DNA of 64,000 bases from NCBI GenBank assembly GCA_037447605.1, contig CM074807.1, positions 3,918,829-3,982,828 of the forward strand. The letters are read 5' to 3'. The position numbers were made by a program, and so were the translations under genes. This document shows positions 1-64,000 of the stretch, in pieces (the stretch's first letter is position 1; every line of letters starts with the position of its first letter). This DNA comes from Zygnema circumcarinatum SAG 698-1b (taxonomy: Eukaryota > Plantae > Zygnematophyceae). Under the pieces are notes generated by a model. That model was not told the origin of the DNA, ran no database searches, and saw only the letters and a program-made list of their open reading frames with translations.

Positions 1-3000
1 CAGCTCCATCATTCAAAGAGGAAGAATTGTCTGATGCAGGAGGGCTTGGAGCTCTGTTGGAGAGACGCAGGGGTAGGTAAGAATGCAGTGGTAGGTATAG
101 CCGAAAACTGACAGTGATCAGAGCTTTTAAAAAGAGCAGAGACCGGTATAGCACAAGGAGTCAACACTTAATTTCGTTAATGTTGAATTAATGTTCTAAA
201 AAGGGAATAAGTGCTAAACCGAATTCATATTTTCTCTCAACTCAGAATCAATTCTTTGAAATAGACTAAACCAAACGGCTCCCTGAAAGCTTCAGAACTT
301 CACGGCATTCTTCTCTGATAAAACTTCAGCGTACTTTACAGAAGTGTGAGTTCAAGCATACCTGTAAACCTCAGCAGCTGTTGTCTTGTAGAGACTTCGA
401 ACGTGAGCCAATCTCTCATCTTCCGTAAGCTTAGAACCATCCGACGGAATTTTCTGCCCACGCTTGAGAGGATTGCTGCGGACGACTACAACCGCAGATG
501 TATACGGAATCCACATATAACGCAGGTGCTGATACTGCTTCAGCCATTTCCTGAAACCGAGTATAGCGAGAGTGCCTTTACTGACAATCGATCGGTGGGG
601 CAGTTTCCCTTCCCTGCTTCAATAGAAGCGAAAACGAGCTCACCTGTGATTCTTCTTTATTTGGTTGGCATTTGACACGAATGTCTCCTCCAGCAGTTTA
701 TGAGCGGGAACACACTGCAAGGTGATGTCAGCCACCACTCCCAATGTTCCCAAAGCACACCGCGCTAAGTAGAAAAGCTCGGGGTCTTTCTCAGGGTTCA
801 GGTCCAAAGTTCCTTCTGCAGGTGTAACCAGACGAAGGCTCACAACTTGCTCATCAACGGGAGGAATTTCTGCTCCTGTGCCATGTGCACTGACCTACGA
901 GAGAGAAAACTGAAGTTAAGTCAAGGGAGAGAGCATCTAACGCTGCCATCTCTGCCATCTCATCCTGCCTCTCTCATCTAAATACCTGCAGGTTTTCCCC
1001 CTGCTCCAAGAGAACACCACATTGTTTCTCTCTAATTTGCCTGTGTGATTTAAACGTAACGGAGGCTAGTGAAAAGTGTACCTGTATGAATCCTCCCAGC
1101 TGCTGCTCCCTCACAGATGCGTAGTTTTGAAGAGTGAGCCCGTGTGGTCGCAGAGCTTCTACCACCTGCTCTACTCTCGCCCCGGCCTGCACTCGCACTT
1201 GGCGAAGTGCAGGGTCTACATGAAGCACTTTGTCCATGTAGACAAGGTTCACCATTCCTGCATTACTGAGAGCTACACCATTAGGGGAGATAGCACTCCC
1301 TACAGGCCGCAATTTCTGACCCTTTTCATGTGCTTCCCGTACAACAGCTTCCAATTCCTGGACGCAATAAGAATTGAGGAAAGCTCGGTTGAGATACTGA
1401 AGGCAACGAGGAGTTAAAGGGAGAGTCTGCAGCTTCTGTGTTTGGTTCAAGGTCGAGTTTTGGGTTCAAAAACGCAAAATCCTTCACTCGTTTGTTTCAA
1501 TCATGAAGCCTTCACTGCAGTAGCCACGGCTACCTTGAATTCGCTTACATATTTTTTTTTCTAAAAAAGCTCATTGAATCATTTTCATCTGACATATAGT
1601 TTGCCTTATCAGGACTCTCAAACGAAACAATAAGAAGGGAGTTCTTCAGGGCAAGAATTATGATTACCAGTTGTGCAGGCCATAAAAACTCAAGCAATTA
1701 AGTTTAAATTTGAAAAAAGTCACTCATATACACTCACTCCGAGCGGTCAATCTCGACCACTCTCCCCCCTTTCCCCTATATTTCTCGTCACCGCATTTCG
1801 CACACTTTTTTTTTCTTGACAATCTCTCATTCCTTCCTAAGCAATTCAGCTGACATTAATACTGGACGTCATTCAGTGACCATTCTAACAAAGGTGTCTA
1901 GGAACGATCGCTGATCCCGGGGCACTTGAAGAGAAAAAGGAAGAATGTTGATTCTGAATAGCGCACTATTCAATTCTTGGAAGTGGATTGGCATGCTAGA
2001 CAGCATAAGTTTGTTACACCGACGAGTCTCTGAAAGAAAAGGTGCAACTATATTGTGCTCACATTCATCTCCCTCCCGTACAGTCCACTCTCCCTGTAGA
2101 ACATGACCAGCTCTCTGACTTCCACTCATGCCAGAGGACACACTCTCGACCCGAGGTTGTCATGCCTTTAGCTCAAATAGAGAGAGCATCTCCCAAGTAA
2201 AATCTCATGCAAGAAGTAGGACATAATTCTTCGGAAAACAGACGCATTACTCAGAGCTCCAAGGCAAGAGTTAGAGATTGATTGATAGTCTTTGAGTGAT
2301 TGCGGCACTCCCACTGGCCTCCATTTTCTTCGTTTCTTTAACTACCTTGCAATATCCGTCTAGTCATTTTGCTTCGCAACCGGAACTAGAGCTTGGCGGA
2401 CAGAGTACTAAATGCGTGACATTTGTTTCAGTTAGGTCATAGAATGAAATTGAGCAGGCACTTGCTGGAAGGACTTAAACCACACTCCGAATGAAACTCC
2501 TGGCATTCACGTCAATATCAAACCTTTGCCCGAAACTTATTCAAACATTTCAAACACCCTAGACACGTGAAAACCTCTCTTGAATTAAAAAAAGGCATGC
2601 ATTCTTGTTACGGTTAAAAGAACTGATCATCCAAGAACAAGCATATCCACCAAACACGGTGACAGCATGAGTGTAGTAAACACAAGCATCTTGATAAGTC
2701 AGATACAGCGGGAACAGCCAGCTTACTTCCAAGCTCTCCGGCCGAACGTACACTTTAGGTTGAACTTCATGCGTTCCGCTCCAGTTGACAATATGCTCTT
2801 CAGGACTCTGCTCAACCGCCTCCTTACCCGCCTTTTTCCTGACATTTCCATCCTGCATCTGCATGTAATAGTAAGCGCCTGCTGCAACTCCTCCTGCAGC
2901 CAGAGTTGCGCCCACTATGATCGCTCCAATGTTTGCACCGCGCGCATTCTGAGCCTCCGCTTTCAGCGGCTCTGTTGAGAATTTCCGCGATACCTTACAA

Positions 3001-3239
3001 GCTCCCCCTACCCGAGCCTCTTGATTCTTGCTCAGTGAAGCCACAGAACCATTCCCGGCAGCATGAAATGTTCGGAATGAGGACCCTGTGCCGATTTGGG
3101 GCCACTGAGGAGACGGAAGCAGGCGGCTAAAGGCACCTCCCCCGTCTGCTCCATGTGCAGAGGTTCCCGAAAATGTTTTTCTGGAGAGAGAGGGCCCGAG
3201 TGCCCTCCTCAGGGAGGAGAACGCCGGCCGCCAAGCCAT
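1..3239 (-). CDS. GLDH: L-galactono-1,4-lactone dehydrogenase (mitochondrial, ascorbate synthesis); 3' exons lie beyond the window start
   Basis: Exons 3239-2727 (presequence, TM segment, NWSGTHEV..PESLE), about 1357-1082 (LRPVGSAISPNG..LQNYASVREQQLGGFIQ), about 895-645 (VSAHGTGA..LARCALGTLGVV) and about 545-365 (LRYMWIPYT), joined by GT-AG introns. FAD-linked oxidase motifs match plant GLDH. Confidence 0.95.
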
Positions 3240-4928
3240 GGCGGCCGACTTTCCCGCAGGGGATTGAGAGGGAGGAGAGCGGGGAGGAAGAGGTAGCAGC
3301 GCGGGCCTATTTGAGGATCCACATCTGATAGATCCGGAGTCCACCCCGTATTTTCCGGAATGTCGGTGGCGTTTACCCTTGGTTCAACGCTTAGTAAACT
3401 GGAGATTTCCTGGTGTGCTACATTTCTGCTACGTGTCACCCAAACGTTCATAGAACACCGAATTGGGCCTGGGAGACGGGGTCTTTTGTTGCTTCTAGAG
3501 CGGCGTTGTTGGTGTTGTTGGGCCTAGAAGCAAAAGGTTCAACTCATAGCTTTTTCCTTTCGTTCCTAGGTCATTTCTAGCGGTTGGTTCCTCGTGGTTC
3601 CCCATGTTGGTTATGTTCATGTACTTGTGATGGCATCGATATGATGAGACCAATGCTCAACCATCCATCCATCCATCCATCCCCCATGGCTATGGCCATG
3701 GAGGACAGATCAACTCTGGTCCCGTGGAATCGGATAGTCATGGTCTCGACGGGGGACATTTCATCGGTCAACGACCCTCCGCCAATCGCGGGGATTTTGG
3801 CGACTTCCAATAACGGATGGATATTTATAACGCAGTGTCGTTCGCAGTAGAATTCCAATCAGAAATTCCAAAAGTCAGGCCGTTTTATAAAACATTTCTA
3901 GAAGGTTTGTACAACAATACGGTCATACAGCTGTACGAAATCCTCTCTGACGGGCAACGCCAATTCGCAGACCGTGCGACCGTACGTGTCGTTCAATGTC
4001 AACGGTCATACGGCCGTTCTAAAAGTGTTCTAGAACTCTGAAACTTTTAGATATTAGAACGTTCTAATTCTGAAACCTAAAACTCCAAAAGTCCCTTGTA
4101 CGGACTTCTTGCCATCCCTACACTTCGAATCGACAACCGTCCGTGCTTTTTCGTACCGTTTACGTCAGCACAATCGAGCCGCCGGGCTTGGACGGACTTT
4201 CCAGGAAGCTCAAACTCTTTGGTGTTCGTACATGTTCGTACGACCCTCCTCGCGTCGACGGGGTTTCGTACGGCACGAGGCGGAATGCTGGAATTCTATT
4301 GGAGGTGACCCGCCGCGCTGGTCCAATCGCAGCTTGCCACGTTAAAATTAATGCTACGTGGCAATTCCCCATTCGCTCATTTCGACCGTGTCCCTCAACG
4401 GGTTCCGTTTACTTGTGCAACAGCCGTAACCAAAATCTGCACGTAACCGACCAATGATAAGACGCCACGTGTACAAACGAGCGAATTGAGCGACGCGATT
4501 GGCTGGGCACTTTGAATTTTTGGAATTTCTCTGGATGGCCGCCGCCTGGGACTTTGCTCCAGGGCAGTGCGCGGCCGGCCGGGCGGGGTCCCGCAGGGCG
4601 CGGAAAGAGACCAGCAGGGAGACTCTCCCTCGGGCCGGCGGGAGGGAGAGGGAGGGAGATAGAGGGAGGGAGAGAGAGGGAGCGGTAGGGAGAGGGAGGA
4701 GGGAGAGAGAGGGAGCGGGAGGCGAGTAGGGAGGGGGGAGGAAGGAGGGAGGTGGGAGGAGAGAGGAGAGGGGGTGGAGGGGGAAGGAGAGAGGAGACGG
4801 GAGGGAGGAGAGAGGAGAGGCGGTGGAGGAGGGAGGAGGGAGGAGAGGGGGTGGAGGAGTGAGGAGAGGGGAGGGGAGGGGAGGAAGGTGCAGGCTTGAA
4901 GCGGTCCCAAGCACCGGGGGCGGGCGCC

Positions 4929-7900
4929 ATGGGAAACTGCGCCTCGAGCGCTTTTGTGCCGTGGGCGGGCCGGAACGAGGTGACATTGGCGGCCAAGACG
5001 CGGAAAAGAGCTGCAAAGGAAGCACTCGCTGCTTACAAGGCTTATGCAGGGGCGCATGTGGCGTACTTGGAAAGCATGAAAATAGTGGGCAACTCTTTAG
5101 TTCTCTTTTTGGAGGAAGAAGATAAGGGACTGTACAGTGTAGAGCCTCCTCCTCCGCCTCCTCCCCCCGAGCAGCCCTCCGACTATCGCACCTCCTGGTC
5201 GCAGGTCCCTGGAGCCCTTTCAGACACCGCTACATCTCATGCCACGTCGTACTCTGGGACAGAACATGCTCCAGAAACCCCTCCCGAAAATGCTACAAAG
5301 AGCATCTATAGCGAAAATGTGCCTTCATCAGAGGCTGCCGAAACCTTGAAACCGCAGATAAAGGAGGAGGCTGCGACTCAGACTGCAGCAGGACCACCTG
5401 CATGGCAAAATGCTGGCAGTCAACCACAGGGCTTGCAAGTGATGCAGGTCAGCCCTGCCAACGCAGTTATGCCAGGTTTGGAGCCACCTCGCGGGGCTGG
5501 GCTCGCGCAGGTCATTGTGGCCCTGAACGGCCTTTTCGCGGAAGCTTCAGAGGCGGTTCGGCCTCTGACGGACCTTTTGACTGTGGGCGCTGCCAAGAAC
5601 TTTGCGGCGCCTCCTGCGCTTCCCCCGCACGTGCAAGGTCAGTACGGGGCAGGAGCTCAGTATGGCCAGCAGAGTCGACCTTCAGAGAAGCTTTGGGAGG
5701 TGCTGGAGATTCTGGTGGTGTATGAGCGGTTTCGGTCACGTGACATCAAGGTGCGTCCTTTTCTATGGTTCTAAAGCCGAGAGAAGCATCTGTTTAATGT
5801 TGTGAGGTTGGACCGTTGGAGACGTTTTCTCTTGCTTAGAAAGGGCAGCAAGCCGTAGTCGCTCTCCTCCGATTTCCAAATGCTTGTGATCACTGCCAAG
5901 AGCATTCATGTATGCAGCTGCTTCAAGACCAGTCGTGCCTCGATCCGCATATTTTCGAGCATTGAAGTTCCGCTCCAACACGTGTTATGTTGTTTTTGCG
6001 CAGGCGATGGAGAAGACCAAGTGGGACTATGAGCGGCAGTCAGGGAAGTTGGGGAAGCACAGTCGGAAGCAGGTCACTGCAGAGAAGGCTGCCAAGCAGC
6101 AGAAAAAAATCAATGCTGCTTCCCAGAAGGTGCAGGGCCTGCAGGGCACAATTTCACGACTGGGACAGTCTGTGGAGAGTCTCACGCACAGTATTGACTC
6201 TATTAAGGGGCAGATGGTGTATCCCACCCTCCTTGCACTCCTGCCCAGGTAACTACTTCTAATGGTGCTGCTATGGAGCCTTCGTCGGAGCAGGGGCAGG
6301 TCGCACAGACCGATTAGTGGAAGAAAGAAGAAGGGGAATGGAGTTTTTGGCTGATGCTCGGGATTCGTCAGATGTTTGCAGGCAAAGTAAATCGCATTTT
6401 TTAAGCAGAGTAATCTGTCTAGCAGTTTCCAAAAAGATTGCGTGTGTTTGAAAATTGATGAGTAATATAGGCGAATTAGCAATTATCACACGTTCAAGTC
6501 TATAAAACCTTCTCCTTGTACTGAACAGTGTCATTAAGGAAAACGCAGTATTACCCACTGGTTGAAGAAAACGACAGGGCCTGTTCTTTTCTTAAAAGAA
6601 CAGGTCCTGCCCATTTCCATCCTCACACTTTTTGAAGCATCGCCAAACAACAGAAAAGAAAGACAATTTTTTCTTTAGTATTGCAGTGACTTTGCTCGTT
6701 GAGTGTTAGTCTGCAAATGTATATTCAGAAGGTTCCGATCTCCTCACTCTTTCCGCTATTTGAAACGTTTTTCCATGTGTAGAACTCGCGAAAAATCTGT
6801 CCAGAAACTCGTGTGATATCAGAGCTTCCAAAACTAAACTGAACCACTTCTGCTTCTTCTCATTCTTCTCCTTCTTCTCCTTCTTCTTCTTCTTCTCCTT
6901 CTTCTTCTCTGGTGAATTATCAATCGTAAGACTGTCTGCCTGTCCACCTCGACCTTTCGAACCGTGAGACCTAATCCCTCCCTCCCTGTGGTGAGTGCAG
7001 GCTGGTAGAGGCGTGGTGGAGGCTTGGCACAATCCATGACCGGCAGGCTATGCTTCTTCGCGAGTTTCTGCAGCGCAGCAACTTGCAGAATAAGTTGGCA
7101 GGAGGCTCTTCCGTGCTGCGAACTCATGCTGGCCACCACACGGATACGCAAAACCTGCAGAACGTTCTCATCAAGTGGGACCAAGCCTTCACGTAAGCTT
7201 CTTTCTTTCTCTTTCTCGCTCTGCCCTTGCCCTGCTTTATGCAAAGTGTTCCTTTTAGTCTTGGAGTCAAGTGCTTCTGATTCTGCAAATTCAGATATCA
7301 GAGCGGTAACCGCAAAGGTTCTGAAAGGCACGCTGTTGATGTGGACTCTTATTCAACTTTTGCAGAACCAACATGGAAGCTCAGAGAAAGGTTTTCACCT
7401 CCATGATTGCGTGGATAAACAAGGTGGATCCTAGCGGTGCCAACAGCGCAAGATTGGGGCCTGGCTATTCCATGCCTCAAAACCCTATTCCGGCTCCATA
7501 CTATGGCGCTGCTCCCAGCTTTAATGCTTCCTATACCACTCCTCAGAGTAGCAACAATATGCCACGGGTTACTCATCCCCCAGATACTCCCCCGGACCAA
7601 ATGATGCCTTATACAGCTGCTGGAGGAGCAGCTCAGCCTGTAGGTCCGGCACCCTCTCAAGAAGTCATCAACGAGTTTTTAGGAGGGCAAGGCTCTGGAG
7701 GGGAGCCCCTCCTTGCACTCTGTAATGATTGGCTGCGAGCAATGGATAGGCTGCCTGAGAAAGCGGTCAAGGATGCAATTTTTGCCTATGTTGGTTGGGT
7801 GAAAGACGCATATGTGAAACAGACTGCAGAAAACAAGCAGGCGAAGAAGGTGGAAGACGTTCGGAAGCACGTGGACAAGGCGGAGCAGAAGTATGAAGGC

Positions 7901-8521
7901 CTGTTGAAGAAAGAGCGCGATTTCCGGGCCACTCTTGCAAACCCACAGGGCACCCCCATGAGTAGGTCTCTCACAAACTCCACTAAGGCATACCAGATTA
8001 CCTCTCCTTATGCGGAGCAAAAATCTGCTTCCTTCCCTCCGTCATGGGTTGCTTCCCCTCCAGTCTCTGAGGGAGGCCCTCCCCTTGCCCCTTCTGTGAG
8101 CCGTGTCCCTCCCCCATACCAAGGTGCTCCACCCGCTGCCCCTCCTCCCCCAGGGGAAACCACCACCCTTTCGCTGTGGCAGTCTCCTTCCACAGAAGTG
8201 CCCCCCTCAACAGAGAGACACGAGGAAGGTTTGGATAAAGCCGGAGCTAAGGCTGTGGCCAAGGAGCAGGCCAAGGAAGTGAAAGCTTACAGCATTGCTA
8301 AGGAGGTGGATTTGGCCTTGGGGTCCTTGGAGGGCCTTCGCCAGAAGCTCAAGGAAGAGCAGGCCAGTTTGGATGTCATGGCTCTGGAGGCACGGAAGGC
8401 AGCCATTACTGGTGTAGAACAGGGATTTCCTAACGTGTTTTCAGCACTGACAAACTATGCTGCGGTGGCTTCGCAGATGTATGGTATTCTGCAGTTCCAG
8501 CATGCTAAAGGGTGGAGATAG
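4929..8521 (+). CDS. DUF630/DUF632 domain protein (NRG2/APSR1-like family)
   Basis: Exons 4929-5750, 6004-6248, 7366-8521 splice in frame. N-terminus MGNCASS..AKTRKRAAKEA..AHVAYLESMKIVGNSL is DUF630-like; SEKLWEVLE..YERFR, a coiled coil and LCNDWLRAMDRLPEKAVKDAI are DUF632-like. Confidence 0.85.
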
Positions 8522-9810
8522 GGGAACTCCTTGTTGCTACGGAGAGAGGAAACCAAAGTCTTGAGGATCGTCCTGGAGTTCCAACGAGTTTCTTTTCGCA
8601 GGAGTAGTGAGAAAGATTGGGACTATCCTGTCCGACTGCATGAACAGTAGTCTCATTTGAGATGGATTTTCATGTAAATACTAGTCTCTTTATGCCGAGA
8701 AACTCACGTGAATTTTCTACCCGGCTGCAGTTAGAAGCTCCTGCCTTTAGTAAACGCACATTTTGTATGGTTATAGTTATTCAAATCATGTGAAGCAAAT
8801 GGGGAGACAGTTTTAGATAGCCTGAGTTAGGTACTGTGATACCGAAGTGTATGGAAGGTCTTGTAACCTTCCTCGAAAATTCTATGTCTGAATGAGATCA
8901 TCTGTGGAGTCTTGTTGCTGGTGAATCCTATCCAGGTTCAGGAAGTTTTATGCTTCGTATGTTCGTCTCAGGAAAATGAAAGATTGGGCAGGTTTTATTG
9001 TCATGTGTGAACCATATCAGTTGCATACAGTAGAGGATTGCGTCACCTCAACTGTGTCCATTTTCATGCGGTGGTTTCATAGCGACACGGCAAACGCCCT
9101 CTTTTGTTGAAGAGATAAGGACTCACTCAAGAACTTGCCTCTGAAAGTCCATCGCTCGTTGATGGGTGATGAGAAGAATACAACGCTCTTCCTCACTGGG
9201 TATGCTCGACAACAACTACTTCCCGCCATATGAAGGCCGGGGGTTTTTAGGGTGTGCAATGCGCCCTTCGATAAAAGGAGTGCAAAAATTGTGAAAAATA
9301 CCTCATAGCTTCCTCCTTCTTCATAGCCTTTTTCTCAGTTACCTTCCTCTATGGATGCAAATGACTCCACGGCTGCCAGAAGAAGTGTGGGCAACAGTAA
9401 GTGGCCGCAGATGATAAGTCCTCCTCAAAGAGCGACACATGCGGCAAGAGTGAGGACCGCACACAACACCTCAGGAAGATGCAAGCTGGGCATTGAAGCT
9501 AAAAAGAAAAGAGCGGAACGAATAATACCAAACCTTGCACCTTTTTGGAAAGTCGGATGGTCGTCAATACAGTAACATTCACCGCCTTCTGCCTGCACGC
9601 CCGCACGCCGACTGCATGATGTCGCCTGTTTCTTCCGTAGGGTTCCCGTCACTTTTCTAAACGGATCCTTTTTTTAGGGCGCGAGTAATGAGCAGACAGA
9701 AACTGAAGTAGCCACTCAGAGGGATGACTATGACGCGAGGCCTTTGCTTCGTCAAAAAATAGCCAAGTTTTCCTGTTTGACCAGAATACTTGACGCATGC
9801 TTCATTCCCA

Positions 9811-12214
9811 ATGCTCAAACGCTCAAAGACTGCCGCATTTCGCTTTGGTCTGCACTGTCAAATCCTGCTCAAAGAGTTCACGTTTCCTATTTACAAGTGT
9901 TCACAATCTGCTGGATGTCCTGATGACCTACAACTGCAAACAGACATTCGTAGCACACTGGCCACACCCTTTGAAAGCAATATTTTGATCCATGCATTGC
10001 ACGCTGCTGCTGGGTATTCATATTCAAGAGAATGTAGAAGCTGGAGCACTGGGACGACGGATTGTGGAGGGGGAGCGCGGCGATTCCATTTTGGCTATTA
10101 TTGCTCAGGAAAGCAATTCAAACGACGATGCTCGACAGTCCCGCATCCCGAGCATCGTGCTTCCCAGTCAAGGAATGTCGAACACGGTATGTGCTATGTT
10201 GCACGGAGAACCACTTTTGCTTGCACCTGCAGCAAGCAATGCAATAAGTTGTTGAAAGGCAATGGCCTGGCATTCAATCAGTATCAATAAAGAAGACGAA
10301 AAAATATTATATGTTATGAGAAAGTTCCAGCATATCACCTGTGAAACGTCAGATTCTCTGCCGGATATCTTCATTTCTGTGCAGCTAGGCACAGCATGCG
10401 CCATCTGAGCTAAATTGCAAACCTATTTCATTGTTGTTTTGTGTCATCGCATGATTGCGTATGAGATTATACAAACCAATTGCAGCCTTTAGCAACGTTT
10501 TCCTCAATAACAACTTGTTATTGTTAATCAGTAAATGCCGCAGGGGACGCTCCCCAAAAAAAAACTTCAATAGGGTCTGGGCAGTTTGGAGGATTCGAGG
10601 CAGAAGGGAGTGGAGAGATTCAGGTAATGATTGGACCCTACCCTACCCTACCTAATCCCCCCCCTATATTTTATGAGCCAATAACTACTTGATGAGAGTT
10701 TAGGTCATCCTCGTCCTTTAGAACATTTGATTTTTCGTATCTGAAGTGCTTGCACGCTATGGAACATAAGCTGTTGAACGGAGCTCGTTTCTAAAAATAA
10801 CTTTTACTGAAATGCATCTCAATCAAGAAAACCATCCGGTGCAGCAGGACGGCTGTAGGCCTTCTCGAAGCAACGAAGCAAACTTCATCGCCTCAGCTTC
10901 AAGAGACAAATCTTCAATATTAGCAAAAACAGATGATCAACGCCAAGTGATCCAAACTGCACTGTTATCCTACGTTCGGTCTAAGGCCATCGGGTATGTC
11001 AGCACTCGCTTTGAAACCGAGGAGAAGGACAGCTTTGAAGCTCTCATGTTCACAGGCTGATAGGAACCCTGAAAATAAAGAAACAAGAAAGGCCTGAATA
11101 CGCTAAAAGCCCCTTTTGTATTGATAAAGGAGTTACATCTTATTTCTTAGAGTCTTGAACTGATTTTCAAGGGGGCGTGGTCAGAAAAGCTGTGCAACTT
11201 GTGCGAAGGGTGAAGGAGGATCTCGGAGAAGACGATGCTGCACATTTTTTGGACCAGGTTTAACCCTCAATACGCTCAAAAGCCGTACCTTGATACCAGT
11301 TTGTGTATTTTCAGTGCCCCTCACCACCTTTCATAATCATCCCTCGATATTCTTTCAAGAACTCTCTAACCTTTATCTACTATTGTTTACTTTTCTTTCT
11401 TCATGCAAGACTGTAGTTGCTTTTGCTCATATCTCGCGGCGGAGCAGATGAAAAAGGTGCTTGCTGGCTCTTGGTGGATGACGGTCTCAACATCATCGCG
11501 GACTTGGAGGTAAAAGTTGTGCATCTAAGAGATGCCGCTATTTCTGCAGTCGTGACTCTCAAAAATCTCGAAAGGTGTGGCATCATACTTCATGTGGATG
11601 GGAAGGGCGCAGCCCGACCTGCATCCAACGCGATTAGGGCTGGAGGCTCTTCTGGATGGATGCGCTGCACAAGGGGACGCAGTTAGGGCGAAGATCATCA
11701 TGGAAAGAATGAAGCATCTGGATCTGCCTCCCAACGTGTTCACACTAGTCAGGTATGGCCTCCCTCTCTCCCTCCCGCCTCCCCCATATCTGTCTTTCTT
11801 TTCCGACACCTGTACCCTGTCATGAAAGATGATCACAGCCTCCCATCCTTTCCTGCACTGTTAATATTTGTTGTTGGCAGGCTATTTCGAGTGGCGGTCG
11901 CATCCGAGGACGAGGATTTAGGGTGCGCCGCTCTGCGGCAGATGTCGCCCTGGGACGCGGGCGACCCCGACGTACAGCTGCTCGTCCGCGGCAGCCTGAA
12001 GCCCCTCCTGCACGCGGCCGCGCTGCCGGCCATGCGGTTCGAACCCGCGACCCTTCCCCGCCTGCGCCGCGCGGCGGAGGCCCTCCTGCAGGCGGCCGCG
12101 GCGGCGCGCCGGGCGGGGGCGGGGGCGGGGGCGGGGGCGGGGGCGGCCGGGGGGGGGCTCGTGCGGGAGCTCCTGCTGCTGGAGGAGGGGGGGGGGTTTA
12201 AGGCCCCCGCATAA
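9811..12214 (+). CDS. Pentatricopeptide-repeat-containing protein, probably organelle-targeted
   Basis: Seven exons join in phase. Clear PPR-like motif GLEALLDGCAAQGDAVRAKIIMERMKHLDLPPNVFTLV at about 11612-11755; basic, Ser-rich N-terminus. Start codon uncertain. Confidence 0.65.
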
Positions 12215-12775
12215 GGCGAGGGGAAACATGTTGGGGGGATGGTGTTCAGTTTGGCGGTTGAAATAGTGGGGGTTTGAGTGTGGATTTCTTGAGAGAGCTT
12301 GAACGTGAGGCTCGATGGGAGTGAGGTGGAGGATGGATCATGCGTGTATACATGCATGTATGTGGTGTGCTGTTCGCTCGTCTGACTATGGAGTCGTGCA
12401 TGTGTCGACAGTACTGTGGCCTGGCTATGCATGAAGTGTACTCGGTCGGGTCCAGTGCTGCTGCTCTCTTGCTCACTTTGCCCTATTTTTTGTTCACTAT
12501 TGTGAGCTGATGTTCAGAACTTTGCGCGGGAATTCGGTGCCGACGTTTTGTACAACTCGTATGGTTCTTTCCCTGTGCTGCACGGTCGCCAAGCAGCTCT
12601 GCATATAGAGATAGCAAAAGCACTTACAGTATAATCCACGGCCATTTTATGACAAACAGAACACATTCACAAACAAATGGCATGGTTCCCCTCTCCTTGA
12701 AACAGAGTGTGAAGCCGCACAACATCGTCTCGTCGTCTTTGTAGCTCCGTTATCTCCCACCGCTATCTTTGCCCC

Positions 12776-12943
12776 TGTTAGTGTACATAGTTAGTTCAGA
12801 TTAGCATGTTTGTGTTGGCGCTTAGTTCCTAGGGGTGTGCTTCTAGGTGTGACATGTATGGGGACGGACTTACTTCAGCGTGCGCGCGGCGGCGAGACCG
12901 ACCGCGCAACCGTACGGATAGTATGGACCGTACAGACCGTACG
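12776..12943 (+). mobile_element. LTR family A copy (5' 168 bp, cut by an assembly gap)
   Basis: Starts TGTTAGTG and is identical to the reverse complement of 28251-28418; similarity begins exactly at the TG. Confidence 0.75.
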
Positions 12944-13147
12944 NNNNNNNNNNGAGCTTTCTCCTACGTTTTTCTATTCCGCCTCTCGTGTGTTGTGTAT
13001 GCACGTGAGTGAAAAATGAGTGAGAGTGCTGCGGGCACCAGGAGGGAAGTTTCCATGGACAGTGAAGAGGGAGAAAGGGTGGAAGGTGAATTTGCTTCTC
13101 ATCCCTCTGCCCCTCTCACATATTTTAGGGCGCAGTTTTGTGTTTTA

Positions 13148-13430
13148 GATTGGTTTTTAATTTCTTTGACAAAGTTGGAAACCTAGCCAAACCTAAGTTT
13201 CCAACACAAAAACATGGAGTCGTCCACACGTACAAATCAACTTGAAGCTGGCGGGGAAGCGAGAGGAGGGCGAAGGATAGTAAGAACCATCTAGTAAGCC
13301 CTATTATTGTGACTGACACATGGAACTTCCGAGCCCACAATTAGGCATTTAACTCATACCAGAGTCATAATACTTATAATACTTCTATCATCAAAAAAAG
13401 GCTTGCAAAAAAGGCACAGTAAATTCCAGC
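13148..13430. repeat. Dispersed repeat, copy 1 (copy 2 at 15691-15955)
   Basis: Shared blocks such as tttgacaaagttggaaaccta, gtttccaacacaaaaacatgga and gactgacacatggaacttccgagcccacaa, with indels. Confidence 0.85.
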
Positions 13431-15690
13431 CCCCTACTGTGCTAGGGATTATTAGTACTTGGAAAAAAAAACTTGAAACAAGTCATTCGAACTGACATCG
13501 TTCTTTGATTTTCATGCTCTTTGTTAAAAGAGGGACTTGTTTGGCACTCGATCATTTTCGTTACCTTAACCGGTTTTATGAATTGGAGGGATTGTACAAG
13601 TAGACCTGCTCGGAAGTATTTAGACTGACCTTTCTAACCATCTGTATTATATTCTATAAGCATATTATATATCCTATAAAATAGTAAGATATATAATATT
13701 TTGGTTAAATGTTAAACCCTTAAAAACGATTGGCCGGAGAACCTTAAATCTATATTGTTTGGAGCTTACAAATAACCCTATTTGCTATACTTTCGGACCT
13801 TTTTTTTATATAGAATTATATTTTTTTCTTTTGTATTTCATTTACTTTTTTTCCCTTCCTCTTTCTTTTTATAACAGCCCTGGCAGGTTGCTTTGCAAGA
13901 CTAAGTTTAGAAAGGAGGGGAGAGAGAAAGAAGGTGAGGAGCATGAGATTAATGCTGGTAACAAGTGTTCGGATGTCGCGGCGTCCGGGCGTAGTCCCCA
14001 TATGCTCCCTTTGTCGAACCCTCTACCATTAGGAGGGACCGAGAGCGGGATTGCCCAATGAGAGCCTGCCGCGCCACGTGGCAGAGATCTTTTGTAGTGA
14101 AACGCTATAGATGTGTTGTATGGCTTAATATTTACATCCGCGGTTGCCTTTTAATGGTAAAAGCATTGGTGTGGGTATCGGGAGGTCCTGTGTTTGAACC
14201 TTTTTGAGGGCGAGTTTGTTACATCTTTACCCGAATAATCAGCTAAGAACAAGCCCGTGGTCTTGTCGCATCTCACAAGGCGTGTTGCAACGCGGCGCAC
14301 CGTCGTGCAGCAGTGTATAGCTAGGTTTGACAAAGTCAAATTTGTTAGTTTGCGCATACGTACAAACAAGACGAGTCTACGATACTGCTGCATCCCGTAG
14401 GCCACGCCATAATGCAACGCGCCGACATGTAACAGTGCACAATCAAATCATATTGGTCGCAAGGTCCATATATTGGTCGATTTGTACAGTTTTGTACAGA
14501 TGGCCGCTAAGTTCCAAAAAAAAATTTGGCCTCCAAGCTCGAGATTCCCCGAGTGTATGCGATACCTTCGGGTATACTCGAGGCGGCGACGACCTTTGTG
14601 TAGTCCCGCTAACAGTGGGTATAAAGCTTGTACTTTAGCGTCACTGCTATTGGGCTAAGCGCAGTACTTGAGAGATCGGCATAACAAAGCAGTATATATA
14701 TGCTTCTCCCCAAGGTCACGTTGTAGCGTTATGCTACACTCTCGTTGTGTCTTTCCCCTTCCCTCTCTCTCTGTCCCGCTTTCCATCTCTCTCTTTTTAT
14801 TTGGGCACCATCAGCTCTATCGAAGCTCGTGGGCGACCTCTGCCACAGTTTCCGTTCGACCTGACACTGGATTGTTGGCAATTCAACCTTTAGTTCAACG
14901 GAAACTGAGGAAATGTTCTTGAAACTGCACTTGGAAGGTGTGCGCATGAATGATAAAGAGGACTAGTAAGCATGCGCGAAGGAGGGAGTGTGTAGCGAAA
15001 CGCTATACATATGTTGTATGGCCTAGTACTTACATCCGCAGGTGGTTTGTTACAGTGTGAGAGAGTGCGAGAGAGAGAGAGAGAGGGAGGGGGACAAGAG
15101 AGCGAGAGAAAGGAGAGAGAGGAGAGAGGAGAGTGAGGGAGAGAAAGATAGATCCAACCTAAAATCCTCGACTCCAGGAACTTGAGTACTTGATATTTCA
15201 GTTTGCGGTTTGTTGCAAGGTAGAAGCCACATCTATACAAATTTGGGTGTTTTGGGATGTGAAGATGGGAATAGGCTTAATATGGGGCTAGGGAGGGAAT
15301 GGGAGTCATATGTAGGGCATTGTTATGGAATCAGTTGCGCTAATTGTGGACTGCTAGAGTTTGGTTTTTATGTATTGCTCCAATTGTTTGTTCCTTGTGG
15401 GGTGCCATATTGAAGGGGGAAATTTGGATGAGCGTGTTTGTGAGAGGGGAAAGAGGGAGGGTGAGGAGGAGATTAAAGGGGGAATTCGAGGGGAAGGAGA
15501 TGGAGGGGGAGAGGGAGAAAGAGGGAGGGAGAGGAAATGCGCGGGTTCCTTTTGAAGCATTCTTTCTGAGGCATGCCTGTTGTAGATTTGGTACGGTGCG
15601 GTAACTAGTTGGTAGCGTAACACGTTATATTCACACTACCTTAAGAAGAAAAAAAAAAAGAGAGCTGTAAGGCGCGTTGTTTCATGTTTC

Positions 15691-15955
15691 AGATTGGTTT
15701 CCAGTTTTTTTGACAAAGTTGGAAACCTAACCAGACCCAAGTTTCCAACACAAAAACATGGAATCGTTCACACGTGCGAATTATCTTGAAGCTAGCGGGG
15801 AAGCCAGAGGAGAGAACCATCCAATAAGAACTGTTACTACGACTGACACATGGAACTTCCGAGCCCACAACACAACAAGGCATTCAACTCATACCAAAAT
15901 CATAATACTTCTATCATCAAAAGTGGGCTTGCGAAAAACGCACAACAACTTCCAT
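15691..15955. repeat. Dispersed repeat, copy 2 (copy 1 at 13148-13430)
   Basis: Direct-orientation diverged copy, aligned by eye. Confidence 0.85.
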
Positions 15956-16010
15956 TAATTTTTCAATTTTTTCAAAAATTGCAATCTATACTACTGTTCC
16001 AAACCTAAAC

Positions 16011-23685
<7,675 letters not shown>

Positions 23686-25172
23686 GGCTCCCTCTCCTCC
23701 CTCCTCCCCCTCCCCCTCCCCCNNNNNNNNNNTGCAGGTCGCCTCCTTGTCACGGCACCTTCGTTGACCGCTGACCGTACGGGTCTGTAAGGCACGTTGA
23801 ATTCTGGTACTGTACGAATAACGGCTTGCAACGGCAGCTCGAATGTTGCATGCACGCGGTGCAATGGTCCATGGCATGCGTACCTGCATGCGTGGGATGT
23901 GTTCTGCATGCATGCATGCATGCGTCATGTGTCACATGATTCGCTGATTGGGCCTGAAGATTCGACATTTACTGGAGATGCCTGTGAGGCGGTCTGGTGG
24001 AGAGTCTCGTTGGCGTGCTTTGTCGATCATCGTGACTTGGGTTCGAAGGAACCGAAGGTAACACTTTAAGCGAGGTTAAAGCTCTTTACAGCTTCTCAAT
24101 GAACTTAGCAGTATGCAAAGCACTTTGGCTCAACCGACTGCATGACAATCTTTCTGGCTTCTTGGTGGAACAAATCGACCCATAACTTTGTTTATTTTTA
24201 AAGCGCTGTAAACCCAAATGCACGAGTAAGGCCTTTTCACGTTGTGTAGCCAAGATTACGCTGTTGTGTCGGTACTCGGCGACATTCACTTGTTTATTTC
24301 CTTATTATTTGCGTGTTTCAGACGCCAAATCGTATCTATGCCAATACTAAGCAAAAGTTTATTTGGATGCAACCAACTTTGCCACTTCAATTGTAAGTCA
24401 TCCCAACTATTATGAAGTCGGTTTCGTATTACCGTACTTAAACCGTCGGGTACAGCTTTAAATCCTCCAGTGAATATTTAGCTTTTTTACGAAATGAGAT
24501 GAGATGCAGACACAAGGATTTATAAGTCACAATCACTGCGAGAGGGAATCAAGCCCGGCATGTATACAGTGACCAAAAAAGCATGTCCATGTACTCGAAA
24601 CAGAGATCACATCCAAATAAATTTCTTGCATGGCAGTGCATGCATGAACGCAGGGACGAGAACCACCAAAATCAAGAAATGTTCGACAGACAAGCCGACG
24701 GGGGGGCATGGAATCCCACTTGGGCAAAGGAAAGAATAAGAAGTTATTTTATTGCCTGATTCTACCGATGGATATTTTCCGCCACAGCGCGCTCAAGCGG
24801 AGCAGCGCACTTATTATACTTGTACATGTGTGTCAGCCGGGCCCAAAAGTGTTGCACTTTAGGGCCTTCCTGCCTCCGAATAGGGGGCGCTTCTCCTGCC
24901 TACAATAGATCGAAGCTGTGAACGACTTTTCTGAGCAGAAAATAAAAAAAATCACCCACTGCTCCTTTCTCTCTGCCATATACACTCTCAGAAGCACACT
25001 CCTCTACAGGACCTCGCTTGCGGGCCCCAGTACAGGAAAACTATGGAAGCTGAACAGCTGCTGCGGGAGGGAAATGGCCCAGATGAATCTACAAACGTTA
25101 AGCGGAGGCGACAGGTTGATTAAGAAGATAAGCATTTGACTGTGACATCAGTTCACAGATTGGAGCCGCTGC

Positions 25173-26354
25173 TTAGTTGGAACGTTGTCCCATTCGTCGC
25201 GCTCGGCCCACCACTCTGACTGCTGGCCTCTCCTCGTCTGGGTACTCCACCACAGGCTTCTCCACCCACCCCGGAATTCGGCGAATAACAAACATATGGT
25301 CCTCTGCAGCGGCAGCAGCTGCGTCGACAGTCTCCTTCTTCGCTCCCGCAGCCTCGTCCTCGTCATTACCTGCATCCTGCTCGTCCTCCGCAACTTCCTC
25401 TTCCACCTCCTTGGCCTCCTCCTTTAATAAAGCAGAGGCAGAGTTCATATCCTGCTCGCTCTCTCCGTCCTCGTCCGATGTAACTGAAGCTGAGACAGGT
25501 TCCTTCGACGGCATGGAAATGGACACTGCTCCGTCTCCGCCAATGCTGATCTTCCGCCCTCCTTTGACACCTGCAGCCAAAGGCTCGCCCTCAACTGCTC
25601 CCTCCATGGTTGTCTTAGGAACGAAGTCCCGGATATAAATCCTCCTCCCCATTCCTGGGTGCGCCTTCCGTATCACCACTCGTGGGCCATCGTCCTCCTT
25701 CATGAGGTTGGCAAGGTAGTCCACTCCATCAACAGCTCCGATATTGATGCGTGATAGGGTTTGCACAACGTTCACTCTGGAGGCAGCTGACTGCTTCAGG
25801 TCTCCCGAATAATCCATGGATACGTCAGCGACTGAATCAGCCCTTTGATCTTCTGATTTCCGTCTGATTTCCGCCACCAATACCGGCTTGTTTCCCTGAA
25901 CTCGCTCCTCCTGGTCTGCGTTCTCGCCTCTCTGCAACGCTTCCAAGATGGATGCTGCATCAACATGCGTCCTCCGGAGCTCCTCTTCTGCATAGTCATC
26001 CGAGTCAGCATGCTCCGCACCTGAATAGGGCTCTGCAAGGGCCTCCGCCCCCTCCCTCGCATCTGCCATATCCAGCCTGACATTGCCATAGCTGATCTGA
26101 GGCTGCTCCCCCCTCGGCATCCAAATCCACTGCCGGAGCATCACTACGCAACCGCCCTGCCCGCACACGAGCCCAGGCGTCGCCACCTGCCAGCTAAGAA
26201 GCCCTATCACAGCTGTCATCGCGAGAGTGACAAGCACCAGCCCCTTCACCAGGACGCCCACCGCCATGCTGCTGTGCTCATGAGGACACCCGCTCCCTAA
26301 CGCACATCTCTGCCTCTCATCCACCACACTCACACTCTCCACCTTCCCAGCCAT
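25173..26354 (-). CDS. Uncharacterised single-exon acidic protein with an N-terminal membrane anchor (about 393 aa)
   Basis: Long non-repetitive open frame; hydrophobic segment GVLVKGLVLVTLAMTAVIGLLSW, then E/D-rich low-complexity regions; CT-rich leader upstream. Start could also be 26267. Confidence 0.6.
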   Translation of the reverse strand: MAGKVESVSVVDERQRCALGSGCPHEHSSMAVGVLVKGLVLVTLAMTAVIGLLSWQVATPGLVCGQGGCVVMLRQWIWMPRGEQPQISYGNVRLDMADAREGAEALAEPYSGAEHADSDDYAEEELRRTHVDAASILEALQRGENADQEERVQGNKPVLVAEIRRKSEDQRADSVADVSMDYSGDLKQSAASRVNVVQTLSRINIGAVDGVDYLANLMKEDDGPRVVIRKAHPGMGRRIYIRDFVPKTTMEGAVEGEPLAAGVKGGRKISIGGDGAVSISMPSKEPVSASVTSDEDGESEQDMNSASALLKEEAKEVEEEVAEDEQDAGNDEDEAAGAKKETVDAAAAAAEDHMFVIRRIPGWVEKPVVEYPDEERPAVRVVGRARRMGQRSN

Positions 26355-28194
26355 ATTTCCCCACTCTCCCCTCTCCCACTTCTCCCTCTCTCCCTCCCTT
26401 TTCCACCTCCCTCCCTCTCTCCCTCCCTCTCTCCCTCGCCTTGTCTGAGCAGGCAAGTGCGTCTGAGCGGGCGTCGACTATCCCGTGCTGCACGCGTGCG
26501 CATATACCCACCACGGCGGTGTTGCAGGCTCCTGCAATGCAACGTGGGCGCCCGCAGGCGGACGTGGCCCGCCCGGCCGCCCGCCTGGCGCCCGCCTGGC
26601 GACCCGCCCTAGGGTAACGGCGGGCGAGGGGGAGGGGGGCGCACAGAGGCCGGATCGGGCCTGCTGCTGGAGCCAGGGGTCCGGGCAGGAGAAAAATGTT
26701 TGCGCGCGGGCGGGGATCTGGAAAAAAAAGGGCTGAAGGGCTTTGAAAATGGGAGCCGGAGAGTCAACGAAAGCGGAGCTGACGGGCAGGGTGAGGCTGG
26801 CGGCGGGCAGGGGGAAAACGGGCAGGGAGGAAATGTTTCGAGCGGGCAGGTGGACGGTTGCTGCCGCTTCCGGAAGGGCCTGGCGGCGACAGAGCGTGGG
26901 AAACGGCGGGCAGCAATGGCGGGCGGGGGGCGGCGCTGGCGGGCCACGTGGCGGGCGGGAACTGGCTGCGCCGACACAGGGTGTCGGTGCGGGCAGGCAG
27001 TCGGGGGCACAGGGGGCGTACGGACGGGCGGGCGGGGGAAGCGGACGACCGTACGGACAACAAATTCGCGGCCTTCCGCAGGGTGGGCGGGGGGGCACGG
27101 CCGGCAAATAGACTGTACGAGGGATGTACGGTGAATTGGCAACTGGGTGCCGAGACGTACGAAATTTGTACGGTATTCGGCTGTAGTACGGGGCTGGAGG
27201 AGAAACGAAACGTGCGTTTATTTAGGGTAGTGATATTTCCACCCCTTTTTTGGATCCAAACACCCCTTCCCGGCCGGGCAGATTTCAAAAAGGATTAAAA
27301 ACGGAAAATGCTTTTTTCACACCTTTTTGGAATCGATACCCACCCTCCATCGGCAGATTTATTTTTGCGAAACAAGGAAATAACCAGTCACCCCATTTTG
27401 AATATCCCGACCACCTGAATTTTTTTCACGCGTGCGGTCAATCGCAGCCGTCGATTCCCTCGCAGATCGCAACACGGCTGATCACTATTTGCTCAGCCGG
27501 GCTCGGTCACAGCGAATGGCACGTGCCCACGTATCCCGCCAAACTCGTCTCAAATGTTTGTCCGTACAAATGTCGTACGAACGCAACTTTGAGGAACCCA
27601 ATATTTCGTACATTGAGATCTTGAACCAATCAACGTTTTCCACGTCAAAAATTTAACACGTGCCAGATGTTGATTGGCTGAAAGCTGACAATGCACGAGA
27701 TCTCGGGCCGAGGGACGCGCGCACTCGCACGTGCGATCCGGCTTTGGCGGGACTCGTGGGCGCTTTCCATTCGCTNNNNNNNNNNCGGAGACTCCTCACA
27801 AAGGTCCACCTCCTGTTGCCAAAGCCATGCCTTCAAACTGCCATAGCCTTGCAATGCATATCAAGAAGGTTTCTAACTTACACACCCACTCTCACTATAG
27901 TATGGGGCTGTGACGTGACCATGTCACGTCACACGCGCCGGGACCATGCATGCAACAACCTTATTCAAACAACCTAAATAAACTACTTCGTGTCTTGCTA
28001 TGCATAGTACACCCAGCCTGGCAACGTACCAACACCACCGCTCTAACCCAGATGGCCATGTACTCTACCGCCGAGCTGAACTTCCCGCCGTCACCCACAA
28101 GGACTATCTTCCGTACGCAAAGTAGGCTCCGCCGACTCCACCGACTTCGCCGCCTTTTGCCGCCGCATCAGTCCACGATTCCGTACGCCAAGAC

Positions 28195-28418
28195 CGATTC
28201 CTCGGCGCGGTACCAAATGTCGGACTCCCGGCCGTACTGTCCGTACCGACCGTACGGTCTGTACGGTCCATACTATCCGTACGGTTGCGCGGTCGGTCTC
28301 GCCGCCGCGCGCACGCTGAAGTAAGTCCGTCCCCATACATGTCACACCTAGAAGCACACCCCTAGGAACTAAGCGCCAACACAAACATGCTAATCTGAAC
28401 TAACTATGTACACTAACA
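28195..28418 (-). mobile_element. LTR family A 5' LTR (201 bp, TGT..ACA, 28418-28218) plus primer-binding site
   Basis: TGTTAG...CCGACA, a 2-nt spacer, then TGGTACCGCGCCGAGGAATCG; second copy at 12776. Confidence 0.75.
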
Positions 28419-28838
28419 AAATAGAGCAAATAATGTAACGTGTTACGATACGAGCTAGCTATTGTACCATGTTACAAAAACTTTGACAAAGATGTCAAAG
28501 TGATATGTATAGCAAAACGCTACAGTCACCAAGGGCGCTACGTGCACCATAAAAATCTCTATACAATTCATCCGTATCGATTGGCAGTTTTGATTTGAGA
28601 TCAAACTTTTGAATTGACTGACATATTAGGACTGCGTGCATATAGACGCGCGCCGACTTTGGTAAGCACTGCACACACAAGTCAATCGCACGTCATATAT
28701 GTGTGTCGTATATGCGCATTACATAAACGACGCCTCTAATATCGCACATACGCGTTGCATACATGTAATACGGCTAATCGATGTAATATGACTAATCGGC
28801 TTGCCGAATATAATAGGCCTGTTAGATATCTCTAGCGC

Positions 28839-29645
28839 TGATACGGATCAACGGATCAACTGATCAACCACGTGGTGAACCACCACGGGGTAGTAAAAGG
28901 CCACGCGATGTTTCGCCACTAGTTAGCCCCTCACGCCAGTAGAGGGTTTGATGGAGGAAACGTATAAGGGCGTGAGTCGAACGGTATGGCATTCAATTTG
29001 AAAACCAGCATTGATTATCGCTTCCTCTCTCTCTCTCACCCCCTGAGTCCCCTGTTAGATTGGTATCAGAGCACTTTGTTTCTTTCCTAGCCTAGCACCG
29101 CGGGGTTTCCTGAATGGTGACCACCCACAAACATACAACTACGTAGGTAAGGACGCCGGCCTGTCGAACCTGTCCTCCCCCATTTTCTTTGTCGGTACCC
29201 GCGTAACCGGTGCGCAAAAATTCGGGGGAGCATGTCCCTCTTCCTGCGATCGCTTTGCGACCGACTCCCACGCATCTAGGGACGGGCAACCTCCGGCGGA
29301 CCCTTGGGAGAGCCCTAAGGGTATGACCAACCCGCTGGCGACATGGGATGCCTTGTCTTGCTGGAGGAGCTCGACCCATCGATGGGGAGCAACGCGACAT
29401 CAACCACCGACAACGTGCAGAACAACCGGACAGGCCGGCAAGACCGCCCGATCGTGGATCTAGAGCTTCACCTACAGCGGGGCATGGACGAGATGCGGCG
29501 ACTCCTAAAGGACTTCCGGGAGGACTACCGCTTCGCTTGGGGCGGATGGGACGACCACGTCGCCACCCGCCAACCCTACCGCTCCCCACCAGCCCGCCAC
29601 TGCGCCACAGGCAGCAACACCCCCCGCCTTTTTGGCGGGAGGTAG
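28839..29645 (+). mobile_element. LTR family B 5' end with tRNA-iMet PBS and a degenerate gag-like leader ORF (29343-29645)
   Basis: TGATACGGATCAACGG... ending GTTAGA, followed by TGGTATCAGAGC (29061-29072), the canonical plant iMet PBS. No pol visible. Confidence 0.7.
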
Positions 29646-29760
29646 TCAAATCCACGTTCACGTTGGGGTGGCGCCCTCCGATGAAGGTGACACCCCACCC
29701 GACACACCAGCAAAGGGGGGTGGGTCAGCCCGCCCCTGCTCCGCGATCTGCCGCACCCCC

Positions 29761-29950
29761 TCCTGATTGGGGTTTTCCTTTCCATCCACATCTACTCTTG
29801 TAAAGGAAAAAGGAAAGAAAATGATGTGGCTGGTCACAATGATCTTTCTTCTTGGTCCTGATTGGGGTTTTCCTTTCCATCCACATCCACTCTTGTAAAG
29901 GAAAAAGGAAAGAAAATGATGTGGCTGGTCACAATGATCTTTTTACTTGG
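29761..29950. repeat. 95-bp tandem duplication
   Basis: tcctgattggggttttcc...gatcttt(c/t)tt..cttgg occurs twice head to tail with about 3 mismatches. Confidence 0.95.
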
Positions 29951-30321
29951 TCTTCTCTTCTCAGCCTTTTAACCTTCTAATCTCTAACATGTGTAACTAC
30001 CGATATTTTTTGCTGAGTGTTCTTCATCCCAAACTGGCAAGGAGACTTTCGTATTAGATAGATGATAGATCTCCCCCATTGCTCGATCAATCAGCGCCGC
30101 GGCGACCTAGCTTAGTCCATTCCTATTTCTTTTGTCTTTCTAAGAATGAATATGTGGTATATGACATAATAAAATAATGGACTAAGTATCATATGAAATG
30201 TCTGATAAACGTTGGATGCTCCTCCTGTAAAATCGTATATAGAGACCCTTAATTTCGAATCAGCGAGAAGGATATATGTACTCAAATCCGGTCTATCTCT
30301 ATCTCGGCGGGCAAACCCCCT

Positions 30322-31521
30322 TTAAGTCCAAGGCAAGTGTGTGAGAGTGAGAAGCAAACACTCTCTCTCCCGCTCTTGCGAAATAGCGACAAATCTCTCA
30401 AAATCATAGACAAAAAGACGATAGGAATGCAGCTTGACTCTCCTAATGCCCCTCTTCTCCTCTTCCAAAGAAGCCCTAATTACCACGCAAATATTCACCC
30501 CATTTGACCCAGCCCACCCCTCCCCCCCCTCTATCCGAAGCTTTGTCTGAACCTGCATCATAACAAAATTGGGCGGCAAAGCCCCCTCAAAAAAGGTCAC
30601 CATCTCATCGTCAAGATTGGCCCAAGCAAGAGGGATGGGGCTCGCTCTCTCAGCCCCACAGATCCCGGGTTCGATCCTCCTTAAAGCGGTAACTCGAACC
30701 TTGATCTTCTCCAGGTATTCAAGAATCTTATGACAATCGACTTTGTGTTTTTTTCCCAATGGGCTGAGCTGCCTCTTCATGAGGTCGAGCATTCGCTCTG
30801 AAGTTATGGCTTTCCAGGGGAAGGGCCCCAGCGACAAGGAACAAGGAAGGGCGTTAGACTGACGGAGACCGTTGAACTGAACGATCTCGCCCACATGGAC
30901 TCCGCTTTCGGGGATTAAGAAATCGACAAGGAATTCAATGTTCTCTTCAGTGATGGGGGGCCGCGGAACGGCTCCTCGAGCAAGCCTTTGGTAAAGCTTT
31001 AAGAAAGGGCCCTTTTCCTTACTTTGAGGATCATCTTTGAAACTGCAAAACAGAAAAAAATCAGGAGAGAAAACTAGTTATGAATGCAATGACCCTAACA
31101 TATCTCCTCCAGAAGTTGATGTCCTCCGAGTTGTTTTATTTATTTATTATTATTTTTTTATTTTTCCTTCTCAGCCAACCCCTACTGCTTCCGTTCAGTC
31201 TGAAAGACTAAACTAAACTGGTTTTGATGATACAATTCTTAAAAAAAAAAACAAACCTTGAGCCACCCACCAGGAGCTTTTCCCCACAGAGGGCCAGCGG
31301 GAGAGCAGATGCGCCCCCCACAGCGTCTCCTCCTCCGCGCACTCTCTCCATCGCCAGCTCACGCACAGGCACCGCGCCAAACTCCGCGCGTCCACGTGGC
31401 GCAACACTATTGCCAGAGCCTGCCACGTGTCAGCCACAGCCTCCGGCGCCGTCATTGGCCCGGGGGAAGACGAGGAGGGCCCCTCTGCGCCGATGGGGCT
31501 CTCTCCTTCTGCGAAGGCCAT
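30322..31521 (-). CDS. F-box protein (two exons, about 323 aa) with an unrecognised C-terminal domain
   Basis: Exons 31521-31271 and 31042-30322 join in phase 2; F-box motif LAIVLRHVDARSLARCLCVSWRWRECAEEETLW. Confidence 0.8.
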
Positions 31522-32172
31522 GGCCAAGGCGAGGGAGAGGGAGGAAGTGAGAGAGGGAGGGAGGGAGCGTGGATGGAGAGAGCGAAGTAGCGGAGGGGGG
31601 AGAGGGTGAGGGAGAGGGTGAGGGAGAGGGAGAGGGACAGGGAGGTGGAGAGGGAGAGGTGACGGGAAGGAGAGAGAGCGTGGAGTGAGAGCGAAGAAAA
31701 GGTGGGGTGAGGGAGGAGAGAAAAATGGCGAAGGGGGAAGAACGGTACGGAAAGCGCGTCCCACACGCATCTTCGTACTTTATAGCCGTCAGATCTGAGC
31801 GCCACGTGACGATGTGGACGGTTAAGATGAATCCAATCTTGAAACGGCCATGTTAGATTACACGTGTAAAGACCGCCTGCAATTGGTTGAAGTAACATAG
31901 ACACGGAACGCGAAATTCACGTTTCATAGAACTGATCTATGTGCATACATTTCGGAAATTTGCATTTTGTTCCAGTTAAGTTCTCCAGCGCCGTAGGCGG
32001 TTTTCACGCTTTGACGCTACTACATGTACAGGGAACCCATCAGCAGTTCCAGTCGGCCGTTAGGCCTCGTACGGTAATTTTATCTGCTATGCTCTCAGCC
32101 TGCTGTAGCGTAACGGAGCTGCGTTCGACGGATTTGCGTCAGTTCAATTGTACTTGACATATGCCTCTTCCG

Positions 32173-32674
32173 TGTCACGGATCAACGGAANNNNNNNNNN
32201 NNNNNNNNNNNNNNNNNNNNNNNNNNNNNNNNNNNNNNNNNNNNNNNNNNNNNNNNNNNNNNNNNNNNNNNNNNNNNNNNNNNNNNNNNNCAGCAAGGCG
32301 CACTTTCGGGAACACGCTGAGGCGTAGATTATCATTCGTTGACGACCTATCCGGAAGGCTCCGTAGTCAGTCAGGCCTCGGTGGGCAGTTGGCCCGATCG
32401 AGGCTACATCCTTTGCTAAGACTCAAGATCCCCATTGTCGGTGTTAAGTAGATGGGATGTCAGTGATGCTTCTTTGTCTTTTAGTGAAATTTGTATTTGT
32501 ATTTGCTGTGTGGTTTTGTTGTCTTGTTCTTCTTTCTTCTTTTTCCTTCCTCTTGATTCTGACAACGGAATCTTGGTAAGAGAGAGAGAGAGTTCCGTAC
32601 GTAGATAGAGAGAGTTAGAGAGAAAGAGTCTTGCTAGCGATAGCATTTAGGCGTCCCCTTCGGCCAGTTAGACA
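32173..32674 (+). mobile_element. LTR-B-related LTR, probably solo (contains a 100-N gap)
   Basis: Begins TGTCACGGATCAACGG and ends GTCCCCTT..GTTAGACA, matching both ends of the 28839 LTR. No clear TSD or PBS. Confidence 0.55.
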
Positions 32675-32854
32675 AAAGATTCCGGTGGGAAGACAATTTC
32701 ATTGTAATGACATTCCCCAATAACCAGCTGGTACGAGGGTAGGGGGTTCCCTAAAATACCACCTTTATCTAAGTTGTGTCCTGTTTTCCCTCTGCTGTCA
32801 CTATGCCAAGCCCCTATCTTGCTCTATCCTGCCTTGCATTGCTCTCAATGACCA

Positions 32855-33415
32855 ATGATCACTAGAAGCCTAGCTAAGAGACTAGCCGAGGAGAGGACAG
32901 GGGAGGAGGGTCCCCAAGGAAGGGCTCTTTGCGCATCAAGTCCAGCCGCCGGTGGGAACGTCTTCAGAATCCCTACGTCTTCCGCTGCGCGTACCTCTGA
33001 ATCCCCCGGATCCTGGCTCTATGCTGCAGGCAGACCCACAGCACCACCCCAACCCTACGTCAGTTTCGGCACGGACACGCGAGTGGCCGTACAGCACCTG
33101 CAGCTAGCTCAGCAGTCTTTGTTTAACCCCACTTATCTTGTGCTACACTGCATTGCCACCACGTGTCCATTGCCAAGTGAGACATGTCCGTACATAGGGT
33201 ACAGTCCAACTTTTCACACGTGCGATATCGAAGACTTCTTACCACGTGGTATGCCCACCGGGTTTTACGCTATGTCGGCGTCTTGGAATTCCCCCACCGA
33301 CATCCACGCTCACACTAGCGACAAAAGGTGCCGACATTTTCGTGGCATCTGCCATGCGGTTGGTCGGTTGGTTTTGGACGAGCTCTTTTCCACTCCTAAA
33401 GTTGACCCTTTTTGA
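32855..33415 (+). other. 186-aa intronless ORF of unknown origin, possibly retroelement-derived
   Basis: Open frame just downstream of an LTR; begins MITRS; no recognised domain. Confidence 0.25.
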
Positions 33416-33699
33416 CTTAAGGTCTTTCCTTAGCCCGGCAGGAGTCTAAAAGCAGCTCTGTGCTGAAGTTTGAGGGAAGGATAGGCAGCAATTGTAACAA
33501 GGTGTAGCATCAGGAAAGAAATGTCACATCAATTCTTTTTTGGGTGGGAGGGGGGGAGGGAGTCGTGCCGGGAAGACTTTTCTGCAAAAAAGCTATTTGA
33601 ATAATTGTTCAGATTTGTGAATAAAATGTGGTGCTGGCTTCTGTGTGAAAAATGTGGCCTTTTCGTGCAAACTGTGACCAGTATTTCTCCTCTCCTCTC

Positions 33700-34110
33700 G
33701 ACACCTCTCCCTCTCCTCCTCCTCTCTCTTCTCCTTCCCCCTCCCGCTTCTTCGACTGCTCCTCTCCCTCTCCTCCTTCTCCCTCCCGCGTCTTTGACTG
33801 CTCCTCTCCCTCTCCTCCTCTCTCTCTTTTCCTTCCCCCTCCTGCTTATTTGACTGCTCCTCTCCCTCTCCCTCTCCTGCTCTCTCTCTTCTCCTTCTCC
33901 CTCCAGCTTCTTCGACTGCTCCTCTCCCTCTCCTCCTCTCTCCTCTCCTTCCCCCTCCCGCTTCTTCGACTGCTCCTCTCCCTCTCCTCCTCTCACTCTT
34001 CTCCTTCCCACTCCCGCTTATTCGACTGCTTCTCTCCCTCTCCTCCTCTCTCTTCCCCTTTCCTATCCCGCTCCTTCGACTGCTCCTCTCCCTCTCCCTC
34101 TCCTTCAACA
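33700..34110. repeat. CT-rich minisatellite (about 50-60 bp unit, about 7 copies)
   Basis: Recurrent tt(c/t)gactgct(c)ctctccctctcc core. Confidence 0.85.
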
Positions 34111-34480
34111 TCCCCTTTCAGTTTTAAATACAAAGCGAAATATCATCAATGAAACCTTTAAAAAGTGATAAAAGCCACTCACGAGCTGGAAAATAATCTT
34201 GCATTGTGAAAAATTGGCTGCACAATCTACTTCCTTCCAGACTTCCTTCTAAGCCAAACTCCTGTACTCCTTGGAATGTGCTTCTTCTATACATGGGTCA
34301 ACCGAGAACATCAATTTCACACTGTTCTTCCGATCTTATAAGTTGACGAATGAGTGAGTTGATTCAACCCAGCTAGCTGGTTTAACACTACCAAAACTAC
34401 TGACAGAATCAGAGCCATTCTCTAACAATATACTGTACAATTCTTCCTTCTTCCTAATGAGATTTTTTTGGTCCCTCTCT

Positions 34481-35467
34481 CTACTGTTCTCTATCACCTC
34501 CAGACTCTTCATTTGAGGCTAATTGGGGCCATGTGTAATCTACAGAGCGCCTGAAAAAATGAAATTCTTTGCCCGACTTAAAAATGAAGGGATGTGCAGA
34601 AATGAAGGGGCGATGTATGGAGAACGCTCGATGTTATCTCATTTATGGAGTAGCAGAGCTCGGCCTGCACATCCAAACCACTCACGGAAAATGTCAATTC
34701 AATCATTAATAAATTTTCAAAAAATGTTCTCCTAACTTTGAAAAAGCTACAAAACCAACCCAACTGCCCTTGTGTACAAATCAGTTCCCTCTCCATCTCC
34801 CTCTCCCTCTCTCTCTCTCCCTCTCCCTCTCCCAAAAGCCAACCCTTACCCAATAGAGGAAGAGCCTTCTCCCATGCTGCGCAAGCGCAAAACGAGGCCC
34901 CATCCAAAGATAACTTTCGCCGTCACGTCGAGCACTGCATAGCACGCGACCTCCGCATCGACACTGATGGTGTTCGAGCCCTCTCCAAAGCCCCACACGA
35001 CCGGGTAAAGTAGCCATACGAGGATCAAAAGAGTGGCCAGACCGTCGTACAGGGCACCTGCATGAATGAGGGCAGGAAGAGAGAGGGGAGGGAGACGTTA
35101 GTGGGCGTTGGGGAGGGGGAGGAGGGAGGGAGAGAAGGACAGGGAGAGGGAGAGGGAGGGGGAGGAAACGGGTTGGAAATAGTGGGGATAGGAGAGGGGA
35201 GGCGGTGGGGAAGGATGAAGAGGGAGGGGTCATAGAGGAGAGAAAAGAGAGATGGGAAGTCGCGGAAGGAGGGATCAACTATGGACAAAGCATCGAGAGA
35301 GTTTGGGAAGGGGAAGGGGCAGGAGACGACGAGAGAGAAAGTGAGGCAGAACCAGGAGATGCAAGTTGCGTAAATTAGCAAGAGTTTAGGAGACGCAAAA
35401 GAAAAGATTAAAATGACTGTCAGAGAGCTAGAAAGAAAGATACAAAGAAAGAGAGATACAAAGAGAG

Positions 35468-35550
<83 letters not shown>

Positions 35551-36759
35551 CTCACCCGACGCCTTGCTTCGTGCGAACACCTGTCGGCGCACAGAAATGG
35601 CGAGGTCCCAGAATACGAGCACCATGAAGAGGCAGCCGAAGCCGTACCATCCCCACCTCGTGGTTCCCGAGGTGAGCGCCGCGAATAGCCCCGTAAGGAT
35701 CATTCCGACGTCGAAGAAGAGGAGCCGCGCGGTGTGGTCGAAGGAGGGCACTCCCAAAAGGACGAGGTCGAGGAGGAGGAGGGGCGTGGTCAGGGCCCAG
35801 TCCACGTACCGCGCGTACATGAGCTCGCGGTAGGAGGTGCTCCCGGCCACGGGGACAAGGAGGGACCCGCCGCCGGTGGCCTGCAAGGGAAGGGGAGGGG
35901 GAAGGGTGAGGGAGGGGGAGGGGAGGGGAGGGGAGGGGAGGGGAGGGGAGGGAGGGGAGGGGAGGGGAGGGGAGGGGAGGGGAGGGAGGGAGGGGAGGGG
36001 AGGGGGAGGGGAGGGGAGGGGGGGGGAGGGGGGAGGGGAGGGGAGGGGAGGGGGAGGGAAGGGAGATGGGAATGAGAGGACAGCGAGAGGGAGGGAAGGG
36101 CGAGGAGGGGAGAGGAGGTGGAGGGGATGGGGAGAGAGGGAGGGGGAGGGGCGGAGGGAGGGGAGGGAGGGGAGGGAGGGGAGGGGAGGGGAGGGAGGGA
36201 GGGGAGGGGAGGGAGGGGAGGGAGGGGAGGGGAGGGAGGGGAGGGGAGGGAGGGGAGGGGGAGGGAAGGGAGATGGGAATGAGAGGACAGCGAGAGGGAG
36301 GGGAAGGGCGAGGAGGGGAGAGGAGGTGGAGGGGATGGGGAGAGAGGGAGGGGGGAGGGGGCGGAGGGAGGGGGAGGAAGGATGAGGGGGGGAAGAAGAT
36401 AGGGAGGGAGGGAGGAGGGAGGGGGGGGCGTGGAGAAGGGAAGTGAGAGAAGGAGAGAGAGAAGAGGCAGGATCAGCAATTCACCATGGAGTAGTAGGCG
36501 AGGGTAGCGATGGCCAGAATTGCAAATGTGGCATCTGCAACATGAAAAGGACAAAAAAAGGAAGATTGTAAGAAAAAGACAAGAACAAAATCGTCATGGA
36601 GGTGAAGTTGGAGAGAAATAGCAGGGGTTTGCATTACAAAGGCTCTCATAGATGCACCATGTGAGCGGAATTGCTACAACGACCATTTTTTTTTAACTTT
36701 GAAATTGATAGGAAACGAGAGAAAGTAATAGACGAAGGAGGAAGAGTGTGTGAGAGAGA

Positions 36760-36820
<61 letters not shown>

Positions 36821-36974
36821 AGAGAAGCTTACAGTAGTGCATGCGGTCGTCCAGCGGCGCGGAGCCCGGGCGGGAGTATGCCAAGCAGGCCATCGCTATC
36901 GCATTGAACAGAAATATCGCGAACACCACCCACAAGATGATCCGCCCACCCTCGTCCACGGTCTCGAACGCCAT
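34481..36974 (-). CDS. Type-1 (microbial) rhodopsin, bacteriorhodopsin-like DTD proton pump
   Basis: Exons 36974-36833, 36534-36485, 35880-35556, 35057-34850 (or to the stop at 34846) and putative 34550-34481 splice in phase. Helix C YARYVDWALTTPLLLLDL, helix F VWLLYPVVW, helix G LDVTAKVIFG (Schiff-base Lys). Confidence 0.93.
35885..36430. repeat. G-rich (GGGGA)n-type tract with an internal ~110-bp duplication in rhodopsin intron 2
   Basis: Dense G3-G6 runs; duplicated blocks at about 36051-36160 and 36261-36370. Confidence 0.85.
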
Positions 36975-37191
36975 CTCTCCCTCTCTCACTCTCTCTCCTT
37001 TATCTCTCCCCTTTTCTCTCTCTCGCTCCTCTCTCTCTTTCTTTACCCTCTGTCTCTCCTTCTCCCTCTCTCCCTCTTTATTTCTCTTTCTCTCTCTCTC
37101 TCGCTCTCCTTCTCTCCCTCACCCCTCCCTCCGCCTTTAAAGAGCGGCCCAAGCCCCCGACGACCCCATGTCGGTCTGCGCCGCCGACCGA

Positions 37192-37236
37192 GCCACGTGG
37201 CGTGCTCGGGAGTTGCGGCGCCCTGTGTCACGTGGC
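37192..37236 (-). promoter_or_regulatory. G-box/ABRE pair upstream of the rhodopsin
   Basis: GCCACGTGGC (37192-37201) and TCACGTGGC (37228-37236), about 220-260 bp upstream of the ATG. Confidence 0.6.
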
Positions 37237-37780
37237 GTGAGCTTACTCGTTGATGGCGAGTCCCTGTTCGGCGCTCTCTGATTGGTTGGCCCGATTTGGT
37301 CGATGAGACCCATAAGGACCCATCTTGATTTTCACTGGTCTTGTGACGAATAGGAACGGCTCGTTAGACGTGCGAGAAGCTGACTAGGCCTGATGGATAG
37401 ACGGACATTCTAGCCAGTACGATCTGTACTTTATGGTATAATACCGTACATTTACTGTACGAACGATCCATGCTTGCCTTAACTGGGGGCCCGTTAATTG
37501 TCACAGCTTCCTTTTTAGTCTGGTTTAGTCAGTAACCAGCCTTAGTCAAGAGAGATCGTTCAGTCACCACATTCAGTTAGGAATTGTGTACTAAATAGCT
37601 TCCCCCCGCTAGAGAGTTTCTATAGGTTCAACATATCCATGTTATAGTTCGCAGTGACATGTGGTTAAGTGCGACTGGATTTAATTTAGTCAGTTGGCTA
37701 GCTACTCTTGACCAAACATTGCACAACAATGTAATCTGAGATTCTCACACGTGGGCTTACAAACTTCCAGTTTTCATCTC

Positions 37781-37782
37781 CC

Positions 37783-37828
<46 letters not shown>

Positions 37829-37829
37829 T
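37781..37829. repeat. (CCAGTTT)7 heptamer tandem repeat
   Basis: Seven consecutive units, followed by degenerate copies. Confidence 0.95.
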
Positions 37830-37967
37830 TCGGTTTTCAGTTTTCAGTTTGCAGACTCAAACCAGTTTCCAGCCAGAAGCCAGGGCACCTGGTTTTTTTG
37901 GGCATGATAAACCTGGGGGAGATTTTCCACAAGAGCCGCAGAACCTTTTCACAGATCGGACCATTAG

Positions 37968-38810
37968 ACAAACCAGTCGACTGGTTGGCAACCAGTGGTT
38001 GCGGACCGAAACAACCATTCGACTGGTTGCCAACCAGTGGCTCAGGACCGAAACAACCATTCGACTGGTTTGGAACCGGTGAGATGCCGCACGGTTGGCA
38101 ACCATTCGACTGGTTGCCAACCAGTGCCGGTCGAAACAACCATTCATTTGGTTGCGAACCAGTGGCGCAGGACTGAAACAACCATTCGACTGGTTTCCAC
38201 AGACGGTGAATCCAATGGTTGGCAACCATTGAATTTCTGAAATTATGCCTATTTGCAAAAATGGGTCATATGTGTTTTTTTGTGGGTTGCCAACCGTTGA
38301 CAACTAGTGTAACAAGCCTGATGCGTACGGATCCGTACCGTCGAGTCGTATGATTGTACGGGGATTCTGTACGGCCGAACCGTAATAGTTTTCTCCGAAA
38401 CGCCGACGGCATTTTGGTAGCTGTAGCGTTCAGTTCGCTACAACTAGTGATTTAATGGTTGCCAACCATTTGATTAAATGGATATAACCATTCGACTGGT
38501 TGCCAACCAGTGTCGCCGGATCGAAACAACCATTCGACTGGTTGCCAACCAGTGGCATCCACTGGTTCCAAACCAGTCGACTGGTTGCCAACCAGTGGTT
38601 GCGGACCGAAACAACCATTCGACTGGTTGCCAACCAGTGGATGCCACTGGTTGACAACCATTCGACTGGTTTGGAACCAGTGGATGCCACTGGTTGGCAA
38701 CCAGTCGACTGGTTTGGAACCAGTGGATGCCACTGGTTGGCAACCAGTCGACTGGTTGCCAACCAGTAGACGTCCAACCATTGCCATCCAATGGTTGTCC
38801 AATGGTTGCC
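37968..38810. repeat. Two-block palindromic repeat array built from ACTGGTT/AACCAGT half-sites
   Basis: 12 copies of CGACTGGTT; 37971-38040 and 38571-38640 are 70-bp copies with one mismatch. Confidence 0.9.
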
Positions 38811-39298
38811 GATCCACTGGTCCGAACTGTGAACCTTTTCACAAACGCGTAACTGATGACGTCATCAGCGCGAGCCTCGAATGGAAAATATACTACTTTC
38901 AATTTGCGAGATTTCAGGATTTTCCCTCGGGATATTGCCTCAAAAAAAATAAAAAATAAATAAAAAAGGAAAAAAATCGACAAGAATCTCACTAACTTTG
39001 CGCAAAGTGGATAGAAAAGCAAACAGAAATGTTACACTTTTTGCCTCCTCCCTCTCCCTCTCCCTCTCCCTCTCCCTCTCCCTCCCCTCTCCCTCTCCCT
39101 CTCCTCTCCCTCTCCCTCTCCCTCNNNNNNNNNNTCCCTCTCCCTCTCCCTCTCCCTCTCCCTCTCCCTCTCCCTCTCCCTCTCCCCATCCCCATTCAAA
39201 CCCTTCAAAACGTCTACAAACTGCCCGAGTGAGTGCCCGAGTGCAGGCTTGAAGACTCAAAATTTCCAATCTGCCCCTACCCCTAGTCCTAGCCCTCC

Positions 39299-42200
39299 CT
39301 AGCTGTAGCCGTAGCCCCCTCCTCCTCCTCCTCCTCCTCCTCCTCCTCCGTAGCCTCCATACCCTCCCGCAGCGCTGTGAGAAAACCTGCACAAGTAGAA
39401 AAGCCAACCCTAAAAAACATCAGATTAAGTTTTCTTCTTGTCTCTGCCATGCCTCCTGCTCCCTCAAGCAGTGATTTTTCACAGCCTTTGAACAGGGAGT
39501 GGGTATGACAATGAGCTCTTTTATAAGGTTTTAACGAAGCTTATTGAACATTATATATTCCATTATGTTCAGACATACCGGCAATTAGGTCGAAGGCAGC
39601 GCCCAGCCAGGAAATCGCGGCATACCTGCACAGAAATTTTCCACTCCCAAAATCAGGAAAGTAGAAGTATAGGAGTAGGCAGTAGAGACTAAGCATTTGA
39701 AGGAGAGAGAAGAGAAGCTGTGCCAAAACATGGGTTGTCCCTCATGCAACGGAGAGCAGGTTCCATGCAAAAGTCAACGGAACATACCTCCTGATATGAG
39801 TACGGATCACCCGTTCCATGAGAATACCTGTTGCAAGAAAACCCTCAAAATGAGATGTTGTTGTCTCCTTCATTGGACGCAAATAACAAGAAAACAGCAC
39901 AAAAGAAATCTCATACTCTGAGAATCAGGCAGGCAGGCAGGCAGGCAGTAGGAGTTCACCCCTGCTTCTAAGAAGACTTGTCAACAAGAACAGTAGATAC
40001 AAGTAAATCCAATATGGGGAGCGGGAGAGGACAAAGGAAGAGAGAGAAAGGGAGAGAGGAAAAAGGGGCAATATACGGAAGAGAAAGTTGAAAAAAAATG
40101 GTGGGTGCGAAGCATGGGGCAGGGACGGGGTGGGAAAGGACGAGGGAGAGGAAGAGGGAGAGCGACAGGGAGAGGGAAAGTGAGCGCGACAGAGGGAGAG
40201 AGAGATGGGGAAGCAGAATATTTCCAGCACCCTACTCCCACCCCCCACCTGCAAGCTGCTCCACGGTGACATCTCCCCGCGATAAAGTCACGACAAATTT
40301 CCTGCGACTGCTGCGACCCCCCTCCCCACCCCTGCCACTTTCAATCAGTCCTCGCCTGTTCGTTTGACGCAGTAAACGAACGGACCACTATGTCTCCCAG
40401 AGAGAGGGAGAGAGAGAGAGAGACAGAGAGAGAGAGAGAGACAGAGAGAGGCCGACATGTCCCTAGCCGTTAGACGCTCCTGCTGCGCTGCCGCCTCCGC
40501 AAGCGCTGCGAGATCAGAGGCTTAAGCCCTACCTTTAAGCCCCGGAGGATGGAGGGGTCCATCTCTGTCCATCTTTGTTTGGCTCGAATACATCATCCCC
40601 CGAGGTCTGCTCACGTTGACTCAGTTGACTAAGAAGACTCAGTTGACTAAGGGAGCCTCTCTCCAGAGGCCCCCCCCGGTGGTACAGATAGCTACTCACA
40701 CTGACCGACTCTAGCAAGCACTGGGAAGCCACACTGCAGGAGGGAGAGCAAACAGAGAGGGAGAAGGAGAGAAGAAGTTGTACAATAGTTTAGCGCAGAA
40801 CCCCTCCCCTCCCCCCCCCTTCCTCATCCTTTCATTCTTTTCCCCGTTTTTTGGGAAACAAGCAGTGGTCAGGACTATCTTAAAAAACAGCAAACTTTAA
40901 CCAAAGCAGGCACCCTCATGTCTGAACCCACCCTGCAGAGAAAAGGCGAGGCAAAAGTTAGCAAGTGGGAGGCAAAGCCATGCGCTTTTCTACCTCTTCC
41001 TTCCGTTCAAGAAGCCCAGAAGATGACCCCTACTCAGAAATAGTAACTTTTCAGACTCCAAGAAGCTACAAAGAAGCATTGGTTGGATACATACATATGA
41101 ACCTGCTCCGTAATAGCCGAAACCATAGCCGCCGGCCATCCAGGCAGACTGTCACAGAACATAAAACGAACTCGGTCAAATTGAACATGTTTGGACACAT
41201 TAGTCATCCAGAGAGACATCGATGAAAACCCATGAACCGAACTACCGTGCATTCAAAGTGTCCTTAAGACATCGACTATAGCAAAAAGTAGCGAACACAT
41301 CAATTCCTTTCTAGAAAATCTCGTTTTCGCCAAGAAGCTCTCTTCCATGACAACTAGAGAGTTACTGTCATATTACATTTTTGGAAACTAGCAGTCCTGT
41401 ATTCATCATTGTGCGCAAGAACAAGTGCCTTTGAGCTACTTAAAAAATGTTCCCGACACAGCTACAGACTCGAAAAACTCATTCTCAACCAAAAAGAAAA
41501 AAACTAATCGACCTTGACAAAGAGCCACACACGTCATGCATTCCTCCAGAAACTTTACAAACCCCATTTCACACGTTCAACACTCTTAAAGAATAATCAC
41601 TCACCTGGTCCCAGGATGATGCAGGATGCATCATTCCTGGTGCTCCATACGCTCCATATGCAGAATACCCATTAGGGTCCGCTGCATATGCAGCATAGAC
41701 ATTAGCATCATATGAATTCGGACCATAGCTCCCATACCCATTAGGGTCGGCAGCATAGGCTCCCTCCTCTCCCCCATACTGCTGCCCCCATGAGCCCCCC
41801 TCCAGAGGCAGGGGTACCTCCTCATAATCCTCGTCGTCCTCCTCCTCCTCCTCTGCCTCCTCTTCTCCTCTCTCTTCTCTCTCACTCTTCTGCTCTCCTT
41901 CTTCTCGCCGTCCCCCTCTACCAGCTGGACTCCTGCTGCGGCTGCGACCCCTCCCGGCTTTCTTTTTCCGTGGCGACAGCTGTCGCTCGCCTGCAGCATC
42001 AGCGTGTCTGCCGTTTTCCGTGCGAGTTCCCTCTTCAGCAGAACTGCTTCCAGAAGCTGCTGCCGCTGCGGCAGCCATGGCTTCCCCAATGGAAGAAATT
42101 GAGAGAGGAACAACACCCGGAAGTAAGGGAGGTGGAGGAGGGAGCGGAAGGTTCTCTATTTCCTCTGTCGCAGCTGTGGGAGTGGGAGAAGTCTGGTTCC

Positions 42201-42681
42201 CACCTGGCACTACCACTGCTGCATTTTCAATACCAGGAGGAGCTTCAAAAGGAGAAGGAGCCTGATCACCATATTCAGCTCTCTCATACCCTTCTGCCTG
42301 ACCTCCATACGCAGCAGAATGGTAGCCAGCAGCACCTCCATGCTCATATCCCTCATACCCCTCCTGGCCATTGCCTCCCCCTGCATAGCCTGCAGCTTCC
42401 CCTACTCCATAGCCTTCTGCTCCTTCACCGTAGCTGCTATGGCCGGCATCGTAGCTGTCTCCATAGCCAGCTCCATTGCTTTCATTGAAGGAGCCGTTGT
42501 ATGCAGAAGGAGGAGCGGGCGAGCGAGAGGGAGAAGAAGCAGACTGTAATGCCTCGTCTTGTTCCGCCTGCTGCTCAGCTGCATACGCATCCTCAGTGTA
42601 AGCAGCGGCTTCAGCGGCAATGGCTTCATCACTCGCATGCTCTGCTTCAGTGGAAGCAGCCTTCGCCTCGTCGTTAGCCAT
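39299..42681 (-). CDS. Tandem CCCH zinc-finger (probable RNA-binding) protein with a long acidic, Gly/Tyr/Pro-rich N-terminus
   Basis: Large first exon (42681 to about 41605); small 3' exons splice to ICRDFIAGRCHRGAACRYSH (C-x7-C-x5-C-x3-H) and VCRDFLAGRCLRPNCRFSH (C-x7-C-x4-C-x3-H), then a GGY tail. Middle exons uncertain. Confidence 0.75.
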
Positions 42682-44331
42682 GGCTCCTCCTGAACACTTC
42701 GAAAGGACCGCCGCTTGCAACCGGGGAGGGAGGGAAAGGAAGCTGCTCAAAAAATACCCCTTTTTTCTAACCTTCTGTTCTGTTCCTAAGGACTACTGGA
42801 AAGCATGGGGATGGAGGGAGAGGGAGCTGGGGGAGGGAGAGGACCAACCCTAATATGATGAGGAGCGGCTCAGCCCTAAATAAGGGACTTATTGTGGAGT
42901 ATCCACCAATAATGGCGTGCCACGTGTACACAATTTTGAGTAAGTGAATCGTGTCAATCTAAATTTTTAGACATTTCACGAAGGAAAATAAAATCAAAAA
43001 TCAAAATCAGTACATACATTGCGTAATATAGTATTTAAGTTGTAACTTACAGAGTATTGGGTTCTTAAATAAATCTTGAAATTCACACGGACACGGACTT
43101 CTGAAGTTTAGTTGAGCCAAGTTGTTGATCTTGATTCCTTGAGTGGATCTGCCGATCCACTTGTTTCAGCTGCTGCCTCCGTGGCTCCCTCCGCAGGCAG
43201 TCAGTGCCCTCTGCCCCGCCTCGTCCTGCATTCGAACATTTCTCACCCAATTTTTTTTTTTTCAGTAAATCCACTCACTAATTTTCTCTCCAGAGAGTAA
43301 TTCTATCTCAAGAACAATTCCTCCTCTTTTTTCATAAATTTCTCATATTATTTTCCACGAAAAAATGGCAGTGATGCAGTTCCGACCTACGAGCCGCAAG
43401 GCGCGTTTATGCTCTCCCTGTTTCTGTGCTTTTAATTTTTTTTTGATAAATTTTCAATGTGGGTCGGCTCAAGCCCCAACATTTACTCAACTTTTGATCG
43501 GAGCAAATGACATTTGCTTGGGCCCCTTCATCCTAAAAATTTGAAAACCCTAAAAAGTGCAGCTGGAAAACTCCTGTGGAAAGACGAGGAATTGGGTTCT
43601 GATTTATTTCTGAATCAGTTGTAAACGCGTGTTTTGGCATGCAGGCTTTCTCTTTATTCAAACCGGTGCATGCCCACAAGTGGGTATGGAGATGGGGTCT
43701 CCGATTCCAAGAGTTGGGTCCGCAATTGAATTCTTGCAGTAAGTTTTTCGTCTCTTTAAACATCATTTAAACCCCATTATTCCAATTCATGGGGTGCGTT
43801 CTTAACAGCCGGGAGTCAGAGAACCAGAATTTATGCAGGAACCATAAACGAGGAATCATGGAGATTTACGAACTTGGCCTGTCCTCGTCAAGATTATCGG
43901 AATGTTATTTTTAGGGCTCTTTTCTAGACTAGGCCATTCGATTTTTGTAAGCGGTTGCTTCAGGGAATGTTACAGTTGTCTTTATGCTCTCGCACCACCT
44001 GTCCGTCTTTCCCTCCCTTTCCCTCATTATCTCCCTCTCGCACTCCCTCTCCCACTCCCTCTCCCTCCCTTTCTTGTTTCCTCGCCCACCTTCTCTCTCT
44101 TTTGCAATTCCTCTCCCCCTTCCTCATCTCCCTCCCTTAAGCAGTCCCGGGTATCTCCCTCTCCCTCTCCCTCTCCCTCTCCCTCTCTCTCCCTTCCTCA
44201 CACCCTCCTTTTCAACGGCTCAAATAGCTCCGCTTGTCCGTCTTCCATGGCCCACGGCTGCCGCCCCATCCATCCTGCTGGCTCGCAGATGATGGACTTG
44301 GACACATGCCCCCCTTCATGCAGACCATGTG

Positions 44332-46102
44332 ATGCATGCCCTCCAAGAGAGAGCAGCAGGATGCCATTCCATGGCGGCTGCAGCGAGTGAAGGTCCACAG
44401 GGCCTGCACAGCTTCTCCCGCCAATGGAAGACACCTCTCTTCCCTTCCTCCGTTCGCTGCATCTCGTCTTCTCTGCAATTGCCTTCCGAACGTCAAAAAG
44501 AGAATGGAGAGGTCAGTCGATTGGCTGACCTAAAACTCATCGTTACCCCGAGTCATGGAGGACCGTGCTTCGCTGCAAAATGAGGAGAGAGAGTGTCTTT
44601 GTCAAGTTAAGATTTTTGGAGGTGGGTTTCGCAGGCCTCTCGCAGGGACGGAGTAATGCGTCAAGAGGAGGACCCATTTGATACTATAACTGATCGCATT
44701 CCGGAGCCCCCTGTCACAGTGGCAGAGGCGGGCTCATACACTATCGTCATTCTTGCAGGTCTTGCTATTGCGGGAGCAGCTGCCGTTGCAGTCGTACGAG
44801 AGCTGCTGCTGCAACCACAGGAGTGAGTCTGAACTGTCCCTTAGCCTTAGGCCATGCATTGCCTACATAGTCTGCGGAACAACAGGATTGATTTCGGTAG
44901 CAGAATTTGTAGTACAGGTCTTTTATAGTCATTTAGAGGCTGTCGAAGATTCGTATCCTTTACCGGACTGTGTCTTGGAAGGCATGCTTTTGGGGACTGT
45001 GTGTTCCTTACCGTGCATGGTTGCCCCCCCACCCCTCTCCCACCTTTTGCAGGTATGAGGTTTTTGGAAAGGCTCTCGAGAGGGTTCAGAACGATAATAG
45101 GGTGAGCAATTTCAACTTCTTTAAAAAATACGAAAACAGCTTTCTCGGTTTCTTTACAACAAAGTAGAGAGTATTTCGTCATCCGCCCCTTTCCTTGTGT
45201 GCGCCTTTTGAGAGCTATTTTGTAGGCGCTCTCTTCTCCCCCGAAATAAGTAAGACGGCTTTTCAGGGTCCATGGCTGACTTCACTTTTTTCTTCTTCAG
45301 GTGACAGTACGATTGGGTCACCCCATCACAGGCTATGGACAGGAGAGTCGGAATCGCGGGGCTCGACAGCGGATCAGCAATCGAATTTGGAAAGATGAGG
45401 ATGGGGTGGAGCATATTCAGGTGCTGCCATTGGACTTCCACCAACCCGCCCTCCCTCCTCCGCCCTCCTCCTCCTCCTCCTCCTTCTCCTTCTCCTCCCT
45501 CCTCCTCCTCCTCCTCCTCCTTCTCCCTCCTCCTCCTCCTCCTCCTCCTCCTCCTTCCCCTCCTCTCCTTCCCCTCCTCTCCTTCCCCTCCTCCTCCTCC
45601 TCCNNNNNNNNNNCCTCCTCCTCTTCCTCCTCCTCCTCCTCCTCCCCTCCCTCCTCCTCCTTCCCCTCCTCCTCCTCCTCCTTCCCTCATAATGCTAACA
45701 TGCAACGTCTAATGCCTATATTTCATGAACGCAACCATGCCTTCTTTGGGCCCTCCTTAGCTGTATTACTCAGTTTGGTCAAGCCGAGCTTCTACATGTT
45801 TTCTGAGCTCCTAAAGGATATATTAGTCAGGTTGCTCAGACTGAGCTGCTAAGCTTTGGTCCCATGAGTCCTTTCTCTCATGCTTACCCATCTCGGTCGT
45901 TGTATGCCAACCACCCATATTGCAGGTGCAGTTCCATATAAGAGGGCCCCAAGGGGCAGGAATCGTGAGGTGTGAGATGTTCCGCGACAAGGAGGAGAAG
46001 GGGAAGCTCAAGTACACGTACCTCATAGTGGACATCACTTCGCCTGTGCAGACCCGGCTCATGCTCGAGTCCTACATGCCGGCGGTGGCCTTTGGGATGT
46101 AG
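44332..46102 (+). CDS. TIM21: Mitochondrial import inner membrane translocase subunit TIM21-like
   Basis: Exons give [78 protein letters not shown]. Start codon unresolved. Confidence 0.85.
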
Positions 46103-47067
46103 CAGCAGCAGCAGGAAATGAAATTGGGAGAAAACTAGCGGTGGGTTCAAAACTAGCTGAGTTAGTTTCCGGTACATGAAAAAGGGAAGAAGGAAATTTT
46201 CACTGATAAGAGGAGAGGGGAAGGGCAGCTCTAGAAGAGAGAAAGGAGTAGAAATTTTGACATGCTCGTCGGCAATAGCAATAAGGCTATGCGATGGCTT
46301 TCAAAGGCAACTAATCTCCATCACCTTTTCCCGCCTTTCCCAGATTCAGGAGTTCTGTTGGAGTATGTTATAGAGGTTTCTTTTTTCTCTTCCATCCGCC
46401 CCCTCCTGTCTACCAGCTTTTTCATCTCTCAAAAGCGGCTGCTGGATCAGAGTTTCCATCATCTTCTTTTTCTTTTTTTTTTTAACTTTTTCATGTTTTA
46501 ACAGTTCTTTCCTACGACGAGGAAACTTTTCAGTTTTGAGAGATAGCTTTCATGATTTTATTTCTCGTTTCTTCCCTTCTTTAGGCTTGGCATGATTAGC
46601 AATGATGCGGACAGCTGCTTCTGCGACAATTTCAAAGGAACAGAGTGAATACATAGCGCGTATAATTGTCCTTTGATGAAAAGTAAATGCAAAATCGCGT
46701 CCTTCAACCTTATATGGAGGCCAAAATCAGGGAGTTTATTTTTTGAAAATTTAGCCAAGCGTGAGTCTTGACTTCAGATGCTATTTTGAACAAGCTACGG
46801 TGGAACATGCCATCTTCACATCATCACCTTTCAATAAGAGCATAAACAAATCCACGCTGTTCAAATCTTTGAAAATCTTGGCTTGAATCGCCTTCGGTAC
46901 AAAATTTGCTCCTGTCTGCTTGAAACGACTCTGTTGTTACAATGCCCCCCATACAGCCTATGTACAATCATGAACAACTAGGACAATTTTATCCAGCTGT
47001 ATCATGGTCGCCTGGAGCCTTCTCACACAAGGTTTGAATCTGTACACATTCCAGTCGATATTCACGT

Positions 47068-48313
47068 TCACATGTGGAAAAGGGCACGGCCAAGGAAGTT
47101 TTCGGTAATGAGGATGCCGGCAAATCCCACCATGGCCAGCCGTCCATTCCAGCGCTCAGCCTTTGCAGTGAAAGGGCCGTTCCTACAAGCCAATGGAACA
47201 CGTTTATATTATTCAAAGGAGCATTTTTACCAAGCTCATTGAGAAGCAAAAAGCAAGAAAGGCCAGTTTCACCATATCCCAGGCATGCAATTTACCTGCG
47301 GCTGTCAGGAGACTCTCCGTTAAAGATAGGCACGAGTGATGCGAAAATGAGGATTTGGGTACTAGCCAGCAGCCAAAAGAGGCCCGGGCTGCCTGGATAG
47401 TTAACCTGGTCGACAACGCGCTGTCCTGAAATGATCTCTGAAACGACTGCCCACGCGCATCCGAGCATGGCCTGGGAGCAAAATCATAAGAAGAAATTAC
47501 TTTTAGCTTCCAAAGCAATGGACAAATGGACAGATTGTCAGCACCAGTATAACTTTATGCTAGGGTAAATGCCTCTGGTTACAGCAAGGAACACAAAATT
47601 TCAAAAGGTTCGAAGCATTTCTCATTGTCAGACCAGAGCTTTTACAAGCTGGCGTCATTAGATGTGTATTGCAATGCCAACAGTTCAGCACGCTATACCA
47701 TACCAGGCGTCCGTTAATAGTCTCTGGTCCAGGACCGTCAAAGGCCATGATGCTGCCAAACGAGGTGTTGCCAAGCTCCGGCCTGCGATCAACCTCAGCT
47801 CGTGGGAAGGTTGATCCACTCGTGGGAACAGCTCCAAAGACAGACTGCTTCTCACTTGTGTTGCGTTCCTGGTTTTCCTGAACACTTTCACGGGTGATAG
47901 GCACCTTTGTGCGATCAACAGCATCCTTCACCTGAACAGAATAGCAAGACGGGGGTTCGTTAGTGTTTGCACATGCATGTAATCTGGTTGTACTACAAAC
48001 ATAGAAGGACGCTGACAAAATGACTGGACACGTTTGAGTCACGTTGCTAACATCATTTTGTGGCAATGTTTCTACCTAAAACAAGGCCGCCAAAGCACAC
48101 AAACCACAGCGCCATCACTCTGCAACTCCTTACCGACGAGAGGCGATCGTCATTGTCCGCCTGGCAAACGACCAGACCCCTGCGTCCCGCTTTCAGCGCT
48201 ACACGCCGCGCGTCCACTGTGCGTGAAAGAGAACGACGCGCCGGCAACGGCGAGAAAGCCACGCCGCAAGGAGAAATGGTGGTCGCCGAGAGCATGCTTG
48301 CCGCTGCTGCCAT
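47068..48313 (-). CDS. ELIP: Early light-induced protein (three-helix LHC-like), chloroplast
   Basis: Exons 48313-48134, 47931-47704, 47471-47296, 47182-47068; transit peptide, AFDGPGPETINGRLAMLG and AERWNGRLAMVGF motifs. Confidence 0.92.
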
Positions 48314-48564
48314 CCTGCCTATTGACAATACTTAAAAATCTGCTTGCCTGCGTCTGCTCCTGCTCCTGCAAAAATGCTGCTGCTCTCCTTCCAAGAAAAG
48401 TGTCTCTGTCTGAGAGAGGCGGCAGCAAGAGATTTGAAGATCCTTGCAAGCAAAAAAATTGTAACTTTCAAAACTTGCTACCGCTCAAATGGAGGATCCG
48501 CGTTTTATATGTCAGAGCCTGGCGGGGCCGTACAAAGGGTGGCTACGTAGGAGGGCGGAGGGGC

Positions 48565-48782
48565 TGCCACGTTGATGACTACGTGGCAAGCGAATGGAGC
48601 TGAGCGCTGACATGGCGACATGCGGCCAATCAGGTGTGTGCAGGAAAGCGAGCCGCAGCTCTCTCGAGCCGCCACGTGGCACTGTTCGGCAGTTTGGTTT
48701 TCGAGGGATGGCGTTTTTTACGACAGACCGGCCACGTGGCAGGCTGAATCAGCATCGGACGGCTCAGAGACTGCCAGGTGGC
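48565..48782. promoter_or_regulatory. G-box/ABRE cluster in the ELIP-BTA1 divergent promoter
   Basis: GCCACGTGGC at 48671 and 48731, TACGTGGC at 48579, variant GCCAGGTGGC at 48773. Confidence 0.65.
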
Positions 48783-48957
48783 ACGCTCTCGCTCTTGCCC
48801 CCTTCGGACGATGTGGAGGGCTCACAGGACGACAGCGAGGCATATGCGATTTTTTTTTTTTTTTTGTGAAGGGGGAAATTATGTTCTATGCTGTGTTAAA
48901 CTGGCGCTAGTTTAGCAGTTGTGACACTGACACATCATGTGTCGCAGATATCTATGG

Positions 48958-49014
48958 GTACCGTACAGTACAGTTTTGTACGGCCACCAAGAGGACCACT
49001 GTACGGTATTGTAC
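48958..49014. promoter_or_regulatory. GTAC cluster (SBP-box/CuRE-type cores)
   Basis: Six GTAC cores in 57 bp (48958, 48963, 48968, 48978, 49001, 49011). Confidence 0.45.
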
Positions 49015-49685
49015 CAAAGTCAAGATCCTCTCTCTGCCTGTAAACAAACACTGGTCCTGAAACCTAGCCTTCCCCCAACCTCGAACGCACGATCTTCCAA
49101 CCGAGCAATTCTGCACCGTCCGCTCGGCCTGAACCCCCCCGCTTCTCCGTACAGAAATTTATCGATTTCCTCCAGTCCAAAATCCCTAGATTCCCTCTTT
49201 TTCCCTCCCGAGATTCTTCCAAGATTCTTGGCCTCTCCCGCCGCCGCCGCCCACCCGCCCGGGGTTCAGCCTCCCTCGTGCGAGTGCTTACGTGAACCAA
49301 CCAGATCGTTTCATTGGTCCACGCTGGCCAAAGACCGCATATGATTGGCGCCGCTTTTCGTGCAGCCAATCAAAGCCTCCCTTTTTGCCACGCAGGACTC
49401 TCGCTTTTGTTGTTCCAGAAAGCCTGCAAGTGAAACTATTTGAAACTCGAGCATTATCCAATAGAAAAACGCCACGTGTAAATTATGGATACGTGGTGTG
49501 CCACCATTGGGCGATCGTCGTGTAAGCAGGTCTCAAAGGAGGAGGGTCGCAGGTGGGAGGTACCGGCAGCTGCTGCTGCTGCAGCCGCCATAGCCAGCCG
49601 CCTCTGAAGGTCCGCAAGGAGGAGCATATGTTCGGTTGGAGGCCAGCTTTCTAAGGAAGCGGAGGCTTGCAGGAAGGCAGCCGCC

Positions 49686-52600
49686 ATGGTGATGGGCCTC
49701 AATGTGGTGCGGGGCGTGGCCCAGGACATGCAGTGCCTCTCCTCGCTGTGGTTCAAGAAGATCAAGGGGACCTCGCACAAAGAGCGCCTGGAGTCTTTCT
49801 ACGGACCTCAAGCTCATGCTTGTAAGGCACATTGAGGGTCCAGCACTGCTTGGATGGGATGGATGAAAGAGGATCTGTTGTAGGTGTTTGTTGGATCTGA
49901 ATCTGATTTGTTTCTCCAGCACCTGGAAATCTAAACGCATAGGATCTGAGTCCTGCGCAGATGACAGGTTCCGGAAGGATTTTCTGCACGGAAGGAGGCC
50001 CATGCTTGCAGCCTGCGCAGCGCGGCTCCGAGGATCATCAGGGCTTGTGTGGGTGGATCTTGGAGGGGGAACAGCTGAGAACGTAGACATGATGTCAGAA
50101 TACATAGATCTTAGTTCTTTTGACAAGATTTATGTTGTTGATATTACTCCCTCCCTTTGCGAAGTCGCTCGGAAGAAAGTTCATCTCCGTGGGTGGAAGA
50201 ATGTAGTCATAGTCGAAGGTGACGCGTGTACCTTTAAACCGAAGGAGATGGCGAATCTGGTTACCTTTTCTTATTCTTTATCAAGTAAGTCATACGACAG
50301 GGCAAAACGATTTTTTGGATGGCTAAAACAGTCCAGTTCAGCTTATGAAATGCAGCATTTGTCCAAGGAAGGCCGATGGGTGTTTTGTCTGCGATCTTCC
50401 TTTACTTGCTCTGGAGATGGTTAAAGGTGCCATTTTGCCTCATATTTCGTTTGCAACTTTTTGGTTGCTGCCCTGCAGTGATCCCCCCATTCATGGATGC
50501 CGTCGACGCTGGTATTTCTTACCTGGATGAAGATGGCATCCTCGGAATTGCTGACTTCTTCACATCCTCAAAGTTTGATCTTCCAAACCGGCAACACACT
50601 TACTCGCAGCGATGGTTTTGGAGATCAGTATTTGATTTTGATGGCATTGATCTGGGCCCTGAAAGGCGCCAATACTTGGAGCATAAGTTGGAGCCGGGTA
50701 AGTACTAATCAAGTTTGGTTCGAGAAATTATCTGATGTACAAAATCCAGCTAAGGCATTGGTATCTCAGTTTAGAGTGCGGCTTGGGGAATTTTATTTGT
50801 TTTTGGCAGTTGGCGGTTTTTGTGGAGGCTTTCTGGCTTGCTCAGTAGTTGCGCCTTTGATTTTAGCAACGATTTTTTCCTGTGTATTAACGTCGTCGTA
50901 TTGCAGGTTGGCTGTTTGCCCTTCTTAAAAAGTTCCAATTATTTCCTTCACACAGACTCTAATTTCATCAATGCACGGCAGCTGAACTTTACCAAAACAT
51001 TGAATGCTGCGCAGTTTACGAGTACAATGGAAGGGGTAAAATTCCATATGTTCCGTATCTTCGTGCACCGTTCTACATTTGGATTGGTCGGCACCGGGGC
51101 AACACCAGTAAGGAAATAAAGTGACCCTTCTTCTTGAAAGGATTCGGCTGCTTGTTGGATTAATGCCCTTGGGGCCGTTAAATCGTTACGCTTGCCTTTT
51201 TTTGGTCATTGTCTTTAGCTATGATCATCAATTTTGAGATGCTGTATGTTCCTACATTTACCTGACTTAGCTGTAACGCCTGTCTTCAGAAATTGATATA
51301 ACACGCTTTCCATCTCGAGCTTCGGATGAATTCGACTACAAACGACCTCCTGGATTTCCACCCACATTCTTATATTCCCTTTCATGGGAGGACCCTCGCG
51401 AAGATGACAAAGTTTTGGATGTGAATGAAAAAGACACAATTCTCACTCTTACATCTGGTGGCTGTAATGCCCTAGATCTTGTCTTGCAGGTCCGCTATTC
51501 TGGCCCAGACCTAGAGAAAGTCGAAGCTATCATTGAGGGAGGGCGTTTTGCACCGTATTTTCTTGCTTCCTTCGCATGTCTTGATTTCTACAGTGCTGTT
51601 TGTCGCTTCACATCCAAGTGTACCGTGGTTGCATCATTATCGTTGCCACGGTGTGCTGAGATGATATGTTCATCTGTTTGTGTTGAGAACGGGAACGAAG
51701 GGACGGGATGTGGTTGACAGGGAGCTGGCCAAGTTGTTGGAGTGGATATCAACCCTGCACAGAGCTACCTCCTCGAACTAAAGCGGGCAGCAGTCATGAG
51801 GTATAGCCGACTTCCCTTCCTCGCTATGCCAATTTTGTGAGCTCGTTCCATCTTGTTCATTCAGCACCAAACTCCCCTTTTTCTTTTCCTCGTTGCAAAT
51901 AACTACAGGAAGTGGTGAAGCGGAATTTTGAATAGTGTTAATGCCTTTTCCCATAGACGGACATTCCAGCAAAGGCATTTGCTGTGTATAAGGCTGGCAG
52001 AAAGATTTTGGACTAATTGCTCAACAGTGTACTTGTTTTGGTCTTGCAGACTTCCATATGACGATGTGTGGCAGATGTTTGGTGAGGGCACTCATTCGAA
52101 CTTTCCCAAGCTGCTGGAAAGGGAGCTAGGCCCTTTCTTGAGTCAGGGAGCTGTCAACTTCTGGTGTGTACCTGACGATTGAGATTGTTTTACGCATCAA
52201 GCTCATAAAAGCAGTGAAATGAAAGTTTTAAGGACTTGCCCAAAGAAGATGAAGTACATCTGAAAACTGAAAACCAGAATTTTAGCGGTGCCTTTGCTAC
52301 GGATGCATTTGCACATGATCTGAAGTTGTGCTCTATAATTTTGGACGAAGTGAATATATTATTCGAAAATACTGGTTCAGTTATATCTGCCGAACAAGGA
52401 GCAGATATGGAACTGGGTTTTGTATTCAAGTCTTTGGCCTTCGGCCATTTAACTATGCCATCTCGCCGTCTGCTTTTGCAGGAGACAAAAATCCTACTAC
52501 TTCAAGAACGGCATCTACTACCATGGTCAGTTAGCTAGCCATGATTTGTTTTACTTCAAGTTAGGAGGCAGCGCCGTGCAAAAATGCGATTCCTCTTTGA

Positions 52601-55600
52601 GCTGCATTTGAAGACCGGAGAGCTTCCAGAAATCGCCTGTAGTTGATTTCAATTGAGGCCAATTTTAGTTGACGAAATCTTTTGAAAATGAAGGCCTTAT
52701 TTTTTACCTTCGGGGTGTCCGATCTCAGGTGGTATGGGGAGACTTGTGAGAGCGGTGCGCTTCCTTGCAAGGATCACTCGCTCACAAAAGCTGATTGCTG
52801 ATCTTGTGAATGCGGAGACAATGGAGGCGCAGTATGAAATCTGGTGAGAATGGACTAAATTTACCAGGACAAAATGGCTTTGAATAAGCAAGCAATATAC
52901 AGTAAAATGGCTAGTGAAAATTCCTCGCTGGCTTTCGTGCAGTGGAACTATACAACAATCAGCCTATTTAGTATCACAAGAGACAATCGAGACAATCGTC
53001 ATCCTGTTTCATCCACCAGCCTTTTTCCTTTTTTTGAACCATAGCCCATTCCTCTTTTCAATCCAATGTTTTACTTGAAAGTGGCTTAAGCATTTTTCGT
53101 TCTCACTGCTCTATCAGTGGTGGGCCACCAGCAATTACAATTTTAGGGTATAGGAAGATGCTTTTCCGAAATTAATATCTGGGGATTCAAATCCATACGC
53201 CTGAAACTTTCTCTTGGGAGCATCACTTGACGTCCTGCCTTCCATGAAACCTGTGAGCAGTGCAAAGCACAAAGAGGGAAAACAACCCAAGTAAACAACT
53301 CCAACAGTATTCTCGTAGGTCTCCCTCTGCCTCGGAACTGCTCAATGATGGCTTGTTTCTTGGTCTGAGTATGGCAGGACACGCGCTGCTGGTCGGTGGT
53401 TGACAAAGGGAGGTATTCTTGCGCGAGTTTTTGGGTTTTTATTCACCAATCCCATCGTTCTCTGGTTCTGTGCGGGCATTGCAAAGGGCCAGCTCGGCCT
53501 TATTCGCAAGGAAGACAACATATACAGGTGACAGTTCTTTTTACCCAACTTGCTGCTCTCTGAGCATGCTATTTGACATGGAGTGGTAGATTCGCATCAA
53601 TCCAGTTCATCCTTGCTGCGCTGGTTTGTCAGTCTGGGTCGGGATTGGAGGGTAAATGCAAGCTTAAATCCGTTCAAAGTTTGGAGAAATTGTAGAACCT
53701 TTAAAGAGCCTAGTGCTTTGGCGGTACTGTGTGGGAGGGCAGATATGTGGTGCGCTCCCTTGACTCCACCGCCAAGAACACGCACTTGAGGGATGAGTAA
53801 GTTCATTCCCGAATTCAATTCGACTTTCTGCTTTGCTCGGGGTTGCTTAAGAACAAAATTCTTGAGGGCGGAAGTGATGATAGGAAGCCCAAGTATCAGG
53901 GATATGCAGGAAAATGGCTATGAGGCTAGCAGCAGATTCTCACATGTACGGAAAGTTCCTGCCGAGAAGTCCTTAACTTGAAGCTGTAAATTAGTCAACA
54001 GGAGCATAGCTTGCTTCAGGTTAGAAGCAACACCTTAAGAAAGGCGGTTAAAAGTCGCCTAATCTCTTACAGCCAGTTTACAGTGGCAACATGTAGAATA
54101 GGGCTTTCACGCATAAGTGTAAGTACTATAGTGGCTTATTGTACACATATTCGCTTGATCCTCCGTTTGTTGCAGCAACTACTTCTATCGCCTCTGCTTG
54201 ACCGGAAAGTTCTCACATAACTGCTGCCCTCGATTTTTGGATGAAAAGTACTTCGACAAGCTGAAGGTGGGAGCTGCACCTCCTCTTTTTCACCATAAGC
54301 ACCTCTCTATCCTGTGCAAAGTTGCTGGATGATTGGGAGGATTGGAATTCGAGAAATAGACCTACAGTCAGCCAGTGAGTATGTTCCTTAAACTTTTACT
54401 GGAATTAGTGATGAAGAGAATTAACTCAGTTAAAAGTGGTCTTCGGCTGCTTCGCGTATGCAGGTGGAGCTGGCAGCTGCTCCCAGAATGATCATTTCTA
54501 CGAGTTTCTTCGTTGATGAGTTAATGAAGCGAAAGTACACTAAGGTAAAGAAGCAGCAAGCTCCATTCAGCTATCCCTCTTTCTCGAATGATGTCCCTCT
54601 AGCGGTTTTCTTCCATCAGTTACATTGACCTTCGCTCAGCAGTTATGCGGCTTTCCCTCATCCTGAGTAACCATGAATCACTGAGCGCAGTTTGCAATTT
54701 GATCCATGTGCTCTACGGAAACCCTAAAAACTCCGAGTGCCATAATTTGAACAAGTTAGGACCCAAGAAGTTTTTCTCTGTGAATGCCTGAAAATTGCTG
54801 TGTCGTTATTGGGTTTCTGCAGGTTATTTTGATGGACCATGTGGACTGGCTGGGTCAACGGGACATCGATTCGCTCTGCAATGCTCTCAAAGAGCAAGTG
54901 CTGGTGAGCTGCGTGGCCCTACCTACACTTAGGTCAGGTAGTCAGATGAATGAATTGAAGGATGTTGACGGGGGGGAGTAAGGGTTAAATGTCGGCAATT
55001 GTAATCACGAAAGGGAGATTCTGCTGATCTGCTCACTGTTGGTGGCCGTTCCACGCCTGGTCGTTAGCCCTTGTACTGAGAAGAGCAAGAGGGATGCGTG
55101 TTTGTACGTGAACTCACGTTCAAGCCAGACTTTGGGTTGTAGCACTTTCACTTCAGGCCAATCGTAAATTCTTCAAAGGAGGCAACATGGTTGGGATCAA
55201 GGCATTTTCAGGAATTAGACTTTCAGTTGATATAGGAAAATGAATACTGGCAACCAGCGTCTCAAGTGTCCAATCTCGTCCAGTCTTTGTGGGTTGAGAG
55301 AGAGCACTGCCCAAAAGCTCCTGCCAATATTTTGCGGGTCAATCATCTACATGTGGGACACAAAGCTCGTGGAAACTGTTCTACCAACCAGAAAACATCA
55401 AGATGTTTGCATTTGATCACTCGGACTGCGACTTAGGAGTTAATATTGACATCCTTTTTTTTTTTTCTCTAGCCTGGTGGCCGCGTCATATGGCGAAGTG
55501 CCTCAAAAACTCCTCACTATGCAAAATGCATTGAGAAGGCCGGCTTTGAAGGTGAGCTCTTACTTGGTGAGGTCTCCAGCTGATGTTACGGGAGAGAGAG

Positions 55601-56095
55601 AAACAGGCGAGTGGGATGCACGTCTGGAAAAACCGAACGACCAGATTGATCCATAAATACAGACTTAGTTATTCGCGGAGATGGGGCATGAAGGGAACTT
55701 TGTGACCTAGATGTCTGAGACTGGAGTAAGAATAGGAATAACAGTCATGAGTGTGTCATATTCGACCTTTTGAAGTGTCTGAACTTTCTGAGGGAGGTTC
55801 GTGATTTCAGCTGTAGGCGGTGCTTGTTGTGTTGTGCAAGAATGTCCGCCTGAGCTGACCCTGTTCTATGTCTTGGAATGCAGTGCATCAAATCCAGTCA
55901 ACAGCAACGACTGTCTACATGGATCGCGTCAACATGTACGCCAGTTTCTATGTTGCGATCCGTGAGGGCGGACCTGCCAATTCCAAGCTTTTCAATGAGC
56001 CACCGGACCCTCTGACCGTGCGCTTCGGGCTCCCCTCCGGCGTACATATGAACGGAAACGGCCACTACGTGAAGGCTCTGGAGAATGGGAACTAA
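49686..56095 (+). CDS. BTA1: Betaine lipid (DGTS) synthase, fused BtaB-BtaA type, multi-exon
   Basis: ERLESFYGPQAHAYD, VWVDLGGGT (SAM methyltransferase), GIADFF, FLYSLSWEDP, LTLTSGGCNAL, VDINPAQSYLLELK, YMDRVNMYASFYVA in the expected order. Confidence 0.93.
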
Positions 56096-57103
56096 GTTAT
56101 TGTATTCTTGGAAGGCCTTAGAACTCTTCGGGACTGCAACTTCAAATTTGAATTTGTCTCGGGAATGTAAAAGGTGGAGTGGGGGATAGGACGTGCCAGT
56201 TTAAGAGTACAGAGAGAAAGTGGGACACAGAGAGAGAGAGAGTAATGTTAAAGAGAGAGTTATGCTATAGAGAGAGAGCAAAATGCTATAAAACGAGTGA
56301 GAGAGAGAAAACGAGTGAGAGAGAGAAAGGGAGCAATGCTAGAGAGCAATGCCTTTTGAAATTGAAGAAATTTATTATTTGTACTTAGATTATTTCAGCG
56401 TTTCTTACTTCGACCTGCCCTCTGACAGAGGGCAAGTCGAACTTTTCACTGTCAGGCCTTTCACCTGCCCGTTGGCTCCATGACATTCGCTGGAAAAAAA
56501 AAAAAGTCCACTTTTTATTGTAGCCGTTTTTTTCGTTTTGAGCTGTGAAGGTGTGTTCCGCAGTTCGCGGGTTTCAAGACCTTTGGATTTGTAATACCAC
56601 GACCTGCAGCCTATGCAATTTCTGGCATATGCCATGTCTGCTCTGCACATGGTCACCTGGATGGTAACTTTCCAGAGAAAGTTAAAGACCCTCAAAATTC
56701 TAAAACTTATCCTTCACTTTTTAACCAATCCAACCCAAACCGAACGAAGCTCGTGCTAAGTAATCAAAACCCATCGGAGCCAAAAGCGGGGAAGAGGAAA
56801 TTTCATTGAACTCAAAAGCCAAAAGAGAGTCAAAAGAGATTGATTGACGTACTTAACCAGCTTTCACTGCCAGATTTCTGAGTCATCCTTGAGTCTGCGG
56901 AATTGTTGTTCAGTACCAAGTCGTAGTCGATGCGTGTGACTTCCCCTCCGGGCGTTAATCCTAAAAACCCAAAAAATTGGGTAAGTCATGGCTGACCACA
57001 TCTTCCACGCTACTGCGTAAGTGACACATCACAGTTCTATGTGCGCCCAAGCCTTCACATGTGCCGCCAACTGCTGCCGCTTATTCCTTCCTTCCCTCCA
57101 TCC

Positions 57104-58039
57104 ATGTCCATGTCCTCGCCCTCGCCCGCTATGGCTGCTCCAGAGGTCCCTCCCCCTCCTCCTCCGCCCGCAGCTCCGCGCCACCCATCCGCCTTCCATC
57201 GCTTCATTCACAGCGGTTCCAGATGGTGAGGTGCCTCTCCTTTAGCTCCGCCGCCGGCAGCCATGGCCTTAACATCACTGTAATAGCAAGGGTTCAAGCA
57301 GCACTCTCTCTCTCCCCTTACTCCGCCTCGTCCCTCACTTTCTCTTCCCTCGTCTTCTCGCCTGAATCCTCTCTCTCCTCACGCACTCCTTTCCTTCTTT
57401 CGCCCATTTTTCTCTTTCCCTTTCTCTCCTCCCGGCCCACTGTCTCACCGCTCCCTCATCTCTCTCATCTCCTCCCTCCTTTCTCCCTCTTCGCCTGTGC
57501 CGTCTCTCTCTGTTTCCTGATCTCCTGCATCTGTCCCTCTCCCCTCCCGCTCCCTCCCCTTCCTCTCCGTGTCTCCTCCCTCGCTTTTCTCACTTTTGTC
57601 CTTTCTGTCCCTGCCCTCTCCTTCCACGCCTCTTCCTCGCGCTTCCCTCTCTCTCGCTGCAATTTTCCTTTTTTTTAATATATAAATGCTGAAGTGGTTG
57701 CTGCTTCCTTGGAGGTAGGCATGTTCTCGGAGGGCTTGCTGTTATCGGTGCTGTCTCGTACATTCCTTGGTATTACGCGACAGCAGGTACACCACGCATC
57801 CCTGACTCTAATTTTATCTCAATCTTTGGTGAAAGTCCCAACCTCCAACTGCTTTGCATTACTTTTCATATCAATGCCGAAAAGGCAAAAGGCATGCGCT
57901 TATGAAAAACGAATGCTATGCTCTGCGGTAAAGGTGCTTCTGAATGGTATTGACCTTTGCAGGTAAGCAGCAGTCGTCCCATGAAGAGTACATGGAACAA
58001 GCTGAGAAAGCTCGCAAGTCGCGGCTGTCATCTATCTAG
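57104..58039 (+). CDS. 88-aa single-pass membrane microprotein
   Basis: Exons 57104-57225, 57719-57786, 57963-58039 join in phase to ..HSGSRWHVLGGLAVIGAVSYIPWYYATAGKQQSSHEEYMEQAEKARKSRLSSI*; resembles a small plant family from recall (not searched). Confidence 0.7.
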
Positions 58040-59270
58040 AGACACCGTCTAAAAAGCTTCTTCTTCATCGCTACTTGGAAGTGAGTGGAGGAAATTTAAA
58101 CTTCAAAAGGGGTGTCCAGTTAATAACTGTACCGAATTCGCCCACAAAATTTTCAAAAGGCCTTCATGGCTTCTTTGAAATGAACGAGTAAGCTTGACTT
58201 CTGCTGAAACTGAATGACATGCCCCTCTCTCTCCCCTCTCTCTCCCCTCTCTCTCCCCTCTCTCTGACAGAATCACAGTTGTTAGGAAAGATAAGAATTA
58301 TTTTTTGGAGGACATGCTTACTCTCGTTTCAATTGGAAAGAGCTTTGGCTGCTTGAAGCTCAAGCAAGAATGCCTTTCAATAGGAGTTTTTTCATATGAT
58401 GTTGGCCCATGTCACTCCAAGTAACAATGTCTAGACACCGTGAAAGGACGAATGTTGAACAATGTTGTACCAAGCGACAAGTGGGCGTTAGCCAGTCATG
58501 TAGTGCACCATTTGTTGGGGAATGCCTTGCAAAATGGCTCCACCATTGTTCCATGTTGTGCTAAGTACAAACATTTGTTCGATCTCAAGTTGGTTCATAC
58601 TCATGCCAAATGTTACCACATTGCCCAAAAGATAGAGGGGCTGGGCTTGTTGGCTTGTTGCACCAATGTCTCCCATATTTGTTCTGTCGATGTTGCAACC
58701 TGTTTTCCTGACAAATTGCAAAATTAACTGTGAAAAAAAAAAAACAAAAAGGAAACCCTAAAGTAAGAAATTACAGATCTGTACCCTCTCCTCAGGCAGC
58801 AGTCCTAAAGCCACCTCTCACAACAACATCCCCACAACGACAACAACAACAACAATGCGATGGGACACAAAGCATGTGCCCGTTAACAGCCGTTCAAGTG
58901 ACGGGACTTGCAACGAGCGTCGCTGATTGGTCCACGGGGGGTTTCCGTACCGTCTGGGGTGTGCGCGAACCGTTTCCCTTTGGACAGGTACACACCCTTA
59001 AGATACGACCCGTTACACCGACCATATTGCGATATTAATATCGAAATGTCAATATCGAATTCTGGAAAGGGATGGACGATACGATACAGCAAGTCCGTCC
59101 CATTCTGTGCTCCTTCCGTCTCCCCCTCCTTCCCTCTCCCTTCCTCTTCCTCTCTCCCTCCGACTCTCCCTCCGATTCTCCCTCCCTCCCTCCCTCTCTC
59201 TTTCCCTCTCCTCTCTCTCTCTCGTACCCATGCTGCGAGGGAGAGCGAGGCCAGGTGTCCTGCCATAGCC

Positions 59271-60835
59271 ATGGCGGAGGAGAGCTACTTCGGCGAGTCG
59301 TGCTACTTCCATCGGGACCTGCGCGTAGGCTGCTATGGCGGTGATGTCAGCTGTCTGCAGCACTTCTTACAGCATGAGGTCAGTTGTTCGCCCTTAATAC
59401 CACACGAATCAGAACATTTGAAAATTCAACTTTCGTTGTTTTGGGAGAAATTGGAAGACGTTTCATCATTTTAGATGTATGGAAGTCGTTTGCCCTAATT
59501 TTTATTTTAATTCTGTTGGGTTCCGTGCTGCAGGGATTTCTTCGGGAGGAGGCGTCCGGATACTTTGGATCAGCGACGCAAGATGCAGTCACTAGGTGGC
59601 AGGTGCTTTTTTTGTGTAATTTTTTTGGGTTCTGGTGCTTGGGTTTACCTTTGTTTAGGTCGTTCCTTACACTGTGGTGCCCTGAAACCCTAATTTTCGC
59701 AATGTAGCAGTTGGGCTACTCTCCATATGATGATGAGACTGGCCGCTTTTCACATTCTGGAAATTAGGGTTCCTTATTTTATTCAATTTTGCGCTGTTGG
59801 GGGTTCAGGCCGTCAACAATTTACTTCCTGCTCGCGGGGTTTTGGGGTATTCTTCGAGAGTTGCTTATGCGAAGCGTCACGGACTTCCGACTGCGGAGCA
59901 GCTGAGGGCGATGGAGCACAATTCTGAGGTGCTTTTATTTTTCCTCATTTTGCGAATTTCAGTTACAGTTCCTGTTACAGTTGCAGTTTACAGTTCTCCT
60001 CTCTTATACTTCTCGTAATCGGTGACAGAAACAAAAGGATAGGGGGAAAGGGGAGTCAAGATTTTTATCATGATTCGTAGAGCAGATGCATGATAGAAAA
60101 CTACTGTGAGTATTATGCAGCTCCTGCTTCAACTGAAGGCATCATGTTGGATTAGGGTTGAAGAAAGGTCAAAAGTGACGTTGATAGAAGAGGAGTTTCG
60201 TCTGATATCTGCACTTTGGCGGGTAATGAGGGCTGCAGGGCCACGCCCTGAAATGCATAGATGTAGAATGCAGCACTCGGATTGGCTCGAATTTCTGCAC
60301 TGCATCAGCCAGCCGCTGCCTGAAGTGCGTTCCGTCGCTTTGATAACCCTAGTTACCGTTCCATGTAGCATAGAACCAGAAGTCAATAGAGCCATTGGTC
60401 AATAGAACCTAGAAGAACAAAGTCACATGAGGCTAGTGCCCCCCTAAGATGGAAGACTGCACGAGAGAGACATGTGGGGGGGAGGGGGGAAAAGGACAGC
60501 ACTTAGATAGTTCTACCTGAAGAGAGTTCGTATGCAAACCTTGAACGAGCTTGAAATGTTCACACCGGAACCGCATGTTGTGAATGGAACTTTTCAAGCT
60601 TGAACTGTTCACTGTGTGAACTGTTCGAGCTCGAAGCGCCCTCACTATGATAGGAAGGGTTAAAGCCGCGGGGGTTGAGGGGCGGGCTCATGGCAGGTTG
60701 GTCCCAAGAAAGGAACGTTTGAGTACTGCGCACAGCTAGAGGGGGCGGAGGTCTGCGAGGCCAAGAGAGTGGCGTGCGTATTCGTGACAACTTGCTCAGT
60801 TTTTGCCTTTTCAGTTGTAGTAAAAATTGACAAGT

Positions 60836-60866
<31 letters not shown>

Positions 60867-61506
60867 GGGAGAGGGAAGGACAGCAGCAAACATCGCAAGT
60901 AGGAGGAGGTCTCTGGGGGTAGCAAATATGGCAAAAGCATGAAACAACTTGGAGCAGTTTTGTTTTAACATTGTTAGCTGTCATAGGAATCGTGCACGGC
61001 TTGGTTTGCTTTACCATGTTCTGTTATGATCCCTTTGCGATCCCTTTGCTTCACCTTAAGGCTATTTTGGATTTCAATTTTGAAAGAGGTCTACAGCTTG
61101 TCAATGAAATTTGCCGTTTTCTGTTTGGCTCGTTTTTGGGTGTTCAGAATTGACGCACCCTATAACGACAGAATGCATCTTTGCCAGGAAGCGTGCCAGA
61201 TAGCCACTAGTGAGGCCTGTGATAAGGTATGGCCTCTTTACTCCCTTTTTAACTTCTCTCGTTTCCTTGTGTTTAAACGTGAAATTTTTTCAAGACATAC
61301 TCGATATACTTAAGTCAGAGACTGTTTTGATGCTTTGATCCAACTTGAAGCTTCTTTCACTCGAAGAGCTCCATTACATGTGCGTGGGTTTTCTTTTCTT
61401 TTTTGGCTTTCAGGCGTTTCCATTCAACCAGTCAACGTTGTTCAAACGCTGTCTGAACCTCGTTACCAAAAACTGCAAAAAAAGTTGTCAAGAGACCATC
61501 AAGTGA
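59271..61506 (+). CDS. Peptidoglycan-binding-domain (PG_binding_1-like) protein with a 10-Cys C-terminal domain, 184 aa
   Basis: Exons 59271-59378, 59534-59602, 59809-59928, 60239-60324, 61148-61226, 61414-61506 are all GT-AG and in phase; LRVGCYGGDVSCLQHFL..GYFGSATQDAVTRWQ fits the PG-binding helix bundle. Confidence 0.8.
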
Positions 61507-61672
61507 TGAGGGAGGAAGGGAAGGAGACGGAGGGCGAGGGCAAAAACGAGGGCAACTTTTGGGAAATAAATGGCAGTTAGCTTTTTGGGGTATGGCTCTT
61601 GGTCAGTTTAGCCTTGTTATCTCAGAAGAAAAAAAGAGAGGTTCTTTTATGCTTTAGGTGATGCTCAAACAC

Positions 61673-61697
61673 TTTAGGGTTAGGGTTAGGGTTAGGG
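61673..61697. repeat. Interstitial telomere-like repeat TTTAGGG(TTAGGG)3
   Basis: Read directly from the sequence. Confidence 0.9.
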
Positions 61698-62027
61698 TTT
61701 GGAGAGCGCTAACGTTAGGGCATCACTTGCAGCCACTATGGCAGGAAGTTTAGTTTCTTACATTGACATTGGCTTCACATGACCGTTTAAGTTCTGTATG
61801 CTTAGCGCCGATGCAACAGCACCGATGCAACTGAAGCAGTTCAATTTATGTAAAATCTGAAAGGCAATAGCAGGTACAATCTCTGCTTTCTGCTTTTCTC
61901 TTTGACTTCTGCAGTGATGAGCCAAAGCAAGGACTTGAGACTGAGCTTGACTTTTCTCCATCTTCACTCCCGTCTCCCTCTCTCTTCCTCTCCCTCTGCA
62001 GTTTGCCCTCTGCACTGCTCATACATT

Positions 62028-62570
62028 TCACAAAAAATCGAAAATGTGACTTTCTTTTGCTCTTTCTTTTCCCTTTTCAGCCAACTCTTCTGTCTCCAGC
62101 CTCTTCAGCAAAGAGGAAAGCTCCTTCACCTTTTGCGTCGCTGCCTTCATCCTTTTTGCCAAAAGCGCTGCCCCTTCAAAGCAAGCCTCTCCCTCGCCAG
62201 AAGCTTCCAAACATTTCCTTCCCTGACACCTGCTTTGTTCTGGAACTACAACCGTCACTTCATTCTTGACAGAAGCATTTGACATCGGAACTTCATTAGC
62301 TGAAGGTAATTTTATTCTTCTGCAGTTCACTGACGCCTGCTTCCTCGTCTTTCTCCCTTCCGAAGGACAAATGTGACGAACTGCCAGTTTCTCCCTCCAA
62401 CCCCTTGGAACTGGAGCCCCCATCACATCCAAGACGAAGAGAAATTCATTGAAGCCGCGGGGCCTCCCTTTGCATGCAACAATCCCTCGGCTTTCTCTCC
62501 ACTTCTGAAGCTCCTTCACTGCATTCGGATACTGCACCTTGATATGCGCATGCATCTTGTGAGGCTGCAA
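62028..62570 (-). other. Possible exon of an uncharacterised gene (coiled-coil C-terminal part); 5' exons may lie at 63050-63400
   Basis: Open frame of about 180 aa after a ttgcag acceptor, with LAKRMKAATQKVKELSSLLKRLETEELAEK; CT-rich leader at 63490-63760. No consistent full model. Confidence 0.3.
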
Positions 62571-64000
62571 CCGCCAGAAGTGGAAATGGAATAAACACAA
62601 TCATGAAGGACCCAGAAATCGTTGTATGCATGCTATGCTATGCAAACCCTAAAACAGTCAATAGCCTTCGGAGCTCGGACACTTGCAGAAACCTAAACGA
62701 ACAGGTGAAACCACTCCACGGACTCGTAAGAAAAAAAAAGGGGATTGTAAGTTCGGTTTCCAATGCAGATTTTTTTGAGTATGCAAAGGAAGAAATGCAA
62801 GTTATGTTTCCAAATGCAACCGTTTTCAATTTAAAATGTTGCTAGCTCTATAGAGCGCACAGCAAAGCACCGCAGCCATGGTGAGAGGCGCTTTTGGAGA
62901 TATTATTTGGAGACGAACAGGCCCGAGCGCTTTCTCCATAGCCTGCAGCCATTGAATCCCTCCGGCCTTCCTGTTGGCTGCAATCGCAGCTCTCACAGGG
63001 CTGTCCTGCCACTTCACAGAGACGGCTCGCTGCATGCCTGCTGGCTAGACCTAATTTATCTTCTTTATGTTTGAGGTTGTGCTTGCAAGATTGTGAAATG
63101 GCATCTTCTCTGCCAACTCTGGAACACTGCTTTTAGCAAACCAGTTAAAAACTGCGCCCTCCCCCTTTCCCTCTCCCTCGGCAGCTGCTTCTGTTGGACG
63201 GTCCGAACCTCCCGCCGCCACCTGGCTATGGCGGCCTCTCCCCGCCCTCGGCGCAAGCATAGCGCTTGCCACGCATTGCATGCAAAGTGAGCTGCGCTGC
63301 AATCCGGGGCCCTCTCCTGCAAGCAGCTGCATCCCCGCCGCGTGGCAAACACTTCCCTCCCAAAGCGCTCGTCTTCGAGACGGTTCGCAGGCCATCACAG
63401 GGCAGGGCATGCAATCGCATTGGTAGGGACTCTTTGTCTGTTGACGGCTGGACCTTGCTCGTGTGTGTGTGAGAGAGAGCGAGGGAGAGGGACACAGGGA
63501 GAGGGAGTGGGAGAGGGAGAGGAAGAGGACTAGAGACAGGGAGAGAGGGAGGGAGAGGGAGAGGGAGAGAGGGGAAGAGGGACAGAGGGAGAGAGCGGGA
63601 GAGGGAGAGAGGGAGAGGACGAGGGACAGAGAGGGAGAGGGAGAGTGAGGAAGAGGGAGAGGGACAGGGAGAGGGAGAGAGTGCAGGAGATGGAGAGGGA
63701 GAGGGAGAGAGTGGGGGAGGTGGAGAGGGAGAGGGACAGTCAGAGGTGGAGCGGGTGAGTCAAACATTCAGGATGATGGTTTTGGTTTCATATCTGGAGA
63801 CAGGCTTGCCTATTGTCTTTGTTGCAAGCTTTGGAAAAAAGTGGACAGCATATTGATCAGGTTGATACTTATATTGTCCTTTCGATTTGTGATCGTTCAG
63901 AGTACGCTTTCTGAATGCTTCACTTACTGAATGCCAAGAAAGGTGTAAGCAGTAAACAGTAGTAAAAATTTGCATTTGTCGAGAGGAGATTCTAGACTGA

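What the first reader, a model, noticed from the sequence alone, without database searches (positions are those of the whole stretch)
34481..36974. Host-integrated, spliced proton-pump rhodopsin in an apparent streptophyte alga
Seen in sequence: a 242- or 264-aa seven-helix protein retaining the bacteriorhodopsin equivalents T46, Y57, R82, D85, W86, T89, D96, D115, M118, W182, Y185, P186, W189, D212, K216 and both proton-release glutamates (GEG and DAEV). Established: DTD plus release group marks outward H+ pumps such as Leptosphaeria rhodopsin, Acetabularia ARI/II and Coccomyxa CsR, whereas the streptophyte algal rhodopsins I know of are mainly channelrhodopsins (Mesostigma, Klebsormidium). 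GT-AG introns filled with host-type CT tracts and a plant G-box promoter argue against contamination. Inference: retinal-based light-driven proton pumping in a close relative of land plants. There is no transit or signal peptide, so plasma membrane or endomembrane is likely. Also a candidate optogenetic tool. I cannot verify whether it is already described.
Basis: partly seen in the sequence, partly recalled or inferred. Interest (0 to 1): 0.82.

Follow-up and report, generated by a model that had tools for sequence, protein, structure and literature searches.

The report
Proton-pump rhodopsin gene in streptophyte alga
This green alga from the lineage that includes land plants carries an intact, four-exon nuclear gene for a bacteriorhodopsin-type protein that most likely uses green light to pump protons out across a membrane, a kind of gene I could not find described for this group, although expression and activity remain untested.

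Summary
A minus-strand gene (36974..34846) has four exons of 142, 50, 325 and 212 nt with GT-AG introns. It encodes a 242-aa seven-helix type-1 rhodopsin.

- **Family and residues:** Both large exons match Pfam Bac_rhodopsin. The best solved-structure matches are 7bmh, 6gyh, 5awz and 3am6, which I recall as the Leptosphaeria, Coccomyxa and Acetabularia pumps.
- **Gene structure:** All three introns match, in column and phase, introns of an unnamed algal genomic homologue (L018). Two match introns of Coccomyxa and Elliptochloris. None matches the fungal genes examined. This is a green-lineage gene, not a fungal contaminant.
- **Host setting:** The upstream G-box motif occurs 18 times in the window against 0.86 expected. 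The 10-N gap on the gene's upstream side lies inside a microsatellite that continues across it. A DUF630/DUF632 gene marks the scaffold as streptophyte.
- **Caveats:** I found no transcript evidence. The protein tree is unresolved, and the closest relative is only 52% identical. GC3 is 0.79 against 0.38-0.59 in neighbours, but homologues elsewhere show the same pattern. Zygnematophyte identity rests on earlier unchecked notes.

Verdict: a new member of a known kind, of moderate interest.

The parts
36833..36974 (-). Exon 1 (142 nt): ATG at 36974, helix A and the start of helix B. It ends in phase 1 inside the Tyr48 codon.
   Evidence: Translation. Donor act|GTAAGC. The N-terminus aligns with the start of Coccomyxa CsR. 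No upstream in-frame ATG.
36535..36832 (-). Intron 1 (298 nt, GT-AG, phase 1) containing a (CT)n tract.
   Evidence: The position and phase are identical in L018, Coccomyxa and Elliptochloris.
36485..36534 (-). Exon 2, a 50-nt mini-exon encoding helix B (ATFAILAIATLAYYSM), with T50 and Y61 (BR T46 and Y57).
   Evidence: An exon of exactly 50 nt with the same flanking phases exists in L018, Coccomyxa CsR and Elliptochloris.
35881..36484 (-). Intron 2 (604 nt, GT-AG, phase 0). It is 94% pyrimidine on the sense strand, mostly a (CCCCT)n array, with a CTCAC branch-like site about 27 nt before the AG.
   Evidence: AGGGG period-5 array at 35886-36377. The position and phase are shared with L018, Coccomyxa and Elliptochloris.
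35556..35880 (-). Exon 3 (325 nt): helices C-E with R88, D91, W92, T95, D102 (BR R82, D85, W86, T89, D96), D121 and M124. It ends in phase 1 inside the Gly173 codon.
   Evidence: Translation. Pfam PF01036 E=5e-20. PDB 7bmh E=2e-21, 6gyh E=1e-19, 5awz E=5e-17.
35058..35555 (-). Intron 3 (498 nt, GT-AG, phase 1) with (CT)n and CCCTCT tracts.
   Evidence: It shares column and phase with intron 3 of the L018 gene and lies 4 nt from a Coccomyxa intron.
34846..35057 (-). Exon 4 (212 nt, including the TAA stop at 34846-34848): helices F-G with W187, Y190, P191, W194, E198, E208, D216 and the Schiff-base Lys220 (codon 34915-34917).
   Evidence: Translation. Pfam E=3e-11. PDB 6gyh E=3e-15. Residue table.
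34481..34850 (-). Optional alternative 3' end: donor GG|GTAAGG overlapping the stop, a 299-nt intron (34551-34849) and exon 5 (34481-34550). This gives a 264-aa product with a different 23-aa tail.
   Evidence: Reconstructed. The tail shows no convincing similarity to relatives' tails. Unresolved without RNA data.
36975..37240 (-). Putative 5' UTR and promoter: a CT-rich leader (36975-37120) and G-box cores, one palindromic GCCACGTGGC at 37192-37201 and CACGTGGC at 37229-37236, 218-262 nt upstream of the ATG.
   Evidence: CACGTGGC occurs 18 times in the window against 0.86 expected, also upstream of other putative genes. That it functions as a promoter is inferred.

Best explanation
This is an intact nuclear gene of a streptophyte green alga. 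It encodes a 242-aa (or 264-aa) type-1 rhodopsin of the eukaryotic bacteriorhodopsin-like proton-pump clade.

**Inferred mechanism, by homology with bacteriorhodopsin and Coccomyxa CsR**
1. All-trans retinal binds as a protonated Schiff base to Lys220.
2. After green-light isomerisation the proton passes to Asp91. The counter-ion complex is Asp91 and Asp216, held by Arg88 and Tyr61.
3. Arg88 swings towards the Glu198/Glu208 release group and a proton leaves on the extracellular or luminal side.
4. The Schiff base is reprotonated from Asp102, whose pKa is held high by Thr50, and Asp102 then reloads from the cytoplasm.
5. The net result is one proton moved outward per photon.

Leu at the BR-93 position and the match to CsR suggest absorption near 540 nm, in the gap left by chlorophyll.

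**Shown:** gene structure, fold family, conservation of every key residue, green-lineage intron pattern, host-like promoter and repeat context.

**Inferred:** transcription, retinal supply, pumping, spectrum and membrane location. With no presequence, and helix A acting as a signal anchor, the plasma membrane or an endomembrane is likely.
For: - The exon model gives an uninterrupted 729-nt CDS with GT-AG introns.
- Pfam Bac_rhodopsin matches both large exons.
- The best solved-structure matches are 7bmh, 6gyh, 5awz and 3am6. I recall these as Leptosphaeria LR, Coccomyxa CsR and Acetabularia ARI/ARII; the tool output does not name the organisms.
- 17 of 17 functional residues are identical to CsR and to a haloarchaeal BR-type protein, and the junctions fall in gap-free conserved columns.
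- CsR with these same residues is an outward H+ pump in oocytes (PMC4657025).
- There are seven hydrophobic segments.
- Three of three intron positions and phases are shared with the algal L018 gene, and two of three with Coccomyxa and Elliptochloris. None is shared with Mixia, Aaosphaeria, L019 or L021. A crude chance estimate is 3e-7 and 4e-4.
- The G-box is enriched in the window and present upstream.
- The gap at 39125 lies inside a CTCCCT array that continues across it.
- The DUF630 ORF's nearest Atlas clusters are recorded as Streptophyta.
Against: - No transcript or protein identical to this gene exists in the 15-billion-protein collection, so splicing and expression are unverified.
- No retinal-forming enzyme gene (Blh/BCD or RPE65-type) was detected in the window, although two homologues elsewhere have one next door.
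- GC3 of 0.79 differs from neighbouring host coding segments at 0.38-0.59, with an RSCU correlation of about 0. This is mitigated because L018, Coccomyxa and Elliptochloris rhodopsin genes show the same excess over their surroundings.
- A 100-N scaffold gap lies 2.6 kb beyond the 3' end of the gene.
- The 242-aa and 264-aa C-termini cannot be distinguished.
Confidence: 0.72

Rival explanations
1. The gene is real and expressed, but the protein is not an energy-converting pump. It would instead be a slow-cycling photosensor (as proposed for Neurospora NOP-1-type fungal opsins) or a leaky or channel-like proton conductor.
For: The eukaryotic clade contains non-pumping members (own knowledge). 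Single substitutions convert CsR into a channel (PMC4657025). The short tail and unknown location leave a signalling role open.
Against: The proton donor is Asp (DTD), not the Glu that NOP-1 carries by my recollection. R88 and Y61, whose change makes CsR leaky, are intact. The release glutamates and the D115 equivalent are present. Helix B has none of the glutamates typical of channelrhodopsins. No transducer or enzyme domain is fused.
Confidence: 0.1
2. The gene is a silent or recently inactivated relic: an intact-looking ORF that is no longer transcribed or correctly spliced, for example because microsatellite expansion has filled its introns.
For: No matching transcript-derived protein exists in public collections, although earlier notes call other genes of this genome expressed. 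Intron 2 is a 604-nt, 94% pyrimidine array, which might impair transcription or splicing.
Against: There are no stops or frameshifts in 729 nt. All 17 functional residues are retained. GC3 is strongly biased as in active homologues. Splice sites are canonical, with a branch-like CTCAC and polypyrimidine tracts. G-box elements lie upstream. Absence from assemblies may only reflect the conditions sampled.
Confidence: 0.12
3. The gene is contaminant or mis-scaffolded DNA from another organism (a trebouxiophyte, another alga or a fungus), or a very recent transfer, rather than a long-resident host gene.
For: The gene sits on a 6.8-kb block bounded by N gaps. Its codon usage differs from neighbours. 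The tree cannot reject grouping with Coccomyxa (p-AU 0.15) or with fungi (p-AU 0.52).
Against: - The gap at 39125 is inside a (CTCCCT)n array that continues on both sides, and the gap at 45604 is likewise inside a CCT-rich array. The block therefore runs on into 39-64 kb.
- The same purine/pyrimidine tracts and the enriched G-box occur in the gene's introns, UTRs and promoter and in other blocks.
- The protein is only 45% identical to CsR and at most 44% to the fungal proteins in the best-hit list.
- The fungal genes examined share none of its introns.
- High GC3 is a family trait.
Confidence: 0.05

Closest known systems
Coccomyxa subellipsoidea rhodopsin CsR (PDB 6gyh; P0247)
   Same: - 45% identity over the whole length.
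- Identical residues at all 17 functional positions, and a similar N-terminus.
- Two introns at identical column and phase, with the same 50-nt mini-exon.
- High GC3.
- CsR is an outward H+ pump with an action maximum near 545 nm (PMC4657025).
   Different: CsR comes from a chlorophyte (Trebouxiophyceae). It has eight introns and a C-terminal extension of about 60 aa. The window protein is 242 aa with three introns, and it falls in a different, unnamed clade in the tree.
Unnamed environmental/RNA-seq clade: P0053, P0204, P0205, P0206 (JGI metatranscriptomes) and P0207 (ERR12684108/110)
   Same: These are the nearest sequences anywhere in the collections: 46-53% identity, E down to 1e-73. They group with the window protein at UFBoot 92 / SH-aLRT 90. 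All key residues are conserved. P0207 has similar codon usage (RSCU r=0.79).
   Different: Identity is only about 50%. These proteins carry N-terminal extensions of about 20 aa and a conserved ...VEGGSYSSLSTNA tail that the window protein lacks. Their source organisms are unknown, and only transcripts are available, so their introns cannot be compared.
L018 gene / P0059 (unnamed eukaryotic metagenome contig, JGI 3300060285)
   Same: All three window introns are conserved in position and phase, and the 50-nt mini-exon is the same. Identity is 43%. GC3 is high relative to neighbours.
   Different: L018 has two further introns. It also has a Blh-type beta-carotene dioxygenase gene (PF15461) about 3.4 kb away in divergent orientation. 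No such gene is detectable in the window.
Fungal Leptosphaeria-type rhodopsins (PDB 7bmh; Aaosphaeria P0220, Mixia P0060)
   Same: 7bmh is the best PDB hit for exon 3 (E=2e-21). These proteins have the DTD motif and a release group, and about 40% identity.
   Different: No shared intron positions. They have longer N- and C-termini and form separate clades in the tree, although the backbone is unresolved.
Bacteriorhodopsin (Halobacterium) and haloarchaeal relatives (P0048)
   Same: The same helix C motif (RYxDWxxTTPLLLLDL), the same WxxYPxxW and DxxxK motifs, and both release glutamates.
   Different: The window gene is a eukaryotic nuclear gene with spliceosomal introns. Identity is about 35-40%, and there is a one-residue shorter loop between W189 and E194 (read directly from the sequence).

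Membership tests
Microbial (type-1) rhodopsin, Pfam PF01036 | Sequence match to the family profile above the curated threshold | tested here: met
   Exon 3 scores 72.3 bits and exon 4 scores 43.6 bits against a cut-off of 24.6.
Microbial (type-1) rhodopsin, Pfam PF01036 | Seven transmembrane helices with the retinal-binding Lys in helix G | tested here: met
   Seven hydrophobic segments. Lys220 lies in DVTAK and aligns with CsR K215 / BR K216.
Microbial (type-1) rhodopsin, Pfam PF01036 | Covalent binding of all-trans retinal and a photocycle | not testable with these tools
   This needs expression with retinal and spectroscopy.
BR-like outward proton pump (DTD motif) | Asp acceptor, Thr, and Asp donor at BR positions 85/89/96 | tested here: met
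   D91, T95 and D102 in RYVDWALTTPLLLLDL.
BR-like outward proton pump (DTD motif) | Counter-ion and shuttle residues R82, Y57, D212, and the donor partner T46 | tested here: met
   R88, Y61, D216 and T50. Their roles in CsR are given in PMC4657025.
BR-like outward proton pump (DTD motif) | Proton-release pair E194/E204 | tested here: met
   E198 (GEG) and E208 (DAEV) align with CsR E193/E203.
BR-like outward proton pump (DTD motif) | Light-driven outward proton transport | not testable with these tools
   This needs photocurrent or pH measurements.
Eukaryotic fungal/green-algal pump clade (LR, CsR, ARI/II) | Closest solved and named relatives belong to this clade, and the protein lies inside the clade in a tree rooted on haloarchaeal sequences | tested here: met
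   PDB order is 7bmh, 6gyh, 5awz. The window protein lies inside the eukaryotic clade, which has 96/95 support. Relationships within the clade are unresolved.
Green-lineage subgroup of that clade (gene-structure criterion) | Shared spliceosomal intron positions and phases, including the 50-nt helix-B mini-exon | tested here: met
   3/3 shared with L018 and 2/3 with Coccomyxa and Elliptochloris. None shared with the two fungal genes and the two fungal-type loci examined.
Channelrhodopsins (the streptophyte rhodopsins known so far) | Glutamate-rich helix B and Lys at the Y57 position (K132 in C1C2) | tested here: not met
   Helix B (HYYATFAILAIATLAYYSM) has no Glu, and Tyr is at the Y57 position. 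The Lys criterion comes from PMC4657025.
Opsin-related proteins / NOP-1-like sensory fungal opsins | Loss of the Schiff-base Lys (ORPs), or Glu instead of Asp at the donor position (NOP-1; own knowledge) | tested here: not met
   Lys220 and Asp102 are present.

The most novel reading that the evidence does not exclude
The gene may represent an old Viridiplantae-wide lineage of retinal proton pumps. Its introns would predate the split of chlorophytes and streptophytes, it would have persisted in the algal relatives of land plants, and it would have been lost in embryophytes. Where it is highly expressed, as the abundant rhodopsin in ice-dwelling zygnematophytes suggests (PMC12420790), it would provide a second, chlorophyll-independent route for capturing green light to energise membranes. 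The unnamed P0053/P0207 clade would then be its zygnematophyte orthologues.
Probability: 0.3. Interest if true: 0.7.

Novelty: new member of a known kind. Interest (0 to 1): 0.52.

Why it matters
Land plants are generally held to lack type-1 rhodopsins, and the streptophyte algal rhodopsins studied so far are channelrhodopsins. An intact bacteriorhodopsin-type pump gene in a streptophyte alga has several consequences.

- It means retinal-based light energy capture reached far up the lineage leading to plants, which dates its loss more precisely.
- The conserved introns give a marker for tracing the gene's history that is independent of the poorly resolved protein tree.
- Together with the metaproteomic report of an abundant rhodopsin in glacier-ice streptophytes, it suggests a testable physiological role: membrane energisation or pH control under high light, cold or nutrient limitation.
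- At 242 aa, with no long tails, the protein is also a compact eukaryotic pump candidate for optogenetic silencing.

Tried and rejected
1. **Own transcript or protein.** I searched with the exon-3 ORF and with exon 3 against 1.84 billion representatives. Nothing was above 58% identity over exon 3. A search with P0053 found no closer relative and no named streptophyte.
2. **Source organisms of the nearest relatives.** I tried run and sample accessions (SRR30673770-805, ERR12684108/110, JGI 3300050363 and others) through paper searches and the Greenland paper's text and supplements. None could be resolved.
3. **Naming the host.** A homology search with the DUF632 ORF returned nothing, and an Atlas query on that ORF was uninformative. 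The DUF630 ORF worked.
4. **Composition.** Tetranucleotide comparison of the scaffold blocks was not informative for blocks this short.
5. **Retinal-forming genes in the window.** tblastn with the L018 BCD protein and tblastx with the partial Elliptochloris RPE65 gene gave no significant hit. Pfam scans of 29 ORFs found none.
6. **Topology tests.** They could not reject placing the window clade with trebouxiophytes or with fungi, or the window protein with Coccomyxa, so I do not use the tree to argue origin.
7. **Exact-match lookup of a host protein.** I dropped the plan to find this organism's RNA-seq runs because the candidate ORF (41572-42792) ends at a splice donor.
8. **Metagenome scan.** The scan for genomic copies of the P0053 clade found only transcript-sized contigs.
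9. **Structure prediction.** I left this out. The spliced protein has no reference form, and the tools do not take it read through stops. The fold assignment rests on sequence.
Full report
**1. What is there**

Reading 33.8-37.6 kb shows a minus-strand gene. The ATG is at 36974, and four coding segments translate cleanly. Joined in a script, the exons are 36974..36833, 36534..36485, 35880..35556 and 35057..34846. They give a 729-nt in-frame CDS of 242 aa.

The donors are GTAAGC, GTGAAT and GTGAGG, and each acceptor is a pyrimidine tract followed by GCAG. The introns (298, 604 and 498 nt) are 75-94% pyrimidine on the sense strand and are largely (CT)n, (CCCCT)n and CCCTCT arrays. The CDS has 61% GC and GC3 of 0.79.

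tblastn with the product and five relatives finds only these four exons in the window, with no second copy or fragment. Its tail does not resemble the tails of relatives, so the choice needs RNA data.

**2. Family and fold**

- Exon 3 (108 aa) and exon 4 (69 aa) match Pfam Bac_rhodopsin at E=5e-20 and 3e-11.
- Against solved structures, the best matches for exon 3 are 7bmh, 6gyh and 5awz, followed by archaerhodopsins and bacteriorhodopsin. For exon 4, 6gyh is first and 3am6 second. I recall these entries as Leptosphaeria LR, Coccomyxa CsR and Acetabularia ARI/ARII; the tool output gives generic molecule names.
- Hydropathy gives seven hydrophobic segments.
- I could not fold the spliced protein because it has no reference form.

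**3. Gene model support**

The complete spliced product aligns colinearly with P0053 (276 aa) over residues 10-240 at 52% identity, E=1e-73. In a 15-sequence alignment, all three junctions fall in gap-free conserved columns: MHY|YATF, YYSM|ATGG and KASG|ALY. The N-terminus (MAFETVDEGG) lines up with the start of CsR (MAVHQIGEGG), so the 5' end is complete and leaves no room for a presequence.

**4. Functional residues**

At the columns corresponding to BR T46, Y57, R82, D85, W86, T89, D96, D115, M118, W182, Y185, P186, W189, E194, E204, D212 and K216, the window protein has T50, Y61, R88, D91, W92, T95, D102, D121, M124, W187, Y190, P191, W194, E198, E208, D216 and K220. These are identical to CsR and to a haloarchaeal BR-type rhodopsin.

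PMC4657025 gives the same residue map for CsR and shows by electrophysiology that CsR is an outward proton pump. It also shows that R83 and Y57 prevent passive leak. Helix B lacks the glutamates of channelrhodopsins. The most likely function is therefore light-driven outward proton pumping by the BR mechanism. This is inference from conservation, not a measurement.

**5. Relatives**

The nearest sequences among about 15 billion proteins are unnamed:
- P0053, P0204, P0205 and P0206 from a series of JGI metatranscriptomes;
- P0207 from two ENA RNA-seq runs;
- P0055 from 36 consecutive SRA runs.

Identity to the window protein is 46-53%. Named relatives, at about 35-45%, are fungal opsins and trebouxiophyte rhodopsins (Coccomyxa, Symbiochloris, Elliptochloris). 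No named streptophyte or land-plant protein appears among the 120 best hits. The gene's own product is absent from the collection, so I have no evidence of expression.

**6. Phylogeny**

A careful ML tree places the window protein with P0207 plus the P0053 group (UFBoot 92, SH-aLRT 90). This lies inside a well-supported eukaryotic clade (96/95). The backbone among the window clade, the trebouxiophyte clade, two fungal clades and smaller groups is a polytomy. AU tests do not reject joining the window clade to trebouxiophytes (p=0.26) or to fungi (p=0.52), nor the window protein to Coccomyxa (p=0.15). The protein is too short to settle origin.

**7. Intron positions, the more informative evidence**

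I mapped exact exon structures by requiring perfect translation across GT-AG junctions.

| Gene | Introns (codon, phase) |
|---|---|
| Window | (48,1), (65,0), (173,1) |
| Coccomyxa CsR | eight introns |
| Elliptochloris | eight introns |
| L018 (genomic copy of P0059) | (45,1), (62,0), (171,1), (207,0), (256,2) |
| Mixia | eight introns |
| Aaosphaeria | two introns |

Projected on the alignment:
- The window's first two introns coincide in column and phase with introns of Coccomyxa, Elliptochloris and L018. All four genes have a helix-B mini-exon of exactly 50 nt.
- The third intron coincides with L018's third and lies 4 nt from a Coccomyxa intron.
- The two fungal genes share none. Two further unnamed loci (L019, L021) have the fungal pattern, with an intron inside YP|VW.
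- A crude estimate of chance coincidence is about 3e-7 for 3/3 with L018 and 4e-4 for at least 2/3 with Coccomyxa.

The gene therefore belongs to a green-lineage set with inherited introns. This argues against fungal contamination or bacterial transfer. It is compatible with vertical descent, or with eukaryote-to-eukaryote transfer followed by long residence.

**8. Host integration**

The window holds six N runs. The gene lies on an ungapped block, 32291-39124, between a 100-N gap and a 10-N gap.

- The 10-N gap at 39125 sits inside a (CTCCCT)n array that continues on both sides, and the gap at 45604 sits inside a CCT-rich array. Both look like unresolved repeat lengths, so the block is effectively continuous with 39-64 kb. 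That stretch holds a CCCH/RS-type gene and a BTA1-like betaine-lipid synthase gene, with a methyltransferase domain plus DUF3419.
- The same purine/pyrimidine tracts fill the rhodopsin's introns and UTRs and other blocks.
- The G-box core CACGTGGC occurs 18 times in the window against 0.86 expected (maximum 4 in 100 shuffles). At least one copy occurs in every block. Copies lie upstream of the DUF630 gene, the 41.6-42.8 kb gene and the BTA1-like gene, and three lie 218-262 nt upstream of the rhodopsin ATG.
- For lineage, the ORF at 4896-5771 matches DUF630 above threshold and is followed by a DUF632 fragment. Its nearest Atlas clusters (score 0.94) are DUF630+DUF632 families recorded as Streptophyta.
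- Earlier notes of this scan call the genome a zygnematophyte. I did not verify that level.

**9. Codon-usage caveat**

GC3 of the rhodopsin (0.79) is well above the Pfam-aligned coding segments of neighbours (0.38-0.59), and the RSCU correlation is about 0. The same excess is seen in L018 (0.72 against 0.50-0.59 for its neighbours), Coccomyxa (0.72) and Elliptochloris (0.85), with introns near 0.5. The homologous transcripts also have GC3 of 0.63-0.78. I read this as a family trait, possibly linked to expression, rather than a sign of recent foreign origin.

**10. Retinal supply**

In Elliptochloris the rhodopsin is head-to-head with an RPE65-family oxygenase gene. In L018 a Blh-type dioxygenase (PF15461) lies about 3.4 kb away in divergent orientation. 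Nothing comparable is detectable in this window, so the source of retinal here is open.

**11. Literature**

Ten searches found no paper describing a pump-type rhodopsin in Zygnematophyceae or other streptophyte algae. The zygnematophyte genome papers listed do not contain the word rhodopsin. Two surveys of algal rhodopsins mention only Klebsormidium channel-type proteins among streptophytes. The one precedent is PMC12420790, which reports an InterPro-identified rhodopsin making up more than 0.1% of the streptophyte (Ancylonema-dominated) proteome on Greenland ice. The library misses many subscription papers, so earlier description cannot be excluded.

**12. Verdict**

The gene is a new lineage member of the well-known eukaryotic BR-like pump family, not a new kind of system. 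Its value lies in where it occurs, in the conserved-intron evidence for an old green-lineage gene, and in the testable idea of retinal phototrophy in streptophyte algae. Expression, activity, location and the exact species remain to be shown.

Noticed in passing
window, 18 sites: 4464, 14073/75, 22116, 26943/45, 31393, 31422, 31801, 37192/94, 37229, 42919, 48671/73, 48731/33, 49471: The G-box core CACGTGGC is about 20-fold over-represented (18 found against 0.86 expected, maximum 4 in shuffles). It tends to lie just upstream of putative gene starts, often as the palindrome GCCACGTGGC. It looks like a general promoter element of this genome.
   Followed up: partly
L023:1-1441 (-) and L023:1501-4988 (+), Elliptochloris bilobata GCA_040144335.1: The rhodopsin gene is head-to-head, about 60 nt apart, with an RPE65-family carotenoid cleavage oxygenase gene. 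This may be a retinal-synthesis plus opsin gene pair in a trebouxiophyte.
   Followed up: partly
L018:4870-5424 (-) and L018:8832-12161 (+), JGI metagenome 3300060285: An unnamed eukaryotic contig carries a rhodopsin (the genomic copy of P0059) about 3.4 kb from a divergently oriented PF15461 (Blh-type beta-carotene 15,15'-dioxygenase) gene. This is a second case of opsin plus retinal-enzyme adjacency, using a different enzyme family.
   Followed up: partly
window 37971-38199 and 38486-38771: Two arrays of a 42-43-nt tandem repeat containing the palindrome AACCAGTCGACTGGTT lie 1-1.8 kb upstream of the rhodopsin gene. They produce long spurious ORFs on both strands.
   Followed up: no
window 33759-34097: A CT-rich minisatellite (56-nt unit, 6 copies, also readable as a 110-nt unit) with a conserved GCTTCTTCGACTG core lies about 0.75 kb downstream of the rhodopsin stop codon.
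   Followed up: no
window 35886-36377 (intron 2 of the rhodopsin): About 98 copies of AGGGG lie on the + strand, which is the template strand for this gene. That makes a long G-run array in the template and a 94% pyrimidine intron in the pre-mRNA. It might form G-quadruplex or i-motif structures and affect transcription.
   Followed up: no
window 18592-19600: About 1 kb of nearly uninterrupted (AG)n microsatellite. It accounts for the extreme GC and AT skew of the 18-20 kb bin.
   Followed up: no
window 49867-51714 (+): A BTA1-like betaine-lipid synthase gene, with a methyltransferase exon (49867-50421) followed by a DUF3419 exon (51277-51714). By my recollection this gene is known from algae and non-seed plants.
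   Followed up: partly
window 4896-8518 (+) and 977-1465 (-): A DUF630/DUF632 gene whose product starts MGNCASS (a possible N-myristoylation signal), and an FAD_binding_4 exon resembling L-galactono-1,4-lactone dehydrogenase. Both are plant-type host genes on the same scaffold.
   Followed up: partly
window 39984-42681 (-): A gene whose first exon (from ATG 42681 to the donor WDQ|gtgagt near 41606) encodes a low-complexity Gly/Tyr/Ala- and Arg/Ser/Glu-rich protein. A CCCH zinc-finger exon lies further downstream (39984-40340). A G-box lies about 240 nt upstream of the ATG.
   Followed up: no
window 29761-29950: A 95-nt direct tandem duplication at 97% identity.
   Followed up: no
window 29319-29642 (+): The only other ORF in the window with rhodopsin-like codon statistics (GC1/2/3 = 0.68/0.49/0.78). 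It has no Pfam match and may be an exon of an unannotated gene.
   Followed up: no
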